Positions 1 to 64,000 of a stretch of DNA of 64,000 nt are shown one piece after another. The DNA lies in the sequence record PZ168832.1, one strand, 5' to 3'. The notes under the pieces were generated by a model that was given only the letters and a program-made list of their open reading frames with translations, searched no databases and was not told the origin of the DNA. Source of the stretch: a phage. How positions within the stretch are numbered: position 1 is the first letter of the stretch; every line of letters begins with the position of its first letter. The position numbers were made by a program, and so were the translations under genes.

Positions 1-437
1 GGGATGCGGTGATCAAGAAGGCGCTCTGTGTCCCACTCGCCAACCATCGACGCTTCATCGAGTACAACAAGGTGCGGCCTTTCATCCAGCTTTGACTTTC
101 TCGAAAAGATTGGCTCATTGTCGTCATTTACGCCGCGCACGTTATAGATGAACTGGTGAAGGGTCTTAGCGCCACGACAGCCTTTTTGCTTTAATCGGCT
201 TGCAGCCTTTCCGGTCGGCGCAATATAGATAGCGCCGTACTCACCGACACAGCGGCGCACAATCTCGCGAGCAATAGAGGTTTTACCAGTCCCTGCATAG
301 CCAGCGATGAAAAACACGCGCTTCGTCGTTTTACCGTCCTGCAATCGCTTGTACCATGCAACGGCTTTCTCGATGGCGTCGATTTGTTGCGCGTTAAACT
401 GAATCACTGGCTCATCATTAAATTCTGGAATGTTCAT
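1..437 (-). CDS. SF1 DNA helicase, Dda/RecD-like (N-terminal part; C-terminus lies beyond window start)
   Basis: Minus-strand translation from ATG (complement of 435-437) gives MNIPEFNDEP...FFIAGYAGTGKTSIAREI...YIAPTGKAASRL...LVVLDEASMV: Walker A, motif Ia and Walker B in the order typical of Dda/RecD helicases. Not in ORF track because it has no stop inside the window. Confidence 0.75.
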   Translation of the reverse strand, partial: MNIPEFNDEPVIQFNAQQIDAIEKAVAWYKRLQDGKTTKRVFFIAGYAGTGKTSIAREIVRRCVGEYGAIYIAPTGKAASRLKQKGCRGAKTLHQFIYNVRGVNDDNEPIFSRKSKLDERPHLVVLDEASMVGEWDTERLLDHRI

Positions 438-763
438 TATAACTCCACTACGCTTTCAAGGTCCAGATATACTGGAATAAAATGGCAATCTTCTTTTCGT
501 TCAAACATCTCACCATCAACATGGCTGAAGAAAACAGTTGTGTTTGGTATCTTCCATCCTTTCTCGTCGCGCACTAAGTACGCCATGGATTCAACAGGGA
601 TGTACAGCGATACCGGATTCGCGGCAAAAATAAATTTGATTCTGTCTGGTTGACCCAGGAATCGCATGATTGTTAGGCTTGAATTCAATCTTGTATTAAG
701 GAAGGACTCAACGATTCCGACGTGTGTTGCACGCTCGCGTTGCTTCGTCTCTTTTTCGTTCAT
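437..763 (-). CDS. hypothetical protein (108 aa)
   Basis: ORF track; stop overlaps helicase start (TAATG), consistent with operon coupling. Confidence 0.4.
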   Translation of the reverse strand: MNEKETKQRERATHVGIVESFLNTRLNSSLTIMRFLGQPDRIKFIFAANPVSLYIPVESMAYLVRDEKGWKIPNTTVFFSHVDGEMFERKEDCHFIPVYLDLESVVEL

Positions 764-868
764 TTCAGGCGACCTTTGTTAGTGCGGAAATATTTTTTGA
801 TAGTATAATTGCAGATATAGTATAAAGCAAAGTAAATCGAAATTGTGAACTAAATGGTAAATATTGTT

Positions 869-897
869 GACTTTGTATCACTCAATATTATACTGCA
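869..897 (+). promoter_or_regulatory. sigma70-like promoter upstream of primase gene (TTGACT, about 17 bp spacer, TATACT)
   Basis: Read directly in the 764-923 intergenic region; purine-rich RBS (gaaggaaag) precedes ATG at 924. Confidence 0.35.
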
Positions 898-923
898 GGT
901 ATTGATTACCGAAGGAAAGAAAG

Positions 924-2006
924 ATGGCTAGTTTAAGAGAAGAAGCAAAAATAATTGAAGAGTTTTTAACAGAACTCCAAAGAGGCATCCCAGAAGATGA
1001 GCGCGTCATGACGGTGTTTGCTCCTGAAGCAACGGTACAGACCGACGAGCGCGGCAAGAAGATCAACAGCAGCTTCTGGCCTAAGCCTTGGAAGTTGGGC
1101 AAGCCGCTCATGCAGCACCAAAACGGCTATGCGTGCATCAGTTCAATGCGTAAGTCTCCCAACCCAAAGACGGGTGAGATGCGATACTGGCGTACAGAGT
1201 CGGCCTTTGGTCACGGTATGGCGATGATGGTCGACGACATCGGCCACGGTAAAGGGTCCAAAGGCGATTTAGATTTGGAATTCTTTTTCGAGCGACTGAA
1301 GCCGACTGTCATTGTCGAGACGTCACCGAACAACCACCAGCTTTGGTACTTCTTTAAAGAGCCGATTGACCATCTTATTCAGTTCAAAGCATTCCTTGGG
1401 TCTTTCGTAAACATGGTACTCAAGAAGGGCGGCGACAATACGATTAAAGACGTGACGCGCGTGGGCCGTGTTCCTGGGTGCATCAACAACAAGCGTGTGA
1501 CTCACGACGGCCCCTATAAATATGTCGATGAGAACGGCGACCCGTTCCGCTGCCGACTTGTCCATGCAGACTACTCCTTGCGCTACACCATCGAAGACAT
1601 CTGTCAGGCATTTGGCTTTCACGTCGTTATGTCGCAAAAGCGTGAGATTCAAATTGACGTCGATGAATACAAGTACGATGCTGTTTGGTATAAAATAGCC
1701 CAGCAGATTCTAGCGCGCAACAAAATGGGTGAAGGGTCTGATGGCGACGTCATCGAGAACATGTCAGGCAAGTGCCGCATAATCTGTCCTTGGGGTGAAG
1801 AACACACCAACGGCGACCCGTATGGCGCTTATTTTCGCGGCCCCATCCCTGGTGCTGAACATGAATTCGTTTTCGGTTGCGCTCACGACTGTCACCGGAA
1901 AGGGGAAGGCAAGAAAGGTTGGACCGCTTTTGTTGAAGCAGTAGTCATGCCTTATATTGAGAATCAACTTGATATGATAAATCGTCGCGCAGGTGGCATA
2001 AAATAG
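924..2006 (+). CDS. DNA primase-polymerase of the archaeo-eukaryotic primase (AEP) type
   Basis: 360 aa; motifs MMVDDIGHG (DxD), ETSPNNHQLWYFF (S..H) and RVGRVPGCINNK (RxPGxxN) in the order characteristic of AEP/prim-pol domains. Confidence 0.6.
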   Translation: MASLREEAKIIEEFLTELQRGIPEDERVMTVFAPEATVQTDERGKKINSSFWPKPWKLGKPLMQHQNGYACISSMRKSPNPKTGEMRYWRTESAFGHGMAMMVDDIGHGKGSKGDLDLEFFFERLKPTVIVETSPNNHQLWYFFKEPIDHLIQFKAFLGSFVNMVLKKGGDNTIKDVTRVGRVPGCINNKRVTHDGPYKYVDENGDPFRCRLVHADYSLRYTIEDICQAFGFHVVMSQKREIQIDVDEYKYDAVWYKIAQQILARNKMGEGSDGDVIENMSGKCRIICPWGEEHTNGDPYGAYFRGPIPGAEHEFVFGCAHDCHRKGEGKKGWTAFVEAVVMPYIENQLDMINRRAGGIK

Positions 2007-2213
2007 TTTGCTTTTATTTTCATAGCAACTATAATCATTTTATGAACTGAAGCAGAGGTGATTTATGCAAAGCGAAGAATTGAACATCGAGGTTGAATGT
2101 CTGTTAAAGTCGTTAGAACATAAACCAGTAGAGCTTCCGACCCTTCAAGGAGTCATGGCTCACCATCAAGCGGCTGCGGCCAAACACTACTCTGAATTTG
2201 TTAAGGAATAAAA

Positions 2214-2504
2214 ATGAACGAACCAAAAATGATGACCGTTGAAGAAGCGCAAAAGCTTCGTGTTGAAAACGAGCTTAAGCTTGTCAACCAGATTCTCCCC
2301 TTGTTTGCAGGCTACGCAGTGGAGGAAGTTGTTGGGGCAATCCTTAACGTATCCACACATGTCGCTATGAATCTTCAGGCCGAACGATTCAATACGCTGC
2401 TGACTATTAAAAACCTTACGGTCAGTGCAACGTTCACCGTTGAGCCAGTCAATTTTGACGAAGCTGCAGCCGCGATTCAACAACAGCGAGATCAAGAGGT
2501 GTAG
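2214..2504 (+). CDS. hypothetical early protein (96 aa)
   Basis: ORF track; same strand, tightly packed. Confidence 0.4.
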   Translation: MNEPKMMTVEEAQKLRVENELKLVNQILPLFAGYAVEEVVGAILNVSTHVAMNLQAERFNTLLTIKNLTVSATFTVEPVNFDEAAAAIQQQRDQEV

Positions 2505-2506
2505 CA

Positions 2507-2769
2507 TGGGTGCTTTCCGTAACGAGTTCACCTGGAACGTTACCAGAAATCTCTCGACTTGTCCTAACTGTGCAAGCGATGTTATCAAGGTGCGGCAGCA
2601 TCGCAACGCGGAGGAAGGTGCCTGGGAAGATGGCGACCTTGTAGAGTGCCAGTGCTGCTCTCATGAAGGCGTTGTGGAGCTTTACGCTGGCGAAGGTTGC
2701 CCACCAGCAGAGCGCACAGCACGCGTTGAATGGGATGCAACAGACTCCATTGGTGATCCTCAACAGTAA
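2507..2769 (+). CDS. small zinc-ribbon-like protein
   Basis: Start moved to in-frame ATG (MGAFRNE...); CPNC...CQCC cysteine pairs. Confidence 0.4.
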
Positions 2770-2888
2770 ATTTAGGTATAGATACTTATGAAAGCCGTAA
2801 AGAAATACACATTAATCATTTCCCTTGTCATCATCCTGGGGCTATTATATGTATTGGATATGGCATATTATTTGGCAGGGGTGAGTGG

Positions 2889-3179
2889 ATGAATATTGTA
2901 ATTCTTTATGGTGAAAATATCAGCGATGACGACATCGAAGTTGCCGTTGATGTTTACGGTATCGATGAGGTGAAACGTGTTGAAGAAATTAGTGGCGCAA
3001 ATCTCAATGAGATTGTCAAAGAAGCTGGCTGCCCTTCGGAAGAGATTCTGGTGGTTACTAACGATGACCTGTCTTCTATGGATCATTTGCGCCGCATCTT
3101 CACCGATTGCCAATACCTTCATGCTGTTCAATCAGTAAACAAATTGAGAAAGGCATACGCCAACCAATTTCCTTGCTGA
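2889..3179 (+). CDS. hypothetical early protein (96 aa)
   Basis: ORF track. Confidence 0.4.
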   Translation: MNIVILYGENISDDDIEVAVDVYGIDEVKRVEEISGANLNEIVKEAGCPSEEILVVTNDDLSSMDHLRRIFTDCQYLHAVQSVNKLRKAYANQFPC

Positions 3180-3315
3180 TAGTTCACCAGTTATATTGCT
3201 TTAAATTGAGTTTTACTATATTAATATACAACGCCAGATTTCTGGCGTTTATTTACCGCACCCTGAAAGGATATATCCATGCAACAATATAACAAAGCCG
3301 TATCAGGAGGATTAA

Positions 3316-4986
3316 ATGTCAATTGAACATGACAATCTTCCAGAGGATACAGGTGATGAATTTGGTGCAATCTTTGACGAAATTCAAGACGCTGGTGTTT
3401 CAGAAGAAATGCAAGCAGCAGAGCAGCAAGGCACCAGAGCTAAAATAAGCCTTCAGCACAAGGCTGTTGAGAAAGATGCAGAGCGCATGGAATGCTACGG
3501 TGAAGAAGACTTGGTTGAAAGGGCACGTTTGCTCGCCTCACTTCAGGTAATCAAGTTCCCTCACTATAAACCGACGAAAGATGATTTTGTTCTTCAGGCG
3601 GACCGGACGAGTGACATGAACCGTTATGCGGTTTTCGACGCGTTGTTTGATAAGGGAAGCGGCGTTGTTCCATTCCCTCACAAAGATACTTTTCGTGGGC
3701 GCTTAGTCGACCATCGCGGCGAAACATTCACCGACCGGACGTTGGAAGTCACAGAGATAGTTGCCGCTGTCGACGCAGCAGGCCTGTCCAACCCAAACTC
3801 ACGGCAGGTCGCTCAATCCTATAAGGAATGGGCCATGCGTTATCAGCGCGACGACCTGATGGACTTCTTCTACAAGAAGCTGCCTGAATGGGACGGTACT
3901 GCGCGCATTGAGAAATACCTTATCGAGCTATTCCGACCGTTCGATACAGAGTTAAACCGACAAATCGGTGTGTATTTTTGGCTATCGCTCTATAACCGCC
4001 TGACCAACCCTGGCTGTCAAGCGCCAATATCCATTGCGCTCATCGGCGGCCAGAACGCAGGGAAGAGTTATTTTAGTAAGCTGCTTTGCGAAGCTATTAT
4101 GAACGACCGCCACGCAACACCGATTCCGTTGAACTTGGCCGCGCAAAACTTCAACCCGTTCTTGCGAGCTATTACGGGTCGCTCAATTATCGCGAACGTT
4201 GGCGAGATGACAGGCTTTAAAAAGGCCGACATCGAAAACATGAAAGCATTCCTGACTAAGACGGAAGATGACCTGGACTTCAAATTTGAAGACACGCAGG
4301 TTAAACCACGCCAGTGGATTGCGATCATGGACGGCAACGAATACGCAGGCATGCAGCGTGACGACACGGGCAACCGTCGTGTTTACCCTATCTTTGTTGG
4401 CCAACTTGCTGACAAGGACGGGCAACCGAACTGGTCTAAAGACTTCCAAGCTGACCTTTCCACTTTGAAAGAAGATGTTTGGCAGCTTATGGCTGAGTGC
4501 GCTGCGTGGATGGAGAAGCACGGCGAAGCAGGTTACAACGCCTTTGTTGGTGAAACGTCTCGTATGCTTACTGAGTTCAGCAAGAATGAAATGGAACGCG
4601 CTCGCGGCGTTATCCGTGATGAGATGGTCGACAACGACCTTGTTGAAGTCGTCATTACTGCGCCTTATGACCGACATCACAGCGGACGCTGGCACATCAC
4701 CAGTGGTGCAATCGCTATGGGATTCAGAGCTAAGTGCGGCAAGTCGCCTTTCTCACGTACCCTTGCGCCGCACATGTCGAAACTTGGATTTGAGCCTGCA
4801 ACCTATCGCAACCAGCGTGGTTACTTTACGCCGCTGATTAAGAATGAAGCAGGGGAATACATTTCTGACTTGATGACTATCTTGGCGTATCTTATCCGCG
4901 ACGAGTCTGACCCTGAAGATATTGAATTCTTGAAGAAGGTTATTGAACGCAAACGTTCTTTAGGAAGAGATAAGGATGAATTCTGA
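3316..4986 (+). CDS. VirE-like P-loop NTPase (primase-associated helicase-like replication protein)
   Basis: 556 aa; Walker A IALIGGQNAGKSYFSKLL; resembles primase C-terminal/VirE-family NTPases; lies downstream of the AEP primase. Confidence 0.55.
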   Translation: MSIEHDNLPEDTGDEFGAIFDEIQDAGVSEEMQAAEQQGTRAKISLQHKAVEKDAERMECYGEEDLVERARLLASLQVIKFPHYKPTKDDFVLQADRTSDMNRYAVFDALFDKGSGVVPFPHKDTFRGRLVDHRGETFTDRTLEVTEIVAAVDAAGLSNPNSRQVAQSYKEWAMRYQRDDLMDFFYKKLPEWDGTARIEKYLIELFRPFDTELNRQIGVYFWLSLYNRLTNPGCQAPISIALIGGQNAGKSYFSKLLCEAIMNDRHATPIPLNLAAQNFNPFLRAITGRSIIANVGEMTGFKKADIENMKAFLTKTEDDLDFKFEDTQVKPRQWIAIMDGNEYAGMQRDDTGNRRVYPIFVGQLADKDGQPNWSKDFQADLSTLKEDVWQLMAECAAWMEKHGEAGYNAFVGETSRMLTEFSKNEMERARGVIRDEMVDNDLVEVVITAPYDRHHSGRWHITSGAIAMGFRAKCGKSPFSRTLAPHMSKLGFEPATYRNQRGYFTPLIKNEAGEYISDLMTILAYLIRDESDPEDIEFLKKVIERKRSLGRDKDEF

Positions 4987-5633
4987 TGAATAAAGCAATC
5001 AACATCGCTAAATTCTTTCAAAATCTCGGTGAACTGAACAAAGAGAGTGACGTTCACGGAGAAGAAATGAACCGGATGATTTCAACCGTGTTGCGTGGTT
5101 TTGGGTACGATAAGGACTCCATCAACTGTAAGCGCACGAAGCTTGTCGATGAGACATACCTTTACTACGTTGAATTGCGCGTAGGGAAAGAGTTGATGAT
5201 CATCGACCCTAAATTGGAAGGGGCGCACTGTTTTGGCGCTCACCCTCGTGCGAGTGAATTCAAGGGTCGCGGTCGCAACCGACTCCAGAAGCTTGATGAT
5301 GCAGGCGACTTGAACATCTCGATGTTCCTCAAAGAGTTCCTTGCGCTGCCGAAGGTTGCATCCTCAACGGGCCGTGATGACCTGTGCAAGATTGGATTCA
5401 GAACTAAAGATTTGCGCAATGCGCTACGCAAGAAGGGATTTGTACCTTCTTATGATAACGTCGCCGCGCTGATGGCTTCCATGGAGGAAGCTGAAGCAAT
5501 GGATAAAGTGCGCGGCTATTTCCTGAATACAGGCTACACAATGTATGAGTGGCACACCAAAGGATTGACTGTCGCCGACTTCATCTATTCATTAGAGCAG
5601 AAGTATGTACGCAATATGCAGGCCACAGGATAA
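4986..5633 (+). CDS. hypothetical protein (215 aa)
   Basis: ORF track; ATGA overlap with upstream gene. Confidence 0.45.
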   Translation: MNKAINIAKFFQNLGELNKESDVHGEEMNRMISTVLRGFGYDKDSINCKRTKLVDETYLYYVELRVGKELMIIDPKLEGAHCFGAHPRASEFKGRGRNRLQKLDDAGDLNISMFLKEFLALPKVASSTGRDDLCKIGFRTKDLRNALRKKGFVPSYDNVAALMASMEEAEAMDKVRGYFLNTGYTMYEWHTKGLTVADFIYSLEQKYVRNMQATG

Positions 5634-5862
5634 TTATCATCAAAATATTTGCTTTTCTGACGAGGTGATATTATGATTAACTTAGACAGGATTGAGTTAG
5701 CACTTAGTACCTTAATCAAATATTACCAGTTTGCTTTTAAGGCTAGTTTGTTCGGCTTGTTCAATCCTCATCAAGCAGCAAAGGCGCGAAGCAATGCCAA
5801 CCGCCTGCGCTGTACTGGTATAGTTATCCACGACCGGATATTGACAGAGGGTAGATTCAGCC

Positions 5863-6072
5863 ATGAATACACAAGGGAGAATAACAAATCAACGTAGGGC
5901 TTTACAAGTCCTCATCCACTACCTGTCACGCCTTTATCCAACGGCGCACGAGCAGAATCCATCAACGGGTCACCTGTTTAAGCGCCGTAACCTTTCGTTA
6001 AAAACATTTGCTTTAATCCAATATGACCGCTACCTGGACGGGCGCTACTGCGGCCCGAAGGATTCTCTATGA
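5863..6072 (+). CDS. hypothetical small protein
   Basis: ORF track. Confidence 0.3.
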   Translation: MNTQGRITNQRRALQVLIHYLSRLYPTAHEQNPSTGHLFKRRNLSLKTFALIQYDRYLDGRYCGPKDSL

Positions 6073-6347
6073 TTACTACATACAAAGTATTCTTTGTCAA
6101 GTGCACATCATCTATTGATGACCAATTTACTGCTGGCAAGAATTATCCCGTGATTTCTGAGTCAAGGCTAGATATAATCTTGAACGATCATGAAATCTAT
6201 GAGCCGATGCCAGCGACTGCGTTTGATGTTATCGGTCATGTTCGGATTAAGACGAATGTTGAAACGATGCATGACCCGTTGTTCAAGAAGCAAATCAAGA
6301 ATGCCATGCAAGACTTTTGCGCGGCCATGTTTAAATATTATAAGTGA
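6069..6347 (+). CDS. hypothetical small protein
   Basis: ORF track; start overlaps previous stop. Confidence 0.35.
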   Translation: MITTYKVFFVKCTSSIDDQFTAGKNYPVISESRLDIILNDHEIYEPMPATAFDVIGHVRIKTNVETMHDPLFKKQIKNAMQDFCAAMFKYYK

Positions 6348-6354
6348 GTTGAAG

Positions 6355-6576
6355 ATGAGCAAGAAAACCCTTAAGGCTGGCGACCGTATCCGTTGGGTGT
6401 CAGGACAGCATATGCGCGCAGGCACCATCCTTGAGCTGGATGAATACCTTACCGATTCGCGCGGTCGCAATCATTACCGTGTAAGAATCGATACAGTAAA
6501 AGAAGATGACAAGTCACTGGTTGGTGAAGTCGTCATCGTAACTCCACGTCAAATCAAGGCGGCTTGTGAAGCATGA
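6355..6576 (+). CDS. hypothetical small protein (MSKKTLKAGD...)
   Basis: In-frame ATG within track ORF 6190..6576, chosen because the longer form overlaps the upstream gene. Confidence 0.35.
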   Translation: MSKKTLKAGDRIRWVSGQHMRAGTILELDEYLTDSRGRNHYRVRIDTVKEDDKSLVGEVVIVTPRQIKAACEA

Positions 6577-6730
6577 ATAAATATCAATTTAGCGATAATA
6601 AAATCAGTAAGGCAGATGCAATCAAGCAGCTTCGCCGCGTACTTGAAGCCAGCGGCCATACGAAAGAGCGCGCACGCGTCCTGGCCAAAGAGCATTATAA
6701 ACGTTTTGTGTCACAAATCAGAGGTTGACC

Positions 6731-7078
6731 ATGGCTCATGTTAAAGACGAAGTGTTGTATGGCGCAGAAATTAAGAAGCGCGTGCGTGAGATGGCTTCCG
6801 GTGGCACGCTGCTGCCGCCGCGCGTTCGATGCGACCATGTGATTGGCGTATCCGGCACGAAAGAGATGGGTGTGTTGGTAAAAGACATTCGCGTTGGCGA
6901 TGTCATGGTCATAGACCGACAAGCACGCGTCGTTATCCAGGTGCAACCGAACGATGATGAAGGCTGTGTTCTATTGAAGCTGAAGAAGCTTTCATCCAGC
7001 CCAGCGAAGGCCGTCATCAAGAAGGTGTGGCCCGAAGGATTACGCAAACTCATTCGTCGACCCGTGGAGAATGTATAA
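6731..7078 (+). CDS. hypothetical small protein
   Basis: Track ORF 6725..7078 with start at MAHVKDE. Confidence 0.35.
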   Translation: MAHVKDEVLYGAEIKKRVREMASGGTLLPPRVRCDHVIGVSGTKEMGVLVKDIRVGDVMVIDRQARVVIQVQPNDDEGCVLLKLKKLSSSPAKAVIKKVWPEGLRKLIRRPVENV

Positions 7079-7314
7079 TGGAAGATTATATCAACGCTAT
7101 GTATATGGCATTCTATGTCGTGCAACTTCCCAATGGCGCGGTATTCTATGGCGAGTATACCTTTGACGTTCAATATGACGTTTCAGAGCGTACAGTGTTA
7201 ACAAGGGAGTTAATCGCGGACCTTAAGGACGACATCAAACGCGTCGCGCGGCAGCAGTTCAATTTGGATGACACCGTCATCGTTCGAATTACCGGAATAA
7301 CAGAGGTGCAGTGA
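7078..7314 (+). CDS. hypothetical small protein
   Basis: In-frame ATG (MEDYINAMY...) of track ORF 7027..7314. Confidence 0.35.
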   Translation: MEDYINAMYMAFYVVQLPNGAVFYGEYTFDVQYDVSERTVLTRELIADLKDDIKRVARQQFNLDDTVIVRITGITEVQ

Positions 7315-7643
7315 TGACCCGTGATCAGATACTCGCCGCGCATGAGCGTGGATTGATAAAGGAAGTTTGGAAGAAGGCCAATGTCTTTGCTGATTCTTAT
7401 TACTTCTTAAAGAAGTGCATAAAAGAAAATGCAAGAATGGGCAACACAGTATTGACTTTTAATCTTCTATCTTATGGCGAAAAGCTTAATGCAATATATG
7501 CTTGTCGACTAGCCAGCATGAAGTTCGATAGAGGAAACGACGGAGAGTTGACCATCTATCGATTCTCTCACCGGACGGGTGATACAAAGATAACAAGGAC
7601 ACGTGACCAGATAGAGATTGACCTACTCCACTATGTAAAATGA
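7311..7643 (+). CDS. hypothetical protein (110 aa)
   Basis: ORF track. Confidence 0.4.
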   Translation: MMTRDQILAAHERGLIKEVWKKANVFADSYYFLKKCIKENARMGNTVLTFNLLSYGEKLNAIYACRLASMKFDRGNDGELTIYRFSHRTGDTKITRTRDQIEIDLLHYVK

Positions 7644-7647
7644 ATAT

Positions 7648-7696
7648 CAAAAGGTGAGCTAAATGCTTGCCTTTTATTTTATCAATACTTATACTA
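7648..7696 (+). promoter_or_regulatory. terminator-promoter cassette 1: hairpin plus T-run, then TTGCCT (about 17 bp) TATACT
   Basis: caaaaggtgagctaaatgcttgccttttatttt forms a stem with G-U pairs followed by a T-run; the -35 lies in the descending arm. Confidence 0.45.
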
Positions 7697-7727
7697 TTTT
7701 CATCAAGACAAACAAGTGAGGCGAATT

Positions 7728-8045
7728 ATGATTTACTTAGGCATCGACCAGGAACAAGACGAGCGTTTAGGAAGCGTGTTAAACGTAGACTTAAACACAG
7801 CTGTACACATCAAGCCTTGGCCAGAGGACCACGGCGACGTAGTTGTACCCGTTGCGCCTTGGACGCGTTACGTGGCCATTGACAATGACGGCCTTGTACA
7901 TTGTTATTCAGAAAAGCCGACCTACTTCGAAAAGTATCACCAATGGCTCATGACTGGTTGGGCATTGGTACGCTGTTGCGGCGAAGTCGGTCTGGATGGC
8001 TGGAGCTTCGAGGCTAGTGAATCGTGTGTCGAGGTGCGATTATGA
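7728..8045 (+). CDS. hypothetical protein
   Basis: Track ORF 7716..8045, start moved to ATG (MIYLGID...). Confidence 0.4.
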   Translation: MIYLGIDQEQDERLGSVLNVDLNTAVHIKPWPEDHGDVVVPVAPWTRYVAIDNDGLVHCYSEKPTYFEKYHQWLMTGWALVRCCGEVGLDGWSFEASESCVEVRL

Positions 8046-8260
8046 ATGCCGCGCTGGGTAAGCTGTCTTTCAACAAGCGCAACGAGTTGCGTATGGTGTC
8101 GCGCTTTCAACAAACGCATTTATCACTAATCAAGATTGCAAACAAGGCCTACTCTCTAAATTGTCCTGAAGAAGAATGGAAAGAATTGAATGAGCGTCGT
8201 AAACAATTACAAAAGGCTGCGTTTAAGCTGCAGCAATATGCCATGGAGTATGCAAAATGA
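8042..8260 (+). CDS. hypothetical small protein
   Basis: Track ORF 8024..8260, start at MNAALGK. Confidence 0.35.
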   Translation: MNAALGKLSFNKRNELRMVSRFQQTHLSLIKIANKAYSLNCPEEEWKELNERRKQLQKAAFKLQQYAMEYAK

Positions 8261-8640
8261 GAATGAAGCGTTGCCCTTACTGCCACGATGTAATGCACCT
8301 TCCACACGAAGAGTTTGTGCAGCACATGACTAACTGTGATAAGAATCCTAAGAGCGAAAGCCAACTTGAAGAAAGAATGTTCTTGGTGTCATTCAAAGCT
8401 TCTGCTTATGAAGTGCAACGTTCTTACGGCGCACCAAGTACGATTTACTGCCCAACAACATTGAGAAGCGACATCGACTCAATTCAGCTTGCGGCCTGGA
8501 TTAACGTTAAGGAAGGAGTCACGCCGCACTTTATTGCGCGCCTCCAATCTCAGATTCTACAAATGAAGCGCGAATACAACCGTGACATAACTGAAGTGAA
8601 GGTGTTGTCTATCACGCCTATGAATAAGGAGTTGCCGTGA
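8257..8640 (+). CDS. hypothetical protein with Cys/His cluster (CPYCHDVMH)
   Basis: ORF track. Confidence 0.4.
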   Translation: MRMKRCPYCHDVMHLPHEEFVQHMTNCDKNPKSESQLEERMFLVSFKASAYEVQRSYGAPSTIYCPTTLRSDIDSIQLAAWINVKEGVTPHFIARLQSQILQMKREYNRDITEVKVLSITPMNKELP

Positions 8641-8897
8641 ACAAGGGTCCGATGACGAAGTTGGCCGTTGCCGCGCGGAAGCTTCGACAAGCCGTTAATG
8701 GGTCGCGGCCCGTGGCGTTAACACTCGACGATGCAAAGGCACTGGTAGAGCTGCTCGACGAGCACAACCGACGCAAGAATCTGGAGAACACATTACGCTG
8801 GCGCGTTACTCCGAAAGGGCGGGAGAGCGAAAAGAAAGCTTACTTGCGGCGCAAACTAAGGTCGGTCGGCCTTCACGAAGAGGCGAAGAATATTTAA
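8637..8897 (+). CDS. hypothetical small protein
   Basis: ORF track. Confidence 0.4.
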   Translation: MNKGPMTKLAVAARKLRQAVNGSRPVALTLDDAKALVELLDEHNRRKNLENTLRWRVTPKGRESEKKAYLRRKLRSVGLHEEAKNI

Positions 8898-8900
8898 TTC

Positions 8901-8947
8901 AAAAAGGTGAGCTAAATGCTTGCCTTTTTATTTGCCTGTATTATACT
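8901..8947 (+). promoter_or_regulatory. terminator-promoter cassette 2 (near-identical copy of cassette 1)
   Basis: aaaaaggtgagctaaatgcttgcctttttattt followed by TTGCCT (about 16 bp) TATACT. Confidence 0.45.
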
Positions 8948-8975
8948 TAGTTCATCAAGCAAAGGAGAAATGATT

Positions 8976-9278
8976 ATGAGTTACGACGAAAGGTTTGGCA
9001 GAAGCGGATTATTTCATGACGCTGTACACAAAGACAGCAAAGATGTTGTCTGCGCATTCAAGGTTGATTCTTACGGTACACTGAAACCTTTTAAGGTCGG
9101 CGAAACATACAAGCTGTTTCACGGCTGGTTGACGCGTCGCAACAACTTGCCTGACGTGGAGGTGTGGTGGATAGAATACAAGGGTCAGGCTCATCGGTGC
9201 AAGGTTGTAGAGATGCACGGCGTCAAATACTATCAATCGATCATCAGCGGCTTTGTTTTTAAAGAGGGTGAGCTATGA
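8976..9278 (+). CDS. hypothetical protein
   Basis: Track ORF 8916..9278; start moved to ATG with aaggag RBS. Confidence 0.4.
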   Translation: MSYDERFGRSGLFHDAVHKDSKDVVCAFKVDSYGTLKPFKVGETYKLFHGWLTRRNNLPDVEVWWIEYKGQAHRCKVVEMHGVKYYQSIISGFVFKEGEL

Positions 9279-9580
9279 GTACAGAAGCGATGAAGAAAAA
9301 GATTTTGAACGCTTTGCAAGAAGGCGTGAACTGTGGTGCTATCAAAGAGTTTAATGAGGCGCAAGTCAGCGGAGAGAATGCAATAGGATTTAGTAATAAT
9401 AAAGGCGGCATCGCCGCAATCCTTTTGTTAAACAACACCGATGATAAGTTTATACTTTACGTCGGAGGGTATGAGCTTGTTGTTGATGATTTATTCATCA
9501 CTTGTGCCGACGGCCTTAACCCTATGTTGACATTTGAACGTTGCGGAATTCGTGTTGCAACGTTTGGAGGGAATTTATGA
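9275..9580 (+). CDS. hypothetical protein
   Basis: ORF track. Confidence 0.4.
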   Translation: MSTEAMKKKILNALQEGVNCGAIKEFNEAQVSGENAIGFSNNKGGIAAILLLNNTDDKFILYVGGYELVVDDLFITCADGLNPMLTFERCGIRVATFGGNL

Positions 9581-9762
9581 GTACCGAAGTCCATAACGCT
9601 TCAGCACTGGTGAGCTTTTACCGCAACAAAGGCGTGTCACTCGTTAAAACGCCGCAAGGCATGCTGTTCTTTGGCACGCGCTTCCTTAAGGCTTCGGAGC
9701 GTGAAACGCTGTCCAAGTTTGACCAGAAAACATTGCACGCAGTTTGGAGAAGACAACAATGA
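9577..9762 (+). CDS. hypothetical small protein
   Basis: In-frame ATG of track ORF 9541..9762 (ATGA overlap). Confidence 0.3.
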   Translation: MSTEVHNASALVSFYRNKGVSLVKTPQGMLFFGTRFLKASERETLSKFDQKTLHAVWRRQQ

Positions 9763-9995
9763 CATCCAATCTTAAAGCCCGTTTGTTATTCATCAAGCCG
9801 CATGTGCCTTATAAGATTAGTAAGCGCACCTGGCTTAACATTTACAACCGCAGCGGCGACCGTTGTTTGTACAAGGCAAAGCGACGCAAGAAGGTATATT
9901 TAAAGGCTGTGGTGTCGCATCCTGTTGATGCATTCCTCGTCGGCGAAAATGAATTATCAATCGGCTATCAAATTGAATTAGGAGTAAAGAAATGA
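9759..9995 (+). CDS. hypothetical small basic protein
   Basis: In-frame ATG of track ORF 9744..9995. Confidence 0.3.
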   Translation: MTSNLKARLLFIKPHVPYKISKRTWLNIYNRSGDRCLYKAKRRKKVYLKAVVSHPVDAFLVGENELSIGYQIELGVKK

Positions 9996-10318
9996 AAATC
10001 GAACAACTCGAAGCATTATTGGAAATGGCTGTAAAGGCAGGCGCAATAAAAAGCTATCGCCGCGAGAAGTCTGACGATGCTGCGCACTTTTGTCGCAACT
10101 TCTATATTGTCGGCAACCTTAACGACCACTACACCATCGAGTGGTATACTAATATGATGACGCTTAAGTCGCGCACCATGGAGCTTTGGTGCGATGACGT
10201 TTGTCTTTCTCATAGCCACCCGTGCTACGACGTTGCGCTTGGATTCTTTTACAAAAGCAACCAGCCAATCGCCCACATCGGAGAGAAGTACGACCACTTG
10301 AAGGAGAAGGTTGAATAA
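9992..10318 (+). CDS. hypothetical protein
   Basis: ORF track. Confidence 0.4.
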   Translation: MKIEQLEALLEMAVKAGAIKSYRREKSDDAAHFCRNFYIVGNLNDHYTIEWYTNMMTLKSRTMELWCDDVCLSHSHPCYDVALGFFYKSNQPIAHIGEKYDHLKEKVE

Positions 10319-10659
10319 TGGAAGAGCAAGAAGGTCGTGAGCTAACGTTCGACGAGCAAATGAAAGAGCTTCAGCGCACATCGCCGCTGCGCGGTAAGAT
10401 TGTTGACATCGAGGCGAGCGAATCCAATCTCACCCAGTGGCGGCTCAAGTGCACCAGCACAAGCAAGGATATGTTAAGCTTCAAAGTCGGTCATACTTAT
10501 TTGCTTTATGAGGCAAAAGGACTTATTATTGATGGAAGGCAAATTGTCTTCACCGTCGTCAACGGCATGCGTTGGTTCGTGAAGCGTGATGTCGAGGGCC
10601 GTGACATGTTTGTCGCAGGCTTTCTAGAAACAAGATTCCAATTGGAGAAGGTTAAATGA
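10318..10659 (+). CDS. hypothetical protein
   Basis: ORF track. Confidence 0.4.
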   Translation: MEEQEGRELTFDEQMKELQRTSPLRGKIVDIEASESNLTQWRLKCTSTSKDMLSFKVGHTYLLYEAKGLIIDGRQIVFTVVNGMRWFVKRDVEGRDMFVAGFLETRFQLEKVK

Positions 10660-10988
10660 AATTGAAATGGTATGTGGACCCTGAGCCGACAGGCCAATAC
10701 AGGTCATTCCAACGTCGCGGCTGGCCGACTTGTTACAGCGGCAATCCCGATAAAGAAGACTGCGAGCTGCTTGCCGCTATCGTAAGCCTCGACCATCACG
10801 GCTATGAAGGCCACTACGCGAGAGCAACCAACCTTCGGCTCAAGGTGCGCATCCATTTCAAGGTCGCAGGCGAGGACCGCACCGGACTCTCCAAGGAAGA
10901 GTTCAGCAGCATCGCCGACGCAAAGGCGTGGCTCAAGGCTTTCTATAAGAACAACCCTAAATTCTATCCAACTAAGGATGCATCATGA
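10656..10988 (+). CDS. hypothetical protein
   Basis: ORF track. Confidence 0.4.
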   Translation: MKLKWYVDPEPTGQYRSFQRRGWPTCYSGNPDKEDCELLAAIVSLDHHGYEGHYARATNLRLKVRIHFKVAGEDRTGLSKEEFSSIADAKAWLKAFYKNNPKFYPTKDAS

Positions 10989-11476
10989 CTAATAAAACTC
11001 AGCGCATCAAGTTCGAAGGCAAAGAATACAAAATAGACGTTCGTGCAAGATTCATTGCGCGCGATTCCAATGGCGGCATTTGGTTGTATGAGTCAAAACC
11101 TGTATGGGAAGAGCGGCGCGGCCAGTGGTTGTACGAGACTTGTGGTTCGGTTTGGTGCGAGCGCATCGACCAAGTGAAGACGTTGAAAAAGAACCGACCA
11201 GCATCACGAGATTCTCTGCAAGAAGTCGAATCAATCAAAATCCAAGACCCAGCAACGTCGACCGATAAACAATACGCAGTCGGGCAACGTGACATCGAGC
11301 AACTCGACGAGGGTGGCTATTATACGCGCCACATCTATGCCATGACTCATGAAGGACTTTACAGCAAGTCAGACATCGCCGCTGAACTGGCTCACCGTGA
11401 CTTGCAAATTGACCTTCTCAAGATAGAAGTGCAAAACTTACGCAACACCCTGTTAAATACTTGGAGCTTAAAATGA
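10985..11476 (+). CDS. hypothetical protein (163 aa)
   Basis: ORF track. Confidence 0.4.
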   Translation: MTNKTQRIKFEGKEYKIDVRARFIARDSNGGIWLYESKPVWEERRGQWLYETCGSVWCERIDQVKTLKKNRPASRDSLQEVESIKIQDPATSTDKQYAVGQRDIEQLDEGGYYTRHIYAMTHEGLYSKSDIAAELAHRDLQIDLLKIEVQNLRNTLLNTWSLK

Positions 11477-11898
11477 TACAACGTTACGACCTGACATATG
11501 ATGTGGTATCAGAAGATTGCGCCATCACTCCCGTTCCAGAGAGTCATGAAGGACGTTTTGTTGAATATGAGGACTATGCTGCGCTGGAAGCGAAATATAG
11601 TGAAGCGCAACGCGAGTTGGTTGCATTACGCTCACAGGTCCGTGATGCGTCGGCGCTTGTTAAGCAGTTGCACGACGTCGTTGCTACTATAGGCGTGGAT
11701 GATGATGCACCGAAGGAGGAAGCGTGGACCGTGTGGCTTGGTGGAGATAATCCGGTGCCTGGGAAGATGGTTGAGTTTGAATTACTCAACGGTTATAAAT
11801 CAAAAGCTGCCGTTCCTTCGGACAGTTTGACATGGGATAAAGTCACAAGCCCGACTGGTGCAAAGATTATTGCCTATCGGGTCGTTAAGGAGGGGTGA
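11473..11898 (+). CDS. hypothetical protein
   Basis: In-frame ATG of track ORF 11461..11898. Confidence 0.4.
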   Translation: MIQRYDLTYDVVSEDCAITPVPESHEGRFVEYEDYAALEAKYSEAQRELVALRSQVRDASALVKQLHDVVATIGVDDDAPKEEAWTVWLGGDNPVPGKMVEFELLNGYKSKAAVPSDSLTWDKVTSPTGAKIIAYRVVKEG

Positions 11899-12347
11899 TG
11901 GGTAAAAAGCTTATCGCCGCTGGTTGGGCCATCCCGAAGTGGGCTCATCGTGCGCACTACTTTGATGAAGGAGAAGTGCAAAGCCTTTGTGGTCGCGCAA
12001 CTTATTTCGGTGATGAGCGCGTCAGCGGCGATTACATCGACTCGCTTTTAGGCAAAGGTGATTGCAAGAAATGTCAGGATATATTAAGAGATATTCTTAC
12101 GCAAAGAGGATTGCTTGAGCTTGATGAATCGGAGGAAGTAATTGAACTTAAGCTTGAAGCGAATTACCTTATTTATACGTTCAAGAACTATTACGCAACT
12201 AATATGCGCTCAAAAATGAGCGAGGAAGTAATAGAAAAGGTGTTCACCTACAATCCGCTAAGGATGAATAAAACTAAATTGAAGAAGTTTAATATAATGT
12301 TAAGGAAAGAATTTAAAAGGCTTGGAGTGAAGAATTTTATATTTTAA
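11895..12347 (+). CDS. hypothetical protein (150 aa), last gene of early operon
   Basis: ORF track; followed by a terminator. Confidence 0.4.
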   Translation: MMGKKLIAAGWAIPKWAHRAHYFDEGEVQSLCGRATYFGDERVSGDYIDSLLGKGDCKKCQDILRDILTQRGLLELDESEEVIELKLEANYLIYTFKNYYATNMRSKMSEEVIEKVFTYNPLRMNKTKLKKFNIMLRKEFKRLGVKNFIF

Positions 12348-12363
12348 TAGTGATTAATGTTAA

Positions 12364-12388
12364 GAGGGCCGATTGGCCCTTTTTGTTT
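12364..12388 (+). terminator. rho-independent terminator ending the early operon
   Basis: agggccgattggccc stem followed by ttttt. Confidence 0.5.
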
Positions 12389-12880
12389 GCCTGTGGAATG
12401 TGAGGCTTTTGTGGTTATTTACGATTCAAGGCTGTAATTTAAGAGAGCGAAAATATTATAATAATTTATCAAGATTATTGCATATTGTGGCAATCAACGT
12501 TTATACGTATTTATGACAGTTTAATCCACTAAATAATACGGATAGAACAGTGAGGAAAATACAGCGGTGTATTTTAGTGTAAATATTGAATCAAAAATAA
12601 ATAATTATGGTGCTATTATATACGCAGATTGTTTGTAATTTATAGGATATTTTATCGTGGAGTATTGGCTAACGGTGCGTTAGCCGTGGGTCTTGGTGCT
12701 TGTGGTGTTGATGCTCAGAATTTTAATAATGTTTTAGTTTTAGTAATCGTAGTCAATGATGATACGTATAAGAAAATGAGAGTCACCCCTTCACAGGATA
12801 TTGTACCGTGGCCCTGTGGTGCGCCGCGCCTGGGATTGCTGGTATACACTGGTGCTATTTTGCCGCGAAGGCAGTCATTC

Positions 12881-13210
12881 ATACGTATCATGACGTATCA
12901 TTGGGCTATTGATTTATAAGGAAAAATACGCTGATACGGATGATACGGGTGCAAACATAATATATATAGAATTCCAGAAAATTAATTAACTCCATTTTGA
13001 ATTAATTTAAATTAATTTTTTTCTACATCCTCATACTTATACTAAACTTATATTTATACGTATCATCCGTAAGATATAAGTAAAAACAAAGACTTGCGGC
13101 AATACGGATGATACGTCATGATACGCTTCAACCAGCCATCTGCGGCTAAGTCATTGATTTGCATAACAAGCGGCGAAAGGGATGGATTTCTTTTATACGT
13201 ATCAAACAGT
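12881..13210. repeat. iteron region A: CCGTATCAT / ATGATACGG copies in alternating orientation around an AT-rich core
   Basis: acgtatcatgacgtatcat (~12883), gatacggatgatacgg (~12933), AT-rich core with gaattc and attaatttaaattaattttttt, cgtatcatccgta (~13059), atacggatgatacgtcatgatacg (~13102), tatacgtatca (~13196). Confidence 0.6.
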
Positions 13211-13339
13211 ACACCACGCACCACGGTCCGCAATCCACGCAGCATTATGATTTGTGTACATTTATAGCCATAATGAACATCAATCTGCACTTGAATATAA
13301 TGTCCATCCATTGTATAATTCACACTATTAATTTGCACT

Positions 13340-13828
13340 ATGGGATTTTGCACTATGAGTCAAGACTATGTAGCGATGCCTGAAGACTTTGAAGACCCGC
13401 GATTTGCAGAGCACAATCAGGCTTTATTCGATGAGTTCATTGACCTTGTTATTCAGGGCCATGACATGCGCGCAGCTTTTGCACTAGTATTTGGAATGGA
13501 AGTTGCAACGGATAACTACACTGGACAGCGAATCCTTTGCGCGCAACGCAACCCATACTACAAAATGCGCTTCAAAAAGCGTATGGAAGAGATGCCACTC
13601 AAGGATTTGTGGAGCGTAAAAGGTGCAATTCACAATTTGGTTAAGCTTGTGCGTGATCCAGAAGTCGCGGCGTCAGCCAAGCTTAATGCTATTCGCGAAC
13701 TGAATATCATCTACGGCATCACGATGATTGATGAAAACGGCAATAGTAAAATGGGCCGTTCCATGGACGATTTCTACAAGGATTTTGGAGAGGCAGCCAA
13801 AGAAGGCGAGCAATTCTCCCGCCACTAG
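13340..13828 (+). CDS. possible terminase small subunit (alternatively a DNA-binding regulator)
   Basis: 162 aa; FIDLVIQGHDMRAAFALVFG...AQRNPYYKMRF resembles the helix-turn-helix region of small terminase families (from memory); flanked by the 12-mer array. Confidence 0.4.
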   Translation: MGFCTMSQDYVAMPEDFEDPRFAEHNQALFDEFIDLVIQGHDMRAAFALVFGMEVATDNYTGQRILCAQRNPYYKMRFKKRMEEMPLKDLWSVKGAIHNLVKLVRDPEVAASAKLNAIRELNIIYGITMIDENGNSKMGRSMDDFYKDFGEAAKEGEQFSRH

Positions 13829-13845
13829 CCAATTTGCACTATAAA

Positions 13846-13880
13846 ACGGCCCTAGAACACATCTTCTCCACTTCTAGGGC
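13846..13880 (+). terminator. perfect 10-bp inverted repeat (ggccctagaa ... ttctagggcc), probable terminator
   Basis: Directly after the 13340..13828 stop; no strong T-run. Confidence 0.35.
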
Positions 13881-13942
13881 CGTCGGTAATACGACGGGGA
13901 AGGTTGCAACCGTAAACGCGTTAGAAAGTGTATTATTATAAG

Positions 13943-14206
13943 TCATCTTTTAGTCACCTTACGTAACAATTTACGACCTTCAGCCGTCCAATCGAACGAC
14001 TCCACCAGCAGATTCGCACTATAACCTAAGATGATGCGCCCTTTCTCGTTATCGACCCGCCAACAAGTCTCGAATAGCATTCGATTTGCACTATTAACTA
14101 TCGCCGCAACGCGCGTAGGGTAAACGCAATTTGCACTATGGTCATAAAGGGATAAGGTGCGACCACTTCCGATGGACAACGTAGCGATGAGAATGAGCGT
14201 ATTCAT
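13943..14206 (-). CDS. hypothetical protein (87 aa), island gene
   Basis: ORF track; CpG-rich codon usage; contains two 12-mer copies. Confidence 0.35.
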   Translation of the reverse strand: MNTLILIATLSIGSGRTLSLYDHSANCVYPTRVAAIVNSANRMLFETCWRVDNEKGRIILGYSANLLVESFDWTAEGRKLLRKVTKR

Positions 14207-14256
14207 AAGCCACCAATTTGCACTATGAAAAGCGACCCCGAAGGGCCGCCATTCGA

Positions 14257-14883
14257 TTAGATAATCTGGAAGGTGTAGGACTTGTTGCCGAACTCGAAGT
14301 TCAAGCGCCCAGCTTCCTTAAGCTTCATGCGGAAGCGAATATGTTTGCTATCCGGTAAGCCCAGCGCGGCGAACGCTACGCGGACCGATTTGAACTCTCC
14401 TACACCCTCGACCATAACGCCGTTACGGGTAAGACGCTTTTGCGCCACTTCCTTATTATCCCAACTTTTTGCAATGCCTTCGCTATTCGAACGGCGATGG
14501 GAAGGAGTTCCGTTTTGCACTACGCAATTTGCACTATCGTTTAAACCGCTCTTAACGAAGGCTTCATACTCTTCGTCGGTCATCGCGTCGAGTTCTTCCT
14601 GCGTCGGCTCGGCCTTTTTAACGACCGCACGCGCCTTATGCGTTTTTACATCGCTGGACACTTCCTCGCGCGGCTTCGCGTCGGGGATGGGCGATTCGTT
14701 GGACGGCTCATCGAGCGCGTTTAAGGACTCGATTAACGCGATTACGCGAGTCTCGGCGGTCCGGCGGTCCGAAAACTTCTTAATCGGTTTTGAGCCGGAA
14801 TTTGCATTATAGAATGCAACGAGGTCGGCGGTCTTAGTTGCGATAACGTCGCCGCTAGTCGAGAAGCGATTTAAGCTAACCAT
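14257..14883 (-). CDS. hypothetical protein (208 aa) with acidic central segment, island gene
   Basis: ORF track; EPTQEELDAMTDEEYEAF; unusually NCG-codon-rich. Confidence 0.45.
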   Translation of the reverse strand: MVSLNRFSTSGDVIATKTADLVAFYNANSGSKPIKKFSDRRTAETRVIALIESLNALDEPSNESPIPDAKPREEVSSDVKTHKARAVVKKAEPTQEELDAMTDEEYEAFVKSGLNDSANCVVQNGTPSHRRSNSEGIAKSWDNKEVAQKRLTRNGVMVEGVGEFKSVRVAFAALGLPDSKHIRFRMKLKEAGRLNFEFGNKSYTFQII

Positions 14884-14963
14884 AATAAACTCCTATTTGT
14901 TAGGGCGCTAGGCGCGAAAGAATTTTATTAAAGCGCCGCGCACGACGCTCTAAAAATCCTCTC

Positions 14964-15248
14964 TTACGCTTCGACGAGGGAGAAGGTTTCAAATTCTTCT
15001 TCTCCCATAACGAGTAAAATATTCCCGATTTCGACCGCTTCGAAGAAGTATCCGTTAACGTTTACTTCGAATGATTCGCGGTCCGATTCCGGTAACGCCG
15101 CGTAAAGTTTAAAAGCCTCGGCGACCGTTACCCCACCCGCTTCAATAGTTTGATCTACGTTCGCGGCGTAGACTTCGGATAAATTTTGTTTTACGCCGTA
15201 GTTCTCGACGATAGCGTTACGGATAGAAGAAACGTTAAGAATAGCCAT
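14964..15248 (-). CDS. small acidic protein, paralogue family member 1 (94 aa)
   Basis: About 16 D/E versus 4 K/R; SEVYAANVDQTIE and FEVNVNGYFFEAVEIGN align with YLSNVDATIE and YRVTINGFVYTITEIGG of 15880..16170. Confidence 0.5.
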   Translation of the reverse strand: MAILNVSSIRNAIVENYGVKQNLSEVYAANVDQTIEAGGVTVAEAFKLYAALPESDRESFEVNVNGYFFEAVEIGNILLVMGEEEFETFSLVEA

Positions 15249-15316
15249 TTTAAACTCCTAGTTGGGATAGGCGTTAACGACCTATTCGTTAACTCATCCC
15301 GTCCCGATATGAGTAC

Positions 15317-15344
15317 ATTATAATATAGTGTAGAAAAAAGTAAA
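15317..15344 (-). promoter_or_regulatory. promoter-leader cassette, copy 1 (minus strand): TTTACT, spacer, TATAAT, leader gtactcatatcgggacggg
   Basis: Reverse complement of the divergent region matches the two plus-strand cassette copies. Confidence 0.4.
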
Positions 15345-15388
15345 GCACTTTTTCGATAAAAATGCGATAAATTATTTTATCTTTTTTC

Positions 15389-15433
15389 TTTACTTCTTCG
15401 TACACTCGCGTATACTTGTTTATATCGAGACGG
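15389..15433 (+). promoter_or_regulatory. promoter-leader cassette, copy 2: TTTACT (16 bp) TATACT, leader gtttatatcgagacggg
   Basis: ctttacttcttcgtacactcgcgtatacttgtttatatcgagacggg upstream of ATG 15472. Confidence 0.45.
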
Positions 15434-15471
15434 GCGATGGCCTTTCTTCTACTAGCATCGGGAGCTTTATT

Positions 15472-15774
15472 ATGACTACTTTGATCTCTTCCATCCTTAC
15501 TTACGACGAAGACCGCTTAACCGTTCGCTCTCTTATCGCCGCCGTTAACGCGGAACTAGAATCTAGCGCCATTAAGGTCCGCGCGGTCGCCTTCATCGGC
15601 CTTTCCTTCGACGATATGAAGTACGCCGAACGTAGCGCCATCCGCTTCACGAAGACCGACGACGAAGCCGTTACCCTTATCGAGACGGTTACGCCGCGCG
15701 ACGAAGCGTTAATTATCATCGAGTATATCGATATAGAAGGTGATAAAGCTTATAAATATTTTATCGCAAAATAA
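15472..15774 (+). CDS. small acidic protein (100 aa), island gene
   Basis: ORF track; driven by cassette copy 2. Confidence 0.45.
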   Translation: MTTLISSILTYDEDRLTVRSLIAAVNAELESSAIKVRAVAFIGLSFDDMKYAERSAIRFTKTDDEAVTLIETVTPRDEALIIIEYIDIEGDKAYKYFIAK

Positions 15775-15785
15775 CGAAAAATTGC

Positions 15786-15830
15786 TTTACTTATTCGTAC
15801 ACTAAGACTATAATGTTTATATCGAGAGGG
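15786..15830 (+). promoter_or_regulatory. promoter-leader cassette, copy 3: TTTACT (17 bp) TATAAT, leader gtttatatcgagaggg
   Basis: gctttacttattcgtacactaagactataatgtttatatcgagaggg upstream of ATG 15880. Confidence 0.45.
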
Positions 15831-15879
15831 ATGAGGAAGCGAATAGGTCGCTACCCTCCCGACTAACTAGGAGAATATT

Positions 15880-16170
15880 ATGATTACTTTATCCGCTATC
15901 CGCGCCGCTCGCGTCGAAACTTCCGAAAACTCTAATGTATTTGGCGAAACCTTAGAGAGCGTTTATCTCTCTAACGTAGACGCGACTATCGAGTCTATTT
16001 ATGAACCGATCAACTTCCTCGACCTTTACAAGTATCGCGACGAGGACGTAGCATCCTACCGCGTAACGATTAACGGCTTCGTCTATACGATTACCGAAAT
16101 CGGCGGCGAATATCTCGCGATCCCGCAACTCGGCGGAGAAGTGACTTATTTTAAAATCGTAAGCCTTTAA
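15880..16170 (+). CDS. small acidic protein, paralogue family member 2 (96 aa)
   Basis: Alignable to 14964..15248 product; about 15 D/E versus 6 K/R. Confidence 0.5.
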   Translation: MITLSAIRAARVETSENSNVFGETLESVYLSNVDATIESIYEPINFLDLYKYRDEDVASYRVTINGFVYTITEIGGEYLAIPQLGGEVTYFKIVSL

Positions 16171-16181
16171 GGAGAAGAAAA

Positions 16182-16391
16182 ATGACTAATATGAATAACT
16201 CTCTTAACGCGCGCGCCCATCGTACCGCCGTCATCGATATGTTCCGCGAACTTAAGGAATTATGCGATAATATGAACGCGATGTTATCCATCGGCGGCTG
16301 GGGATACGAAGAAGAGGTTAAATACGCGGTTATGCGTCGTAAGCGCGATAACGTCCTGGGACAAATTAAACGCGCCGGATTATTCCTTTAA
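16182..16391 (+). CDS. hypothetical small protein (69 aa)
   Basis: ORF track; aggag RBS. Confidence 0.4.
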   Translation: MTNMNNSLNARAHRTAVIDMFRELKELCDNMNAMLSIGGWGYEEEVKYAVMRRKRDNVLGQIKRAGLFL

Positions 16392-16416
16392 TTATAATTA
16401 CCCACCGTTACTAATA

Positions 16417-16440
16417 GGCCGCGCTTAGTCGCGGCTTTTC
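16417..16440 (+). terminator. rho-independent terminator (ggccgcgcttagtcgcggc plus tttt)
   Basis: Read directly after 16182..16391. Confidence 0.45.
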
Positions 16441-16561
16441 TTCGTCCCTATTTCGATGCGCTTCTCCGCGAAAACTCCTTTATCCTTCCCTTCGTCGTCG
16501 CATAATCTTCTTCGAGATGCTCCTTAGTTCGCATAACAGGTATTACGTTAAATGGAGAACA

Positions 16562-16823
16562 TCGCGTAAGTCCTTGTTTTATATAGACACCTATATCGGA
16601 CCGTTAGGGCGGGTCGCGTAAGTCGTTGTTTTATAAAGGCGCAAAACTTTCCCTTCGTTCCGAACTAAAACGAGGAATATGCCGACCCTTCGTCCGAAAA
16701 TAGTACGCATGCGAAATTACATGCATCTAGAATAATCCCCACCGATATTATCCTACACGCAATCATTCGCTTTCGAATCATTATGCTTCATATTGTTATG
16801 CGTCAAATCATTCGCTTTCGAAT
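16562..16823. repeat. direct repeats in an ORF-poor region: tcgcgtaagtc(c/g)ttgttttata x2 and atcattcgctttcgaat x2
   Basis: Copies at about 16562/16614 and 16762/16807; the second contains palindrome attcg-cttt-cgaat. Confidence 0.4.
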
Positions 16824-17095
16824 TGTAACGCTGGAAACTGTAACGGCTATTGATTATTGCGTTCGTGTGGTTTTTATGGCATGGGTCTTTTGGTGCGTTT
16901 TGGTACTTGATGGAATTTGCGGTACACTAATCAAAATACGACACATTTGGTCCACTAACTTTTCAAAGAAAAAGTCCCAGACAGTACCGTACTATTTTGT
17001 ACCCACAGTAAATTTGCAGTACACTCCTGCGCGGCAGGCAAAATAAAGGGCCGCCACAGCGACCCACGATTCACGGTTAAATCAACAAGCACCCA

Positions 17096-17542
17096 CTATT
17101 CACTCTTATGGGCATCACCAAAGCCATCCGCAATCTGGCTGATCAGCGATTCAATGGACACAGTTTTACCAATTGATCGAGCGGTAATAGCAAGCATATT
17201 ATCAATCAAACCATGATTGGATGCATATGATCCAGGTTTTGAATCATCTTCAGAACAACCAAAAAGCTGGTCGCGCAGACTTTCAAGAGAACGCTCAATA
17301 TTTTCCAACTTCTCTTCTAAATCGGATTGGCGACGTAAAACCCACGTCAAGTCACGGTTGCCAACTTCCAATCCATCAGAATAGCAAGGTGGAGCGTCAA
17401 TTTTGATGCTGGAACCAAAAGCAATGCCGCTGCCTTTAGTATATGTGTGACTCATAGAATCATTTTTATTTGACATATCGTTACCTTCAATATTTGGGTG
17501 ATTAACAATAAGTATAATAAAGCCGCATAGCGCGGCATTCAA
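17096..17542 (-). CDS. hypothetical protein (start possibly at internal MSNKND)
   Basis: ORF track. Confidence 0.4.
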   Translation of the reverse strand: MNAALCGFIILIVNHPNIEGNDMSNKNDSMSHTYTKGSGIAFGSSIKIDAPPCYSDGLEVGNRDLTWVLRRQSDLEEKLENIERSLESLRDQLFGCSEDDSKPGSYASNHGLIDNMLAITARSIGKTVSIESLISQIADGFGDAHKSE

Positions 17543-17551
17543 ATCGATTTA

Positions 17552-17800
17552 TTAATTGTGACGATTGGATTCATCAATCGATACCAATTGTGCAGGGTCG
17601 CCGGATACAGTTGCGCCGATGATGCCCATCTGAGAGAAAAATTCTGAATAAACTTCCTTCCAGTACTTACGCGCTGCTTTCTGGGCTTGTCCTTTGCGCT
17701 TGAAGCTTTTGCCTTGAAAGATGAAACGGTCTTTTGGCGCGGAATACTCCACCACACCTTCCAGCCATTGTAAGAATGCTACTGATTCATTTTGATTCAT
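17552..17800 (-). CDS. hypothetical protein (82 aa)
   Basis: ORF track. Confidence 0.35.
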   Translation of the reverse strand: MNQNESVAFLQWLEGVVEYSAPKDRFIFQGKSFKRKGQAQKAARKYWKEVYSEFFSQMGIIGATVSGDPAQLVSIDESNRHN

Positions 17801-17807
17801 ATAATCC

Positions 17808-18209
17808 TCAATATTTTAATAAGAAAGCGCCCAACCAACTTTCCTCAATCTCGCGGCCAGTAGCCACACGGTCGGTCTTTGCTATGGGTCTGGATTCGCC
17901 GCAGGGTAATCCGTCTTGTAGCTGTGTACTATTGCCAATTCTCACCAAAACCTTTCCATCAGGGTCGATATAAGCGCGACAACCCATGATTTCGAGTCGC
18001 TGTAGACACTGGCGAATCGTTTTCAGCTTCTCACCGGACCGGATAGAGCGTGGTCGCGACCGCGACCGCTGACCGTTCTTATTCACTGTACGCTTGAAAA
18101 CCGGAATATCATTGGTGCGTTGTGGCTTGGGTCGGTAGTAGGCTTCTTCACCAGGAGTTGCGCCTGGTGTCAGTTCGCGCTTAAGCGCCTTTTCGATATC
18201 GATGATCAT
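17808..18209 (-). CDS. hypothetical basic protein (133 aa)
   Basis: ORF track; Arg/Ser-rich segment. Confidence 0.4.
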   Translation of the reverse strand: MIIDIEKALKRELTPGATPGEEAYYRPKPQRTNDIPVFKRTVNKNGQRSRSRPRSIRSGEKLKTIRQCLQRLEIMGCRAYIDPDGKVLVRIGNSTQLQDGLPCGESRPIAKTDRVATGREIEESWLGAFLLKY

Positions 18210-18303
18210 AATTCATGCCGCAGCAGCATGGATGATTGCGTAAACAATTCCAAACAGGGCGACAACACAAACAGTGCCCCAAAATGCAAAGCGTCGTGAC
18301 TCT

Positions 18304-18525
18304 TTATCCATTGTCCACCGCCCCAATATCAGTTAAGAACTCGTGCAACGCGCCTTTCTTATTGAGTCTTTGCATAGTTTTGATATCATCAAGCGATATA
18401 CTCTGATCACTTTGCTGTTTATCTATGCAGACAAGGCCGCCTTTCTTAGCCTTGATTGTCATGCCTTTGGCTTCAATACTTTTTACGAAATCGGACAATA
18501 ATTTAATTTCCATAATACACCTCAC
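18304..18525 (-). CDS. hypothetical small protein
   Basis: ORF track; track start is GTG, ATG four codons in (MEIKLL). Confidence 0.35.
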   Translation of the reverse strand: MRCIMEIKLLSDFVKSIEAKGMTIKAKKGGLVCIDKQQSDQSISLDDIKTMQRLNKKGALHEFLTDIGAVDNG

Positions 18526-18594
18526 TTGTTAACGTATAATGAGTATAACTTAATAGCCCATAAAGTAAAGGCGCTTTTCAGCGCCTTGAGTGAA

Positions 18595-20952
18595 TTATTT
18601 CGCTGCTTTCAGCGCGGCTATCTCTGCCTTGAGTTCATCTATCTGATCCATCAATGCAAGAATAGCCTCGTGGTGCAGTGCTGCTGCTACACCTGGTGTG
18701 TTGACAGATTTTATGTTATCCAACGTCGAACCGTCGCGCAGAGTAACAGGCGATGACTGTGTTTCAGATACTGCTTCAGGAAAGTCTTTCTCTACATCCT
18801 GGGCGATGAAGCCAAAACCGACGGAGCCATTAGTTTCCAGAGTCCATGCCACGCCTCTGATGTTGCGCATCTTGACAAGTGGATCAGTGATCCGCTCAAT
18901 GTTACTTTTAATACGTTCATCAGATATACTCCGCCACTCCTGACACCTTGCTATTCCATCGGAGCCAAAAAGATAAGAGGCCGCGCCGCCTGTCCCGCTG
19001 TAAACGTTCAATTGCGCGCGGTCCAGCGTGGTCGTGCTACTCCTTATGCCTCCGAGAATCCAGCTTCCACTGTACCAGTCACCGCTGATTGAGTTTACAA
19101 AATTTCCTTCTGGAACGTTGGCATAGTTTTGAATCCTTATGGCGTTGTTTTCTGCAGCAGCAACGCCTACTGAATTAACTGGGGATGCAACAAGGTCTTT
19201 AGACCGGATATATGCATCAACAACTATTGTCCCATCAGGGCGCAGAGTTCCAATCTGGGATGTGGAATTCGGCAACACCAATTTGCCATCTTGGTTAAAT
19301 GCCCACTCTTGCACCCCATTAGATATCACAGCACCTTGTTCAGACGTCAATCCATCAATTTTGCCGTATGCCTGCAAGAATGCTTGATACGCGATGTTCG
19401 TGCCAATCTTATATTCAGATTTTACACTACCGCCTCTGACAAGCATTCCGGCTGCAGGTTTTACTGCGTCGCCGTTAATCACACTCCAAGAAGTATTCGC
19501 GGCAACAAATCCACCCGATGCACGAATCACCCAAACGCCAACAAAGTTGCGACCCATGATTTCGTCAGTTGCCGCTCCATAAATCGGGCTTGATCTGGAT
19601 GCATCAATATTTATTGTATTGAGACGCCCCTCTACTGCCCCGCTTCCAACAGGTATGGTGTCGCCAGCGCCTTGGGGGTACAAATCGTTGTTTGTGTAAA
19701 AAGCACCTCGGACGGCTGTGCCAAAGATTTGCGCATAAGTGCCTGCCGATACACCAGCGGCTGAGCCTGTGATGTTTGGTGCAGCAGATTCAAATATTTG
19801 ACCGTTCGCAGTGGAGTTGCCGCCATCACCGCGCCCGTAAAGCGCCCGTACAGAGCCTGTCTGAACACCGTTAAGGTCTGGGACACGGAATGTCGTTGTG
19901 CCGTTACCTGAAGAATATTTTGCACGTTTGAACTTATCCGCAAGCCAGTCGGCATCTGCGATGGGCGAAAGCATTTGCGCATACGCCCAAAGTTCAGGCC
20001 AGTCAGCACGGTTTAGCAATTGCCCGTCTGCAACGACTTCGTATGGCTGAATATATGATCTACTATTGCGAAGATGGAAATCGCCAACACCATAGTTCAT
20101 GACGCCGTTCATACTTGGACCAACGGTGCCTGTGTTTACTAAGTTTTCAACCCAACGCTTAGTCGCGGCATCATAATCATTTACAGGGTCGCCAGCGAGC
20201 GGCGTTGATCCTTGTGGACGGATGTTTAGCCACGCCTGAGCATTATCTGCAGAGCCTGTGCCGCCCATTGAAGTTGGAACGATGCTCTGATCAGCAACAG
20301 GGCCGAATCCAAAAGCAGACTTCATCCCTTGGATGGTAGTTTGCCCTGTGCCGCCGTTGGCGACTGGGATGACAGATTTACTGTTGTATAATTGCGCCCA
20401 TTGACTCCAAACCCCATTTACCGCGTTGTAAGTCCTTTGGTATGTAACATTGTTGTAATATGTTGAGTATCTTTGGACGCAACTTTCTATTGATGGTCCA
20501 GTTTTTAGGACTTCAAGGACTCCTGCTTGTGAAACTGGGTAATTAAGAACAGTCTGAGCATCTGCATTGAAGTCTTGGAAATAATTTCCAAACCAAGAGC
20601 CTGTCAGAAAGTTGAGATTTATCCCAGAAGGAAGTTTGCCATAATTTCTTACAACCCCTGTTAAGGTCGCAGCAGTGTTACGAATAGAAAGCATGTCACC
20701 AGCAGACCATGCACGCGCTGCCGTACCTTCTTGTGCGCGCTGCACGGTCAGGACGTCTCCAACCACGGCTGTCACTGTGACAATTTCGAATTGGCGGCCT
20801 GTTGCAGCGTCGACGATTGTCGCCACTACACGCTCGTTCGCGCCCAAGGTCGGAAATCCCGACCCTGAGCGAATTGTGATTGTGGTGTCTGAAGTCGTCG
20901 TTGGTTGAGCCAGCGCGACCTCAAAGTTGTTTTTGAATATTAGCCTTGGCAT
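18595..20952 (-). CDS. tail spike/fibre with C-terminal intramolecular chaperone (peptidase S74-like) domain
   Basis: 785 aa; fibre-like Gly/Ser/Thr/Asn-rich repeats, YDAATKRWVEN motif; C-terminal SDERIKSNIERI...GFIAQDVEKDFPEAV followed by a coiled-coil tail, the hallmark of self-cleaving chaperone domains. Confidence 0.8.
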   Translation of the reverse strand: MPRLIFKNNFEVALAQPTTTSDTTITIRSGSGFPTLGANERVVATIVDAATGRQFEIVTVTAVVGDVLTVQRAQEGTAARAWSAGDMLSIRNTAATLTGVVRNYGKLPSGINLNFLTGSWFGNYFQDFNADAQTVLNYPVSQAGVLEVLKTGPSIESCVQRYSTYYNNVTYQRTYNAVNGVWSQWAQLYNSKSVIPVANGGTGQTTIQGMKSAFGFGPVADQSIVPTSMGGTGSADNAQAWLNIRPQGSTPLAGDPVNDYDAATKRWVENLVNTGTVGPSMNGVMNYGVGDFHLRNSRSYIQPYEVVADGQLLNRADWPELWAYAQMLSPIADADWLADKFKRAKYSSGNGTTTFRVPDLNGVQTGSVRALYGRGDGGNSTANGQIFESAAPNITGSAAGVSAGTYAQIFGTAVRGAFYTNNDLYPQGAGDTIPVGSGAVEGRLNTINIDASRSSPIYGAATDEIMGRNFVGVWVIRASGGFVAANTSWSVINGDAVKPAAGMLVRGGSVKSEYKIGTNIAYQAFLQAYGKIDGLTSEQGAVISNGVQEWAFNQDGKLVLPNSTSQIGTLRPDGTIVVDAYIRSKDLVASPVNSVGVAAAENNAIRIQNYANVPEGNFVNSISGDWYSGSWILGGIRSSTTTLDRAQLNVYSGTGGAASYLFGSDGIARCQEWRSISDERIKSNIERITDPLVKMRNIRGVAWTLETNGSVGFGFIAQDVEKDFPEAVSETQSSPVTLRDGSTLDNIKSVNTPGVAAALHHEAILALMDQIDELKAEIAALKAAK

Positions 20953-20990
20953 TTTACGGTCCTCGTTTTGTCGACAACCGTATTATAACC

Positions 20991-21332
20991 TTAATTTCTT
21001 TTGAGAGGAATATGACGGTGGCTGCCATTATTTGGTTTAATAATGAGCATAAAAACGATTAGAAAGATGATGGCTGATATACTTAATTCAATCAGCGCGG
21101 CTTGAGATATGGATTGGTCTTCGTGATACTGCTTTTGCATTTCCGCTTTCTTCTGAGCGCAAACTTCAGGTGATATATAATCGCCTTTTGAGTTGCCATA
21201 ATAAATCTCGCCATTCTCAGAAATAAGTCTGCCGCAAATATCAGTTTCAGCCTTTGCGCTTGACATCATAATGACGGTGCCGATGATAGCGGCAATTGTC
21301 CAGATTAGCAGTTGTGATAAAGTGTTGTTCAT
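20991..21332 (-). CDS. small membrane protein (N-terminal and C-terminal hydrophobic segments)
   Basis: Track ORF 20991..21566 trimmed to internal ATG (MNNTLSQLLIWTIAAIIG...); hairpin cccttcccacatcgggaaggg just upstream. Confidence 0.4.
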   Translation of the reverse strand: MNNTLSQLLIWTIAAIIGTVIMMSSAKAETDICGRLISENGEIYYGNSKGDYISPEVCAQKKAEMQKQYHEDQSISQAALIELSISAIIFLIVFMLIIKPNNGSHRHIPLKRN

Positions 21333-21528
21333 GATGACCTCTTTAAATTCCCTTCCCACATCGGGAAGGGTGAATATTATTTTAAACGAAAGAATAGGCG
21401 CGTGCCACACAGAGAGTCCCAACGGCCTTCGCCGTCCCATATCGAACCAACGCCAGCAGTGATTGGGCCAGCAGAATTGGCGGCATTGGCCCAAGCGAGA
21501 CGTTTCAACTTCCAACTGCACCAACGAT

Positions 21529-21792
21529 TCACAGTTCACCTCCAGATTGCAAAACAAGTCCCGCATAGAGGATTGCTAAAGCTAAAGGCGCACCACTTCC
21601 AGCTTCTCTATTCTCTTTGATTTGAAGAGTGTCCTTAAGGAATTGCAGCTGAACGTTGAATTCATTTTCAATTCCAAGCACTCCAGCTAATTCTTTTACA
21701 GAATCTGCATATGCCTTGTCTAGCACTTCTTTTGGTACTGTTAAAGTCAATTCATTTGCCATTTTCTTTCCACTCCACAAATGTGCTGCCAC
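21529..21792 (-). CDS. hypothetical small protein
   Basis: ORF track; probable start at MANELTL. Confidence 0.35.
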   Translation of the reverse strand: MAAHLWSGKKMANELTLTVPKEVLDKAYADSVKELAGVLGIENEFNVQLQFLKDTLQIKENREAGSGAPLALAILYAGLVLQSGGEL

Positions 21793-21973
21793 TTGTTTCT
21801 CTATTTAGCAGGTATCTGCCGCGCATTCCATGAAGGCTGAATTCAACCGTCGATGGATTAGATTTTGAAAGCCACATCGCTTGACCGTCGAATGGTCCGC
21901 CAACGCATGTGTATTTGGCTTTTGGCTCACTCCTTTTGGGCCGTTTTGCCCGCTCTTTGATTGATAGTCTCAT
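21752..21973 (-). CDS. hypothetical small basic protein
   Basis: ORF track. Confidence 0.35.
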   Translation of the reverse strand: MRLSIKERAKRPKRSEPKAKYTCVGGPFDGQAMWLSKSNPSTVEFSLHGMRGRYLLNRETSGSTFVEWKENGK

Positions 21974-22188
21974 CAGTCTTCACCTTGAGATTCAAGACAA
22001 GTAAGAACAAGCCATGTCATCGGAAGAATCAAAACCAGAGAAATAAGGGACCAGATGGACCAGCACAAGATGACAGACTTGAATGTGTGAACGTCGCCAA
22101 ACGCAGCAGTGAAACAAAATCCCATCACGAAAGCAAGCGCGGTGGAGTGGTTATCAATGGCTTTGATGGCACGGTCGATGAGTTTCAT
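21973..22188 (-). CDS. small membrane protein (two predicted TM helices)
   Basis: ALAFVMGFCFTAAFG and WSLISLVLILPMTWLVL hydrophobic stretches. Confidence 0.4.
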   Translation of the reverse strand: MKLIDRAIKAIDNHSTALAFVMGFCFTAAFGDVHTFKSVILCWSIWSLISLVLILPMTWLVLTCLESQGED

Positions 22189-22277
22189 ATTACCTCCGGT
22201 TTTGAGTTAATATGATTATAACGCAGAGCTTCAGAAAGGCAAACTTTTTGTGAATTTATGCCGTCCATGGCAAATGA

Positions 22278-22508
22278 TTAGTGAGAAGACACGACTAATG
22301 TGCCGCTTCCTTTCGCGAAAATCTCAACACCTGGCGGGATTGTGACCGTGCCAACCACTGCGATTCCGATCAACTTGTCATCGGCTTTTTCTTCGAAACA
22401 GATCTCTGCGGCACCGCCGCGAACTTGAATAAGTGCGCCTGATACGTTTTCAGCAACAGAAAGAACGGAAGTGTAAGATGGAGTGAGTTGAATATTTACT
22501 AGGGCCAT
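22278..22508 (-). CDS. hypothetical protein (76 aa)
   Basis: ORF track; hairpin plus T-run (minus sense) immediately upstream of its RBS. Confidence 0.4.
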   Translation of the reverse strand: MALVNIQLTPSYTSVLSVAENVSGALIQVRGGAAEICFEEKADDKLIGIAVVGTVTIPPGVEIFAKGSGTLVVSSH

Positions 22509-22626
22509 GATTTACTCCTGATAAAAAAATGGCCAGAAAGAATCTGGCCGAAAAGATCACCCTTTATCCACTACTAAGCTGGAATCATAATTTTACTTGA
22601 TATAGCTGTCGCAAGCAAACTATAAT

Positions 22627-24087
22627 ATGAATAAAATATTAACACATAATTGGAAAGTCATGTACCAGTTGAATCCTGCTTTAAGAGAAGTCTGGAAGAC
22701 GAAAGCGCGATACAAAGTAATATACGGCGGTCGTGCATCTTCCAAATCGCATGATGCCGCTGGTTTTGCTATTTATTTGGCGGCAAACTTTAAATTAAAA
22801 TTCCTTTGCGTTCGACAATTCCAGAACAAGATTTCTGAATCAGTATATACGCTATTAAAAGACAAAATAGAAATTTCTGATTTCAAAGATGAGTTCAACT
22901 TGTTAAAGAACTCCATTGAACACAAAAGAACAAAATCTGAATTCTTATTTTACGGTATCGCACGCAACGTTGACGAAATCAAATCAACAGAAGGCGTTGA
23001 TGTTCTTTGGCTTGAAGAAGCGCACGCACTTACTGAAGAGCAGTGGGACATCATTGAGCCGACAATTCGTAAGGAAGGGTCCGAAATATGGATCATATTT
23101 AACCCTGATGAAGAGGCTGATTTCGTCTACCAGAACTTTGTTATGCGACCGCCTAAAAATGCCATCGTTAAGAAGATTAACTGGCAGGACAATCCATTCT
23201 TGTCGCAAACAATGCTGGACGTTATCGCTGGCATGTATGAGCGCGACCCGAAAAAGGCAGAACACGTTTATGGCGGAGTACCGAAGACAGGCGGCGACAA
23301 GTCGGTCATCAACCGTGCATTCGTCAAGGCCGCACTAAACCTCCACAAACACCCTACGTTGGGATGGAGCTTGTCAGGGTCTAACCGTATAGGCTTTGAC
23401 GTGGCAGACGACGGCGACGACTTAAACGCCACAGCATTTGTCACGGGCAACGTATTGCGCGGCATAAAGACATGGGAAGGTCTGGAAGATGAATTGCTTA
23501 AGTCCGCAAGCGGAGTTTGGAAAGATGCATTAACATTCGGCGCATCAATTACCTATGACGCCATCGGTGTTGGTGCATTTGCTGGTTCAAAATTTGATGA
23601 GCTTAATGAGTATGCAATCCATGAAAATCCAACATTCCCAAGAATCGAATTTAATGCGTTCAACGCGCAAGGTGCTGTTGATGATCCTGATGACGTCTTC
23701 CTTGAGTTACCACACGTTGAAATACTCAATAAAGACCATTTCGCAAACATAAAAGCGCAAAAATGGACTGAGATTGCCGAACGATTCAGGAAGACATATG
23801 AGTATGCAACAGGGCAGGCCGTATACCCGACTGATGAGCTGATTTCCATCGACACAGACGGCATTCCAGAACTTGGGATTCCTGCTTGGTCTGCGGAAGA
23901 AATTGAGACATTTCTTTTTGAGATGTCAGCGCCGCGCAAAGACACGTCTGTGCTTGGTAAGTTTAAAGTTGAATCGAAAAAGGATATGGCAAAGCGTGGA
24001 GTCAAATCGCCTAACAAAGCGGACGCAGCAATCATGGCGTTGATGAAACCAATTGTTGCAGCATCCGGCTTCTTCTCTAACCTTTAA
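22627..24087 (+). CDS. terminase large subunit
   Basis: 486 aa; Walker A-like YGGRASSKS near N-terminus; ATPase-then-nuclease layout; true start may be the second in-frame ATG (MYQLNPA) because TATAAT abuts the first ATG. Confidence 0.8.
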   Translation: MNKILTHNWKVMYQLNPALREVWKTKARYKVIYGGRASSKSHDAAGFAIYLAANFKLKFLCVRQFQNKISESVYTLLKDKIEISDFKDEFNLLKNSIEHKRTKSEFLFYGIARNVDEIKSTEGVDVLWLEEAHALTEEQWDIIEPTIRKEGSEIWIIFNPDEEADFVYQNFVMRPPKNAIVKKINWQDNPFLSQTMLDVIAGMYERDPKKAEHVYGGVPKTGGDKSVINRAFVKAALNLHKHPTLGWSLSGSNRIGFDVADDGDDLNATAFVTGNVLRGIKTWEGLEDELLKSASGVWKDALTFGASITYDAIGVGAFAGSKFDELNEYAIHENPTFPRIEFNAFNAQGAVDDPDDVFLELPHVEILNKDHFANIKAQKWTEIAERFRKTYEYATGQAVYPTDELISIDTDGIPELGIPAWSAEEIETFLFEMSAPRKDTSVLGKFKVESKKDMAKRGVKSPNKADAAIMALMKPIVAASGFFSNL

Positions 24088-24090
24088 CAA

Positions 24091-24330
24091 TTAAAGCATT
24101 CCGTGCTGAAGGTCGAGTTTTCTTGCGGCAAACGACCTGGCACGGAATCGCTTACCCGCCCTTACTGCCTGTCGAATCTTCTTTTGCAAACACTTACGAT
24201 CAAAATCGTTGCGGTCGACGGCTTCGAGTAAATCACGACGCAAAGCACCCAGTGTCGACTTTTCAGAGACTTCAACGCCCAGCGCCGCTGCAACGTCTTT
24301 CAAAACATCGAGTTCGGTTAAAGTTCTCAT
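24091..24330 (-). CDS. hypothetical small basic protein (79 aa), second gene of a two-gene insert
   Basis: ORF track; ATGA overlap with upstream gene; opposite strand to flanking terL and portal. Confidence 0.4.
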   Translation of the reverse strand: MRTLTELDVLKDVAAALGVEVSEKSTLGALRRDLLEAVDRNDFDRKCLQKKIRQAVRAGKRFRARSFAARKLDLQHGML

Positions 24331-24743
24331 TTGATAATCCCCTTGATGTCTGATTCTGCCATAAAGATTGGAGTTCCGCCGCCAGGAACAATCGAGCGCG
24401 TGACTTTATCAAACATATCGTTTTCTTCAACTTGAATACGATAGAATTTATTTTTGGATGAAGATGGGCACAATCCCATAAATTTGCCGATTCCGCGAAC
24501 GCATTCATCTTCAAAGTATACTGTTTCACCTTGAATGGAGTCGATGTTGTCTACTGGATAGACTTTGCGACCCAACAACCACTCATCCAAAGTAGCTTGC
24601 AAGACGTTTCGCGCATCTAAAATCCACGGGTCAATAATAGCACCTTCATATCGCGCAGCAGTGGCTTTTGCCAGCTCTTCATATTCGCATACGTTTACCA
24701 CTTCGCCTTGATGAAGGACGACAAATACAATTGTTGTGCTCAT
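24327..24743 (-). CDS. hypothetical protein (138 aa), first gene of the two-gene insert
   Basis: ORF track. Confidence 0.4.
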   Translation of the reverse strand: MSTTIVFVVLHQGEVVNVCEYEELAKATAARYEGAIIDPWILDARNVLQATLDEWLLGRKVYPVDNIDSIQGETVYFEDECVRGIGKFMGLCPSSSKNKFYRIQVEENDMFDKVTRSIVPGGGTPIFMAESDIKGIIK

Positions 24744-24872
24744 TTCAATCTCCTTTCGTTTGGTTAACTAAAATATAACTCAAAATGATACAAAAGCAAA
24801 ATATTTTATGAACTATTTATGATTACTATACATATCATTTGCTTACAAACACATGAATATTTATAATATAGA

Positions 24873-27281
24873 TTGATTCCCTTTCACTGTCAGGTGGCGT
24901 TAACAATGAAAATTCTTGGCATAAAACTCTGGGAGAAGACGCAACCAGAAGCCGAACCAGCGGAGATGCCGCCAGGCGACCCATTGGCACCGTTTGAACG
25001 CCTTGAAAGGCGCGGCAGCGGTCAACGCTGGGAAAAGACTGAAAGCAATCGACCGACCTTTAAAACGGTTGATGACTTCCCTTTATATGAGCCTGATATT
25101 AATGGCGATGGTGTTGCAATCATAAAAGGTCGTTCAGTCGATTCCGCAACAGTATCCAAAAAGGTTATGGATAATGCCTTAAAGAACATCAGTTCAGAAG
25201 GGCAAGTCAACCCATACACAGTACCTATTCAACTTCAAAACTGGTATTTGTCACAGTCATTTATCGGCTATCAAGCTTGTGCCATCATCGCACAGCATTG
25301 GCTGGTGAACAAGGCTTGCTCTATGGTAGGCCGTGATGCAGTGCGTAAAGGTTGGGAAGTAAAATCAAGCTCTGAATCAGAATTGTCTGTGCAGGCCAGC
25401 GAACGCTTAAAGCAAATTGATAAAGAATTTAATATCAAAGAGCACTTAGTTGAAGCCGAACGATTCAAAAATATTTTTGGTATCCGCGTCATCATATTTG
25501 ATGTGCGTAGCGATGATCCAGAATACTACAGCAAACCTTTTAACATTGATGGTGTGACAAAGGGGTCTTATAAGGGAATCATTCAGGTTGACCCTTATTG
25601 GATGATGCCATTTTTGACGTCTGAAAACACCGCCGACCCTGCATCACAGCACTTCTATGATCCAGAATACTGGGTGATCAGCGGACAACGTTATCATCGA
25701 AGCCACCTGATCATTTTGCGAAACGATGAGCCAGCTGATATTCTCAAGCCGACTTATATTTACGGCGGCATCCCTCTGACTCAGCAGATTTATGAACGCA
25801 TCTATGCCGCTGAACGTACCGCTAACGAAGCGCCATTGCTGGCGATGTCCAAGCGTACAACCACGCTGCGGACCGACGTTGACAAGGCGATTGCCAATGA
25901 GCGGTCTTTTGCTGAACGTCTGATGATGTGGATTAAGTACCGCGACAACTATGCAGTCAAAGTGCTTGGTCAAAAAGAAGAGATGGACCAGTTCGACATC
26001 AACTTGTCAGACTTCGACAGCATCATCATGAACCAGTACCAGCTGGTGGCCGCAATCGCAAAAGTTCCGTCGACCAAACTTCTTGGGACTTCGCCAAAAG
26101 GCTTTAACGCCACTGGTGAATTTGAGATGGTCAGCTATCACGAAGAGTTGGAAACGTGCCAGCAGCATGACCTGACAAAAATTCTCGACCGCCATTACAA
26201 AATCCTTCTCAAATCAGAAGGGGTGGAAGTCGACGTTAAGGTTGCATGGGAACCAGTTGGCTCACTTACTGCTACTCAACTTGCAGAAATCAACGACAAG
26301 CGAGCTAACACTGGCAAAACTCTCATTGATGCTGGCGTCATTTCTCCTGATGAAGAGCGCGACCGCATCAAAGACGACAAAAACAGCGGCTACAACCGTC
26401 TGCCGGAAGACGCAGCAGAAGAAACCCCAGGGATGTCTCCAGAGAATATGGCATTGCTTGGCAAGTCTGCTGGTGAAGTCCTGCAAGGTAAGGCCGATAT
26501 TGAACAGGCGAAAGTTGATGTCGTTAAGATGGGCGGCCAGTTCTATAGCGAAACAGGTATTATGCCAGAGGGTGCCGCGCGTGGTGAGTTGGCGGAAAAC
26601 CCTGACAAAGCGCCTGTCGAAATCAACATGGACGATACCGATGATGAATCAAGCCATCAGGTTGATGTCCTAACGCAGTTGAAAGAAGGGCTGGAGGGTA
26701 TTGCGGATTACTACCTGAAAGAAGGTCAGGATGTGGATTTTGACCCTCAAAAAGATTCACGGTCGGTGCAACCGTCTACCCTTCCAAGCGTTAAAGGACA
26801 CGTCGTCAACTTACGCCACAACGTGGGTAAAATGGACGCAGCATCATTACCTAAGATGAAGTTGCACGGAATGATTCTTGGCATTGAGAATCCGCGAAAC
26901 AGCATTCGTAGAGGAAACAGCCTTGACGGTGAATGGGCCGTGAAGATGCCGCACCACTACGGATTCATCAAGGGCACCAAGGGCGCAGACGGTGATGAAG
27001 TCGACTGCTTTGTGGGTCCAAATCTGAAGTCGCCGAAAGTCTTTATCGTGAACCAAAACGATAACTACTCTGGCGAGTTTGATGAACACAAGTGTATGCT
27101 TGGATTCGATTCAGCAGAAGAAGCGAAAGAAGCTTATCAAGCATCATTTGGTAACGGTTGGAACGGATTCGACTCAATCCACGAATTAGATGTGAACTCA
27201 TTCAAGGAGTGGTTGAAGGGTGATTGCTCTCAAGCATACGGAGCACTCAATAATCCTACTAATTCACCGAAGCAAGGTTGA
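24873..27281 (+). CDS. portal protein with long C-terminal extension
   Basis: About 800 aa between terL and the Mu-F-like head protein; likely start is ATG at 24906 (MKILGIK), since the track start is a non-ATG codon. Confidence 0.7.
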   Translation: MIPFHCQVALTMKILGIKLWEKTQPEAEPAEMPPGDPLAPFERLERRGSGQRWEKTESNRPTFKTVDDFPLYEPDINGDGVAIIKGRSVDSATVSKKVMDNALKNISSEGQVNPYTVPIQLQNWYLSQSFIGYQACAIIAQHWLVNKACSMVGRDAVRKGWEVKSSSESELSVQASERLKQIDKEFNIKEHLVEAERFKNIFGIRVIIFDVRSDDPEYYSKPFNIDGVTKGSYKGIIQVDPYWMMPFLTSENTADPASQHFYDPEYWVISGQRYHRSHLIILRNDEPADILKPTYIYGGIPLTQQIYERIYAAERTANEAPLLAMSKRTTTLRTDVDKAIANERSFAERLMMWIKYRDNYAVKVLGQKEEMDQFDINLSDFDSIIMNQYQLVAAIAKVPSTKLLGTSPKGFNATGEFEMVSYHEELETCQQHDLTKILDRHYKILLKSEGVEVDVKVAWEPVGSLTATQLAEINDKRANTGKTLIDAGVISPDEERDRIKDDKNSGYNRLPEDAAEETPGMSPENMALLGKSAGEVLQGKADIEQAKVDVVKMGGQFYSETGIMPEGAARGELAENPDKAPVEINMDDTDDESSHQVDVLTQLKEGLEGIADYYLKEGQDVDFDPQKDSRSVQPSTLPSVKGHVVNLRHNVGKMDAASLPKMKLHGMILGIENPRNSIRRGNSLDGEWAVKMPHHYGFIKGTKGADGDEVDCFVGPNLKSPKVFIVNQNDNYSGEFDEHKCMLGFDSAEEAKEAYQASFGNGWNGFDSIHELDVNSFKEWLKGDCSQAYGALNNPTNSPKQG

Positions 27282-27282
27282 T

Positions 27283-28134
27283 ATGGCTTTTAAAGCTTCG
27301 AAAAAACGTGAACGCCGCTCACCCGATAGAATCGGACGCGGCAGTCCGATAATCCCATCAAACGCTATTGCGATGGCCTACCGTCGTGAGATGAAAGGTC
27401 TTTGCTATGCGATGATTGATGACTATCAGGCAGGCATTTCAGAATGGCTTGACAAGAAGCAGGTGCAGAAGTTTTTTGCGCAAGACTCTGCTGATTCGAC
27501 ATTCCAGACCCTTATGAAACGGCTGCAACTGAAATGGGCAAAGGCGTTTGCACGTGTTGGGTCGAAGATTGCCGCTGATTTTATCAAATCGGTCGAAAAG
27601 GGTGCCACTTCTGCTACATTCGCAAGCCTTAAGTCCGCAGGCATAGAAGCGCCAAAGGCCACATATAACAAATTCGTTGAGAACACTCTTAGAACAAGCG
27701 AGAAGTTTAACACGACTCTAGTGACTAAGGTCGGCGAGGATATTCACAACAGGGTGTACGAAGCGGTGATGCTTTCGCTGACTTCGCCAGACCCAGCACA
27801 GCAAGGCGCATCCGGCATTCAGGCGGCATTAAGAAATGTCAAACACTTCTCTGCAAAACGCGTAGACCTTATCGCCAAAGACCAAACGAGCAAACTTTAT
27901 TGCGTATTAAGTGATGAAAGGATGCGACAGAATGGCGTGGAGGAATTTGAGTGGGCGCATTCAGGAGCAGGCAAAGAGCCGCGAATATCACATGAGCACG
28001 TCGACGGCATGAGATTCAAGCTTGATGACAAACGCTTATGGGAAGTAGGTGGAGAACTTAAGTTCAAAAAGGGTGACATCGGTCCTCCTGGATGGGCAAT
28101 ACACTGCAAGTGCAGAAAAATACCAATTATCTGA
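27283..28134 (+). CDS. head morphogenesis protein (Mu gpF / SPP1 gp7-like)
   Basis: Track ORF 27220..28134 trimmed to MAFKASKK; C-terminal ...PPGWAIHCKCRKIPII resembles the conserved H-x-C-x-C end of this family. Confidence 0.65.
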   Translation: MAFKASKKRERRSPDRIGRGSPIIPSNAIAMAYRREMKGLCYAMIDDYQAGISEWLDKKQVQKFFAQDSADSTFQTLMKRLQLKWAKAFARVGSKIAADFIKSVEKGATSATFASLKSAGIEAPKATYNKFVENTLRTSEKFNTTLVTKVGEDIHNRVYEAVMLSLTSPDPAQQGASGIQAALRNVKHFSAKRVDLIAKDQTSKLYCVLSDERMRQNGVEEFEWAHSGAGKEPRISHEHVDGMRFKLDDKRLWEVGGELKFKKGDIGPPGWAIHCKCRKIPII

Positions 28135-28386
28135 ATTAAGATAGTTGTAAATAAGCGCAATTTAAACTGTGCAATTATTAATTTGATATGAACTAAAGAG
28201 GAAGTTATGCAAAAGATTATTCAGTCACGTTATGTTAAAGTGCGAAATATTAATTGCAACTCTTTGCTTTCTTGGAAATGGGCTGTTTATGACTCAATGC
28301 TGATTGGCGTTTTAGTTGCTGGAGTGCTTTTTAATATTCACTGAATCGCCTGGCAATGGATTGCCGCAGGATTTCACGCGTATAAT

Positions 28387-28655
28387 GACGTATCATCCGT
28401 ATCAAGTAAGTAGTTGTTTTCAAAAGAATCTTACGGATGATACGGATGATACGCGTTGCCGCGATACTTTATAGGAATTCAAATAAATTAATTTAAAATT
28501 ATATATCTAATTTAATTTTATTTTTTTATAAACTCTTATATATGAAAAGTATCCGTATCATCCGTATCATCCGTAGCACACCAGTGATAGCGCGGCTTAT
28601 ACACCGATACGGATAAAAATACGCCTCATTTTATCCGTATCATCCGTATCACACT
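28387..28655. repeat. iteron region B: diverged copy of region A
   Basis: gacgtatcatccgtatca (~28388), ttacggatgatacggatgatacg (~28431), gaattc plus attaatttaaaatt...attttattttttt core, ccgtatcatccgtatcatccgta (~28550), ccgatacggat (~28605), tccgtatcatccgtatca (~28633). Confidence 0.6.
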
Positions 28656-28760
28656 AATTAAGGCGCGGCTATATCGGTTGTTATACATATTCAAACCATA
28701 ATTATTGTTTGCCTAAGTTTTTTTCATTAGATATAATACACAATACTTATTTGAGGGTGG

Positions 28761-30179
28761 ATGCGAATGCAAACGGCACGCGAAATTGACAAAAATGGAT
28801 TCTTGACGATTGTGGGTTGTCCCATTTCGTCATTTGGCATTTTTGATTATTCTGCAGGTCAGGTTGGACTTGATGGTGATCCGAATCGCATCGTAAAAGT
28901 TTATCGCCCAGAGTCAGCGGTGAAAGACCCCGAAGCGATAGATTCATTCAAAAATATCCCTTTCATCGACAATCACGAAATGCTTTCTGGATTCGAAGGT
29001 GATGAGGATAACACAGCACCCGAAGAGTATGGAGTTGATGGCGTTCTGACTGGCAATGTTTATTATGACAAGCCATGGATGCGCGGCGACCTTAAAGTGT
29101 TTAGCCGTCGTCTGAAGAAGGCCATTGATTCTGGAAAGGTTGACTTGTCTTTGGGCTATGACTGTGAATTCATCATACAGTCTGGAGAGTTTGACGGGCA
29201 GCCGTATGAAGTGGTGCAGACAACTCTTCGCGGCAACCACATTGCTCTCGTGGACGTTGGTCGAGTACCAGGTGCACGGGTGCTGGATGGTCGTTGCTTT
29301 GACCATCTTTGTTTGACGACTGTAACACCATCCAACGAGGATTTAGACATGCCAAAACCGTTAAAAGGTAAAGCGCGTGATAATGCTGTTGAACAGCTGA
29401 AATCACTGATCCCTGCGCTCGAACAATTTCTGAATGAAGAGAGTACTGAAGCTGCTCATCAGGACGAAGTTGAAGTGAAAGCAGAAGAGAAGGACTCAAC
29501 CGAAAATCGTGAAGAAGTAATGGTTGATCCAGAAGTCAAGGCAGAAGCAGAAGAAACCCCAGAAGGTGAAGAGAAGTTTGAAGTTGAAACTGAATCTAAC
29601 GCTGGCGGCGAACTTCCGCAATTGATCAGCCAAATCGAAGCACTTATTGCAAAACTGAAAGGTGGCGCGGTAGGTGATGAAGAAGAAGTTGAAGCCGAAG
29701 TCAAAGACGAAGAAGTTGAAGTCAAGGCTGAAGATGTATCACCTTGCGACAAAGCTGAAGATGTGGTTAGCGGCCTGCAAAACAGCAACGTAAAGGGGGC
29801 TTCGGTCGAAAAAGATGACAAACCGACAAAAGCGGCGAAAGCGTCGCCAGGTCCAGCAAAAGGGGAACACTCAATGGCATCTGATTCAGCAGTTGCTGCT
29901 TTCTACGCTGATTCTGCTCGTAAGAATAGCCTCTACCAGCGCCTGTCTAAAGTTGTTGGTGCCTTTGATCATGCAACTATGGACTCCAAGTCCGTAGCGA
30001 AATATGGCGCTAAAAAGTTAGGCTTGAAGTGCGTTGATGGTGCTGAGTTTGACGTGGTGGATAATTATCTGCGTGGCGTTGAACACGGTCAAAAACAGCG
30101 TGTAGTCGCAAAACAAAAGGCCGCTGCGGATTCTGCAGCAACTGACGAAGCATTTGAAGCTTGGTTGAAAGGGGAATAA
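28761..30179 (+). CDS. probable prohead protease/scaffolding fusion protein
   Basis: 472 aa; globular N-terminal domain followed by Glu/Ala/Lys-rich low-complexity repeats (EEVEVKAEE...); sits between portal/head protein and capsid gene. Confidence 0.5.
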   Translation: MRMQTAREIDKNGFLTIVGCPISSFGIFDYSAGQVGLDGDPNRIVKVYRPESAVKDPEAIDSFKNIPFIDNHEMLSGFEGDEDNTAPEEYGVDGVLTGNVYYDKPWMRGDLKVFSRRLKKAIDSGKVDLSLGYDCEFIIQSGEFDGQPYEVVQTTLRGNHIALVDVGRVPGARVLDGRCFDHLCLTTVTPSNEDLDMPKPLKGKARDNAVEQLKSLIPALEQFLNEESTEAAHQDEVEVKAEEKDSTENREEVMVDPEVKAEAEETPEGEEKFEVETESNAGGELPQLISQIEALIAKLKGGAVGDEEEVEAEVKDEEVEVKAEDVSPCDKAEDVVSGLQNSNVKGASVEKDDKPTKAAKASPGPAKGEHSMASDSAVAAFYADSARKNSLYQRLSKVVGAFDHATMDSKSVAKYGAKKLGLKCVDGAEFDVVDNYLRGVEHGQKQRVVAKQKAAADSAATDEAFEAWLKGE

Positions 30180-30181
30180 AT

Positions 30182-30799
30182 ATGACTTTCCAAACTAGTG
30201 TAGGCCGTCAATATACAACTGGCTTTCCTGGCGACATCGTTCGCGACGGCCCACAGCGTGGGAAGCCAGGTCGAATTGCCAACGCCAACGAAGGCGCAAA
30301 CGTAAACGCCATCAGCCGTGTGTTCGGTTTTAAGGCTGACGTATCCTTAATGGGTACTGGTCAAACCAAAACTTTGGGCGCGCAGGACTTTGAAGTTGAG
30401 CTGGGCGGCACCAACTACTACGGCATCCTCGGCAATAGCAAGCGTTACGCGCTGTATGGCAACTCTACTGGTCCTTTGGGCGCCAGCATGGTTCTGCCTC
30501 AATATAGCGAAGGCGAGTTCTACGACATGTGCACGGGCCTCGTAGTTGAAGTATTCAACCCAAGCACCAGCCCGCAGACGCTTAACTATGGCGATTTGCT
30601 CGCTTATGTACCTAAAGGCATCTCCAGCACGGATAACCCGAACAACTTGCCTATTGGTGCAATTATCGCCTATACTGGCTCACTGCCAACTGGCATGGTT
30701 GCCATTCCAGGCGGTATCGTGATTGACCCGACTGCTATTGCCCTTTCCGGCCCAAGCGTCCAGTCTTCCACTTATACCATTGTACAATTGACTCGTTAA
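30182..30799 (+). CDS. hypothetical head protein (possibly decoration)
   Basis: Track ORF 30161..30799 with start at MTFQTSV; position between scaffold and capsid. Confidence 0.4.
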   Translation: MTFQTSVGRQYTTGFPGDIVRDGPQRGKPGRIANANEGANVNAISRVFGFKADVSLMGTGQTKTLGAQDFEVELGGTNYYGILGNSKRYALYGNSTGPLGASMVLPQYSEGEFYDMCTGLVVEVFNPSTSPQTLNYGDLLAYVPKGISSTDNPNNLPIGAIIAYTGSLPTGMVAIPGGIVIDPTAIALSGPSVQSSTYTIVQLTR

Positions 30800-30813
30800 T
30801 AGGCAGGTGAATA

Positions 30814-31953
30814 ATGACTCGCATTAGCCAAACACACTCTCGCCTCCCAGCGAGCAAGGTGCGCCCTTTTGATATGCAATCCGTCACCGACGCGGCTGTT
30901 TCCCAGCTTGCTCGTATCGGTATTGTGTTTGATTCCGCGATTGTGCGTGATCAGATTGAGCACTTAAACCGTGCAGGCGCTTTCCGCGTAGGTGATGCCG
31001 CGTTTACTGCGCCGCAGACTACTCCGTCAATCCCGACCCCGTTGCAGTTCCTGCAGCAGTGGTTGCCTGGCTTCGTCAAAATCATGACAGCTGCTCGTAA
31101 AATCGACGAGCTGGTTGGTATTGATACCGTTGGTCAGTGGGAAGATGCAGAAATCGTTCAGGGCATCGTTGAACCAGCTGGCACCGCAGTTGAATATGGT
31201 GATTTCACCTCTATTCCTCTGGCAAGCTGGAACGTAAACTTTGAACGTCGCTCTATCGTTCGCGGTGAAATGGGCATGGCAGTTGGTATGCTGGAAGAAG
31301 GCCGCGCGTCTGCGATGCGTCTGAACTCCGCAGAAACCAAACGCCAGCAGGCTGCTGTATCTCTGGAAATCATGCGTAACGCAATCGGCTTCTATGGTTG
31401 GTACAACGGGAACAACCGCACGTTCGGCTTCCTGAATGATCCAAACCTGCCAGCGGCGATGACTTCCACCACCACTTCCGGCTGGGCCACTGCGACTTTC
31501 CAACAGGTGACTGCAGACATCCGTTTGATGGTTCGTCAAATTCGTGTGAACTCTCAGGACCAGATTGATCCAGAGAAGGTTGACATGACTCTTGCGCTGC
31601 CGACTAACTCTATCGATTGGCTGTCCAACACCACTGACTTCGGTATTTCTGTACGTGACTGGATCACCCAGACTTATCCGAAGATGAAGATCAAGTCTGC
31701 ACCGGAACTCAACGGCGCACTTGGCAGCGACCCGACTTTCTTGAACGTGGCATACCTGTACGCTGATCACATCGATTCCTCAATCGATGGTTCAAGCGAT
31801 GATGGTTCCGTATTCAGTCAGCTGGTTCAAACCAAGTTCATGACTCTGGGCGTTGAAAAGCGTGCTAAGAGCTACGTTGAAGACTACGCAAACGCAACAG
31901 CAGGCGTTCTGCTCAAGCGTCCGTTCGCAGTCGTCCGTATGACTGGTATTTAA
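30814..31953 (+). CDS. major capsid protein
   Basis: 379 aa; position after scaffold; size and composition typical of major capsid proteins. Confidence 0.6.
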
Positions 31954-32068
31954 TTGCTGTGATTACACAGTAAAACACATGGGGCGTGGTCGAAAGGCTT
32001 CGCCCCATATCAATAGACCTCAAGGGCTGTAGGGGCTTATCTGAGGCTTATATAAATAGGACTACAAA

Positions 32069-32533
32069 ATGCCAAAATACATCGTTTCAACTATGTCTAT
32101 GTCAGTCAACTACACTTTCTATACGGAAGTGAAAGAAAACCCGAATGCAAAAGCTGGTTCAGGCGCTCTTCCAAATATTCGCAAACAGATTCTGATCAAG
32201 GGCGGTGCTGGTCTTACTTCGGCAACTTCCGGCTTTGGTGAAATGGCAAAAGGCGCTGATGGTGCACCTTTGTGGACTCCTGAAGGAATCGTCACCGTTG
32301 TAAGCGATGCTGATTTTGAACATTTAAAAGATCATCACGTATTCAAGCAGCACCTTGAAAAAGGTCTGGTTAAAGTGGTTAACCACGACATCGTTGGCAA
32401 TCATAAAGCTGTCGCTAAAGAAGTGCGCGGCATGTCAGATGACCCGTTCGCACCTATGACGCGTGAGACGGCTGACAAGCGCATCAAGGTTAAATTGAGC
32501 GGCGAACAAGAAGATGATTTGTTCCGCGTTTAA
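32069..32533 (+). CDS. hypothetical structural protein
   Basis: ORF track. Confidence 0.45.
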   Translation: MPKYIVSTMSMSVNYTFYTEVKENPNAKAGSGALPNIRKQILIKGGAGLTSATSGFGEMAKGADGAPLWTPEGIVTVVSDADFEHLKDHHVFKQHLEKGLVKVVNHDIVGNHKAVAKEVRGMSDDPFAPMTRETADKRIKVKLSGEQEDDLFRV

Positions 32534-32538
32534 ATAAG

Positions 32539-33003
32539 GTGAATGCCATGTCATTAGATTACGAAAAGTTCAGAATAAAATTTCCACAGTTTGCTGATCA
32601 GGTAAAATTCCCTGACACAACGCTTCAAGTATTCTATGACATGGCATGTGAATTTATTGAATCACAAGACAGTCCTTGTCGTGTTTTAAATGGCAGTAAA
32701 TTGGAGCTGGCATTGGAATATATGACGGCTCATCTTTTATGCATAGCCACAGACCAACAGGTGTCTGTGTCTTCTGGTGACGGAGTCGAACAAGGCGGCT
32801 TCGTGACTGGTGCAACAATCGGTGACATCACCGTGAATAAGGTAGCGCCGCCTGCAAGTGATGGTTGGGAATACTGGCTTTCAAGCACTCCTTATGGCAT
32901 GGCGCTTTGGGCGCTTCTGCAAGCACTGGCTGTCGGCGGCTTGTCGTTTGGCGGTCTTCCAGAGCGCGAAGGATTTCGTAAAATTGGTGGGGTATTCTGG
33001 TGA
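32539..33003 (+). CDS. hypothetical head-tail joining protein
   Basis: ORF track; track start is GTG, ATG at about 32548. Confidence 0.4.
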   Translation: MNAMSLDYEKFRIKFPQFADQVKFPDTTLQVFYDMACEFIESQDSPCRVLNGSKLELALEYMTAHLLCIATDQQVSVSSGDGVEQGGFVTGATIGDITVNKVAPPASDGWEYWLSSTPYGMALWALLQALAVGGLSFGGLPEREGFRKIGGVFW

Positions 33004-33386
33004 GGATTCCTGGCGTAAACTTATATCGAGTTGCGACAAAGGTCATCGGTCGCCAACCGATTCAATATTACATGTACAAGGGGCGCACTCTTGATAAAAT
33101 GCGCAACTACGTTACCACTTATGAAGAACCAATCACGCTACTTGCTTCGGTGCAGGCTGTTCTTCGAAATCAATACGTCGAGCTTGGATTGGAGCTTCAA
33201 AAGAACTATGTCAAAATATGGGTAGACAAAGACATTGTTGACCTTGACCGCGACGCTTCCGGCGACTATTTTGTGTTTGGTGGGAAAACGTATAAAATGG
33301 AAGATGAAACGACATGGTTTGACCAAGATGGTTGGACTACTTGCCTTGCCGTGGAAATAAAACAAAGCTTTCCAGTGTCTACTTGA
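33000..33386 (+). CDS. hypothetical structural protein
   Basis: ORF track (GTG start). Confidence 0.4.
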   Translation: MRIPGVNLYRVATKVIGRQPIQYYMYKGRTLDKMRNYVTTYEEPITLLASVQAVLRNQYVELGLELQKNYVKIWVDKDIVDLDRDASGDYFVFGGKTYKMEDETTWFDQDGWTTCLAVEIKQSFPVST

Positions 33387-33387
33387 G

Positions 33388-33969
33388 GTGTATATGACAG
33401 ATGTCGACCTGATTGACATGCTGGCAACGCGAATTGAAGAAGGTCTGGCGGCGTATAGTCGTGCAGACCTTTCTGCTGTTCCGGTCCAGAAAAAGTATCA
33501 ACCGACTCAACAGGGTATTCCGACTGGTGACCAAATTTGGTTTAACCTTTTATTCTCAGTTCCGTTTGGATGGTCCATGAGGAAAAGTGAATTTGTCAAT
33601 GATGAGTCTCAATTTGTAAACGGAAAATTCAAAGATATTGAAGATCAAATATACGCTACACGTTTTCAAATCAGCGGCTTATTTCCAGAAGTTCCTGGCA
33701 ATCCAGAAAAGCCTACTGCTAATGACGTATTGACTTATTTGGCAAGATTCATAACTCATAAAGCGAATTTGAGGGATTGGTTCAAAAAGCATCAGGCATC
33801 AGTATATCGAATCGACATGAATAATAATGAAAAGTTTTATGATGACATGTCGCAATTTGAATCATTCCCTTCTTTTGATTTGGTAATACTTCACAGAAAC
33901 GCAATTTCAATTGATACTCCTGCTGTTGCAAGAGCTGTTAATAATGATTTGGGTGATATTCCGGTGTAA
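33388..33969 (+). CDS. hypothetical structural protein
   Basis: ORF track. Confidence 0.45.
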   Translation: MYMTDVDLIDMLATRIEEGLAAYSRADLSAVPVQKKYQPTQQGIPTGDQIWFNLLFSVPFGWSMRKSEFVNDESQFVNGKFKDIEDQIYATRFQISGLFPEVPGNPEKPTANDVLTYLARFITHKANLRDWFKKHQASVYRIDMNNNEKFYDDMSQFESFPSFDLVILHRNAISIDTPAVARAVNNDLGDIPV

Positions 33970-33970
33970 T

Positions 33971-34456
33971 ATGACAAAATCAAAAATGATAGAAAAACAG
34001 ATTAAGGCGCTTCAGTCTATGAAGGGTCTTACTGTTGAGGCAGGATGGTTTGATTCTACCAGATACCCTTCAGAAACTGGTGGAGAAGGAATACTGGTGT
34101 CAGAAGTCGCGCGGCTTAACGAGTTTGGTCACATAGCCGTTTTGAACTTTGGACAAGGACCAGTCAGGGTAGAAGTGCCACCCAGACCATTCATGAGATA
34201 TGCCTATGAATTATTCGTTAGTGAGCGCAGTGAAATAGAGAATAAAATTGCTAAAAAGATTTTTTCCGGTAAAATAGACGCTAGACAGGCATTGGGTCAA
34301 ATTGGGCTTGCGATGGAAGCAAAGATTGTCGAATCAATTAAAAACGGACCGTGGCAACCAAATGCCAGATATACTGTACGTGTGAAGGGATTCGACAAGC
34401 CTTTGATTCACACTAGCCTCATGTGGCAATCTGTCAGCAGCCAAGTCATTAAATAA
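33971..34456 (+). CDS. hypothetical neck/tail completion protein
   Basis: Track ORF 33911..34456 with start at MTKSKMIEK. Confidence 0.4.
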   Translation: MTKSKMIEKQIKALQSMKGLTVEAGWFDSTRYPSETGGEGILVSEVARLNEFGHIAVLNFGQGPVRVEVPPRPFMRYAYELFVSERSEIENKIAKKIFSGKIDARQALGQIGLAMEAKIVESIKNGPWQPNARYTVRVKGFDKPLIHTSLMWQSVSSQVIK

Positions 34457-34468
34457 GAGGACACCGAC

Positions 34469-36007
34469 GTGATCAGTCAATCTCGTTATATTAAAATTGT
34501 ATCAGGGGTCGGAGCAGGCGCGGCTGTTGCAGTTCGCAAACTGTCGCTTCGCATCATGACTTCCAATACAGTTCTGCCGCCAGGCATTGTAGCAGAATTT
34601 TCAACTGCTGATGCCGTTGGATCATATTTCGGTTTTTCTTCCGAAGAATACAAGCGTGCAGCACTGTATTTTGGATTCATCAGCAAGCAAATCAACTCGC
34701 CTGATTCAATCAGTTTTTCTCGCGTTGTATCCACGGCGATTCCTGCAATGGTTATCGGCGATACTGAGCCTAAAACACTTGCTACTTTTCAGGCATTCAC
34801 TGGCGCTATCTTAAGCATCACTTATGACGGCACAGACTACCTGACCGACGCAATCAACCTTTCAGCGGCAACAAGCCTTGCCAACGTAGCGGAACTTTTG
34901 GAAACGGCAATCAACACCAAGTTTGCAGCAGAAGGTGGGACATCGGTGCCTGCACTTGCTGATGCAGAAGTGTATTGGAACGCCAACACCCAGCAGTTCA
35001 CTTTGGAAGCCGCGCCGTCGACCGCTGGCGCTGGCAACCTTTCGATTAACGTTACAGGTCAACCGACAGACCCATCTCAGGCGCTTGGTTGGACGACTAC
35101 TGGCACCGTTACGGTCGATGGTCAGGGCGTAGCAAGTCCGGTAGAAGCCATCGCGGCATCTGTAGAGATTTCCAACAACTTTGGCTCATTCCTTTTCGCT
35201 GGAGCAGACCGAACGCTGGAAGAAATCACCGCTGTTGCAGCTTGGACTCACTCGCAGAACAATATGTACATGTATCTGTTCTCGACTGCATTCGCCAACA
35301 TCGGCTCATACTATACCGCGCTGAAAGGTTACTCAGGCGTTGGCATGATGATCCGTGCAACCAACCTCGCGAATGATTACATCGACCAGGCACCTGCTGA
35401 AATTCTTGCGGCAACAAACTATAATACTGTAAACGCAACTCAAAACTACATGTATTATCAGTTTGACACGCGAAATGTTACTGTATCGACTGATTCACGC
35501 GCAGATACTGCTGATCAAAACCGTGCAAACTATATCGGCGCTACTCAGCAAGCTGGTCAAACGCTCGCATTCTTCCAGCGTGGCGTTCTGATGGGCGGGT
35601 CTACCGCAGCAGTTGACATGAACACTTATGCCAACGAGATGTGGCTTAAATCTGCTATCACTTCTCAATTGTTCAGCATGTTCTTGAATCTTGGTCGCGT
35701 GCCTGCAAACGAAGAAGGCAAAGCGACTGTACAAGCCATGATTCAAGTTGCTGTTGACAATGCGAAGGTTAACGGCACCATCTCTGTCGGTAAGGCGCTG
35801 ACGGAAATCCAGAAACAGTACATCACGCAAACTTCCGGTGACAACACTGCTTGGCGGCAGGTTGAGACTATCGGCTATTGGTTGACTGTCGATTTTGACA
35901 CTGAAACCACTTCCGATAACCGAACCGAATACTATGCAACATACACGCTAATCTACTCTAAAGATGATGCTGTGCGTCGCGTTGAAGGTCGTGACGTTCT
36001 TATTTAA
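34469..36007 (+). CDS. tail sheath protein
   Basis: 512 aa, immediately upstream of tube-like genes and upstream of tape measure; GTG start with aagagga RBS. Confidence 0.55.
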   Translation: MISQSRYIKIVSGVGAGAAVAVRKLSLRIMTSNTVLPPGIVAEFSTADAVGSYFGFSSEEYKRAALYFGFISKQINSPDSISFSRVVSTAIPAMVIGDTEPKTLATFQAFTGAILSITYDGTDYLTDAINLSAATSLANVAELLETAINTKFAAEGGTSVPALADAEVYWNANTQQFTLEAAPSTAGAGNLSINVTGQPTDPSQALGWTTTGTVTVDGQGVASPVEAIAASVEISNNFGSFLFAGADRTLEEITAVAAWTHSQNNMYMYLFSTAFANIGSYYTALKGYSGVGMMIRATNLANDYIDQAPAEILAATNYNTVNATQNYMYYQFDTRNVTVSTDSRADTADQNRANYIGATQQAGQTLAFFQRGVLMGGSTAAVDMNTYANEMWLKSAITSQLFSMFLNLGRVPANEEGKATVQAMIQVAVDNAKVNGTISVGKALTEIQKQYITQTSGDNTAWRQVETIGYWLTVDFDTETTSDNRTEYYATYTLIYSKDDAVRRVEGRDVLI

Positions 36008-36054
36008 ATAATTGCCGCCGTAACTGGCGGCCATCTCTCTGAGAGGAATCTGTA

Positions 36055-36522
36055 ATGATTAACGTTTCCGGTTTTGGCGCTTCGATTCGTTTGGTAGCAT
36101 CAAACACTTTTCCGAATGGTGTGACTCTTTCTGATTTTGCAGATGATGCTGATCCGATTGACGCGCCGGACCTGCAAATCTCTGAGGCCGCAATGGGCCT
36201 TAACGGTGACCTAGTAGTATGGAACCGTGCAAACCCACTTGAAGTAGGTGTGAACATCATCCCTACTTCTGAAAGTGATGTCAACTTGGACGTTCTTGCA
36301 GCTGCAAACCGCGTAGGCAAGCGTAAGAACTCCGCAAAAGACGTGATCACACTTGTGCTGACTTATCCTTCTGGAATGGTTATCACGCTAAACAAAGGCA
36401 CCTTGACAACTGGTTCAGTAATTCCTGGCATCCAGTCTCAAGGTCGTGTGAAAACACGTCAATATCGCTTCAAGTTTGAGAACGTAGTCAAAACTGGCGT
36501 GAGCAACCAAGAGATTTTATAA
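36055..36522 (+). CDS. tail tube protein
   Basis: 155 aa; MINVSGFGASIRLVA...; paralogue of 37473..37970. Confidence 0.55.
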   Translation: MINVSGFGASIRLVASNTFPNGVTLSDFADDADPIDAPDLQISEAAMGLNGDLVVWNRANPLEVGVNIIPTSESDVNLDVLAAANRVGKRKNSAKDVITLVLTYPSGMVITLNKGTLTTGSVIPGIQSQGRVKTRQYRFKFENVVKTGVSNQEIL

Positions 36523-36851
36523 TGTATCAAATACCACTTGACAGCGTACCTAACCAGAATATCAGCTTTAACGTTGACGGTGCATATTGGCAGTTGCACA
36601 TTTTTGCCGCTATCGAGCATATGTGTGCCGACGTATATCGCAATGGTGAACTTTTGATTCAAGGGGTGCGCTGTTTTGGTGGTATCCCAATGGTGCCTTA
36701 TAAGTATCTCATGATTGGGTACGGTAATTTCATTTTCGACAGCGTACCTGATTATGAAAGTTTTAACTCTGGCGGCTGTAATCTATATTACATGTCAGAA
36801 TCTGAGTTGGCTGAATTCCAGGCCACTGCTGAAGCGGAGTTTGCAATTTGA
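36522..36851 (+). CDS. hypothetical tail protein
   Basis: ORF track. Confidence 0.4.
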   Translation: MYQIPLDSVPNQNISFNVDGAYWQLHIFAAIEHMCADVYRNGELLIQGVRCFGGIPMVPYKYLMIGYGNFIFDSVPDYESFNSGGCNLYYMSESELAEFQATAEAEFAI

Positions 36852-37204
36852 CAACTCTAACCATTGAAGTGAACGAAAATAATGACCTTTTTCTACCTGA
36901 TGGAAGAAACTTAAATATTCTTTCAGGAGAAAAAGCAATGGTGCAAGTAATCAAGGCCGCGCATCAGATGCGACTTGGTGAAGACTTGTACGATATAGAA
37001 AACGGGGTCGATTATTTGGGGACCGTTTTCAAGTCGCCCGTTGACGAAGACGGTGCGCGAAAGTCGATTGCAGATGCTATTCTGAAGAAAGCAGACGTTG
37101 CCGGAATCGACTCATTGACTGTCACCATCCAAAACGGTATCCTTGGATTCACTGCAGAAGTGGTGACTATTTATGGCGAACGTATAAAGGTGAGTAATCA
37201 ATAA
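36848..37204 (+). CDS. hypothetical tail protein
   Basis: ORF track (non-ATG start). Confidence 0.35.
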   Translation: MTTLTIEVNENNDLFLPDGRNLNILSGEKAMVQVIKAAHQMRLGEDLYDIENGVDYLGTVFKSPVDEDGARKSIADAILKKADVAGIDSLTVTIQNGILGFTAEVVTIYGERIKVSNQ

Positions 37205-37470
37205 TGGCACAAGTAATTCATTTTGCAAATGGCGTCATGAAATTTGGCGAAAAATTTGAAGACGCATCAGAGCTGTTTAATAAGAAGGTTGAGCCTGTTA
37301 CAGAAATCAAAGAGCAGGTCGAAGAAAAGTCCGTTGAACAAAAACTCGATTTTGATTCCATGAGCGTTTCAGAATTGAAGTCTTATGCCAAAGAAAATGG
37401 CATCGACATCAAGGGTCTTTCTTATAAGGATGAAATTCTTGCTGCAGTTAAATCTGCATCTGCGGAGTAA
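37204..37470 (+). CDS. small acidic protein (88 aa)
   Basis: ORF track; lies between the two tube paralogues. Confidence 0.4.
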   Translation: MAQVIHFANGVMKFGEKFEDASELFNKKVEPVTEIKEQVEEKSVEQKLDFDSMSVSELKSYAKENGIDIKGLSYKDEILAAVKSASAE

Positions 37471-37472
37471 AC

Positions 37473-37970
37473 ATGGTCAATATTAGTGGATTTGGCACAA
37501 GCATTAGAATTGTCGCTCTTCAATCTTTTCCTGTTGGGCTGAATATCAGTTCTTTGTCTGATGACCAGGATTCGCTAATTATTGAGGAAGTTGAATCAGT
37601 AGGTTATCAACTTACTTACGACGGCGGCATTTGCATATACGACAAAGCCGCCGTCGTTCGCGTATCCATTGCGGTCATTCCAAACACTGAAGATGACATA
37701 AATCTTAAGCTTTTATTATCTGCCCGTAAAGGTGGATTCAAGTGGTTGCCAATTCAGGATGTGACATCAATGCTTATTACATATCCTGACGGTGGAAGGG
37801 TGGCATTCTCTAACGGAACAATAATCAGCGGTCCGCTTGGTGACTCCATAGAGCAATCAGGCCGTCGCAAGACAAACCGATACACATTTGTGTTTGCCAG
37901 CTACGGTGGCGCACAGAGCACGTCTCAAATTGCCAAGGGCGTGGTGCAAAGCATATTGGGGTCCATTTAA
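37473..37970 (+). CDS. tail tube protein paralogue
   Basis: MVNISGFGTSIRIVA... aligns with MINVSGFGASIRLVA... and further along the length. Confidence 0.55.
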   Translation: MVNISGFGTSIRIVALQSFPVGLNISSLSDDQDSLIIEEVESVGYQLTYDGGICIYDKAAVVRVSIAVIPNTEDDINLKLLLSARKGGFKWLPIQDVTSMLITYPDGGRVAFSNGTIISGPLGDSIEQSGRRKTNRYTFVFASYGGAQSTSQIAKGVVQSILGSI

Positions 37971-38503
37971 TGGCTATCGATTTACTGTCATATAGTCTAT
38001 CAAACAGAAGCTTCACGATAAAGAGCTTCAACCTTGGAGAAGTATCCACGCTTGGATGGGCCATAGTCAACGTCAAAATAAGACTCCAAGCGAAGATATT
38101 CAAAAACCAAAGGGAAGACGGCAGCTATATTGTCGATGGCAGAGTAAAGATGCCGCGAATACTCACTGTCACCGTGATAGCTCAGACGAAAAGCGCATCA
38201 GACGCAATAGCTAAGATGTTGCAAAACAGGTCGACTATATACACAATTAATTCCCGTGGTCTAATATTCGAACGTATGGTGCTGCAAAATAACAACTTCA
38301 GCCAGGACGCTGACAATATAACGTCTCAGCCCATACAATTGGTCTTCCATGAGATATTAACACAGCAGGATGTGTCTATTCAAACAGCGCAGGCAGGCGA
38401 CTCAACAGTAATAGAGCGCGGCATTGCATACATAAAAGAAACTTCTGCCAGCGTCACTGGCGTCGCTACAAAGGTGATGAATGGTATCAAGGGGATGTTC
38501 TGA
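37970..38503 (+). CDS. hypothetical tail protein
   Basis: ORF track. Confidence 0.4.
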   Translation: MAIDLLSYSLSNRSFTIKSFNLGEVSTLGWAIVNVKIRLQAKIFKNQREDGSYIVDGRVKMPRILTVTVIAQTKSASDAIAKMLQNRSTIYTINSRGLIFERMVLQNNNFSQDADNITSQPIQLVFHEILTQQDVSIQTAQAGDSTVIERGIAYIKETSASVTGVATKVMNGIKGMF

Positions 38504-39063
38504 TGGACTTCGTTTCGATTCTGCTTTCTGGTCAATCTTTGACCATAACGAATGAGTCAACAGGTCTTCCTGTCTGGACAAGGCTTTCACCTGTTTCTGC
38601 AGAAATAACATCCCCAGCAGAAACAACTCAATTCCCTCTTGCTGGTACAGCCATGCAGGTTGTCGAAGTATCAAGCACGTCATCAGTAAGCAATTTACAG
38701 GCGGCAAAGGTTGTAATGCCAGCCCATATGGCGTTAAACGTAATTTGCAATGACCAGTCTACAATTGAAAATATCATAAATTCATTTGATGATGACGAAG
38801 TCACATTTTCAATAACTTCTCGAAGCATCATTGCCAGTAAAATGTCGATGTCCGACGTTGAAATAACCCAGTCAGAAGAAAACTTGAATGGAGTCTCAAT
38901 AGTAATAACTTTCGAGCAAACGTCATTTAGCATTCAAGGAAGCTTCGACCCTAAACAATCTGCAGACGAATCATCAAATGGTGTTGCTATTAAAGAACCA
39001 GTCAGTTTGACTACAACTGTGAGTTCGTTATATAATAAAATAAAATCAACAGTAGGAATATAA
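38503..39063 (+). CDS. hypothetical tail protein
   Basis: ORF track. Confidence 0.4.
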   Translation: MDFVSILLSGQSLTITNESTGLPVWTRLSPVSAEITSPAETTQFPLAGTAMQVVEVSSTSSVSNLQAAKVVMPAHMALNVICNDQSTIENIINSFDDDEVTFSITSRSIIASKMSMSDVEITQSEENLNGVSIVITFEQTSFSIQGSFDPKQSADESSNGVAIKEPVSLTTTVSSLYNKIKSTVGI

Positions 39064-39064
39064 A

Positions 39065-39481
39065 ATGAAGATCACCAACAAACAAACTGGTCGTACAGTA
39101 GAAATTAAAATCAGCAAAATGACTGCGATGGAAGGCTGGAATATTCAGCGTCGCTTTGTCGAATTTGCAATGTCGAAGGACCCTGCGTTTCGTTCAGAGT
39201 ATACGATGGAAGTGTTGAGCTTCGCAAAAGTCGAGCTTGATGTTGGCCAAGAAATCCCATTAAGTACTGGTGCACTAATTGACAACCATCTTGGTGACTG
39301 GGAAAACCTTAAAGAAGTCTTCGAAGCAGTCCTCATGGAGAACGGTATAAACCCAGATACTCACGCCGAGCGTGAAGGCTACTGGGAACAAGCTGGCGGC
39401 GAAATGGCTGCAGCATTCATCGGCGAATCGATGCGATTAATCGCGCCATTCCTCAGCGGCGAGACTCCAAACAAGGGGTAA
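39065..39481 (+). CDS. possible tail assembly chaperone
   Basis: 138 aa directly upstream of the tape measure gene. Confidence 0.35.
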   Translation: MKITNKQTGRTVEIKISKMTAMEGWNIQRRFVEFAMSKDPAFRSEYTMEVLSFAKVELDVGQEIPLSTGALIDNHLGDWENLKEVFEAVLMENGINPDTHAEREGYWEQAGGEMAAAFIGESMRLIAPFLSGETPNKG

Positions 39482-39484
39482 ACT

Positions 39485-41665
39485 GTGTCTGACTCATTAG
39501 AAAAATTTGTGCTTCAATATACGGTGGACTTGAAAGAGTCCATCAATCGTCTTGAGCAATTGCAAGATAAGGTTGATCAGACAAACAAAAAGGCAAAATC
39601 CGCTGGCAAAGATTTCTCTGGAGCATTCAAAGATGTTTTTGGCGAGCTAAAGCCGCTTACTGGTGAGCTAGGGTCAATTGACGGAATACTTGCGCGGCTG
39701 ACATATCGTTTTGCCGCGCTCGTCCCTGTTGTCGCAGGATTGGCAGTCGTCGTCAAATCCATCGTTGATGTTCGAAAAGAATACGAAGCGCAAAGAAAGC
39801 TTGGTTTTGAAGCCGGACTCTCTCCAATGGGTGTCGAACAACTACAACGACAGTTGAATGAAAGTTCAGGTGGCATCCTTGGCGCACAGGGGTCGCGAGA
39901 CTTAATCAGCAAAGCTTCTAATCTGGCATTCAATGCATACACCAACCCCGATGTGATGAACAAGGACAACTTGTTGTTGAACAAGATGGGGACAAGTCCT
40001 TTCAACAGTAACGGCGGCATCAAAGACACGAATCAGCTGCTTGATGAAATTGGAACAAAGCTGAGAAGTGTGAATGAGCAAACCGCTCGTGCTATTGGTG
40101 CTCTGGCAGGTTTTACCGCCGATGAAGTCCGCGCCCTTCGCGAGCGCAACCAGTCTGTGAAAGAAAGCACACGCATAAGCGATGAGGAAACGGCAAAGCT
40201 GCAGCGCCAACAAGCTGCTCTTGAGACTATACGAAATAGTATGGGGCAAATTCAAGAAGATTGGCGGCGTATTGAGCTGGTTATCGGTGAAAACGTTATG
40301 CCTGCATTCTCGACGCTTGTCAGCAAAACCGCCGATACAGTCGAAGGATTCCAGATGATGTTCCAAAGAATGTCTGACGGATGGAGCGAATTTGTCGACA
40401 ATTTCATCGCTGACTTGAAACACCCGTTTGATAAACAGGCGGCTGTTAACGAGCGTCACGAGCGTGCCGTTGATAGATGGATCACGCAGATGGCCGAAGG
40501 CGATGTGAAACGCCAGAGGAACCAGGAGCAAAACGCAGCTGAACAACGTTCTGCGCAAGCACTTTTCACTCGCGATATAAACCTGTTTTCAAGCGCCGTT
40601 TCAACATTTGCTGGCGTCATTGATGAGCGACAAGCATGGGCTGCATGGGCTGGTGAAATAGGACGAAGCGCAGGTCAATCTGCCATGCCTGGAACACCAG
40701 CACTAAGTACTGGCGCGACCGTAGGCAACAACTTGGGATCAGGCAATCCGACCGCTTACGACTCAATATATGAGGAAGCATCCAAGCGTTATGGAATCCC
40801 TGTTGCGATGATGAAGGCCGTAACAGAAGTCGAATCTGGATTCAACCCCAATGCCGTAAGCGGAGCAGGTGCGACCGGACTGATGCAAATCATGCCTTCC
40901 AACTTCAAGGGCCTTGGTATCACAGACGGCAACGACCCTAGACAAAACATTATGGGCGGCGCTCAACTGTTGAAAGAGTATTTAAACGCTGCCAACGGCG
41001 ATTGGAATCTTGCGCTGACGATGTATCACGGCGGCTACGACCGCAGCGGCTGGGGCAAGAATACACGCGCTTATCCTGGAAAGGTCATGGCCGCTCTCGA
41101 CCGACAATCCAATGGTGAGTATGCCACGGCAGCGCCGCAAGGTGCACCAGTTACTCCAGTACTTAGCGGTAGCGGAGCGGAAGCACCAAAGGGCAGCTAT
41201 GCACCAGTACAAGGCCAATCGCGCCAAACGGTGCAATACAGGCAATTGCAAGAAGCCATTGCAGGATACCTGAACGTACCAGTTGAGCAGTTGATGCAGG
41301 GACAAGTAAACAAAGGTGATATTGACTTTGCTCAAACTTACCTTAAGCTTGGAACGCAAAGGGATTATATTAAAAATATGCAGCTGGCTTCAACTCCAGG
41401 TGTAAGACCGAACATTCAAGCCGAAGCGATGAAAAACGCTCGTCTTGCTGCATTCCAACTTGAAGCATTCCAGAAATATGGCGGCGACCTTTCCGCGAAT
41501 AGTCGACCTGGTGGGCGTGATATTACTATGGGTCAGAAAAACGTTGTCATCAACGTAAACGGCGCTCAAGACCCACGCAGCACGGCGTTCGAAACGAAAC
41601 GGGTGCTTGAACAAGATGATATCAACGACATAAACAACCTTACTGCTACACCTTTGAAGTGGTGA
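39485..41665 (+). CDS. tail tape measure protein with lytic transglycosylase (SLT) domain
   Basis: 726 aa, coiled-coil N-terminal part; VTEVESGFNPNAVSGAGATGLMQIMPSNF plus YHGGYD match SLT motifs; GTG start. Confidence 0.8.
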   Translation: MSDSLEKFVLQYTVDLKESINRLEQLQDKVDQTNKKAKSAGKDFSGAFKDVFGELKPLTGELGSIDGILARLTYRFAALVPVVAGLAVVVKSIVDVRKEYEAQRKLGFEAGLSPMGVEQLQRQLNESSGGILGAQGSRDLISKASNLAFNAYTNPDVMNKDNLLLNKMGTSPFNSNGGIKDTNQLLDEIGTKLRSVNEQTARAIGALAGFTADEVRALRERNQSVKESTRISDEETAKLQRQQAALETIRNSMGQIQEDWRRIELVIGENVMPAFSTLVSKTADTVEGFQMMFQRMSDGWSEFVDNFIADLKHPFDKQAAVNERHERAVDRWITQMAEGDVKRQRNQEQNAAEQRSAQALFTRDINLFSSAVSTFAGVIDERQAWAAWAGEIGRSAGQSAMPGTPALSTGATVGNNLGSGNPTAYDSIYEEASKRYGIPVAMMKAVTEVESGFNPNAVSGAGATGLMQIMPSNFKGLGITDGNDPRQNIMGGAQLLKEYLNAANGDWNLALTMYHGGYDRSGWGKNTRAYPGKVMAALDRQSNGEYATAAPQGAPVTPVLSGSGAEAPKGSYAPVQGQSRQTVQYRQLQEAIAGYLNVPVEQLMQGQVNKGDIDFAQTYLKLGTQRDYIKNMQLASTPGVRPNIQAEAMKNARLAAFQLEAFQKYGGDLSANSRPGGRDITMGQKNVVINVNGAQDPRSTAFETKRVLEQDDINDINNLTATPLKW

Positions 41666-41669
41666 TAAT

Positions 41670-42542
41670 TTGAAAAAGAGAATCCTTAAAGTCACCTTAT
41701 CTATGCCGGATGGCACAAGCCAAGTGCTTGATGAAGGATTGATGCTTAGATGCCGAATCAAAAAGGCAGCACTTTCCGTGCAAAATAAGGCCACAATCGA
41801 AGTCGCAGGATTGACAGGGTACTTGAGAGAGCACCTGCTTTCCAACTTCACCGCATTCAACAAACGTCTGCGTGATCAAGGCCAATTGGCGGCGAATTAC
41901 GTCAACGTAACAATTGAAGCTGGATATAGAGAAGGCAACGTTGTTAGCAGCAACTTAGTCTACAAGGGGCAAGTCACAACGGTCGAGATAACAGCGCCGC
42001 CGCCGAACATCGTCATACGCATCACTTGCTACACCAACCAGATAAACAGGACTAAGTTCATCACTCAAGCTGCACCGTCAAACCCAACATTCAAAGAGTT
42101 TGTGGAGTGGTCGGCAAAGCAAATGGATATTGATACTGTTATCTGCGATACTTCGATTAACAATCAGCGTCTTGTTAACCCAGGCCGCACAACATATGTT
42201 GCAGCCGCCTTGCTGCTTGAGATTCAGAACTATCAAAGGAACTCTATTGCGGCATATATCGATGATGATACGCTCATCGTCAAGGATAAAGACAAAATTC
42301 TGAATCCAGAACAGATAACGGTGATTGAGGAATTTGTCGGAATACCGATGTGGAACGAGTGGGGCGCTGACTTCACTTGCATGTATAACGCGGATTTGAA
42401 GCTTGCCCAAGGTGTGAAATTCAAATCAGTCTTAAACCCAAGCTTGAACGACACCACATTCGTCATCATGCAACTTGAATATGATTTAGCAAGTCGTGAT
42501 GACATATTTACGGTGACGGGCGGCGTTGCACCATCGGCCTAA
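41670..42542 (+). CDS. hypothetical tail/baseplate protein (290 aa)
   Basis: ORF track; non-ATG start. Confidence 0.45.
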   Translation: MKKRILKVTLSMPDGTSQVLDEGLMLRCRIKKAALSVQNKATIEVAGLTGYLREHLLSNFTAFNKRLRDQGQLAANYVNVTIEAGYREGNVVSSNLVYKGQVTTVEITAPPPNIVIRITCYTNQINRTKFITQAAPSNPTFKEFVEWSAKQMDIDTVICDTSINNQRLVNPGRTTYVAAALLLEIQNYQRNSIAAYIDDDTLIVKDKDKILNPEQITVIEEFVGIPMWNEWGADFTCMYNADLKLAQGVKFKSVLNPSLNDTTFVIMQLEYDLASRDDIFTVTGGVAPSA

Positions 42543-42544
42543 AT

Positions 42545-43066
42545 ATGAGAAAGAATAAAGTAATTGAGTTGTTTGGAGTTACTTATGAAATACATCAATT
42601 CAGCGCAATAGATGCGTTTGAAATGGTTGATGCGATAAGCATATTAACTCCACTTGAATTATTAAGTGAATGTCATGTTATTAAATATGACGGAACTAAA
42701 GTCAGGTTAAACTCTGAGAAGGCCATAAGTGAAGAAGTGAAAAGTGTGCCAAATCACTTGCCGCCAAACCTTGTATTGAAAGTTCTAATGGAAGCGGTAA
42801 AGAAGCACAATTTTGGATTCCTCAGTGATTGGAAAGGCACTAAGATTCCAAATAGATTCTTGGCTGACGTTCCGACCGTGGAGCCTAATTATCTTGAGCC
42901 GATGGTTGCAAGCCTAATAAACAATGGTCTTGCTTCGTTAAAAGAACTGGAAGAATATTATTCATTGCGTGATGCATTCGCCATGTTTGATGGACTAATA
43001 GCAAAATCACTTAATGAAGCCTACTCAAACGAAGCTGCCATTAAAGAATCAAAGTCAAATCGCTAA
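42545..43066 (+). CDS. hypothetical tail protein
   Basis: ORF track. Confidence 0.4.
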   Translation: MRKNKVIELFGVTYEIHQFSAIDAFEMVDAISILTPLELLSECHVIKYDGTKVRLNSEKAISEEVKSVPNHLPPNLVLKVLMEAVKKHNFGFLSDWKGTKIPNRFLADVPTVEPNYLEPMVASLINNGLASLKELEEYYSLRDAFAMFDGLIAKSLNEAYSNEAAIKESKSNR

Positions 43067-43123
43067 AATATTGCTTATAGACTCCTTATAGATTATAATT
43101 TGTTGATCAGATATAAGGAGTCT

Positions 43124-43852
43124 ATGATGGCAGAAAAGTTAACCCAACTTACAAGCCCCAACCAAACTGACAAATCAAGTATGTTTGCCGCGCTGCAGGG
43201 AATGCTGGACCGTGGCAAGTATACCACTGACGGCATGATTCCTGCACAAGTAATATCTTATGACCGCAAACAGAATTTAGCAGTCATAAAGCCTGTTATT
43301 CATTTCGTAAGTCTTGATGATAGACCAGTGGAGCGTCAACCACTGGTGTCAATTCCTGTATTGGCAATCGGCGGCGGCGGCTTCGTAATCAACTTTCCTC
43401 TGAAAGAGGGTGATTTGGGCTGGATATTCGCTGGCGACCGCGAGTTGTCGACATTCCTTGAAGAATTGAAGCCGACCGCGCCTACCAATGGCCGCGCGAA
43501 AACTTTCGCTGATGGACTGTTCATACCGGATGTATTTCGAAAATACACCATAAGCGGAGAGGATGCAGGCTCAATGGTAATCCAGTCACTCAGCGGAGCT
43601 GTCCGCATCGCATTAAGTGATGACTCGATAAACATAACTGCATCGGCTGGAGTAAATGTGAAAACACCAATAACCACTATCGACCAACAATTGATAGTTA
43701 ATGGAAAGGCAACGTTCAATGGTGGTATAGAAGGGAAAGAAGGAACGACGGCAACGCTTCCGACTGGCACAACAATCGGCGGCACAAATGTATCCACTCA
43801 CGGTCACATAGGTAACGGACCTGGAAACAGAACTGGGGATATGATAGAATGA
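43124..43852 (+). CDS. putative baseplate protein
   Basis: Track ORF 43100..43852 trimmed to ATG with aaggag RBS. Confidence 0.4.
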   Translation: MMAEKLTQLTSPNQTDKSSMFAALQGMLDRGKYTTDGMIPAQVISYDRKQNLAVIKPVIHFVSLDDRPVERQPLVSIPVLAIGGGGFVINFPLKEGDLGWIFAGDRELSTFLEELKPTAPTNGRAKTFADGLFIPDVFRKYTISGEDAGSMVIQSLSGAVRIALSDDSINITASAGVNVKTPITTIDQQLIVNGKATFNGGIEGKEGTTATLPTGTTIGGTNVSTHGHIGNGPGNRTGDMIE

Positions 43853-45120
43853 GTGCACAATATTCTTACATAGTAAGCACTGGTGTAATAACCATCGACA
43901 CAGCCGATTTGCTGGCTGACGTTCAAAGTGAATGGATTGAGTCATTAGGGGTCGGGCTTGACGTTGATGCCTCGACACCGCAAGGCACCCTAATCGCGAC
44001 AGAGACTTTGGCAAGAACTTCAGTCATGAAGAATAACGCCGAGCTGGGAAGTCTCATCAACCCTAATTATTCATATGGCGTATACCTTGATGCCATCGCG
44101 GCGTTGCTTGGTATTGAGCGAACGAAAAACATCAGCACGATGTTGAAAGGCATTACCGCAGAAGGAACGCCGCTGTTGGAAATTCCTGCTGGAAGTTTGC
44201 TGACGGATTCAAATGGCACATACTGGTATGTTTTGGAAGACGTTCAAATCACTTCGACTGGCAAGACAAGCAATATGACTCTTGCATCAAAAGAGTATGG
44301 CTCATTTACTGTTGCACCTGATGAAGAGTTTACCGTGGTGCAAGGATATGACGTCATCGGATGGTCAAGAACGTATTCAACATCAGCAACGACGACCGTA
44401 CCAGGTACGCAATACATGGGCGACGGAGCGTTAAAGGCCGCTCGCGTTAAGCGCCTTTACCAGCAGGGAATTGCATCGCTTGGTGCTATTCGCGCTCGCG
44501 CCATGTCGGTCGACGGCGTGGAATCGGTGATGGTAGTGGAGAATGACACGGGATTGCCTGGAACGGTGCGCGGCATCACCTTTTCAACGCCTAACGGTGT
44601 CTGGGTGTGCGCAAGCGGAACGTTCGATAAGCAAGTTTTTGCTGAGACTATTTTCAAGGCAAAGATGGGCGGCCAACCGTGGGACTTTGGTGCTACCAAC
44701 CAGGGTGATCCAGTCAACTCGCCTGATGGAATAGAAGTTGTCGACGAAGAATCGCAACTGTCTTATTTCGTAAAGTTCAACACTGCTGTCATATATGACT
44801 TGTATGTCGACATTACTGTTGTAAGAGGCACCGCAACCGCCGATGCCGAATCTATTATTGCCGCTGTGTTGAATTACGGTAATGGAAATTTTAACGGCGA
44901 GCAAGGATATGCAGTGGGTCAATCTCAATCTTCTTTTGAGATTGCTTCATCAGTGTCTTGCGAGTATCCAGGTCTGTACATTAAAGATTGCAAAATTGCA
45001 GCAGTTAAAAGCGGACAGGCAGCGCCAAATTATCCATCCGATTACGGCAGCGAGTGGATTGCCAATCCTTGGGATAAGGCTAATACTATGCGCGGCTTCA
45101 TCAACGTTAAATTTGTGTGA
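43849..45120 (+). CDS. baseplate J-like protein
   Basis: 423 aa; N-terminal region resembles baseplate J family; position after the putative baseplate gene. Confidence 0.45.
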   Translation: MSAQYSYIVSTGVITIDTADLLADVQSEWIESLGVGLDVDASTPQGTLIATETLARTSVMKNNAELGSLINPNYSYGVYLDAIAALLGIERTKNISTMLKGITAEGTPLLEIPAGSLLTDSNGTYWYVLEDVQITSTGKTSNMTLASKEYGSFTVAPDEEFTVVQGYDVIGWSRTYSTSATTTVPGTQYMGDGALKAARVKRLYQQGIASLGAIRARAMSVDGVESVMVVENDTGLPGTVRGITFSTPNGVWVCASGTFDKQVFAETIFKAKMGGQPWDFGATNQGDPVNSPDGIEVVDEESQLSYFVKFNTAVIYDLYVDITVVRGTATADAESIIAAVLNYGNGNFNGEQGYAVGQSQSSFEIASSVSCEYPGLYIKDCKIAAVKSGQAAPNYPSDYGSEWIANPWDKANTMRGFINVKFV

Positions 45121-45126
45121 GGAACT

Positions 45127-47865
45127 ATGCAAAAGTTTGACACAAACCTGTTGCAAAACCTTAAGTGGATGCAGAACAATGCGCCAAACATCACATCTTT
45201 GGTGCAAAAGAAAAGTGACTGGTATGAAAGATACCAAGATCAGTTTTGGACTGACTGGTACAATAACATTTTTAACATTGACACTTGTGATGCAATGGGC
45301 ATTTATATTTGGTGCGACATCCTTTGCATACCAAGAGACTTTGTGGACTTAAGCAACTATGAGCACAACTGGGCGTTTGGACCCACACGCGACAATTTCG
45401 AAGGGCCGGACAATATCGGCGGCAACTTCTTTGGTGCTGGCGGAAAGGTTGTGAAAAACATCGAAGAAGCCCGCATCCTTCTGAAGCTTCGTTATCTGAC
45501 GCTTACAAGTGATGGCCGCATAGAAAGCATCAACCGTATGCTTAAGTGGATTTTCAACCGTGGAGAAGATTGGGATTACTCTTCATCGCGCTACGCATAT
45601 GTGACAGATAATACTCAAGGCGCGGTGTCTTCTTCTGAAGCAACAAACGGCTCATTCCTTCTGTACGACTGGCAGGGGTCAACTGAGATTCAGCACGATT
45701 ATAAACAAGTTCTTTTGAGCCACGGCAACAACGCAGGACTTACCATAAGTGGGGTGGCAGGGACCGTTTCGCGAATGGCACACCCAGACTGGTATTCATG
45801 GGGTAATGGTTCCGGCGCTGGTATTGTCGGTGGCGACACCAGACAGTACGGCGGCCCTGATTACTATGGACAGTTGTGTGGCGATTACCCAGGTGAGGCA
45901 ATAGAGAATTTTGCCAACGCAGTAAGGGTCGTCAAGACGGCTTCAAGCGGTGAGCCTGTGTATTCTTTGGCTAATAATCCAAGCGCACAGTCAATTGCCC
46001 TTCCTTCGCAGGCTGGCGTTAACGTTTGCTATAGCTTCTACATAAAGGTGCTTTCTGAAAACGTCGCTTCTGTTTCTGTTACAGAGAATAGTGATGCATC
46101 GAGCAATGGAAAGCTGTTTGACCCCGTCACCGGCCAGTTCAACTTGGACCCGTCATTGAGCTATTTCATCAAAGGCAAATTCGATGGAGTAAGAAGGGAA
46201 TCAAACCGTGGTGGCATAAAAGCAATTGGCGGCGATTGGTATCGAATCTGGATTGTAGAGCAGACGGCAACCGCTGCTTCTGGAGTAAGTACCAGCTTTT
46301 CAATAGAGTTGAAGGCGACTGCCGCTGGATCAACTCAAACTCGTGAATTGCCTGAAGGGTCTGATGCACTTCTTTTTGGATACTCGATTTGCGTCTGCGA
46401 CCCTGTTCAGAATCCAAATGGGCCTGAGCCTTATTTTTATGGAACGCAAAACCCTCCTTCTGACGGAACAGCAATACTGTCTGTAACGGCGGGAACGCTC
46501 AACAACATCTCCTGTGCAAACGGACCGCTGACGACAAGAAACGGTGTGGTTGGCGAGTCATTCATGCAACCTGGCTCATCACTTGCATACTCTGGCTCAA
46601 TCGGCGGCTACCCGTACCCAGGGAACGCCACATTGATTGCAGAGACTGACGGCATCAGACGCTCATGGAACGTTAGCAGGCTTGATGGAGTACCGCCGCC
46701 GCCGACCGCTGACTATTACATGGAATACGTCATCGGACCTTATTTCGCCAACAACCTGTCAGACAACTTTAAGACGCTAGTTGGCGACAGGAATGAAGGA
46801 TTCTTGCCAGCAAATGCCGGAATACGTTGGCAGCTTTACCAAGAAGTCGCAGACTTATCTGATATTGATTTGACCGTCAGCAACATAACAGACACGCGAG
46901 TAGGATTCGAAACGGAAGGTGTCGCATGGATTAACACTGACGGCATCATCAGAGTTGGCGGCATAAACGAGTGGCCGTTGAACAACTTCAAAGGTGTTAT
47001 ACGACAGCTTGAATCTTTGAAAGGTGTGAACCAAGTTATCGACGGCGCACTTGTCAACGACTATTCAATCTCAAAAGCATCAAGAGATGACTTTGGTCGT
47101 GAAATCCCACGTGCCGCGATCACAAACTACTGGCGATACACACAGCCCAATGACGGCACATCTTTTGGAAATATCGTCAAGGACGGAGATAACACGGTAA
47201 CGGCGACGCCAATCAGCGGTGTGCCCAACCAGTTCCCATCATTCAAGCTTTCCGCTACAATAGGGACTGTGCCAGCGTCCGGCTATGCACGTGCTGTACT
47301 TGCTACTAAATACACTGGCAACCTGACTGGTCCTTTGTCATTTATCGCAATAGTTAAAAACAACACGGTAAACGGTCAAAAACTTTTCGTAACCGTACCG
47401 GATGGTATGGGCGGCTATATCCCTAAATTCTACAGCATAGGCGCAGGTGATTTGCAACGTATCGAAATTGACCTTGCCGCTGAGATTGTTGCAGGAACGA
47501 CTTGGGATGGTTCGACAGGTGGAATCAGCATTGGTTTGATATCAGGGAAAGACTTGCCGACCGAAGTTGGTACGACTCTTGAACTTGATATTTTAAGCTT
47601 GATGCTTGTTTCTGGTAATACGATGAATGCTCTTGCGATTTCAACAAGCGAAGATTTTGCAAAGAAAACTGCAACTTCTATATACATCAAAAACCCAGGG
47701 TCACTGGCGACTGGAGTTCAATTGATAGCTTCGAATGGGGATGTTGTAGCGACAGTAAACTTTCCAAGAAGTGCTGCTGGCGGTTATGTTTCAAGCATGA
47801 ATATAACTGACTTGACTGGTGATTGGGCATCGACCCTTTTATCAAAAATTAAATACATCGTGTAG
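45127..47865 (+). CDS. tail fibre / baseplate-attached receptor-binding protein
   Basis: 912 aa; Gly/Ser/Thr/Asn-rich repetitive sequence; position. Confidence 0.5.
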   Translation: MQKFDTNLLQNLKWMQNNAPNITSLVQKKSDWYERYQDQFWTDWYNNIFNIDTCDAMGIYIWCDILCIPRDFVDLSNYEHNWAFGPTRDNFEGPDNIGGNFFGAGGKVVKNIEEARILLKLRYLTLTSDGRIESINRMLKWIFNRGEDWDYSSSRYAYVTDNTQGAVSSSEATNGSFLLYDWQGSTEIQHDYKQVLLSHGNNAGLTISGVAGTVSRMAHPDWYSWGNGSGAGIVGGDTRQYGGPDYYGQLCGDYPGEAIENFANAVRVVKTASSGEPVYSLANNPSAQSIALPSQAGVNVCYSFYIKVLSENVASVSVTENSDASSNGKLFDPVTGQFNLDPSLSYFIKGKFDGVRRESNRGGIKAIGGDWYRIWIVEQTATAASGVSTSFSIELKATAAGSTQTRELPEGSDALLFGYSICVCDPVQNPNGPEPYFYGTQNPPSDGTAILSVTAGTLNNISCANGPLTTRNGVVGESFMQPGSSLAYSGSIGGYPYPGNATLIAETDGIRRSWNVSRLDGVPPPPTADYYMEYVIGPYFANNLSDNFKTLVGDRNEGFLPANAGIRWQLYQEVADLSDIDLTVSNITDTRVGFETEGVAWINTDGIIRVGGINEWPLNNFKGVIRQLESLKGVNQVIDGALVNDYSISKASRDDFGREIPRAAITNYWRYTQPNDGTSFGNIVKDGDNTVTATPISGVPNQFPSFKLSATIGTVPASGYARAVLATKYTGNLTGPLSFIAIVKNNTVNGQKLFVTVPDGMGGYIPKFYSIGAGDLQRIEIDLAAEIVAGTTWDGSTGGISIGLISGKDLPTEVGTTLELDILSLMLVSGNTMNALAISTSEDFAKKTATSIYIKNPGSLATGVQLIASNGDVVATVNFPRSAAGGYVSSMNITDLTGDWASTLLSKIKYIV

Positions 47866-47875
47866 AGGAACGGCA

Positions 47876-49663
47876 ATGCCAACACTTATTAACAGACCTT
47901 TCGCGCAAAGCGGTGATGTATCCGTGGTGCCGGATGCAAGCCCAAGTGGTTATGTGAACTTCCAGCGCGGATACACCCCTGACTATGCGCTTGCTCTGGC
48001 GGCTGGAAACGTCTCCGCGAAAGCTGTTGAGCGCGAATCGATGAACTGGTTGTTGAATCTGATTACAGACAACCTTATGTTTATTCAAGATCATGGCGCT
48101 CAACAATATTTCTCTTCTGACTTGAAGCCGGATGGATACCCGAAAAACGCCATCGTAGTAAGCAACTCTGGAACTCCTTCAGCGCCTGAATGGCGCATTT
48201 TCCAGAGCGTAGTTGACGGAAACACAAGCGCCGTCCCGGCCAACGGAGAAACGGAATCTTGGCAGGAATTAACACTGCCCAGCGAAGCGCGAAAATACAT
48301 TCCTATGCCTGCTGGCGGCGATGCGCAAAACCCGTATTTTGTTCGCGGATTGATTTCAAGTGTTGTTGACTTTGACAATATCACGACTTCCACAACTATC
48401 GTGATTCAATCCGATGCCGTTGCCGCTCTGTGCTCTAACATACCGAATGCTGTTGGCGCAACGAAGGTTGCAGGTCGGCTGCAGGTATGCGCTTGGCAGG
48501 TCGATGAACAAACCTTTGCCTTGCAGCAATATACATCAATGAATGGCTATTTGTTTACTCGCTCTTATACTTCTGGTGCTTGGAGTGCTTGGATTCAAAA
48601 TGCCACTGTTCAAGACGTTCAAATTGGAACGCCGAATCTTGCATCAGGTAAAGGAGCGCAAGACATAATCCTTACCGTCCCAGCAGGTTATTCATGGCCT
48701 CCGTCAGCAGGTAGTCGCCTGACAATCGTCAATGATGTGACGACTACCGGACCTGTCACTGTGACCATTGGTGTAAACAAAGTTGCCGTTCTTGGATTCG
48801 ACGGCAGCGAGTTGCCAGCTGGCGCTATCGTAGGCCTGTTGCCATTCACCATCATCTATGACGGCACTGTTTGGCGTCTTCTTCAGGCATTCGGCGCGGC
48901 GCAAATCGGCGTTGATGCTACGGAGCCGCAGCAGTTTGTTACCAAAAGGCAACTTGACGCGCTTGCCGCGAAGTTGATTACCATGGGTGACGTATTCGAA
49001 GTCGGTGAGACTCGATTCCTTACCAACGGGACCAACCCGAATACTAAACTGGGCGCTTACGGCCAGGTATGGACACGACTGCCTGATAACATGGTGATTC
49101 GCACGTCCGGCGCTGCGCGAAACGGTCTTGATACAGGCGGAGCAGACTCTGTTACTCTCACCGCCGCCATGCTTCCTCTCCATAATCACAGCGTGAACAT
49201 TACCACGCGACAAAGTGGTCCATGGTCCAATACCACTGGAGACGCAGGCAACCATAACCACACAGGCGATACCAGTCAAAACGGCGCTCACGTGCACGGA
49301 ATGGACACGGCAGGCAACCACCATCATGACAGTAGCTGGGGTGAAGCGAATACGAACGATGCACGATACGGCGTTTATGATGGAACACACAACAACTTCG
49401 GAAGTCGAAAGGGCGGCGACTGGGACAACTACAAATACAACACTTCAACCAACGGCAACCACGTCCATAATATTCAGTCGTCTGGATCACACACCCATGG
49501 GTTGAATATAAATTACGCTGGCAATCACAGCCATAGCTATACCCTTCCCGCTCACACTCACGATGTGGTCGGTAACACTGGCAACGCAGGGCAGTCCGTT
49601 CCAACGGCTGTTTCAACCCTGCCGCGATATGTCGTCTTGAACGGCTGGTACAGAAGCGCATAA
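47876..49663 (+). CDS. tail fibre protein with His-rich H-x-H repeats
   Basis: Track ORF 47819..49663 trimmed to ATG with agaggaa RBS; C-terminal HNHSVN...GNHNHTGD...HVHGMDTAGNHHHD...GNHVHNIQSSGSHTHG...GNHSHSYTLPAHTHD. Confidence 0.65.
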   Translation: MPTLINRPFAQSGDVSVVPDASPSGYVNFQRGYTPDYALALAAGNVSAKAVERESMNWLLNLITDNLMFIQDHGAQQYFSSDLKPDGYPKNAIVVSNSGTPSAPEWRIFQSVVDGNTSAVPANGETESWQELTLPSEARKYIPMPAGGDAQNPYFVRGLISSVVDFDNITTSTTIVIQSDAVAALCSNIPNAVGATKVAGRLQVCAWQVDEQTFALQQYTSMNGYLFTRSYTSGAWSAWIQNATVQDVQIGTPNLASGKGAQDIILTVPAGYSWPPSAGSRLTIVNDVTTTGPVTVTIGVNKVAVLGFDGSELPAGAIVGLLPFTIIYDGTVWRLLQAFGAAQIGVDATEPQQFVTKRQLDALAAKLITMGDVFEVGETRFLTNGTNPNTKLGAYGQVWTRLPDNMVIRTSGAARNGLDTGGADSVTLTAAMLPLHNHSVNITTRQSGPWSNTTGDAGNHNHTGDTSQNGAHVHGMDTAGNHHHDSSWGEANTNDARYGVYDGTHNNFGSRKGGDWDNYKYNTSTNGNHVHNIQSSGSHTHGLNINYAGNHSHSYTLPAHTHDVVGNTGNAGQSVPTAVSTLPRYVVLNGWYRSA

Positions 49664-49671
49664 GGTGATTT

Positions 49672-50316
49672 ATGATTAATGCAAACGTAATATCTAAAGG
49701 GACCGGATGCAGCATGGATGTCGCAGAGAAATGGGTGGACCCTTTCAAGCAGGCTTGTGAGCACTACGGAATCAAAAGCAAGAATGCCATCGCGGCATTC
49801 CTTGCAAACGTAGGAGTAGAGACAGGCAGCTTGAGAACATTTGTGGAAAATCTCAACTACTCTGCACAGGGTCTTGCCAACACGTGGCCTAGCCGTTACA
49901 GCGTCAGCGGTCGTTTCGGTGGCGCACCAAACTCCTTGGCGTTGTCGATTGCCCGTAAACCAATGGAAATCGCCAATAATACATATGCAAACCGAATGGG
50001 AAATGGTTCGGTAGCATCTGGCGACGGTTGGAAGTACCGTGGCCGTGGTGCCATTCAGCTGACTGGAAAGGACAACTATGCAGAGTATTCAAAGCAATCA
50101 GGGTATGACGCCTTGAATAACCCTGACATTTTGACTGAGCCGAAATACATCGCTGACAGCGCGGCGTGGTTCTTCAAGAACAGCGGTTGCATTCCACTTG
50201 CCGATGCGGGTGCATTTGATTCGACCGTGAAGCGGATTAACGGGGCCGCGCCGAATACGGCTAACCATGGGGATTTGCGACGGAAGCGTTACAAGGATGC
50301 ACTAGCAGTTATGTAA
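49672..50316 (+). CDS. endolysin, glycoside hydrolase family 19-like
   Basis: 214 aa; FLANVGVETGSL and YRGRGAIQLTGKDNY resemble GH19 chitinase/lysin motifs. Confidence 0.75.
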   Translation: MINANVISKGTGCSMDVAEKWVDPFKQACEHYGIKSKNAIAAFLANVGVETGSLRTFVENLNYSAQGLANTWPSRYSVSGRFGGAPNSLALSIARKPMEIANNTYANRMGNGSVASGDGWKYRGRGAIQLTGKDNYAEYSKQSGYDALNNPDILTEPKYIADSAAWFFKNSGCIPLADAGAFDSTVKRINGAAPNTANHGDLRRKRYKDALAVM

Positions 50317-50320
50317 GAAA

Positions 50321-50341
50321 AAGGCCCATATGGGCCTTTGT
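50321..50341. terminator. bidirectional terminator (aaaaaggcccatatgggccttt)
   Basis: Palindromic stem flanked by A-run and T-run between convergent genes. Confidence 0.5.
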
Positions 50342-50572
50342 TTATTTCACGGCTTCAACCTGGACTGGCGGCGCGGAACTTGTATCAATGTCTGGCAAGT
50401 CGAAGTAATACCCCGCCATGCCAATCACGCCAACAATCGCGGCCCGTGCCACCTTGTTGCTAATTGACTCCCCAATAAGCTTTACCAACAGGGACAAGAT
50501 TTGAGACGTCAAAGCCTTTTTCAGCCTTTTGTTTTCTTCCAAATCTTTCTGCATAACTACCACCCATGTCAA
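50342..50572 (-). CDS. small protein with one TM segment (76 aa)
   Basis: AAIVGVIGMAGYYF hydrophobic stretch. Confidence 0.35.
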   Translation of the reverse strand: MTWVVVMQKDLEENKRLKKALTSQILSLLVKLIGESISNKVARAAIVGVIGMAGYYFDLPDIDTSSAPPVQVEAVK

Positions 50573-51111
50573 CGCACATCCTGTGTCTTAACATTACCTG
50601 AAGCATCTCTTAAGGGCAGTGGATAGTAGGCCATTTGGTAGTCTGATACGCCTTCAACATGATAAAACACGATTACGTCTTTGCTGTTGATGAGCATGTT
50701 AACGACATCTGATTTATCTTCTGGAGTGAGTATGAGTGCGCCGCCTGTCCTGCTGTCTACTGCAACAGGGTATGTCTTGTCGACAAGGCCGCTGTCCAAT
50801 GTATTATACCTGACAACGATTTCAGCGGCATCAACTTTTGCAATTGACATTCCGAACACAAACGACACGACTTGGCGACCGCGATCATTCATTACGCACA
50901 TCTTTTCCTTATCAAACCTTTCCTTTATCACATCATATTTGTTCCAGCAAAATTCGAACGATTGGCCGTTGTTAAAATATCTCGTTAACACTTTGGCATT
51001 ACTATTTGGCGGCGTAAACATACTTTCAGCCGCTGCACTTTTGGTGAAGAACAAGACTGTCAGCATAGCCATGATGGTGATCAAAACAATCTTTAAAGTT
51101 TTCGATTTCAT
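50569..51111 (-). CDS. secreted/periplasmic protein with N-terminal signal peptide (180 aa)
   Basis: MKSKTLKIVLITIMAMLTVLFFTKSAAAE signal-like N-terminus. Confidence 0.45.
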   Translation of the reverse strand: MKSKTLKIVLITIMAMLTVLFFTKSAAAESMFTPPNSNAKVLTRYFNNGQSFEFCWNKYDVIKERFDKEKMCVMNDRGRQVVSFVFGMSIAKVDAAEIVVRYNTLDSGLVDKTYPVAVDSRTGGALILTPEDKSDVVNMLINSKDVIVFYHVEGVSDYQMAYYPLPLRDASGNVKTQDVR

Positions 51112-51202
51112 TATAATTCACCTTTTGATTACGAATATTAATAGTATAGGCCGAAGGTTTTGAAAGTAAATAAGGCGAAAGGTAAATAAAAGAAAAGCCG
51201 GA

Positions 51203-51228
51203 GATTTCCGGCTTTATGTATACACTGT
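51203..51228 (-). terminator. terminator-like hairpin (agccggagatttccggct) with U-rich flank on minus sense
   Basis: Read directly between ligase and the downstream minus gene. Confidence 0.4.
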
Positions 51229-51287
51229 ATATTAAATTCTATAAAACGACGCGATAGATTATCCGCACCAATTATTTATCTAGTGTC

Positions 51288-52250
51288 TTAAAAATACTCC
51301 ATATCGGTAATATCACGGAAGCATTTATACAAAGCAGAGCGCGGCACATCAACGATGCCAAAGTTAAAGAATTTATACGTTAGATATTTATCGCGATAGT
51401 TCTCGCGATTCTCCCAAAGCATTTTTCTCTCTGCCATAGGCATTGAACCAGCGGATACGCGGAAAGGAATCATTTCACCTTTTTCATCCACATATTTTGG
51501 ATTGACGACTACGAATGAGCCAAGGTGTCCTTTCGCAACTAAACCTTCAGCCTCTTTTGAACGCTTGGTGCGACCCAATTCGTCAATGAATGCTTCGTTG
51601 TTGTTCTCCATCATCTCAACGAAGTCTATGATCAATCCTTCTTCATCCGTCCACGGCTTGTCCTTCCACACATCACGTGACTTCGGCGTCGCGCGGCCAT
51701 GCTTGTATTTGCCCGTCCAAGACTTGCCATACAAGCCTTCATATCCAAGCTGGTCTGCTTCGATTTGCATCGCCGCGTACTGTTCCATATTTTCGATGTT
51801 TCGATATTCGAGAGCGCGAAGGAATGGGCGTCGACCATGGTTGATGAGATGTTGATTAACTTCAGCAACTCTGGCTCGATAGTTTGCATAACGCTTTTCA
51901 AAAGGCAGATCAGGGTCGCTGAAGTCATCAAACACCCACCATGTAAAGTTAGTTATTGCGTCAGTATTCATGCATGCAGTATAGGCCTGTTGCATTACGT
52001 TCTTATCATTTGGATTGCCGTCGATTAGCTCTCCATCAAGTCCGTGAATTAGTTCACCCAAAAAGAGGAACTCTTTTTTGATTTGAACGTTGCGCAACGG
52101 CATGCCGGAAGTGCCCATTGGCAAGTTGTCATACGCCATTGCACGTATGCCATCGACCTTGAATGACAGTCCGCAAGGCAGCGGCACGTCTTCGCCGCGC
52201 TCGATAATCTGCTTACGTTGGCAACCCTTCATTGGTTTTAATGCTGTCAT
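51288..52250 (-). CDS. ATP-dependent DNA ligase
   Basis: 320 aa; motif I FKVDGIRA (KxDG), motif III-like LDGELIDG. Confidence 0.7.
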   Translation of the reverse strand: MTALKPMKGCQRKQIIERGEDVPLPCGLSFKVDGIRAMAYDNLPMGTSGMPLRNVQIKKEFLFLGELIHGLDGELIDGNPNDKNVMQQAYTACMNTDAITNFTWWVFDDFSDPDLPFEKRYANYRARVAEVNQHLINHGRRPFLRALEYRNIENMEQYAAMQIEADQLGYEGLYGKSWTGKYKHGRATPKSRDVWKDKPWTDEEGLIIDFVEMMENNNEAFIDELGRTKRSKEAEGLVAKGHLGSFVVVNPKYVDEKGEMIPFRVSAGSMPMAERKMLWENRENYRDKYLTYKFFNFGIVDVPRSALYKCFRDITDMEYF

Positions 52251-52252
52251 AA

Positions 52253-52876
52253 TTATTGTCCTGTAACTTCTCTGATCACACGGTCTTCAAGTTCCAGCTT
52301 CTTTACCATTTTGCAGGAGTGCTCATAAGCTGGATCAGTCGATTTGATAAACGTGCCGTTGTACATGACACCTTTGCGGTCCTTGATGTCTTCGTAGGCC
52401 GCTTGCGCACAGTCGGATAATCGAAGGCCATAATCATGAGCTACGCCGGAAAGGTAATCGACTGCGGCCATGATAGTGACGTCAATATCCATGGCCTGAT
52501 TCTTGGCAATAGCATCACCAAGTCGTCCAAGGGTCTTTGCCAGGCGAAGGATAAATGAATGAGGGTGAGCGCCCTTATCAGCGCAACCGCCGCCATTAAT
52601 GTTTTCGATTTCAGTACCGTTTTGCGCTGCCAGGATGGCCAACACAACAAGGCAATCGCCGATGTCGTCCTTAATTGCCGCCTGCAAGTCACAGATGGCC
52701 TGCTCTGTATATCCAATTTCAGGGTCAAAGAACACAAGGTCATGGAGTTGATCAACGTGGTCGGTTAACTCCCCAAACTCGCTGATAAGCTTCGGATATT
52801 GGTCTTTAAGGTCGCAACCTTGGATGATGTTACGGTCAGAAGCCCACTGGCGAATGTTTGCATAAATCTGGTTCAT
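52253..52876 (-). CDS. possible MazG-like nucleotide pyrophosphohydrolase
   Basis: 207 aa; KLISEFGELTDHV resembles the EExGE-type helix; weak call. Confidence 0.3.
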   Translation of the reverse strand: MNQIYANIRQWASDRNIIQGCDLKDQYPKLISEFGELTDHVDQLHDLVFFDPEIGYTEQAICDLQAAIKDDIGDCLVVLAILAAQNGTEIENINGGGCADKGAHPHSFILRLAKTLGRLGDAIAKNQAMDIDVTIMAAVDYLSGVAHDYGLRLSDCAQAAYEDIKDRKGVMYNGTFIKSTDPAYEHSCKMVKKLELEDRVIREVTGQ

Positions 52877-53391
52877 TTATTTTCCTTTGATGCATTTAAT
52901 TGATCGATTTTTATTTTAGCCTGATTATAAGTATCAATCAAGCTATTAACTTTCTCTTTTAATCGGTTTGTTTCTGCGGCGAACTGAACAAGAAATCTGA
53001 CATCCTCTTCTGATAGTCCACAGTTTCCTTCTGGGATAGAGAGGCGTCCAGTGGTCGCAGAGTCGGGCACACTCCTGAGTAACTCACGGGAGCAGCTGAG
53101 TTGCTCGCGCAGCTTGATATTCCCAGACTTGTAACGAGCAATAGTGTCATCAGCAACCAGTTGCGCTTCCTGGCGACCCTTCTCATATGCCGATGCCGAT
53201 TCAACCTGTAAAGTTGCAATTTGCTCTTCGAGTGCATTTATCTTGTCCTTACGCTCATTAAGCGATGTCAGATATTGATTATCCTTGGCCAGTGATGCGT
53301 TGGTTTGCTGCAGGTCTTCAACGTATGATCCAGCGGCAAACGCACCAACAAGGGCCAGAATCTTCAGGAGCGGTACAATTCTTTCTATCAT
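52873..53391 (-). CDS. i-spanin-like protein (Rz-like)
   Basis: N-terminal TM (LLKILALVGAFAAG) followed by coiled-coil; contains an embedded +1-frame lipoprotein ORF. Confidence 0.45.
   Translation of the reverse strand: MIERIVPLLKILALVGAFAAGSYVEDLQQTNASLAKDNQYLTSLNERKDKINALEEQIATLQVESASAYEKGRQEAQLVADDTIARYKSGNIKLREQLSCSRELLRSVPDSATTGRLSIPEGNCGLSEEDVRFLVQFAAETNRLKEKVNSLIDTYNQAKIKIDQLNASKENK
52959..53186 (-). CDS. o-spanin-like embedded lipoprotein (Rz1-like)
   Basis: Track ORF 52959..53237 from internal Met: MRRVARKRNWLLMTLLLVTSLGISSC, signal peptide plus lipobox ISSC; entirely inside the i-spanin-like gene in another frame. Confidence 0.4.
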   Translation of the reverse strand: MRRVARKRNWLLMTLLLVTSLGISSCASNSAAPVSYSGVCPTLRPLDASLSQKETVDYQKRMSDFLFSSPQKQTD

Positions 53392-53448
53392 GATGCACCA
53401 GATAAATAAAAGGCCGCCAAACGGCAGCCTTGTTGATTTGATTGTCGA

Positions 53449-54309
53449 TTAAAACTCTTCTGCGTCGGTCGGAGTTTCATTGACAGGACCAGCGGCACCG
53501 CTTGCTTCTTCCTGCTTGCTGCGGTCGATGTTAACGTTACCGCCAACTACGTCGTTGTGGAATGCCTTGGCGACTTCGTACAGGCCTTTGTCCTGCACCA
53601 GACCTTCCAGCTCAAACTTCAGAACAGACCAGGTGTTGCCGTCTTTGGACTGGGATGCAGTACCCATGCGAACGATGTTCATAAAGGTCGGCGGCGTTTT
53701 CAGACCCTGCGGAGTCTGAACTTTCTTCTGCTGCAGCGCGGTCATCAGCATGCGAGACGGCTTGATCATGGAAGAAGTCAGAGACAGCATTGCGCTACCA
53801 AATTCACCAGTTTCTTCGTTCAACAGAATCACAAAGTGGTTGCGTGTATCTGCGTAGTAAGGCGATTTCTTCTCGTGCACCTTGCCGTTTTCGTCTGGCA
53901 CAAACACCTTACCGTTGATCTCAACAGCGCGGCCTGCCGCGACTTCTGCATCAACGTGCTCTTTGGTGAATTCACCTTTAAAGCCTTTATCGTCGGACTC
54001 GCGACCGCCCCAAAGAATGAAGGTGCGTTTGAATGCGCAAGGGATGATCTGCACGCCTTTCTTGCCGTCATACAACTCACCAGTAACGGTGTTGTAAAGC
54101 ATGCCAGCTTTTGCGCCAGGAACGTGTTTTGGATCATCTTCGTCGACCATAGGAGACATCTTCTGCAGTACGACGATAAAAGGAATGGCATACGCATCGG
54201 CATCGGCACCTTCAAAACCAGCGCCAAAATCGGTCATGTCGACAAAATCAGCCATAGCGGACATCTGGGTGTTTTTCACTGCAACTTCGGTGGTTTCTTT
54301 CTTAGACAT
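53449..54309 (-). CDS. possible single-stranded DNA-binding protein
   Basis: 286 aa; acidic C-terminal tail ending in Phe (...ETPTDAEEF), as in T7 gp2.5-type SSBs; replication-operon context. Weak. Confidence 0.3.
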   Translation of the reverse strand: MSKKETTEVAVKNTQMSAMADFVDMTDFGAGFEGADADAYAIPFIVVLQKMSPMVDEDDPKHVPGAKAGMLYNTVTGELYDGKKGVQIIPCAFKRTFILWGGRESDDKGFKGEFTKEHVDAEVAAGRAVEINGKVFVPDENGKVHEKKSPYYADTRNHFVILLNEETGEFGSAMLSLTSSMIKPSRMLMTALQQKKVQTPQGLKTPPTFMNIVRMGTASQSKDGNTWSVLKFELEGLVQDKGLYEVAKAFHNDVVGGNVNIDRSKQEEASGAAGPVNETPTDAEEF

Positions 54310-54368
54310 TTGATATTTTCCTATAGTATCAAGTTTCGTGGCAACCTGATTTCAAGATAAAGGTTAAA

Positions 54369-54926
54369 TTACTTTTTGCTTTTAGGCAAGGTTATTTTAG
54401 CTTCTTTGTATTCAAAAACGCTAATATCTTCACTAACTGGATTGCCCGCTTCCAGCTGTTCTTTTACAAACGACTTCAGTGTAGCAGAATGAACGCCTTG
54501 TTTCAACGTGGCTTCAACACCATCTTCACGCAGCGCGGCAACAATCTCTTGCGCCTGTTCGATTTCTTCGCGACCGAACTCAGCCGTGACGCTGGACTTG
54601 ATCAAGCCGCCGTAACCGTTGTTGACAAGCCAATCGAAAACTTTTAATTCGTTTTCTTTCTTGATTGAAGCGTTCACCTTGGACTCGACCTTGATTTTGG
54701 TCTTGTCCTCAAGCTTGATTTCGGACACGCCAAGCTCATCCATAACGCCAGGAAGCAGAACAGTTTTGATTTCACTGATGCGCTGCTTTTGCATATCAGC
54801 TTCATCTTCAAGCTTTGTCAAAACTTCTTGTCGTTCTGCCAGTTCAGACACTAAGCGCGCAAGGCGCTCTTGAATGCTCTCAGGAGCAACCTGCGGCAAA
54901 TCATCTTCCCAATTAATATTGCTCAT
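54369..54926 (-). CDS. hypothetical protein with coiled-coil N-terminus (185 aa)
   Basis: ORF track. Confidence 0.4.
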   Translation of the reverse strand: MSNINWEDDLPQVAPESIQERLARLVSELAERQEVLTKLEDEADMQKQRISEIKTVLLPGVMDELGVSEIKLEDKTKIKVESKVNASIKKENELKVFDWLVNNGYGGLIKSSVTAEFGREEIEQAQEIVAALREDGVEATLKQGVHSATLKSFVKEQLEAGNPVSEDISVFEYKEAKITLPKSKK

Positions 54927-55186
54927 ATTTTACCTTCTTGCATTAGCCCTTCAACACGGGTCATTTGATAACGTTCAGGCTTCCAAGCCGCCAAAGCCTT
55001 CTCAGCGCCTTTTAAGGTTTTATATGCCTTGATGCCAGGCATAATAACGGTATTCACCCCAGCACCGTTGCCATAATCAAACTCTTTAACAACGCGGAAC
55101 ATACCGTCAATTTCTTTGACCAAAAGACGTTTGAAAGCGATTGCGCCAGTAGCTTCATTTTTGTAACGTTCAAGGATGCGTACCAT
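54923..55186 (-). CDS. hypothetical protein (87 aa)
   Basis: ORF track. Confidence 0.4.
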   Translation of the reverse strand: MVRILERYKNEATGAIAFKRLLVKEIDGMFRVVKEFDYGNGAGVNTVIMPGIKAYKTLKGAEKALAAWKPERYQMTRVEGLMQEGKI

Positions 55187-55260
55187 TTTGTGTTCCTCTG
55201 TTTCGTTTCGATGAAGTAATTATGACTCATCTTCCATGACAAGTCAAATTATTTTTGATA

Positions 55261-56784
55261 TTAATTCATCTTTTTGCCGTCGAGGATGTGATCAGCAAGC
55301 ATAGATTTCATGCTCAGTGAACGCTGAATTTCTTCGTCGATGGTATCAACGCCAATAAAATCAACATACAACACGCTTGATTTGGTGCCGATGCGGTGAT
55401 TTCGGTCTTCGGATTGCTTGCGCAACTCGTTGTCATAGTTGCAAGAATAATAGATTGCCAAGTCGGCGGCTGTAAGCGTGATTCCGATGCCTGCCGCTGC
55501 AGCGTGACAAACAAGCACTTGCGTCCCACCGTTCTCGACTGTGTTCTTCTGGAAGTCATCAATCAAGAACTCACGCTGCTCTTTTGACGTCTCACCGTTA
55601 TATAAACCAGTGACCACTCCTTCAGACTCAAGCCAATCCTTAATCTGGTTCATCTCTTCCTTAAAGATGGCCCAAACAATGAATTTGCGCTCTGGGTCGT
55701 CTTCCAGCACCCCTTCCACATAGTCCTTAAAGGCCGTGAATCGTGGGTTGTCTTCCATGTAGACCATCTCATCATACACCTTAACAAAGCCTGATGTAAC
55801 CTGCTTCATCTTAGTGCGAGATGCGATCATCTCAAACTTAACGTTTTCTTCTTCGCCCTTGTATTCCATCAAATAGTTGTACTCATTCTTGAGTTCATCG
55901 TAGACATCGCGTTGTTTAGGCGACAGCTCGAAGTCGATAAACTTATACACCTTCTCTGGAAGGTCAGGCAAGTATTCCGCTTTTGTCGCACGAAAATAGT
56001 GCGGTTCCATCAGCCGGATAAGCTTGTCAAGGTTTTTGTACATCGGTCGGCCAAACTGGTCTTTGCGCGGCACTTGCGGAATCCCATGGCCATTGCCGCC
56101 GATTTTCTTGAGAATGGCCTGCATCTCTGGGTCGTGCGCTTCAAGCAGCACCGTGAATTCAGAATTGAATGCACGGAACGATTTTGTGCCAAGCAAGCCA
56201 GCTTCAAGGAAGTGATACTGCATGTAAATATCAGCAGGCGAGCGCGGCAGCGGCGTACCGGAAAGGATTCGACGGGCCTTTGCCAGCCGTCCCAATTCCA
56301 CAACCTTGATGGAGCGTTTGGCTGTGTTATTTTTGATACGCGTCGATTCATCAATGATCATCAAACAGCGGTACTTCTTCAGGACGGACTCAATGTGTTG
56401 ATAACCGACTGGCGTATTCACCGTATCAATGTTGAATGAGAAGATGCGCGCAGGCACTTCACCTTCAGGGTAGTGATCAGCAAACATCTTCTCCCAAAGC
56501 GCCTTGCCCTTTTTAGTCTTCATCTTGTCATTGCCGCGCCAGTAATGCCCAATCCACTTGATGGAAAGGTGTTCTGGTGCTTCACGACGAATCCAGTTTG
56601 AGTGCACACCGTTAGGAGCGATGACAACCATGGCATCAAATGCGCCAGCGGCGAAGTGTTTTTCAAACTCTGCCAAAGCAGTCCAGGTTTTGCCAAGACC
56701 CTGCTCCATGAAATAAGCAAAGTATTTTCTGCGGCCTGCTTTATCAAGCGCCAATAATTGGTGGCGCATTCCTTGTGTTTTCAT
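55261..56784 (-). CDS. SNF2-family ATP-dependent helicase
   Basis: 507 aa; Walker A MEQGLGKTWTAL, DExx box MIIDESTRIKN, C-terminal helicase domain. Confidence 0.8.
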   Translation of the reverse strand: MKTQGMRHQLLALDKAGRRKYFAYFMEQGLGKTWTALAEFEKHFAAGAFDAMVVIAPNGVHSNWIRREAPEHLSIKWIGHYWRGNDKMKTKKGKALWEKMFADHYPEGEVPARIFSFNIDTVNTPVGYQHIESVLKKYRCLMIIDESTRIKNNTAKRSIKVVELGRLAKARRILSGTPLPRSPADIYMQYHFLEAGLLGTKSFRAFNSEFTVLLEAHDPEMQAILKKIGGNGHGIPQVPRKDQFGRPMYKNLDKLIRLMEPHYFRATKAEYLPDLPEKVYKFIDFELSPKQRDVYDELKNEYNYLMEYKGEEENVKFEMIASRTKMKQVTSGFVKVYDEMVYMEDNPRFTAFKDYVEGVLEDDPERKFIVWAIFKEEMNQIKDWLESEGVVTGLYNGETSKEQREFLIDDFQKNTVENGGTQVLVCHAAAAGIGITLTAADLAIYYSCNYDNELRKQSEDRNHRIGTKSSVLYVDFIGVDTIDEEIQRSLSMKSMLADHILDGKKMN

Positions 56785-57203
56785 GACAATTCCTCTAAAT
56801 ACTTGATGATGTGATGAATAGTTCCCTTCACGATTATCTCACGTTGAACGTCTGCAGTATTATAACGCTTTAATTCAATAGAAGGGTGGACTAAATAAAA
56901 CATCTTCTCAGAATCAACCTTAAGCAAAACGAATGATGGGTATCGCCAATCATTCCACGAAGAAAGGAAGCTGCACTGTCCTTTCTCAAATGCATTTCTG
57001 AAAGGTGCAGTGGTTGCCCTTGCAGGCCACGATTCAAAGAACTTCATTTCAAGCCAAAAGCCGCGCCCTTTCCGGTTGGTGCCGATTACGTCCGGCACGC
57101 CATCACCAGTCATTGACTCGATTCGTTGAAGCTTCAATACCGATTCTGAATGCTTCTTCAAAGGCACGAATATGTATTTCTGCTCACGGTTATTTGTTGC
57201 CAT
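56781..57203 (-). CDS. VRR-NUC-type PD-(D/E)xK nuclease
   Basis: 140 aa; GVPDVIG ... WLEMKF pattern; directly downstream of and overlapping the SNF2 helicase gene. Confidence 0.5.
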   Translation of the reverse strand: MATNNREQKYIFVPLKKHSESVLKLQRIESMTGDGVPDVIGTNRKGRGFWLEMKFFESWPARATTAPFRNAFEKGQCSFLSSWNDWRYPSFVLLKVDSEKMFYLVHPSIELKRYNTADVQREIIVKGTIHHIIKYLEELS

Positions 57204-60087
57204 CTGGATACACCTGTTTGATCACGTCAACGATGAACATGTCAATGCCTTCAAGCTTACGACCTTTCATCAGGAAGAATGCGCCGTTCCCGACGTTTTC
57301 AGCAATGTACTTCCCGTACTTCTGGAACTTCTCTGGACGAATCCTGAAGCGCATTGGCGAGTCGGTCGAGTCGTCTTTGCACATAAGGTCGATGAACTGA
57401 GTCTCAAGCTTGTTCCCGTACTGGTCAAACTCTGCGTAGCGGCCATCAGCTTGAAGACCCTTTTTAAGCTTTCCGTACTTTGTATAAATGCCGCGCTCAA
57501 GACGTTTGCGGATGCGTGTTGCTTCGTTCTCGTCTGCAAGCACTTTCTTTGTCAACTTGCCGATTACTATTGCGCGCTCGTCATCACCGACTTCCTTCAT
57601 CTGGCGTATTGAAGCGCCGGACGTCACGCCAATAAGATAAGGGTCATTATACGCCCAGCCAAACTTTGTGTGCATCTCTGTAAGGTCGCCGTATTTGACT
57701 TCAGCATTGGCCAATGCATCCTTTTGCTTTTGCGTTAAGGTTCCGGCTTCACGTGCTTCGATATACTTCATCGCCTTCACCATTCCGTACCCTTTCGCGT
57801 TCATGATGCCGCCGATTAGCTTTCCGTTCGCGATGGTCCAGTTCATTGAAGAGTGATCAGGGTCGATTGGCACATAATCCACGCCTTCCTTCGCAAGTTC
57901 ACGTAATATCGCAATCGTCTGGTCTTCATCCTTGGCAGCGCGTAAGCAGGCAGCGGCAAATTCCAACGGGTAGTGTCGCTTAAGCCACAAGGTCCAGTAG
58001 GTCACGACCGCGTATGACACGGAGTGTGATTTGTTAAAGCCCCATGACCCGAACGTAGCCATCGCTTGCCAAAGCTTTCTTGCATCCGCTTCCGGTACGC
58101 CGTTATTGATTGCGCCTGCAACAAAGTCCTCGCCAAGCTTGTTAAAGTATTCTTCACCCTTACGGCCTGACATCGCCTTACGGACAGCGGACGTTTTCGC
58201 CCAGTCAAATGAACCAATCTCTTTAACCACGGCCATGATTTGCTCTTGGTAAAGAAACACGCCGTAAGTCTCTTTTAAGTACGGCTCAAGCTGCGGCACG
58301 TCGTATTCAATCGGCGCACGCCCTGCCGCGCGTTCAATGTATTTCTGGGCCATACCGGATGACAACGGGCCAGGTCGACCCAAAGCCGTCAGGTTGTCGA
58401 TTTTGTTAAAGTTATCGACGTGCACAAAGTTTGTTACTGAGCGTACAGCGTCGCCTTCAAACTGGAAGATGCCTGACATCTTGTTTTCGTTAAGAATGTC
58501 AAGGACGCTTTGATCATCAAGCTTGATGCCGTAGAGCGTTTCAGCATCAATAACGCCTGTATCAGAAATAATGCCGAGAGTACGAAGGCCCAGCGCATCA
58601 AGCTTCAAAAGGTTAAGGTATTCGCTGTCAGGCTTATCGATTTGTGCAATCCCTTCTGCAGTTACAGTACAGTAATCAGAGATTGGGTCATTACACACAA
58701 TGATTCCCGCTGCGTGAACACCTGTGTGGGACGGGTGAATCTCAAGGTCACCCATGCAACGCGCGGCGTCAGGATATTTCGCCACGAACTCTTGGCCCGT
58801 GGTCGTTGTTGCAAAGGTATCCTCCAGGCCGTGACCATAACGGGCGTCACCGGATGAGTATTCAAGCAGTGCGTTTTTAATGTTGGCCGTTTCGTGGTAT
58901 CCAATGTTGAACTTCTTACCAACCTGCGCCATTACTGAGTTGGCCTTAAGCGTGTTGATGTTGCCAAGCTTTGCAACGTTCATTTCGCCGTATTTCTCTT
59001 TAAGGTAATCAAACACCATGTAGCGTTTGGTATCTTCAAAGTCGATGTCGATGTCAGGAAGGTCGGCGCGGCTTACGTCGATGAATCGGGCAAACAGCAG
59101 CTTATACGGGATTGGGTCCACTTCCGTGATGCCGAGGCAATAGCAAACAAGTGAACCAGCCGATGAGCCGCGAGCAGGACCGACGAGCATTTTTGTTTTT
59201 GCGAATCGTACAAGGTCCGCTACTACCAGAAAGTATGAGTCGAAATCTTTCAGCTGAATCTGGTGAATTTCTTCGTTGAAGCGGTCCTCATATTCCTGAG
59301 TCCATTCTTTGATGTGACCTGCTTTGAGACGGTACTCCATCCCCTCACGCGCAAGCTTTACCATATCACCAGCAAGGTGAATAATCGGTGCCTTGCGTAA
59401 TTTCAGGTCAAGTCCGACTATGCCGTTTGCTATGTCAACAGCATTGGCCGTTGCCTGATTCAGCTCATCTTCCGTCAAGATGCCTTTAAGCTGTTTGCGC
59501 AAGTCTTCCGCGTCAACGATGCAGTGCGGCTTGACCGTGTCGCGCACTTCCCAAGCATAAGCAAAGTCAACGTGCTCAGGTGAAGGCATGTGGTTGTATC
59601 CGGTTAAAACCAGCGGCCTTCCACCGCTACGATGAGCCAATGCCTGGCGCTTTGCCAAAAGGAACGATGATGGGTTGACGTCTATATAGTCGTAGTCCTC
59701 TGGCCGCAGCAACTCCACGGCACCGCCACAGAATTTAACGACGCCATCGAGCGCACCGAACTCTGCACGGGTAAGCCCACCGCGCTGCGTTGAAAGTGTT
59801 GTCGCGTTGTAAAAAGATTTTAAGTCAAGGGCCAATATCCAAGCCTTCGGTTTGAATCCCTTTTTAGGGTCCGCATCAGGGTCGATGATTGGAATCTCCA
59901 TCCCAAACATAGGCTTAATATCATTTTTCTGGCATTCCTTTTCCCAGCGAACGTGACCCCATGTGTTGTTATCAACTAATGCCGCGACTTCGCAGCCCAA
60001 CTCTTTGAGCCGTGCTATAATTTCAGGATGCCGTCCATAAACTTCTTTGAACGTGTAACCGCTGCAAACTCTCAATTGTGGAAACAT
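57190..60087 (-). CDS. DNA polymerase III alpha subunit-like (DnaE-type) replicative polymerase
   Basis: 965 aa; N-terminal PHP-like region; GPARGSSAGSLVCYCLGITEVDPI...DIDIDFE matches the DnaE palm motif. Confidence 0.85.
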   Translation of the reverse strand: MFPQLRVCSGYTFKEVYGRHPEIIARLKELGCEVAALVDNNTWGHVRWEKECQKNDIKPMFGMEIPIIDPDADPKKGFKPKAWILALDLKSFYNATTLSTQRGGLTRAEFGALDGVVKFCGGAVELLRPEDYDYIDVNPSSFLLAKRQALAHRSGGRPLVLTGYNHMPSPEHVDFAYAWEVRDTVKPHCIVDAEDLRKQLKGILTEDELNQATANAVDIANGIVGLDLKLRKAPIIHLAGDMVKLAREGMEYRLKAGHIKEWTQEYEDRFNEEIHQIQLKDFDSYFLVVADLVRFAKTKMLVGPARGSSAGSLVCYCLGITEVDPIPYKLLFARFIDVSRADLPDIDIDFEDTKRYMVFDYLKEKYGEMNVAKLGNINTLKANSVMAQVGKKFNIGYHETANIKNALLEYSSGDARYGHGLEDTFATTTTGQEFVAKYPDAARCMGDLEIHPSHTGVHAAGIIVCNDPISDYCTVTAEGIAQIDKPDSEYLNLLKLDALGLRTLGIISDTGVIDAETLYGIKLDDQSVLDILNENKMSGIFQFEGDAVRSVTNFVHVDNFNKIDNLTALGRPGPLSSGMAQKYIERAAGRAPIEYDVPQLEPYLKETYGVFLYQEQIMAVVKEIGSFDWAKTSAVRKAMSGRKGEEYFNKLGEDFVAGAINNGVPEADARKLWQAMATFGSWGFNKSHSVSYAVVTYWTLWLKRHYPLEFAAACLRAAKDEDQTIAILRELAKEGVDYVPIDPDHSSMNWTIANGKLIGGIMNAKGYGMVKAMKYIEAREAGTLTQKQKDALANAEVKYGDLTEMHTKFGWAYNDPYLIGVTSGASIRQMKEVGDDERAIVIGKLTKKVLADENEATRIRKRLERGIYTKYGKLKKGLQADGRYAEFDQYGNKLETQFIDLMCKDDSTDSPMRFRIRPEKFQKYGKYIAENVGNGAFFLMKGRKLEGIDMFIVDVIKQVYPDGNK

Positions 60088-60629
60088 TATTTACTCCAGA
60101 TGTCATATATGCCAATTTGTTGGCAGACTTTGTGCAGTAATATTACGTCGTCTAATGCACGGTGTTTCTGTTCATATTTTCCGAAATATAATTCATACAG
60201 CTCTTGAAGCTTAACTCTTCGGCCAAAAATAGGCAAGGTTTGCTCAACTGTACAAATGTTTATTTCTGGAAAATTAACATCATCAAGCGTAAGTCCTTCG
60301 CGCTGTAGTGCATAATCAAGAATGTTTTTATCGAACGCATGGTTGTGCGCGATAGTGGCATCCGTCTTCTTGAAGATTTCTTTTAGCTGCGGGACAAAAT
60401 TGATGAATGGTGGATTGCACTCAAGGTCTTCATTTGTTAATCCGGTAATCTTTGTGATAATTTCTTCAATCACGATTTCAGGATTAATTATGAATTCAAA
60501 CGTTTCAAGAATCTCTTTGCCGTCTGTCAACAGACCTGCAAATTCAATAGGGCGCGGCTGCATCCCAAGCGGCGCTTTCGGGTGCACGGTCAATCCGGTT
60601 GTTTCGAAGTCATAAGGGAGAAATAACAC
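60087..60629 (-). CDS. DnaQ-like 3'-5' proofreading exonuclease
   Basis: 180 aa; Exo I YDFETTGL, Exo II HNHAFDKNIL, Exo III HRALDDV. Confidence 0.85.
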   Translation of the reverse strand: MLFLPYDFETTGLTVHPKAPLGMQPRPIEFAGLLTDGKEILETFEFIINPEIVIEEIITKITGLTNEDLECNPPFINFVPQLKEIFKKTDATIAHNHAFDKNILDYALQREGLTLDDVNFPEINICTVEQTLPIFGRRVKLQELYELYFGKYEQKHRALDDVILLHKVCQQIGIYDIWSK

Positions 60630-60683
60630 ATTAGCCTCCTACAAAAAGGCCGCCCATTAGGACGGCCACAGATTCACGATTTG

Positions 60684-61235
60684 TTATACAGTGTACGGAG
60701 TACCGTCTTGATTCAACCGCACGATGAATTTAAGGTCGACACCGATGATTTCACGAGTATCAAAGATTACATAGTTGTAACGACGCTGACCAGCAATGTT
60801 TGGGTTGGTGTGAGAGTCGGTCACAACTTCCTGCGCAACCTGAATGCCTTCTTCTTTAAAGAACTTGCGCCATTCAGCAAGTTCAGCGGCAGTCACGTGC
60901 ATACCAAGATGGCTAACCTGATTGTCGTGCGCATCGATGTATTCGATGTTTTCGTGAATCCAGTTGCAACCTTTTGTATAGTCAAGAATTTCAAGCTCAA
61001 GAGGCTTACCAGCGCCGCCATCGGTGCCGTTGCCAGCCTGATAGTTGAAGCGCAAGTCAGCTTCGTTGGTGCAATCGCCGCGCTGACCCTTAAAGACATC
61101 AGCTTCAAATACGCGACCAGTAGCAACAACGTGATCATGGAACCATTCTGTCAGGCCGATTTTAGCCAGGAAATTCTGTGCGCGCTGAGCACCTGGAATT
61201 GACAGGGCGATTTGTTCAATTTTAAAATGTGGCAT
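60684..61235 (-). CDS. hypothetical protein (183 aa)
   Basis: ORF track; no confident family assignment; hairpin plus T-run on minus sense lies between it and dnaQ-like gene. Confidence 0.4.
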   Translation of the reverse strand: MPHFKIEQIALSIPGAQRAQNFLAKIGLTEWFHDHVVATGRVFEADVFKGQRGDCTNEADLRFNYQAGNGTDGGAGKPLELEILDYTKGCNWIHENIEYIDAHDNQVSHLGMHVTAAELAEWRKFFKEEGIQVAQEVVTDSHTNPNIAGQRRYNYVIFDTREIIGVDLKFIVRLNQDGTPYTV

Positions 61236-61331
61236 TTTGTTTCCTTAATTAAATATTATTGATTAATTACTTTGTTGTCTTCGTCCTGTTTCTTTTCAGG
61301 AGCGGGTGTGACAACCTCAAATTTTCGTGAT

Positions 61332-62015
61332 TTATTTACCGAATGGAATATCAGTACCAGACATAAAGCGCCATGCGCCCGTAATTAAGATATGGCGAAT
61401 GAAGTCAGCAATTACTTGCGGCTCAGTCTCCAATCCATTCATCAGTGCCTTTTTCTGGTATTCAGCAGCGTATTCAGGAGTCCAGCCGCGAGTCGCGCAA
61501 ACAGCATCTTCAATCTGTTTGGACATGCCAGTACCACGTAGCTTGTTAGGACTAATAGAGAATACCGTGATCCCGTATTTAGGCGTAAGCTCGTGAGCCA
61601 TCTGCTTGCTAATCATGAGCGCAGCAGCCTTGGAAGCATTATAACACAAGCTGGACGTCATAGGAATATGCGCAGCGTTGGAAACGATGTTGATCACAAA
61701 ACCTTTGTTGTCAATAAGACTTTTCAGCGCGGCCTGAGTCGTGTTGACGAAAGAGAAGGCGTTGGTGTGCATAACGCGATTGAACTCTTCGTAGTTAACA
61801 TCTTCGAACCAGTTGTTGGAGTTGACGCCAGCGCAGTTGATCAAGCCTTCTACGTCGTATTGAGAGAGAAGCTCTTTCATCTGTTTCGCGTTACGGATGT
61901 CATAGCCGTTCTCCAAATCAATACCGACAACTTCATGACCGTAAGCGCCAAGGGTGTCAAAAATGGATTTACCAAGACCGGAATTGCAGCCAGTTACAAC
62001 AATTACTTTTTTCAT
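61332..62015 (-). CDS. short-chain dehydrogenase/reductase (SDR) family oxidoreductase
   Basis: 227 aa; VTGCNSGLG Rossmann motif and YNASKAA catalytic Y-x-x-x-K. Confidence 0.75.
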   Translation of the reverse strand: MKKVIVVTGCNSGLGKSIFDTLGAYGHEVVGIDLENGYDIRNAKQMKELLSQYDVEGLINCAGVNSNNWFEDVNYEEFNRVMHTNAFSFVNTTQAALKSLIDNKGFVINIVSNAAHIPMTSSLCYNASKAAALMISKQMAHELTPKYGITVFSISPNKLRGTGMSKQIEDAVCATRGWTPEYAAEYQKKALMNGLETEPQVIADFIRHILITGAWRFMSGTDIPFGK

Positions 62016-62038
62016 TTATTTATCCTTTTTGGACTTCG

Positions 62039-62072
62039 TTTCGATGAGATAAATATAACTCATCGAAACGCA
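62039..62072. promoter_or_regulatory. perfect 12-bp inverted repeat (cgtttcgatgag ... ctcatcgaaacg) with 10-bp AT-rich spacer
   Basis: Read directly in the intergenic gap between the HAD and SDR genes. Confidence 0.3.
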
Positions 62073-62080
62073 CAAGTAAA

Positions 62081-62953
62081 CTATTTATTGAAATTAATAT
62101 TATGGGTGTTAACAAGACGTTCACACATGGCGCTGTAAACACCATCATCGTGTATAGAGTCTTCGTGCTTCAGGCCGCTGATTGCGAAGCGTGTAAGCTT
62201 GACAATCTTAAGCTCGAACAGATGCCACATGTGGTAGTCTTCCGGCGTTTTCAACGTCACGCCATTAGGGAAAAGCACTTGCATAACCTGACCTACCATC
62301 ACAGCGTTATCGCCATAGACAGCGTTGCGCTCACGGAAGGTTGCTGCCATTGCATCAAGAATATCAGCGGCAGTTGCCGGAGATTGTCCAACTTCCACAG
62401 CCTTAGTCTCTTCTTGCCCTGTTGCGCTTGGATCAATTGCTAATTGTTGCACCACTTCACCTGCCTTGCAAAGATTAAATGTAAAAGCGATTTTATTTTG
62501 AGCAACGGAATTATAATACAATGCTTCATCTTGCATCCGCGCGAGTACGTCTTGTCGGTCGTCGAATACATTGATGATTCGATAATCGCCGTGCCGCAAA
62601 GCGTGCGATAGCCATGCAGATTTCATAATAGTTGATGGACGTTTGTCGCCATAGTCTCTCATCTTGATTGTAAATTCATCAAAAGGAAAAACATTGTCCA
62701 GACGTTCAAAAGTCACTTGTCTGTATTTTTCTGGCCTTGCAGTCCAATATTCAACCGCCTCACCGCGAAGAGATGCCGACTCTACTGCTGATGCAATGTG
62801 AGGATAGAACTGATCATAACCAATACCGCTGTGATAATCATCATAGTCTGACAACGGACCTGCCACCTTAATGCGGTCTAAGCGCCAACGATCATCAAAC
62901 AGCGTTCCGTCAAGGTCGAATACGTTTAAGATTTCGCTGTTTTTAATGCTCAT
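62081..62953 (-). CDS. HAD-superfamily phosphatase (possible nucleotidase) with extra C-terminal domain
   Basis: 290 aa; motif I VFDLDGTL. Confidence 0.55.
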   Translation of the reverse strand: MSIKNSEILNVFDLDGTLFDDRWRLDRIKVAGPLSDYDDYHSGIGYDQFYPHIASAVESASLRGEAVEYWTARPEKYRQVTFERLDNVFPFDEFTIKMRDYGDKRPSTIMKSAWLSHALRHGDYRIINVFDDRQDVLARMQDEALYYNSVAQNKIAFTFNLCKAGEVVQQLAIDPSATGQEETKAVEVGQSPATAADILDAMAATFRERNAVYGDNAVMVGQVMQVLFPNGVTLKTPEDYHMWHLFELKIVKLTRFAISGLKHEDSIHDDGVYSAMCERLVNTHNINFNK

Positions 62954-63753
62954 CCTTTTGATACTCCATCTTTAGCAACTGGATTGTTGGTGATTGGCAT
63001 CGCATTCCAAAACTGGATGCGCAACTCTTCTTGCTGTGCCGTAGTATCCATCCAATCACGATACCAAGGGCAATGGGCTTTTCCATGACGAGGAAACGCG
63101 CATTTACCCATACCGATGCATTGCGGCTGTAATAATGGATTTGCCCACGGGTGCACCTTGAGGACTTCCGCAACCATTGCGCGGAATACTTCTTGATACT
63201 CGCCTTGAGTGCGCGTGCACAAGCGGTTTGACGCCATCTGCTGCAGCGTGCGCAAGTTGAACTTTGCCATGATATGCGTTTGCATATTAGAAGGCAACAC
63301 GGCACGTGCATCTTGAATCTCTGCGCCAGCCGCGCGAAGCTCTTGGTAGAGGGCGTCAATCGTGGCCATCGCATCATCCCATTTCTCTGCCAGTTCAGCG
63401 GCCTTCTCGTCATGACGAGTCCATCCCTTTGGATCATCCTCTGGGTAAGTGAATTTAGCAGGACGAATCGCATCAAATGCAGACGACTCCTGAGCGCGGC
63501 TGGTGCGTTCTTGATATGCACCTGTGCGTGTGCGTACCATCTGATGAGTCATATTCTTTGATACAGCGGTGATGTCAAAGATATAGTCCACAAAGTCAAA
63601 AGGCGACTTGATGGTGTCAAGCATATAGCGCCAATGCTCTTGCTTCTCTGATTCCGTCATCTCAGAGACAGGCTTACCAGTCATGCGCGTGTTCTTTGTT
63701 TCCAGCAAAAGGTCAAGTGCATCTTGGGTGTATCGAATTAATTCAACTTTCAT
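62950..63753 (-). CDS. ThyX-like flavin-dependent thymidylate synthase homologue (divergent)
   Basis: 267 aa; HQMVRTRTGAYQERTSRA resembles the ThyX signature region but with RTR where I recall RHR. Confidence 0.45.
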   Translation of the reverse strand: MKVELIRYTQDALDLLLETKNTRMTGKPVSEMTESEKQEHWRYMLDTIKSPFDFVDYIFDITAVSKNMTHQMVRTRTGAYQERTSRAQESSAFDAIRPAKFTYPEDDPKGWTRHDEKAAELAEKWDDAMATIDALYQELRAAGAEIQDARAVLPSNMQTHIMAKFNLRTLQQMASNRLCTRTQGEYQEVFRAMVAEVLKVHPWANPLLQPQCIGMGKCAFPRHGKAHCPWYRDWMDTTAQQEELRIQFWNAMPITNNPVAKDGVSKG

Positions 63754-63766
63754 TTTAATTATCCTA

Positions 63767-64000
63767 TTAACGGTAATTTACTAGTTGCTGATCACTAGAG
63801 AAGGTGCAATGATAAACGAATTGTGCGTTATAAAGCAACTGAAAACTTTTCTTTGGTTCATTATTAGAACTCATTGATGTAAAGATTTCTGCACCAGAAC
63901 GGTTTTCACCAATCAGGTTAATAAAGCCGCCAGTTGAACGAGGCTGAACGAAAGTGAAACGTTGCATCCACGGAGTGCGGTTGGCACCTTTCCCTGTGAA
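63767..64000 (-). CDS. hypothetical protein, partial (continues beyond window end)
   Basis: Open reading frame on minus strand runs off the window end (...FTGKGANRTPWMQRFTF...). Confidence 0.3.
   Translation of the reverse strand, partial: FTGKGANRTPWMQRFTFVQPRSTGGFINLIGENRSGAEIFTSMSSNNEPKKSFQLLYNAQFVYHCTFSSDQQLVNYR

Follow-up and report, generated by a model that had tools for sequence, protein, structure and literature searches.

The window analysed here, a 64,000-nt stretch of record PZ168832.1, belongs to Wifcevirus, a group of Escherichia coli myoviruses that includes WFC, WFH and ECML-117, and it carries a rightward gene cluster of ~11.5 kb in which two intergenic modules of closely similar sequence are embedded (Table 1). 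The genes flanking the modules are ORFans in Pfam and PHROG searches: the upstream gene matched no family in either collection, nothing among the enclosed genes exceeded the curated Pfam threshold, and their sole PHROG match was that of the first middle-block gene to phrog_1972 (unknown function). Base composition shows no step at the modules apart from the A+T-rich spacers themselves. The earlier note had placed both modules inside an early operon; the cluster is not a single operon, given its further promoters (867 and 2008) and terminators (about 3230 and 12362), and the early timing found no support. The promoter-like site at 867 resembles the module only weakly in profile comparisons, and the gene arrangement around it is divergent in WFH too. 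The terminator that closes the cluster was considered as a third module and rejected: its tail, CCTTTTTGTTTGCCTGT, agrees with that of module 2 at 16 of 17 positions, with no −10 hexamer behind it, and this 17-nt tail, present in the window, is not conserved in WFH.

Table 1. Features of the two modules and of the surrounding gene cluster (positions in the 64,000-nt window).
Feature	Position	Strand	Basis or remark
First promoter-like site of the rightward cluster, TTGACT-16-TATACT	867..894	+	Divergent intergenic region; promoter scan
Upstream ORFan gene	7311..7643	+	ORF list; orthologue annotated in WFH/WFC
Hairpin 1, AAAAGGTGAGC / TAAAT / GCTTGCCTTTT	7649..7675	+	G+C core 7653-7671
Promoter 1, −35 TTGCCT	7667..7672	+	Within hairpin 3' arm; promoter scan; invariant in 14 distinct orthologous sequences
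T-run 1, TTTTATTTT	7672..7680	+	Predicted U-tract of terminator 1 and start of promoter spacer
Promoter 1, −10 TATACT	7690..7695	+	17-nt spacer; promoter scan
TTCATCAAG box, copy 1	7699..7707	+	Around putative start site A7702
Shine-Dalgarno GTGAGG (7716-7721) and ATG (7728-7730)	7716..7730	+	First middle-block gene; orthologous CDS starts in WFH/WFC
Middle block, four ORFan genes	7728-8045, 8042-8260, 8257-8640, 8637-8897	+	Between the two modules; 7728..8897 is a predicted ~1.23-kb transcription unit
Hairpin 2, AAAAAGGTGAGC / TAAAT / GCTTGCCTTTTT	8901..8929	+	Core 8906-8924
Promoter 2, −35 TTGCCT	8920..8925	+	Promoter scan, recurrence, conservation
T-run 2, TTTTTATTT	8925..8933	+	Predicted U-tract of terminator 2
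Promoter 2, −10 TATACT	8942..8947	+	16-nt spacer; promoter scan, recurrence, conservation
TTCATCAAG box, copy 2	8951..8959	+	Around putative start site A8954
Shine-Dalgarno AAGGAG (8962-8967) and ATG (8976-8978)	8962..8978	+	First distal-block gene
First gene of distal block	8976-9278	+	CDS starts in WFH, WFC, Bas98
Cluster-closing terminator, GGGCC GATT GGCCC and T-run	12362..12394	+	Terminator annotated at same place in WFH

Each module spans ~80 nt and runs from a stop codon through an 11–12-bp hairpin, a T-run, TTGCCT, 17 or 16 nt, TATACT, the TTCATCAAG box and a ribosome-binding site to an ATG, the intergenic spacers measuring 84 nt (copy 1, 7644-7727) and 78 nt (copy 2, 8898-8975). The near-identity of the two copies, which the earlier note had placed at about 7648 and 8901, is confirmed: the core AAAGGTGAGCTAAATGCTTGCCTTTT occurs at 7650-7675 and 8903-8928 with 26/26 positions identical and zero mismatches, against 0.00 chance matches in 100 shuffles. 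A repeat scan extends the similarity to 32 nt at 94% identity (7649-7680 and 8902-8933), and a second block, TTATACTnnnTTCATCAAG, recurs at 7689-7707 and 8941-8959, with almost equal spacings of 1,253 and 1,252 nt for the two blocks. When aligned, the two intergenic regions are alike from the A-tract to the ATG, and their flanking genes share no similarity. Further copies, for which a genome-wide search had been suggested, did not appear anywhere in the 64 kb, either in a scan for AAAGGTGAGCTAAATGCTTGCCTTTT allowing up to three mismatches or in an nhmmer search whose profile combined 25 different module sequences and which recovered only the two modules (E = 5e-23 and 2e-21); the next-best profile matches were other promoters of the cluster (E = 0.16–0.3).

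The first half of each module has the organization of an intrinsic terminator, namely a stable, G+C-containing stem-loop on the transcribed strand (stems of about 5–14 bp and loops of 3–8 nt being usual), a U-tract directly 3' of it and a co-oriented position downstream of a stop codon: hairpin 1 follows the TGA of the upstream gene (7641-7643) by 5 nt, and hairpin 2 begins 3 nt past the TAA at 8895-8897. The + strand forms a hairpin of 11 or 12 bp whose loop measures 5 nt (ΔG −13.8 kcal/mol for copy 1 and −14.7 kcal/mol for copy 2; z = −4.2 and −3.9; none of 200 shuffles was equally stable), and the folds of the − strand are weaker (−10.0 and −9.7 kcal/mol, z = −2.4). Folded by itself, the hairpin core has −8.7 kcal/mol from 7 bp including two G·U pairs, a modest G+C core. 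The two non-Watson-Crick positions read T·G and G·T on the + strand and A·C on the opposite one; the probability that two random mismatches would both be G·U-compatible on the coding strand only is approximately (2/12)^2 = 0.03. The terminator scan of the window lists the copy 1 hairpin with its T-run tail. At both positions the orthologous hairpins are themselves annotated as terminators, from independent ARNold calls, in the GenBank records of WFC and WFH (MK373777 and MK373776; Korf et al. 2019, PMC6563267), the WFC record giving a 19-nt core with an ARNold score of −10.10. This part of the observation had already been annotated; the overlapping promoter is absent from those records, and the searched text of the accompanying article nowhere mentions promoters, terminators being touched upon only in the ARNold reference.

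The same hairpin might instead be an RNA processing or stability element that is cut by RNase III, guides RNase E or protects the 3' ends of upstream mRNAs, with no termination involved. Stable + strand hairpins between cistrons would suit such a role, and phages such as T7 possess intercistronic RNase III hairpins. Typical RNase III substrates, however, contain at least ~20 bp of double-stranded RNA, interruptions included, and the present stem, with 11–12 bp of which 4–5 are A-U and two are G·U, falls well under that length, while the U-tract directly behind it is a signature of intrinsic termination. The Rfam search yielded nothing credible, the best match, MicX, reaching 19.6 bits (E = 0.17) where the threshold is 75. 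We consider this explanation most improbable. The earlier note had offered attenuation with restart of transcription or, alternatively, processing: the former agrees with a terminator followed by a promoter, and nothing specific speaks for the latter.

In the second half of each module, hexamers close to TTGACA and TATAAT stand at a distance within the 16–18 nt expected of σ70-type promoters, are aimed at the downstream gene and are conserved; TTGCCT-17-TATACT and TTGCCT-16-TATACT both appear in the promoter scan and agree with the consensus at 9 of 12 positions. Start sites were placed at A7702 and A8954 from their distance to the −10 hexamer, 26 nt (copy 1) and 22 nt (copy 2) before the ATG. 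The hexamers could nonetheless be a non-functional by-product of an A+T-rich spacer behind a terminator, with the downstream genes relying on read-through. Promoter-like matches as a class are indeed not enriched in this A+T-rich DNA (33 found vs 32 expected from shuffles), the hexamers reach just 9/12, and TTGCC would be constrained anyway as part of the stem, the −35 hexamer being inseparable from the stem as a target of selection. Three observations nevertheless make such a terminator without a promoter improbable. The −10 hexamer and the TTCATCAAG box, which are not part of the hairpin, show no or hardly any variation among relatives in either copy, whereas neighbouring positions vary. The pair TTGCCT-N16/17-TATAMT occurs four times in the window against an expectation of 0.02, its two additional sites (22242-22215 on the − strand and 28709-28737 on the + strand) being intergenic and directed into genes. 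Finally, about 16 conserved downstream genes would be starved of transcription if it were not restarted. The promoter half also weakly resembles two other promoters of the cluster (2008 and 839-895), and on the − strand, at 18587-18542, a hairpin of unrelated sequence has the same architecture, its 3' arm lying over the −35 and TATACT following.

Among relatives, conservation is concentrated on the stems and −10 hexamers. Across 14 (copy 1) and 12 (copy 2) distinct orthologous sequences, none of the 56 columns in the stems and −10 hexamers is variable, as opposed to 25 of the 79 other intergenic columns (Fisher p = 4e-7); variation is located in the loop, spacer, discriminator and leader, and only 1 of 18 columns of the TTCATCAAG box varies. 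The stems are invariant, without compensatory changes, and hence provide no covariation support, none being expected at roughly 10% genome divergence. All 29 Wifcevirus records in GenBank contain exactly two copies. Sensitive blastn searches with the 69-nt module (word size 11) against 50,697 phage records returned no copy in other phages, no copy was found in complete E. coli genomes, and matches in IMG/VR were confined to Wifcevirus. In metagenomes, Wifcevirus-like contigs carry both copies, and the same stem, with different loops and a T-run, turns up at four unrelated loci (six hits, of which three are on 280–444-kb contigs), which we read as chance or convergent terminators. A search for more distant relatives through the downstream protein returned only ECML-117. 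Gene conversion between the copies was considered and rejected: they share no polymorphisms, loop variants are limited to copy 2 and A-tract length variants to copy 1. Each copy retains its own diagnostic spacer in all relatives, and the duplication is older than the diversification of the genus.

The complete identity of the hairpin between two otherwise diverged paralogous modules exceeds the strict need of a terminator and could hint at sequence-specific recognition. Such recognition would be provided if the 11-5-11 imperfect inverted repeat over the −35 were a DNA operator, recognized by a dimeric regulator, of phage or host origin, that represses the two promoters jointly; a single regulator would account for the same hairpin sequence in both copies. 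The identity extends to the loop although the spacers have diverged, the stem sequence is invariant across the genus, and a position of about −53 to −27 from the putative start is typical of repressor sites. Conversely, the two arm mismatches are of the coding-strand G·U type, which is tolerated in RNA and breaks the DNA palindrome, the loop, as the would-be operator centre, varies in copy 2, and the T-run directly behind the element and its location 3–5 nt past a stop codon are terminator-like. No candidate regulator was identified, and we regard an operator as highly improbable.

We therefore favour, with a probability of roughly three in four, the reading of each module as a composite spacer in which an intrinsic (Rho-independent) terminator and an overlapping σ70-type promoter insulate adjacent transcription units. 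The hairpin and T-run with overlapping promoter that the earlier note had proposed are probably correctly identified, judging from features taken directly from sequence and comparison (hairpin, T-run, hexamers and their spacing, position between stop and start codons, strand specificity and selective, genus-wide conservation of stems and −10 hexamers), together with the recurrence of the hexamer pair and the WFC/WFH annotations. The terminator would end upstream transcripts and the host σ70-type promoter would re-initiate transcription for the block of genes that follows, the −35 sitting in the 3' arm of the terminator hairpin and the promoter spacer opening with the terminator T-run. RNA polymerase arriving from upstream genes would pause on the U-tract (about 7676-7682 and 8929-8935), the A-U-extended GGUGAGC/GCUUGCC hairpin would release some or all transcripts, and E. 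coli σ70 holoenzyme would initiate at about A7702 and A8954. The predicted outcome is a ~1.2-kb unit of four ORFans (7728-8897) that ends at module 2 and a second unit of ~3.4 kb (8976-12347) that ends at the terminator at 12362-12385. Termination and re-initiation of this kind would make the accessory blocks independent of the upstream replication-gene block in their level of expression and perhaps also in its timing. Since each hairpin lies only 3–5 nt past a stop codon, a terminating ribosome could transiently mask the 5' arm, and termination may be partial. The staged expression of early gene sub-blocks suggested in the earlier note is not sustained: the two promoters are near-identical and belong to the same host-RNA polymerase class, with nothing that predicts different timing, and insulating and resetting transcription is the more economical explanation.

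The module region is ORFan-rich and indel-prone, with two module copies per genome, and at each of the four module edges at least one relative has an indel junction. Upstream of copy 1, WFC and Bas100 contain a further gene of 195 nt, on either side of which stands a perfect 21-nt direct repeat, AAATGAATATCAAAAAGGTGA; this repeat comprises the stop codon and hairpin 5' arm and then provides the added gene with its ribosome-binding site. In Bas101, an extra 312-nt gene downstream of copy 2 is flanked by a 27-nt, 89% repeat of the module leader, Shine-Dalgarno sequence and ATG; CWP003 has an extra gene behind copy 1, joined at GGTGnnATTATG; and a three-gene insertion in RCIP0319 has a left junction, GGTGAGGTAAATATG, that mimics the 5' arm and loop. 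Copy 2 is trailed by several alternative genes among the relatives. These cases, along with the ORFan nature of the flanking genes, bring to mind the promoter-early stem-loop (PeSL) cassettes of T4-type phages (Arbiol et al. 2010, PMC2839356; Comeau et al. 2014, PMC4122927), for which mobile linkers are documented, and raise the possibility that the modules are mainly homology patches for ORFan insertion, deletion or swapping, with promoter and terminator travelling along.

This possibility, compatible with the terminator–promoter explanation, seems to us rather unlikely. In the same 4 kb, breakpoints also fall at no fewer than six module-free gene junctions (6726, 8257, 9275, 9577, 9760, 9900-9967 and 10310), and the modules are thus not demonstrably preferred sites. 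Recombination from copy to copy is seen in no genome, neither the 29 records nor the metagenome contigs contain lost, fused or multiplied copies, and the retention of its own spacer by each copy, without shared polymorphism, gives no sign of gene conversion; moreover, there are two copies rather than the dozens of T4-type hyperplastic regions. The indels at module edges use 10–27-nt microhomology with other gene boundaries and not exchange between the copies. A more specific version, which we regard as doubtful, would make the modules gene-capture linkers outside the T4-like phages, whereby promoterless ORFans inserted by microhomology would be expressed at once and the modules would actively shape the plasticity of the accessory region. 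The hairpin 5' arm and loop, AAGGTGAGCTAAATG, would mimic a ribosome-binding site and start codon, and the 3' edge would offer a generic leader, Shine-Dalgarno sequence and ATG, such that genes could be captured directly in front of the terminator or directly behind the promoter, as may have happened in WFC/Bas100, RCIP0319, Bas101 and CWP003.

Taken as a composite terminator–promoter spacer, the Wifcevirus module has its closest known counterpart in the T4-type PeSL. Both join, in one conserved intergenic motif, a σ70-type promoter and a stem-loop acting as terminator or attenuator (both activities being predictions in Wifcevirus), both have G·T pairs in their stems, and both are repeated in ORFan-rich, indel-prone regions with adjoining gene indels. 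The Wifcevirus module, however, has no sequence homology to T4-type PeSLs and belongs to a separate phage lineage, is limited to two copies per genome, and carries its stem-loop upstream, over the −35, whereas that of PeSLs is most commonly located between the −35 and −10 or over the −10; neither inter-copy recombination nor chimeric copies nor mini-circles were seen in the 29 Wifcevirus genome records. A second point of reference is the host-RNA polymerase-dependent Pbunavirus 14-1, with 26 mapped σ70-like promoters, 14 terminators and transcription units that overlap one another (Putzeys et al. 2024, PMC10914365), Pbunavirus and Wifcevirus being distant relatives (PMC11990801). The likeness lies in host-type promoters, many short transcription units and intergenic terminators of hairpin plus U-tract; in Wifcevirus, by contrast, the elements physically overlap and are duplicated nearly verbatim, they are predicted here and mapped in 14-1, and we do not claim homology.

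The module is real and conserved but an ordinary kind of phage regulatory element, and general concepts are unchanged by it. It yields a testable map of transcription units for the accessory-gene cluster of Wifcevirus, an understudied genus with practical appeal, its phages being O157/O-antigen-targeting and reportedly very rapid in replication, and two compact (~80 nt) candidate terminator-plus-promoter parts that could be used in engineering these phages. It also lends a non-T4 example to the notion of ORFan regions being punctuated by composite promoter/terminator spacers.

Two minor features of the region were examined and set aside. The genes at 9275 and 9577 have a 14-nt start in common and no protein similarity, and were rejected as paralogues. 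An ATG in the hairpin loop (7663 and 8916), preceded by AAGGTGA, opens a mini-ORF that is 18 codons long in copy 1 and amounts to an in-frame extension in copy 2; we treat it as incidental. Its start site is sequestered in the stem, upstream of the putative transcription start, and its frame relation to the downstream gene shifts with a 1-nt indel in the WFH/WFC type.

The near-identical module pair described in the earlier note is confirmed: the 26-mer AAAGGTGAGCTAAATGCTTGCCTTTT occurs at 7650-7675 and 8903-8928 with all 26 positions matching. A search for further copies, which that note had suggested, was run across the 64-kb window with up to 3 mismatches and found these 2 copies and no third, and no match arose in 100 dinucleotide-preserving shuffles. 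A repeat search gave 94% identity over 32 nt around AAAGGTGAGCTAAATGCTTGCCTTTT, and a second common block, TTATACTnnnTTCATCAAG, lies in the same register (spacing 1253/1252 nt). [quoted passage not shown]

Positions of the two modules, of the rightward gene cluster that holds them, and of indels nearby
Feature	Position (module 1; module 2 where paired)	Remark
Spacer	7644-7727; 8898-8975	84 nt; 78 nt
Hairpin start		5 nt past TGA stop 7641-7643; 3 nt past TAA stop 8895-8897
-35 TTGCCT	7667-7672; 8920-8925	inside hairpin 3' arm
-10 TATACT	7690-7695; 8942-8947	17 or 16 nt past -35
Inferred start site	A7702; A8954	A in shared TTCATCAAG box, 7 nt beyond -10 (usual distance)
Shine-Dalgarno sequence (SD), then ATG	ATG 7728; 8976	26 and 22 nt downstream of inferred start
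Cluster start	about 763-924	divergent intergenic region, promoter-like site at 867
Cluster end	12362-12385	terminator
Block 1	upstream of module 1	includes ATPase gene
Block 2	7728-8897	1.2 kb, four ORFans
Block 3	beyond module 2	3.4 kb, about a dozen ORFans
Indel/replacement sites	6726/6727, 7640-7730, 8257, 8900-8985, 9275, 9577, 9760, 9900-9967, 10310	

The duplicated module is real, non-random, and kept across the genus Wifcevirus. A sensitive blastn search (word size 11, 69-nt module) retrieved 29 records, all Wifcevirus, with exactly 2 places each; the module region is 87-93% identical to these Escherichia coli/Shigella myoviruses (the group of WFC, WFH, ECML-117, and Bas98-101). In scans of IMG/VR and metagenomes the module turned up only on Wifcevirus-like contigs, with both copies, and complete E. 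coli genomes held none. Several unrelated metagenome contigs (L021/L026, L022, L025, L027, and L029/L030), 3 of them 280-444 kb long, have the identical stem AAGGTGAGC-N5-GCTTGCCTTTT with other loops and a T-run. They probably reflect either generic terminators of independent origin or the chance occurrence of a 20-base pattern in so large a collection.

Both copies form + strand hairpins of 11 or 12 bp, AAAA(A)GGTGAGC / TAAAT / GCTTGCCTTTT(T), with energies of -13.8 and -14.7 kcal/mol (z about -4; 0 of 200 shuffles equally stable). The G+C core by itself, GGUGAGC-UAAAU-GCUUGCC, has -8.7 kcal/mol, with TTTTATTTT or TTTTTATTT directly behind it. Folding is weaker for the reverse strand (-10.0 and -9.7 kcal/mol, z -2.4), because 2 stem positions are not Watson-Crick pairs: being T·G and G·T on the + strand, they can pair as G·U in the + strand RNA but leave A·C mismatches in the opposite strand. 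Were the mismatches arbitrary, both would be of the G·U type with a chance of about (2/12)^2 = 0.03, which favours an element at the RNA level, read in the gene direction. This asymmetry, together with the variable centre (loop) and the T-run behind the hairpin, disfavours a DNA operator, a reading that would fit the identical hairpin sequence in 2 otherwise diverged modules. The RNA processing sites considered in the earlier note are unsupported, the stem being shorter than a typical RNase III substrate and an Rfam search giving nothing. As for termination, both hairpins are represented in the WFC and WFH GenBank entries, where their 19-nt cores carry putative-terminator annotations (ARNold score -10.10 for WFC) and no promoter is annotated.

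In DNA this rich in A+T, promoter-like sites in general show no enrichment (33 against 32 expected), so the hexamers by themselves prove little. Four further observations favour the promoter half. The exact pair TTGCCT-N16/17-TATAMT occurs 4 times in the window, with 0.02 expected; the 2 extra sites, TTGCCT-N16/17-TATAAT at 22242-22215 (-) and 28709-28737 (+), are intergenic and each face a neighbouring gene that has a good ribosome-binding site. TATACT also forms the -10 of other well-placed candidates at 867 (+), where the rightward cluster begins, and at 15389 (+), 18569 (-), and 51170 (-). The next-best matches in a module profile search, 2008-2062 and 839-895, were sub-significant, aligned to the promoter half, and are the cluster's 2 other candidate promoters; the 2008 site shares the TTGC-TTTTATTTT start of the modules but lacks the hairpin. 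At 18587-18542 (-), the terminator-promoter layout recurs with an unrelated hairpin, AAGGCGCTGAAAAGCGCCTT overlapping the -35 TTTACT, followed after 16 nt by TATACT.

Several further sites resemble parts of the modules. The leader of the 18587-18542 (-) site, AACAAGTGAGGTGTATTATG, is close to that of module 1, AACAAGTGAGGCGAATTATG. At 51215-51143 (-), a terminator hairpin, AAAGCCGGAAATCTCCGGCTTT, precedes TTTACT-16-TATACT by about 24 nt, and the leader AATCAAAAGGTGAATTATAATG is similar to the duplicated hairpin's 5' arm, so that ATCAAAAGGTGA also serves as a genuine ribosome-binding site in this phage. The tail of the cluster-end terminator, CCTTTTTGTTTGCCTGT (12378-12394), equals that of module 2 at 16 of 17 positions (0.01 expected), with no -10 behind it; in WFH, TTTGTCCATGTGG is a weaker match. 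Both hairpins contain a loop ATG (7663 and 8916) preceded by AAGGTGA, opening an 18-codon ORF in copy 1 (7663-7719) and a 20-codon extension in frame with the next gene in copy 2 (8916-8975). The gene after copy 2 is annotated from this ATG in AV128 (L013, 2691-3053), and a 93-nt CDS is annotated across module 1 in Bas98 (L008, 2115-2207) and Bas99 (L011, 2119-2211); both the loop-ATG starts and the CDS are probably annotation artefacts.

We compared both copies from 17 loci plus the window (14 distinct sequences of copy 1 and 12 of copy 2). None of the 56 columns in stems and -10 hexamers varied, against 25 of the 79 other columns between A-tract and ATG (Fisher p = 4e-7). Variation sits in the loop (TAAAT, TAAGT, or TATAT in copy 2), promoter spacer, discriminator, leader, and SD-ATG spacer, and affects 1 of 18 columns of the TTCATCAAG box. 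This pattern is what would be expected with hairpin and promoter both under selection; a terminator without a promoter is disfavoured, as TATACT and the start-site box are kept although they lie outside the hairpin. Orthologous stems show no covariation, and none is expected at such low divergence, so the argument for the structure draws on invariance and strand asymmetry only. The diagnostic spacer of each copy is kept in every genome examined and the copies share no polymorphism, which places the duplication before the radiation of the genus; nothing indicates continuing gene conversion between the copies.

The terminator with overlapping promoter proposed in the earlier note has good support from sequence and from comparison, both modules showing every sequence-level feature checked for candidate intrinsic terminators and candidate sigma-70 promoters, and we put the probability that both halves are functional at roughly three in four. 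As a composite element, the module would stop or attenuate upstream transcription through its terminator half and re-initiate for the next block through its promoter half, and accessory-gene blocks would thereby be insulated from upstream promoter activity. Each hairpin starts inside the footprint of a ribosome at the stop codon, so that translation could modulate termination. The cluster appears from its predicted signals not to be the single operon that the note had assumed: at least one additional promoter-like site (2008) lies within it, as does another hairpin terminator at about 3230-3247, upstream of a P-loop ATPase/primase-like gene. None of 7 neighbouring proteins has a functional Pfam or PHROG assignment. 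The label "early" is unsupported. So is staged expression, since the 2 promoters are almost the same in sequence and belong to one class, and the sequence gives no ground for different timing of the blocks.

Such a design is familiar, and GenBank records of relatives already carry these terminators as annotations. T4-type phages have promoter-early stem-loop (PeSL) cassettes, in which a promoter and a terminator are combined in one conserved motif that reaches from stop codon to ATG within ORFan-rich regions (PMC2839356, PMC4122927). The modules resemble them in working principle but fall outside the family: blastn with the 69-nt module found no homology to T4-type PeSLs, the Wifcevirus module, unlike PeSLs, has only 2 copies per genome, and its stem-loop lies upstream of and overlaps the -35 rather than lying between or over the hexamers. 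Pbunavirus 14-1, from a genus distantly related to Wifcevirus (PMC11990801), relies on host RNA polymerase; 26 sigma-70-like promoters have been mapped in it, along with 14 terminators and transcription units that overlap (PMC10914365).

The modules might also act as PeSL-like recombination linkers. In one relative or another, each of the 4 module edges coincides with an indel junction. WFC and Bas100 carry an extra 195-nt gene between perfect 21-nt repeats (stop codon plus hairpin 5' arm, which serves as its SD), the flanking 27-nt repeat of an extra 312-nt gene in Bas101 is the module's leader, SD, and ATG, and CWP003 and RCIP0319 have similar microhomology junctions. However, a breakpoint survey of 14 relatives found equally many junctions at module-less gene boundaries, and the copy-to-copy recombination that defines PeSLs was seen in 0 of 29 Wifcevirus records. 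The modules share in the general mosaicism of a hyperplastic region; a driving role is not demonstrated.

Across 6500-10500, compared with loci L001-L017, almost all gene boundaries show indels or replacements among 14 relatives. The window lacks a ~480-nt gene that most relatives have at 6726/6727 and a 285-nt gene present at 8257 in WFH, WFC, and Ro157lw. Two adjacent genes share their first 14 nt, TATGAGTAC(A/C)GAAG (9274-9287 and 9576-9589), their proteins being otherwise unrelated, and Bas98, RCIP0319, and TH32 are deleted exactly between these repeats. Beyond the cluster, about 12400-16700 is A+T-rich (GC 0.31-0.39 at 12200-13000), has short genes in both orientations, and is crowded with promoter- and terminator-like sites; its location, compared with WFH and Mansfield, makes it the likely counterpart of the ~3.7-kb direct terminal repeat, present singly in the window.

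Follow-up and report, generated by a model that had tools for sequence, protein, structure and literature searches.

The DNA analysed here is a 64,000-nucleotide stretch of a phage genome (record PZ168832.1), referred to below as the window, and by its sequence it is a Wifcevirus. Positions 12300-13400 match 29 Wifcevirus records, and the Escherichia phage HermannAdler_Bas98, a member of this genus, is 97.8% identical to the window over that region. Wifcevirus phages are myoviruses that infect E. coli and Shigella and have genomes of 66-72 kb; the BASEL paper describes them as distant relatives of the Pseudomonas Pbunavirus. Profile searches of the window gave the following gene map, which also places the two regions (A and B) discussed below.

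924-2006, RepB-type (RepB-like) primase
3316-4986, VapE-like helicase
run ending at 12347, + strand, small genes
12400-13330, region A
13340-13828, + strand, small terminase (TerS), then small genes on both strands
18595-20952, minus strand, tail fibre
22627-24087, large terminase
24873-27281, portal
27220-28134, MuF-like head protein, then region B
28761-30179, head protease/scaffold, then the remaining structural genes
57190-60087, minus strand, Pol III alpha-like polymerase

Rfam and tRNA scans of the entire window returned no matches. The most AT-rich kilobase of the window is 12001-13000 and the second is 28001-29000; a third AT-rich patch, at 24744-24870, has no repeats and is the usual kind of gap between divergent promoters.

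The repeat-bearing region upstream of terS

A sequence-only reading of this DNA had described region A as an AT-rich stretch free of genes that carries iterons, and this description holds up well. The GC content of 12400-13330 is 35.3%, compared with 46.2% for the whole window, and the five small ORFs in the region (30-96 aa) have no PHROG family, which agrees with the earlier judgement that one of them, 12629-12919, is spurious. Ten small proteins encoded nearby were likewise compared with Pfam for DNA-binding domains, with no credible hit. The iterons survive comparison with shuffled sequence: the 64 kb contain 14 copies of CGTATCAT, against an average of 1.87 and a maximum of 6 in shuffles. 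Seven of the copies are at 12759-13125, six at 28389-28643 and one elsewhere, so that two 370-bp patches account for 13 of the 14. Within 12750-13210 the commonest 8-mer is present in seven copies, and none of 1000 dinucleotide-preserving local shuffles gave more than five. The tandem units are 8-10 bp apart, mostly 9, and both CGTATCAT and ATCCGTA are without GATC.

The features of the region are as follows.

12365-12386, + strand, terminator-like hairpin (GGGCC-GATT-GGCCC plus a T run) that ends the upstream + strand operon, read by eye
12400-12756, variable AT-rich leader with scattered ATACG half-sites only, outside the conserved element
12879-12901, + strand, L1: two forward units 10 bp apart, TCATACGTATCATGACGTATCAT
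12927-12948, - strand, L2: core-proximal reverse units, TACGCTGATACGGATGATACGG
12949-13055, AT-rich core of 107 bp, 81% AT, with a T7 run, starting near GAATTC
13056-13072, + strand, R1: forward repeat ATACGTATCATCCGTAA, inverted partner of L2
13100-13126, - strand, R2: reverse units CAATACGGATGATACGTCATGATACGC, inverted partner of L1
13127-13290, non-coding, highly conserved spacer inside the terminal repeat, with a unit at 13193-13206 and a CCAC-rich tract at 13205-13250
13291-13319, + strand, sigma-70-type promoter-like site TTGAAT-17-TATAAT preceding terS, its hexamers invariant in an 8-genome alignment

Several details of the earlier description need adjustment. Of its extent, 12400-13330, only 12757-13206 bears the motif; 12400-12750 holds only ATACG half-sites and is replaced by unrelated sequence in most relatives. 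The early-operon terminator that it placed at the left edge is visible by eye as the hairpin at 12365-12386 and is annotated at the equivalent place in the related phage WFH, but it was not called by a consensus terminator scan. Direct and inverted copies of one 14-mer had been proposed to flank the core; in region A CCGTATCATCCGTA is present only in reverse, at 12935-12948, and the forward copy reads ACGTATCATCCGTA. The more general point, that inverted repeats surround an AT-rich core of about 110 bp, is borne out by two pairs of perfect inverted repeats, L1/R2 of 18 nt and L2/R1 of 13 nt. These two pairs are nested and put the centre of the dyad near 13003.

Region A is conserved as DNA and not as protein, because the five substitutions read in ORF 13118-13267 in the 8-genome alignment (with the frame read by eye) are all non-synonymous while the DNA is nearly invariant. 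This conservation is asymmetric, with a near-invariant right (packaged) side and turnover on the far left. The leader 12400-12756 is swapped for unrelated sequence in 27 of the 29 Wifcevirus records, and L1 comes in three versions among the relatives of the 8-genome alignment, each of them repeat-like. Closer to and beyond the core, part of L2 (TACGGATGATACGGAT) is retained in all eight aligned Wifcevirus genomes, R1 has an invariant part (ATCCGTAAG) and a variable first half in the same alignment, and R2 is invariant in eight of eight. The spacer at 13127-13290 is nearly invariant there, and the DNA from R1 to about 13250 is almost unchanging; overall, the conserved right half of region A shows 90-93% identity in most of the 29 records.

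Virion DNA ends and the terminal repeat

Virion DNA ends have been mapped in relatives of this phage, and the corresponding positions in this isolate were placed by homology.

12993/12994, in the core, cleavage position (AATTAACTCC/ATTTTGAATT), by homology to the mapped ends of relatives
12994-16890, + strand, direct terminal repeat of virion DNA, 3897 bp in the window, by homology
16761-16865, seven in-register units of 15 bp each (AATCATTCGCTTTCG and variants), the last of which stops 25 bp before the right boundary of the repeat

Three sequences carry the assignment of the left end. Position 1 of the Mansfield record and position 1 of WFH both correspond to window position 12994, and both begin ATTTTGAATTAATTT. 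The first base of the Mansfield record was set at a boundary that PhageTerm predicted for a TruSeq library; WFH, the work of another laboratory, was submitted with its repeat of about 3.7 kb present in both copies. The third sequence, an ENA metagenome contig (L037, 3946 bp), starts at the equivalent of 12994 and crosses the repeat into unique DNA. The virion left end is already implicit in the two GenBank records, each of a Wifcevirus starting at this base. Given these three starts, the virion DNA of the present phage should also start within the AT-rich core, and the predicted start is about 10 bp to the left of the dyad centre. All eight aligned Wifcevirus genomes have the junction CAATTAACTCC/ATTTT unchanged, and it is kept in a Logan contig in which TerS is only 68% identical; moreover, the 18-mer at the cut site is unique in the window, even when three mismatches are allowed. 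Although the start of the ECO71P1 record is no more than about 10 bp from the cut, this record has an assembly overlap of about 56 bp and was set aside as a precise end.

The right boundary is equally consistent between records. PhageTerm predicts a terminal repeat of 3673 bp in Mansfield, the start and end sequences of WFH equal the boundaries of that repeat, and both repeats end in GGGTCTTT, at window position 16890, where the boundary sequence GGGTCTTT/TGGTGCG is found. The 15-bp array at 16761-16865 is a candidate recognition array for the right end, and a comparable periodic array, of AATGATT/AATCATT units, occurs at the right boundary of the Pantoea phage Kyle. The relatives have a direct terminal repeat of 3.6-3.9 kb instead of the cohesive ends without redundancy that define a lambda-type cos site, and Wifcevirus and Kyle have two fixed boundaries instead of the single specific cut and circular permutation that define headful packaging. 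Headful or permuted packaging has been reported for relatives in the genus Pbunavirus (PMC10913387; PMC12390725).

A packaging site is expected in or next to the small-terminase gene; here 346 bp separate the cut from the start of terS on its right. The protein (13340-13828, + strand) matches PDB 7UXE, a small-terminase structure with ten chains, with E = 6e-34, and is annotated as the small terminase in Mansfield, whose annotators noted an HHpred similarity of its TerS to that of the SPP1-like phage SF6. A review identifies 7UXE as the decameric TerS of phage E217, describes TerS as essential, and reports that E217 TerS shows no appreciable DNA binding in vitro (PMC9611059).

A paralogous element and its counterparts in other genera

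The sequence-only reading had singled out 28.1-28.8 kb as possibly related to region A. The relationship is clear: a paralog of A, here called element B, aligns with it over about 260 bp in the same order of arrays and core, and contains six copies of CGTATCAT.

28384-28652, element B as a whole
28384-28405, L1
28431-28454, L2
28455-28550, core, 83% AT
28551-28576, R1
28603-28613, R2
28633-28652, extra units
28709-28737, + strand, sigma-70-type promoter-like site TTGCCT-17-TATAAT preceding the head protease/scaffold gene (28761-30179)

Element B is located about 15 kb from A, between the MuF-like gene (and a 45-aa ORF at 28207-28344) and the head protease gene. Its arms are longer than those of A, with a perfect inverted repeat of 22 nt, and it is 95-99% identical in all 29 Wifcevirus records. 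In a 4-genome Wifcevirus alignment, 28380-28770 is about 99% invariant, which exceeds the conservation of region A, and both flanks are conserved. The 18-mer of the cut site is absent from element B, and no genome end at B is reported in the records or literature examined. The motif GCGGCAA/TTGCCGC was also considered as linked to the elements and dropped; it appeared enriched near them, yet it is spread genome-wide.

An element upstream of terS, built from a repeat unit of its own in each genus, is found in five genera including Wifcevirus. The syntenic elements before terS in other phages have the following units.

Pantoea phage Kyle: GGTTATT, GGATATT
Pbunavirus phages E217 and JG024: GGTAATTTG
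Salmonella phage PCSE1: AATATCGG, GCCGTTATAT
Erwinia phage TropicalSun: TACTTTTCG
a metagenomic relative: TATCCGT

In Kyle, E217, PCSE1 and TropicalSun, element B is also present at the same place, with the phage's own unit and a core resembling that of A. The two elements therefore co-occur in five genera, and where the repeat unit changes it does so in both. At the syntenic places of Xanthomonas phage XcP1, A and B are both missing. C-rich tracts comparable to that at 13205-13250 follow element A in Kyle and E217, and do not follow element B.

Ends are known in the core of element A outside Wifcevirus as well. The 3603-bp terminal repeat of Kyle starts at 69566, which by our reading is midway between the proximal inverted units. 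For JG024, 36 of 161 long nanopore reads start at 59,376 ± 5, and a pac restriction fragment of about 15 kb was described (PMC10913387); base 59,376 is within the core of the JG024 element A. The record of Ab27 was opened at a fixed read termination (PMC4482731), and its start is 1 bp from the JG024 read-start base. For SCUT-S1, another Pbunavirus phage, the pac site from PhageTerm was reported to be 'in an AT-rich region' (PMC6521218). Published accounts of Pbunavirus termini contradict each other (PMC12390725). In all three genera (Wifcevirus, that of Kyle, and Pbunavirus) the cut is at most about 10 bp from the dyad centre, and the Kyle, JG024 and Ab27 ends place the same role at the same site in related phages. 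Because ends fall in the core in JG024, Kyle and Wifcevirus, one type of element would seem to start both headful and fixed-end packaging.

Could the repeats simply be the product of chance or neutral duplication, without any function? AT-rich intergenic DNA does generally tend to accumulate repeats. However, a neutral explanation would have to account for 14 copies where 1.9 are expected, for the placement of 13 of them in two short patches, and for a copy number that was reached in 0 of 1000 local shuffles. It would also have to account for an architecture that five genera have retained although the repeat unit has changed, and changed alike in both copies, and for the 95-99% conservation of B across 29 genomes. 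These results exclude it.

What protein would bind the repeats? The unit differs among phages whose hosts are closely related (E. coli, Pantoea, Salmonella and Erwinia were compared), and the binding protein must therefore be encoded by the phage. TerS would be the obvious and most likely candidate. The unit spacing of 8-10 bp falls short of a helical turn, and this phasing would not be the obvious one if DNA were simply wrapped on a ring. Another family-core protein, of 208 aa, is encoded beside terS (14257-14883, minus strand). One homolog of it has a weak match to a NUMOD-like DNA-binding domain (14 bits, against a curated cut-off of 27); a profile search of PDB sequences with the 208-aa protein found no match, and an AlphaFold2 single-sequence model of it has a pLDDT of 40, too low for the model to be of use. 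This protein is also present in XcP1, which is without both elements at the syntenic places.

Function of the elements and known counterparts

The mapped ends in relatives and in other genera, together with the adjoining terS, lead us to read region A as the packaging-initiation site of this Wifcevirus, at which terminase would cut at 12993/12994 to give the left virion end and a terminal repeat of about 3.9 kb. We put the probability of this reading at about 0.65. The site contains the position where ends are made, as placed by homology to Mansfield, WFH and L037. The earlier description had preferred a replication origin and named packaging as an alternative; the origin-like layout that it noted is real, but functional evidence favours the alternative, given the left virion end of close relatives at 12993/12994 in the core, the genome end or pac cut mapped to the equivalent core in two other genera, and terS immediately downstream.

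A mechanism for packaging initiation can be proposed along the following lines. The inverted arrays of CGTATCAT-type units (L1/L2 and R1/R2) would be putative sites for a lineage-specific DNA-binding protein encoded by the phage, most plausibly the ring-shaped TerS encoded about 350 bp downstream. Assemblies on both flanks may bend or wrap the DNA, and so put the nuclease of the large terminase near the dyad centre of an easily melted core. Terminase would then cut concatemeric DNA in the core at 12993/12994, creating the left virion end and the start of the terminal repeat. The right flank (R1, R2 and 13127-13250) would remain with the end that is first into the capsid, as cosB does in lambda, and packaging would proceed rightwards through terS. 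The asymmetric conservation of region A fits a right flank of the cosB or pacR kind, bound by terminase on the first-packaged end.

If region A were a pure packaging signal, one would not expect the genome to hold another element that shares its repeats and has a similar core. A different explanation is that A and B are replication origins. A phage initiator would then recognise the repeats, melt the AT-rich core and load bidirectionally, one example being the VapE-like helicase (3316-4986) acting together with the RepB-like primase (924-2006). The terminase cut in the core of A would then be a coincidence of accessible DNA or be coupled to replication, and the origin function could coexist with packaging. 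Region A does have at least three copies of a short motif beside an AT-rich stretch, as iteron origins do, and two copies of inverted repeats around an AT-rich core form the layout of SaPI ori, P4 ori/crr and SPP1 oriL/oriR. The phage encodes a RepB-type primase and a VapE-like helicase, and in E217 and PCSE1 the gene for the VapE-like helicase/primase is the one just before element A; in Wifcevirus and Kyle, however, A is 5-8 kb from the helicase gene. In single-stranded DNA the dyad arms would form long-range hairpins of -16.9 kcal/mol for A (z -4.2) and -31.9 kcal/mol for B (z -7.8), and B is constrained on both flanks with no known terminus. DnaA boxes (TTWTNCACA) number 0 in A or B and four in the window, against 7.3 expected. 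Such boxes are not obligatory for phage origins. Cumulative GC skew turns wherever gene orientation changes and is confounded with orientation. The authors of the SCUT-S1 study speculated that their AT-rich pac region could be an origin (PMC6521218); we found no mapped replication start in the searchable literature, and the sole functional datum for A, the ends mapped in three genera, concerns packaging. On balance, we regard the origin explanation as unlikely, though less so for B than for A.

Perhaps, instead, the repeats are operators, through which a phage regulator times the sigma-70-type promoters at 13291-13319 (terS) and 28709-28737 (head protease, scaffold and capsid), the virion end being merely nearby. 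In the genera examined, each of the two elements precedes a near-consensus promoter that serves morphogenesis genes, and arrays to which small dimeric repressors bind typically consist of short tandem and inverted units spaced by 8-10 bp. The 208-aa protein beside terS, with the NUMOD-like match in one homolog, might be such a regulator, but a regulator is hypothetical and that match scores 14 bits against the cut-off of 27. Moreover, a distance of 60-170 bp or more separates the arrays from the promoters downstream, and what they surround is a 100-bp core and not the promoter itself. Nor does this explanation account for a cut that in three genera is no more than about 10 bp from the dyad centre. 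A search of E217 for the CTGGG promoter motif of the 14-1 transcriptome paper found no shared extended motif. We judge a purely regulatory role to be quite improbable.

If region A is the packaging-initiation site, what does element B do? The candidates are an origin, a synapsis or titration partner of the packaging protein, and a regulatory site of the head operon. B should bind the same protein as A. One tentative scheme, to which we assign a low probability, is that A is the cut site and B an uncut partner, with one phage protein recognising both, in a system of synapsis-gated packaging or of replication from an origin. Such a two-site system would explain the joint change of the unit, the joint presence or absence of the elements, and the conservation of B beyond that of most genes. 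Should B be the origin in a two-site system, a single recognition protein would serve replication as well as packaging, and the two would co-evolve.

A pac site in an AT-rich region was already noted in the SCUT-S1 paper (PMC6521218). In the searchable literature we found no description of nested inverted repeat arrays, of lineage-specific repeat turnover, of an initiation site common to headful and fixed-end relatives, of a conserved uncut twin, or of a pac recognition element in Pbunavirus. Phages of that genus are described in the literature as widely used or proposed for therapy against Pseudomonas aeruginosa, and the element offers a concrete DNA substrate for testing genome recognition by the structurally solved terminase of the E217 type. 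One initiation site would serve two packaging styles, headful in Pbunavirus and a fixed repeat of 3.6-3.9 kb in Wifcevirus and Kylevirus. With the initiation site shared, what sets the two styles apart should be sought in termination, and a candidate determinant there is the 15-bp array at the right boundary. In practical terms, synthetic rebooting or engineering of these phages must preserve A and B, and the variable left flank of A marks a tolerated point of insertion or recombination.

How do these elements compare with known systems? The origins of SPP1 (oriL/oriR), P4 (ori/crr) and the SaPIs consist of partly inverted short repeats and an AT-rich stretch, in two copies with one specificity. 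The SaPI and P4 initiators are primase-helicases, and the VapE-like protein found here is of the same broad kind. To our knowledge, none of these origins contains an end of virion DNA. In the 'twin-ring pac synapsis' model of T4, homologous sequences kilobases apart, in genes 16 and 19, are proposed to be bound by TerS (PMC9611059). This model, itself unproven, might serve as a precedent for B as a partner site that stays uncut; T4 differs in that it has no unique pac cut and its sites are inside genes and are not repeat arrays.

Like the Wifcevirus genome, the concatemer junctions of T7 and T3 combine fixed ends with a direct terminal repeat whose boundaries are adjoined by short-repeat arrays. 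The T7 repeat is 160 bp, however, and its processing depends on transcription by T7 RNA polymerase, whereas the repeat here is 3.9 kb and contains genes, and no RNA polymerase gene was found in this phage.

Region A itself resembles P1 pac, SPP1 pac and lambda cos. P1 pac, which is cut by the PacA/PacB pacase, has short units in two clusters and is cut near the middle between them; the repeat clusters of region A likewise stand on both sides of a central cut. The P1 units are TGATCA/G hexamers through which Dam methylation controls cutting, and P1 packages by headful, whereas the units of region A are without GATC and Wifcevirus makes a fixed terminal repeat of 3.9 kb. We know of no uncut twin in P1, and of no paralogous second site for SPP1 pac. 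In SPP1 pac (pacL-pacC-pacR) the small terminase G1P contacts both sides of the cleavage site, which is beside terS, and the layout here is alike; SPP1 differs in being a headful packager, with boxes that are not nested perfect inverted repeats. Lambda cos (cosQ-cosN-cosB, with Nu1) shares with region A the order of cut, binding region and small-terminase gene, a binding side that is packaged first, and dyad symmetry at the cut. Unlike the present phage, which has a long direct terminal repeat and a right end made at a different sequence 3.9 kb away, lambda has 12-nt cohesive ends and uses IHF. In all three of these systems, through P1 pac, SPP1 pacL/pacR and lambda cosB, flanking elements place the nuclease at the cut.

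The left half of region A and its neighbours

The cut inferred for packaging (12993|12994) lies in the AT-rich, repeat-flanked core of element A, upstream of terS. The left half of region A (window 12400-12935) is a mosaic junction, common to only 2 of the 29 Wifcevirus records; in the rest, unrelated sequence takes its place and reaches as far as L2, one of the two repeat arrays to the left of the core. The other, L1, exists in three versions. Because the sequence to the left of the cut in Mansfield, WFH, ECML-117 and FEC19 is similar to this phage's own element B, the paralog of element A upstream of the head protease gene, sequence comparison suggests that copies A and B have undergone exchange.

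In three genera, a C-rich tract of the CCAC type separates element A from the promoter of terS:

Window 13205-13250: C-rich tract of this phage
L013 29740-29860 (Kyle record 69740-69860): C-rich tract of Kyle
L015 25960-26290 (E217 record 58960-59290): C-rich tract of E217

In E217 the tract reaches roughly 330 bp, and about 40 bp of it is duplicated in direct tandem. No C-rich tract is found downstream of element B, and the tract is therefore a feature specific to A, one that might contribute to the specificity of packaging.

Two open reading frames have been annotated over this region in Pbunavirus:

L015 25488-26108: E217 gp77, 'hypothetical protein'
L028 406-987: JG024 gp078, 'hypothetical protein'

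Both span the whole of element A, including the repeats, the core, the pac cut and the C-rich tract, and they are probably not real genes.

The terminal repeat and its right end

Within the terminal repeat (12994-16890, placed by homology) and near terS lies a protein-coding gene:

Window 14257-14883, minus strand: 208-aa protein, phrog_4730

Across the family, 356 phage records carry this protein, and within the genus its conservation is 92-100%. The C-terminal segment EFKSVRAAFAALGLPDSKHIRFRMKLK has the look of a NUMOD-type helix-turn-helix, and one homolog matches PF22083 weakly (E 0.039); an AlphaFold model built from the single sequence was unusable. The 208-aa protein is a possible DNA-binding partner, by prediction, of elements A and B.

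The terminal repeat also holds repeated CGTTAAC units in a divergent intergenic gap (window 15249-15300, with others at 15053 and 15543). Every unit there includes the palindrome GTTAAC, and the units look like putative operators between back-to-back promoters. Further along, a 231-bp segment (window 16161-16391) marks an indel within the repeat: three environmental Wifcevirus contigs (L036-L038) lack it.

At the right end there is a second kind of array:

Window 16761-16865: seven 15-bp units, AATCATTCGCTTTCG and variants, in perfect register

The terminal repeat extends to 16890, its right boundary, and the array stops 25 bp short of it; a comparable array is present at Kyle's own right boundary. 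The window and Kyle also have in common GTACACTAATCA (window 16922-16933), a few tens of bp past the boundary. Array and GTACACTAATCA together are a candidate signal for a fixed right-end cut.

Element B, the paralog lacking the cut-site sequence

Element B has the repeat unit and core layout in common with region A; the cut-site sequence of region A is absent from it.

Window 28346-28760: element B, between a MuF-like gene and the head protease gene

All 29 Wifcevirus records carry this element at 95-99% conservation, and Kyle, E217, PCSE1 and TropicalSun have it too, each with lineage-specific units. Elements A and B seem to occur either as a pair or not at all, since Xanthomonas phage XcP1 (L023, L031), which has the terS, protease and 208-aa protein genes, lacks a repeat/AT-rich element in the two places examined, upstream of terS and upstream of the protease gene.

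As a separate observation, a C-terminal domain of the portal protein (window 24873-27281) matches the inorganic pyrophosphatase family InPase of Pfam (PF18823, E 3e-46); such a fusion is unusual in a portal protein.

The E217 element B core (L014 12770-12790) includes TATATAGCCTGGGG; an ONT-cappable-seq study of Pbunavirus 14-1 reported a phage-specific promoter motif whose core is CTGGG.

What the first reader, a model, noticed from the sequence alone, without database searches (positions are those of the whole stretch)
13330..14810. Same-orientation array of the 12-mer AATTTGCACTAT around and downstream of the terS-like gene
At least 8 copies occur within 1.5 kb, all on the plus strand: two straddle the start codon of 13340..13828, one follows its stop, and the rest lie inside minus-strand island genes, so they are antisense to local coding. 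Related AATTTGC(G/A)GTACACT occurs at about 16914 and 17010. Such density is not chance. Options are terminase-small-subunit binding sites (pac region), operators for a regulator, or promoters for a phage RNA polymerase (the CACTAT core recalls T7-family promoters, though no RNA polymerase gene is in this window).
Basis: seen in the sequence. Interest (0 to 1): 0.55.

Follow-up and report, generated by a model that had tools for sequence, protein, structure and literature searches.

The report
One-way 12-mer array in phage terminal repeat
A 12-base word is repeated about a dozen times, always pointing the same way, near one physical end of an E. coli phage genome around its small-terminase gene; five related phage lineages keep the same array, so it is almost certainly a functional DNA signal, most likely for genome packaging, that nobody has described.

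Summary
RATTYGCACTAY occurs 12 times at 13317-14810, all on the + strand. The core TTTGCACTA occurs 9 times against 0.6 expected, and nowhere else in the ~68 kb genome.

The window is a Wifcevirus, a PB1-like E. coli myophage. By homology to phage Mansfield, the array lies 0.3-1.8 kb inside the left end of a ~3.9 kb direct terminal repeat (12994-16890). It starts on the sigma-70 promoter, RBS and ATG of terS (13355-13828), a homologue of the E217 TerS decamer.

Five further lineages (TerS 43-68% identical, DNA mostly unalignable) keep the same one-way array: 61 copies on the + strand, none on the other. No flanking bases are conserved, and site positions turn over.

It is not a T7-type or sigma-70 promoter set. 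Only 12 bp are conserved, no phage RNA polymerase gene is annotated, and there are no copies elsewhere.

The best reading is a polar packaging signal read by the terminase, doubling as an operator on terS (confidence about 0.4). Rivals are another phage regulator, a Chi-like signal for an enzyme entering from the DNA end, and origin iterons.

The "related" motif at 16914/17011 belongs to a separate conserved box at the right repeat boundary.

The parts
13317..13328 (+). Degenerate motif copy AATTCACACTAT. It overlaps the last 3 nt of the terS -10 box and the predicted transcription start.
   Evidence: identical in 6 Wifcevirus genomes
13330..13341 (+). Motif copy AATTTGCACTAT in the terS leader, just upstream of the RBS.
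13345..13356 (+). Motif copy ATTTTGCACTAT. Its last bases run into the terS start codon (ATG 13355).
13476..13487 (+). Motif copy CTTTTGCACTAG inside terS (codons A-F-A-L-V). L016 has a copy at the same position.
13831..13842 (+). Motif copy 2 nt after the terS stop codon, abutting the T-tract of the leftward terminator hairpin 13848-13881.
14011..14022 (+). Motif copy GATTCGCACTAT, antisense inside gene 13943..14206. It is preceded by the single Chi complement CCACCAGC at 14002.
14083..14094 (+). Motif copy GATTTGCACTAT, antisense inside gene 13943..14206.
14128..14139 (+). Motif copy AATTTGCACTAT, antisense inside gene 13943..14206.
14215..14226 (+). Motif copy AATTTGCACTAT, intergenic, between a hairpin (about 14232-14249) and the start of gene 13943..14206.
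14512..14523 (+). Motif copy GTTTTGCACTAC, antisense inside gene 14257..14883. Missing in ECML-117.
14526..14537 (+). Motif copy AATTTGCACTAT, antisense inside gene 14257..14883. Missing in ECML-117.
14799..14810 (+). Degenerate motif copy AATTTGCATTAT, antisense inside gene 14257..14883.
13355..13828 (+). terS, the terminase small subunit (157 aa).
   Evidence: phmmer hit to PDB 7UXE (E217 small terminase), E=7e-34; annotated as terminase small subunit in Mansfield
13291..13319 (+). Sigma-70-type terS promoter, TTGAAT-17-TATAAT. The TATAAT is conserved in all six array-bearing lineages.
12994..16890 (.). Direct terminal repeat (about 3.9 kb), inferred by homology. The left end corresponds to base 1 of Mansfield and the right end to Mansfield 3673. 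The WFC record places the right end at window 16971.
   Evidence: PMC6753283; PMC6563267
16891..16933 (+). Conserved box just outside the right repeat boundary. It is a separate element, not an array member.
   Evidence: conserved in Mansfield, L016 and Kyle
12882..13125 (.). ATACGGAT / ATCCGTAT-type repeats in inverted arrangement on both sides of the AT-rich left terminus (12882-12902, 12933-12948 | 13057-13074, 13101-13125). This is a second candidate terminase or origin element.

Best explanation
The array is a cis-acting, direction-giving DNA signal of the phage's genome-packaging system.

The 12-bp word RATTYGCACTAY is repeated 10-14 times, always in one orientation. It lies in the first 0.3-1.8 kb of the ~3.9 kb direct terminal repeat and begins on the promoter, RBS and start codon of terS.

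The proposed mechanism is inferred, not shown. Each word is a binding site for one DNA-binding module of the ring-shaped small terminase, or of the terminase holoenzyme. Because every site has the same polarity, the complexes that assemble there have a defined direction relative to the left terminal cut site ~320 bp away. Two roles are possible:
- They could set the direction of packaging at initiation, like lambda cosB or the SPP1 pac boxes.
- They could be read by the arriving motor just before the final cut, like lambda cosQ.

The three copies on the terS promoter and translation start would at the same time hold terS expression down. This fits the finding that excess TerS is harmful in the related phage E217.

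Shown here: the array exists, is polar, is confined to this place, is conserved across six lineages while its site positions turn over, and lies beside a mapped genome end and around terS. Inferred: who binds it and what binding does.
For: 1. Non-random, polar and unique. TTTGCACTA occurs 9 times against 0.59 expected, all on the + strand and all within 13332-14536. There are none in the rest of the genome.

2. Position. Mansfield's record starts at window 12994, the left end of a PhageTerm-predicted 3,673-bp DTR. WFC and WFH independently show ~3.7 kb repeats. The array spans +324 to +1817 from that end.

3. It surrounds terS, which is homologous to the E217 TerS decamer.

4. Deep conservation of the word and its polarity, but not of site positions. 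Five further lineages were examined: L016 (TerS 68% identical), L019 (54%), L017 (51%), L018 (47%) and Pantoea phage Kyle (43%). In each, GCACTA is the top or joint-top 6-mer of the region, with 7-14 copies on the + strand and none on the other. The total is 61:0, binomial p=9e-19.

5. Only 12 positions carry information, as expected for one monomeric DNA-binding module.

6. Within Wifcevirus, motif positions vary less than their surroundings: 3.5% against 9.6%, p=0.013.

7. The copies are not protein-driven. They are intergenic, sense in terS and antisense in two other genes, and in two reading frames.

8. The array tracks a TerS subgroup. Array-bearing TerS have [Q/K/R]-R65-N66 at the head of the basic stretch RNPYYKMRFKKR. 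Relatives without the array (Pbunavirus, Myosmarvirus, XcP1, Maja) have E-[S/A/F]-N.

9. One lineage (L018) has drifted to G[C/T]ACTA, with 7+7 copies. This suggests a co-evolving, phage-encoded reader.

10. In 5 of 6 lineages a copy lies directly after the conserved TATAAT of the terS promoter. TerS overdose lowers E217 infectivity (PMC9611059).
Against: No binding data exist. The homologous E217 TerS showed no appreciable DNA binding in vitro (PMC9611059).

Known pac and cosB regions span less than 0.3 kb, not 1.5 kb with gaps of 10-390 bp.

A different set of conserved repeats (ATACGGAT-type, inverted) brackets the left cut site itself. These could be the real terminase sites.

MyoSmar has a 3.6-kb DTR, yet the two relatives from its genus examined here (Hera, TropicalSun) lack the array. 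The array is therefore not needed for DTR packaging as such.

The word is nearly unchanged between phages whose TerS share only 43% identity. That is more constancy than terminase sites usually show.

Oriented Chi clusters in relatives suggest the left end is the free or leading end. That would put packaging initiation at the other end and leave only the termination-signal version of this model.
Confidence: 0.4

Rival explanations
1. Operator array for another phage-encoded, sequence-specific DNA-binding protein, not the terminase. This protein would switch off the sigma-70 terS promoter and block or silence the leftward early operon that the array covers, acting as a temporal switch. The many sites would raise local occupancy or act as roadblocks.
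For: Three copies sit from the -10 box across the RBS and ATG of terS, and a copy follows the conserved TATAAT in 5 of 6 lineages. The rest lie inside the early operon driven by the leftward promoter 15344-15317. A 12-bp asymmetric site suits a monomeric HTH. The repeat encodes small proteins of unknown function, one in a PHROG called 'transcriptional regulator' (16182-16391). Another, g208, shows weak SAP-like and NUMOD-like hints.
Confidence: 0.2
2. A Chi-like polar signal. The word would be read on one strand by an enzyme that enters at or travels from the left DNA end, such as a host or phage helicase-nuclease or a replication or ejection machine. It would change that enzyme's behaviour and so protect or activate the first DNA to enter the cell.
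For: The signature matches Chi and KOPS: strict polarity, free positions, irregular spacing and high local density. In relatives the same ~1.5 kb carries arrays of the true Chi complement CCACCAGC in the same orientation, interleaved with the motif. The counts are Kyle 10, L017 7, L019 5, TropicalSun 5 and Hera 4, with no GCTGGTGG on that strand. That orientation is active for RecBCD entering from the left end. Terminal oriented Chi clusters are an established phage strategy (P1, lambdoid LLS; PMC12315714). The E. coli phages have the motif array but almost no Chi there.
Against: The word is not Chi and, from memory, matches no known Chi variant. No enzyme is known to read it. Kyle, L017 and L019 carry both arrays, so the two are not simple substitutes. 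L018's drift to G[C/T]ACTA fits a phage-encoded reader better than a conserved host enzyme. No arrays of the word were found in bacterial genomes; the hits were tandem repeats or phage contamination.
Confidence: 0.15
3. Iterons of a replication origin, bound by a phage initiator such as the primase-helicase.
For: The repeats are direct and lie next to a 110-bp AT-rich stretch (12950-13060) in a region of low GC (0.36). The phage encodes primases and helicases. From memory, P4-type primase-helicases bind short repeated octamers.
Against: Spacing is irregular (10-390 bp) rather than the ~11 or ~22 bp phasing of iterons. The array lies mostly inside coding DNA, up to 1.8 kb from the AT-rich stretch. 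The ATACGGAT-type repeats that actually flank the AT-rich stretch are better iteron candidates. Strict one-way orientation over 1.5 kb is unusual for origins.
Confidence: 0.07
4. An RNA-level device. Sense copies in the terS mRNA, including its RBS and AUG, would pair with the reverse-complement copies carried by the leftward early mRNAs. This would couple terS translation or stability to early transcription.
For: The copies on the terS RBS and ATG are in the sense orientation. The copies in the minus-strand genes put the exact complement into those mRNAs. The orientation rule follows automatically.
Against: In L016, L017 and L018, copies lie upstream of the terS promoter. Kyle has six sense copies inside terS and none on its RBS. 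The copy at 13831 lies beyond the leftward terminator. There is no Rfam match and no structure signal.
Confidence: 0.05
5. Promoters, either for a phage RNA polymerase or sigma factor or for the host polymerase.
For: CACTAT loosely recalls T7-type promoters and a -10 box. TTTGC..TA loosely recalls the T4 MotA box (from memory).
Against: No RNA polymerase gene is annotated in the complete 97%-identical genome. Only 12 bp are conserved, with no -35, -10 or initiation-region partner at any distance. There are no copies upstream of any other gene in 68 kb. Most copies point against local genes. Ordinary sigma-70 promoters are present and distinct.
Confidence: 0.03

Closest known systems
Lambda cosB (gpNu1 R sites) and cosQ; SPP1 pacL/pacR boxes; P1 pac hexamer repeats. 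These are terminase recognition elements, cited from established knowledge rather than tested here.
   Same: They are short repeated words next to the terminal cut site and next to or inside the small-terminase gene. Orientation matters in them, and the sites overlap the terS promoter or leader (SPP1, lambda).
   Different: Those elements span under 0.3 kb and have 2-7 sites, some of them inverted. Here 10-14 strictly co-oriented sites spread over 1.0-1.5 kb, mostly inside other genes, starting ~320 bp from the cut, in a phage with a 3.9-kb direct terminal repeat. Binding by TerS is unproven.
Chi (5'-GCTGGTGG-3') clusters near phage genome ends (P1, lambdoid LLS; PMC12315714)
   Same: Both show strict polarity, high density near one DNA end, free positions and site turnover. 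True Chi arrays occupy the same place and orientation in sister lineages (Kyle, L017, L019, Myosmarvirus).
   Different: The sequence is unrelated to Chi and no reading enzyme is known. The motif also sits on the terS promoter and start, which Chi has no reason to do.
Short-repeat arrays (SRL/SRR) beside the T7 terminal repeat, and T3/T7 pacB (from memory, not verified here)
   Same: These are arrays of short direct repeats close to the terminal repeat of a DTR phage whose concatemers hold one repeat copy that is duplicated at packaging (PMC10438801).
   Different: The T7 arrays lie outside a 160-bp repeat. Here the array lies inside a 3.9-kb repeat that also carries genes, and the phage is an unrelated myovirus using host RNA polymerase.
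Plasmid or phage iterons and parC/parS-type centromere repeats
   Same: Both are direct repeats of a 10-12 bp protein site that can overlap a promoter for autoregulation.
   Different: Iterons and centromere repeats are regularly phased and compact. This array is irregular and dispersed through coding DNA.

Membership tests
Terminase small-subunit recognition region (pac / cosB-type) | Lies close to the DNA end or cut site generated at packaging | tested here: met
   The array spans +324 to +1817 from window 12994, which equals base 1 of Mansfield (PhageTerm DTR boundary). The end is inferred by homology, not measured for this isolate.
Terminase small-subunit recognition region (pac / cosB-type) | Lies next to or within the terS gene | tested here: met
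   Copies lie on the promoter, RBS and ATG, inside, and 2 nt after terS.
Terminase small-subunit recognition region (pac / cosB-type) | Bound specifically by TerS or the terminase | not testable with these tools
   This needs EMSA, footprinting or ChIP. E217 TerS showed no appreciable DNA binding in vitro (PMC9611059).
Terminase small-subunit recognition region (pac / cosB-type) | Required in cis for packaging | not testable with these tools
   This needs a genetic or transduction assay.
Terminase small-subunit recognition region (pac / cosB-type) | Site sequence co-varies with TerS specificity | tested here: inconclusive
   The array is present only where TerS has [QKR]-R65-N66 and absent where it has E-[SAF]-N. 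L018 has a shifted word, G[CT]ACTA. However, the core is unchanged across TerS proteins that share 43-68% identity.
Chi / RecBCD hotspot | Sequence 5'-GCTGGTGG-3' (or its complement on the given strand) | tested here: not met
   The motif is RATTYGCACTAY. Only one CCACCAGC (14002) lies in the cluster.
Chi / RecBCD hotspot | One-way orientation relative to a DNA end, clustered near that end | tested here: met
   The strand count is 61:0, within 2 kb of the left DTR end. This is a resemblance in behaviour only.
T7-type single-subunit RNA polymerase promoter | A phage RNA polymerase gene in the genome | tested here: not met
   None appears among the 114 annotated genes of 97%-identical Bas99. This rests on annotation, not on my own profile search.
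T7-type single-subunit RNA polymerase promoter | About 20 conserved bp running through the start site, placed upstream of genes in the sense orientation throughout the genome | tested here: not met
   Only 12 bp carry information. All copies lie in one 1.5 kb cluster and most are antisense to local genes.
Sigma-70 promoter / T4 MotA-box middle promoter | A partner hexamer (-35 or -10) at fixed spacing | tested here: not met
   There is no information content from -30 to -6 or from +7 to +35 around 61 copies.
Replication-origin iterons | Regular, helically phased spacing next to an AT-rich unwinding element | tested here: not met
   Gaps are 13, 15, 131, 355, 180, 72, 45, 87, 297, 14 and 273 bp. 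The AT-rich stretch lies 260 bp or more upstream of the first copy.
Protein-coding or tandem-duplication by-product | Copies share longer flanks or a single reading frame | tested here: not met
   Flanks are unrelated. Copies are intergenic, sense and antisense, and in two frames. By contrast, IMG/VR contigs L043, L034 and L066 showed the coding-repeat pattern.

The most novel reading that the evidence does not exclude
The word is a new polar 'traffic signal' of the Chi/KOPS/cosQ kind. It would be read on one strand by a moving machine in the terminal repeat of long-DTR myophages, and not simply bound as a static operator. The machine could be the packaging motor approaching the terminal cut, or a helicase-nuclease entering the leading DNA end. 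In some lineages the word works alongside true Chi arrays, and in coliphages it takes their place.
Probability: 0.2. Interest if true: 0.8.

Novelty: new variant of a known kind. Interest (0 to 1): 0.55.

Why it matters
How phages with long direct terminal repeats recognise their DNA, choose a packaging direction, and cut at two different boundaries is essentially unknown outside T7 and T3.

This analysis gives a concrete set of conserved cis elements to test in a group that now has E. coli K-12-infecting members (BASEL Bas98-101) and a solved TerS relative (E217). The elements are:
- the one-way 12-mer array;
- the inverted ATACGGAT-type repeats at the left cut;
- a conserved box at the right cut.

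If the array is the TerS site, it would give the first cognate DNA for an E217-type TerS, which has so far shown no DNA binding. If it is instead read by a moving enzyme, it would be a new polar signal.

Knowing the packaging signals also matters for engineering or rebooting these phages, and their Pseudomonas therapy relatives, and for judging their transduction risk.

Tried and rejected
- Literature search for the 9-mers in full text: 848 papers, all primers or unrelated sequences.
- Papers mentioning Wifcevirus, E217 TerS, Mansfield, WFC or MyoSmar: none describes the motif. The E217 paper itself is not held.
- IMG/VR scan for two copies within 30 bp: apart from Wifcevirus contigs, hits were 22-bp-period tandem arrays or 42/84-bp coding repeats with long shared flanks. 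No unrelated phage showed a comparable dispersed array.
- The same scan of 185,579 bacterial and archaeal genomes: only tandem repeats, chance pairs and two Wifcevirus-contaminated 'Xanthomonas pisi' contigs. No host array was found.
- Locus search with a TerS alignment failed for lack of a conserved block. Single-protein scans returned only near-identical phages.
- Pfam on the repeat's proteins: nothing. PHROGs gave only unnamed families plus one 'transcriptional regulator'.
- The homologue search for g208 returned only 98-100% identical proteins.
- Rfam on 12000-17500: no match.
- Rejected from memory as poor matches: DnaA box, Tus/Ter, the sigma-54 -12 element, an NtrC half-site, the marbox and the EcoKI site.
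- My early idea that the left-end repeats are lineage-specific while the motif is invariant was wrong. The ATACGGAT-type repeats are conserved too.
Full report
**What the window is**

The region 12900-15300 is 92-97% identical to about 29 Wifcevirus genomes (E. coli/Shigella myophages of ~68 kb). The closest is ManiWeber_Bas99.

The record of phage Mansfield starts at window 12994 and annotates bases 1-3673 as a direct terminal repeat (DTR) predicted by PhageTerm. Its last base corresponds to window 16890. WFC and WFH were independently reported with ~3.7 kb terminal repeats. The WFC record ends 81 bp further right, at window 16971.

The finding therefore lies in the left third of a ~3.9 kb terminal repeat, 0.3-1.8 kb from a physical genome end. 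That end is inferred by homology and was not measured for this isolate.

**The observation**

- The exact 12-mer has 5 copies, against 0.02 expected.
- With at most 1 mismatch there are 8 copies.
- The core TTTGCACTA has 9 copies against 0.59 expected, all on the + strand and all within 13332-14536.
- Counting degenerate copies gives 12, at 13317-14810.
- There are none elsewhere in the window.
- There are none in the ~4.3 kb of the genome that the window lacks, as read in Bas99.

Flanks are unrelated, so the copies are not duplications of a longer unit.

**Local anatomy**

ORF 13340..13828 is the small terminase. Its best PDB match is the Pseudomonas phage E217 TerS decamer, 7UXE, at E=7e-34. 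The likely start is ATG 13355, as annotated in Mansfield and aligned in all relatives.

A strong sigma-70-type promoter, TTGAAT-17-TATAAT (13291-13319), precedes it. Its TATAAT is conserved in every relative examined.

The copies are placed as follows:
- Three tandem copies (13317, 13330, 13345; spacing 13 and 15 bp) run from the -10 box across the RBS into the ATG.
- One copy is inside terS.
- One lies 2 nt after the terS stop codon, abutting a leftward terminator hairpin.
- One is intergenic.
- Six are antisense inside two minus-strand genes of an operon driven by a leftward sigma-70 promoter at 15344-15317.

Five of those six encode x-S-A-N-x and the sixth uses another frame. The third frame would give a TAG stop. 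The frame bias is therefore a tolerance effect and not the cause of the repeats.

**Comparative evidence**

I looked for relatives of TerS and read the DNA around them. The synteny is the same throughout: terS about 360 bp from the repeat's left end, then small minus-strand genes. The table lists GCACTA copies on the + strand in the window from terS -150 to terS +1500.

| Lineage | TerS identity to window | GCACTA copies, + strand |
|---|---|---|
| Window (Wifcevirus) | - | 10 |
| L016, a 72.5-kb Logan contig | 68% | 10 |
| L019 | 54% | 11 |
| L017 | 51% | 9 |
| L018 | 47% | 7 |
| Pantoea phage Kyle (3,603-bp DTR) | 43% | 14 |

None of these lineages has a copy on the other strand in that interval. 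The total is 61:0 (p=9e-19). Poisson p per lineage ranges from 2.5e-7 to 3e-16.

An unbiased 6-mer count puts GCACTA first or joint first in all six regions.

A logo of the 61 sites shows information only at R-A-T-(T/c)-(T/c)-G-C-A-C-T-A-(T/c). Nothing is conserved from -30 to -6 or from +7 to +35.

Site positions are shared only between close lineages. In distant lineages they differ, even inside homologous genes. ECML-117 lacks three copies because of a divergent gene allele.

Within Wifcevirus, motif bases vary less than their neighbours: 3.5% against 9.6%, p=0.013.

L018 has partly shifted to G[C/T]ACTA, with 7+7 copies.

The array is absent from these relatives:
- Myosmarvirus (Hera, TropicalSun), whose genus member MyoSmar has a 3,559-bp DTR;
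- Pbunavirus, which has a permuted, headful-packaged genome (PMC12345254);
- XcP1;
- Maja.

TerS proteins of array-bearing phages share [Q/K/R]-R65-N66 at the head of a basic stretch. The others have E-[S/A/F]-N.

**What this excludes**

- Chance, duplication and protein-coding explanations are excluded.
- Promoters for a phage RNA polymerase are not supported. No such gene is annotated in Bas99. Only 12 bp are conserved, no other gene in the genome has the word upstream, and most copies oppose local genes.
- Sigma-70 or MotA-type promoters lack any partner element.
- Regularly phased iterons do not fit the spacing.
- No Rfam family matches.

**What it most likely is**

A 12-bp asymmetric word under selection for density and orientation, but not for position, points to a machine with a direction. 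Its location next to a packaging-generated end and wrapped around terS points to packaging. That is where pac and cosB sites lie in lambda, SPP1, P22 and P1 (established knowledge).

I therefore favour a polar terminase-recognition array. An inverted site would nucleate a wrongly oriented complex, which would explain the 61:0 strand count.

The three copies on the terS promoter, RBS and ATG would give autoregulation. This fits the harmful effect of excess TerS in E217.

Whether the array acts at initiation (cosB-like) or is read by the arriving motor before the final cut 320 bp beyond it (cosQ-like) cannot be decided from sequence.

I hold this at about 0.4 for five reasons:
- Binding is untested, and E217 TerS did not bind DNA appreciably in vitro.
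- The array is far more extended than any known pac site.
- The cut site itself is bracketed by other conserved repeats (ATACGGAT-type, inverted) that could be the real terminase sites.
- The two Myosmarvirus genomes examined lack the array, although the genus has a DTR member.
- The word is unusually constant across TerS proteins sharing only 43-68% identity.

**Rivals**

1. Another phage regulator using the sites as operators or roadblocks on terS and the early operon (0.2). This is weak on the polarity, and no binder was found.
2. A Chi-like signal for an enzyme moving in from the left end (0.15). Its support comes from true Chi complements, CCACCAGC, forming one-way arrays in the same place in Kyle (10), L017 (7), L019 (5), TropicalSun (5) and Hera (4). 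These are interleaved with the motif where both occur and are oriented for RecBCD entering at the left end. Such terminal Chi clusters are known in P1 and lambdoid phages. The coliphages have the motif but almost no Chi.
3. Origin iterons (0.07).
4. Sense/antisense RNA pairing between terS mRNA and the early mRNAs (0.05). Copies upstream of the promoter in three lineages contradict this.
5. Promoters (0.03).

**The 'related' motif**

AATTTGCGGTACACT (16914-16928) lies 24 bp beyond the right repeat boundary. It sits inside a ~45-bp box that is conserved in Mansfield, L016 and Kyle. In L016 the AATTTGC part reads CAATTGCC, and the GCACTA core is absent. It is a separate boundary element, probably part of the right-end cutting signal, and not a member of the array. 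The second copy (17011-17025) is conserved only in close relatives.

**Novelty**

I found no description of the array in the papers on these phages or by searching the sequence itself. No comparable array appeared in unrelated viral or bacterial sequence.

I rate it a new variant of a known kind: a packaging- or terminus-associated recognition array. There is a real chance (about 0.2) that it is a new polar signal read by a moving machine.

Noticed in passing
L003 (Kyle) 255-1972; L017 323-1824; L019 411-1836; L006 5487-5992; L005 4737-5833; window 14002 only: One-way arrays of CCACCAGC, the complement of Chi (GCTGGTGG), occupy the same left part of the terminal repeat in related phages of Pantoea, Serratia and Erwinia. 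They are oriented for RecBCD entering at the left end. The E. coli phages (window, L016) have almost none. Terminal Chi clusters are known in P1 and lambdoid phages (PMC12315714) but, as far as I found, have not been reported for these DTR myophages. The orientation implies that the left end is the exposed or leading end.
   Followed up: partly
window 12882-12902, 12933-12948, 13057-13074, 13101-13125: ATACGGAT / ATCCGTAT-type repeats sit in inverted arrangement on both sides of the 110-bp AT-rich stretch that holds the left terminal cut (12994). TACGGAT-like repeats occur at the same place in L016-L019 and Kyle. They are a candidate terminase-positioning or origin element.
   Followed up: partly
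window 16891-16933 and 16763-16830: A conserved ~45-bp box lies immediately outside the right repeat boundary (shared with Mansfield, L016 and Kyle). AATCATTCGCTTTCGAAT-type repeats lie just inside it (GAATCATT x5 in L018). The left ends also share a motif (C|AYTTWAAA). Mansfield and WFC disagree by 81 bp on the right boundary.
   Followed up: partly
window 13291-13319, 15344-15317 (-), 15389-15416, 15786-15814: Four strong sigma-70-type promoters lie inside the terminal repeat, three of them with the same unusual -35 TTTACT. terS itself has a near-consensus host-type promoter, conserved as far as Myosmarvirus. This is odd for a packaging gene and suggests early or tightly repressed expression.
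   Followed up: partly
[not shown]
   Followed up: partly
L077, L088 (NZ_JPLE01000260.1, NZ_JPLE01000215.1): Two sub-1.1-kb contigs in the 'Xanthomonas pisi DSM 18956' assembly carry Wifcevirus terS-region DNA, partly identical to the window. This is probably contamination of that assembly.
   Followed up: partly
L005 5520-5650 (Hera), L006 5526-5640: Three tandem copies of AAAAAATAAGCATGCTTTGTATAGG (a small palindrome plus an A/T run, probably leftward terminators) alternate with Chi complements just downstream of terS in Myosmarvirus.
   Followed up: no
L043, L034, L066, L030 (IMG/VR contigs, GC about 0.36): The same 7-mer TGCACTA recurs 9-12 times with 42/84-bp periodicity and long shared flanks. 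This is a protein-coding repeat in an unrelated virus group, a look-alike that is not the same phenomenon.
   Followed up: partly
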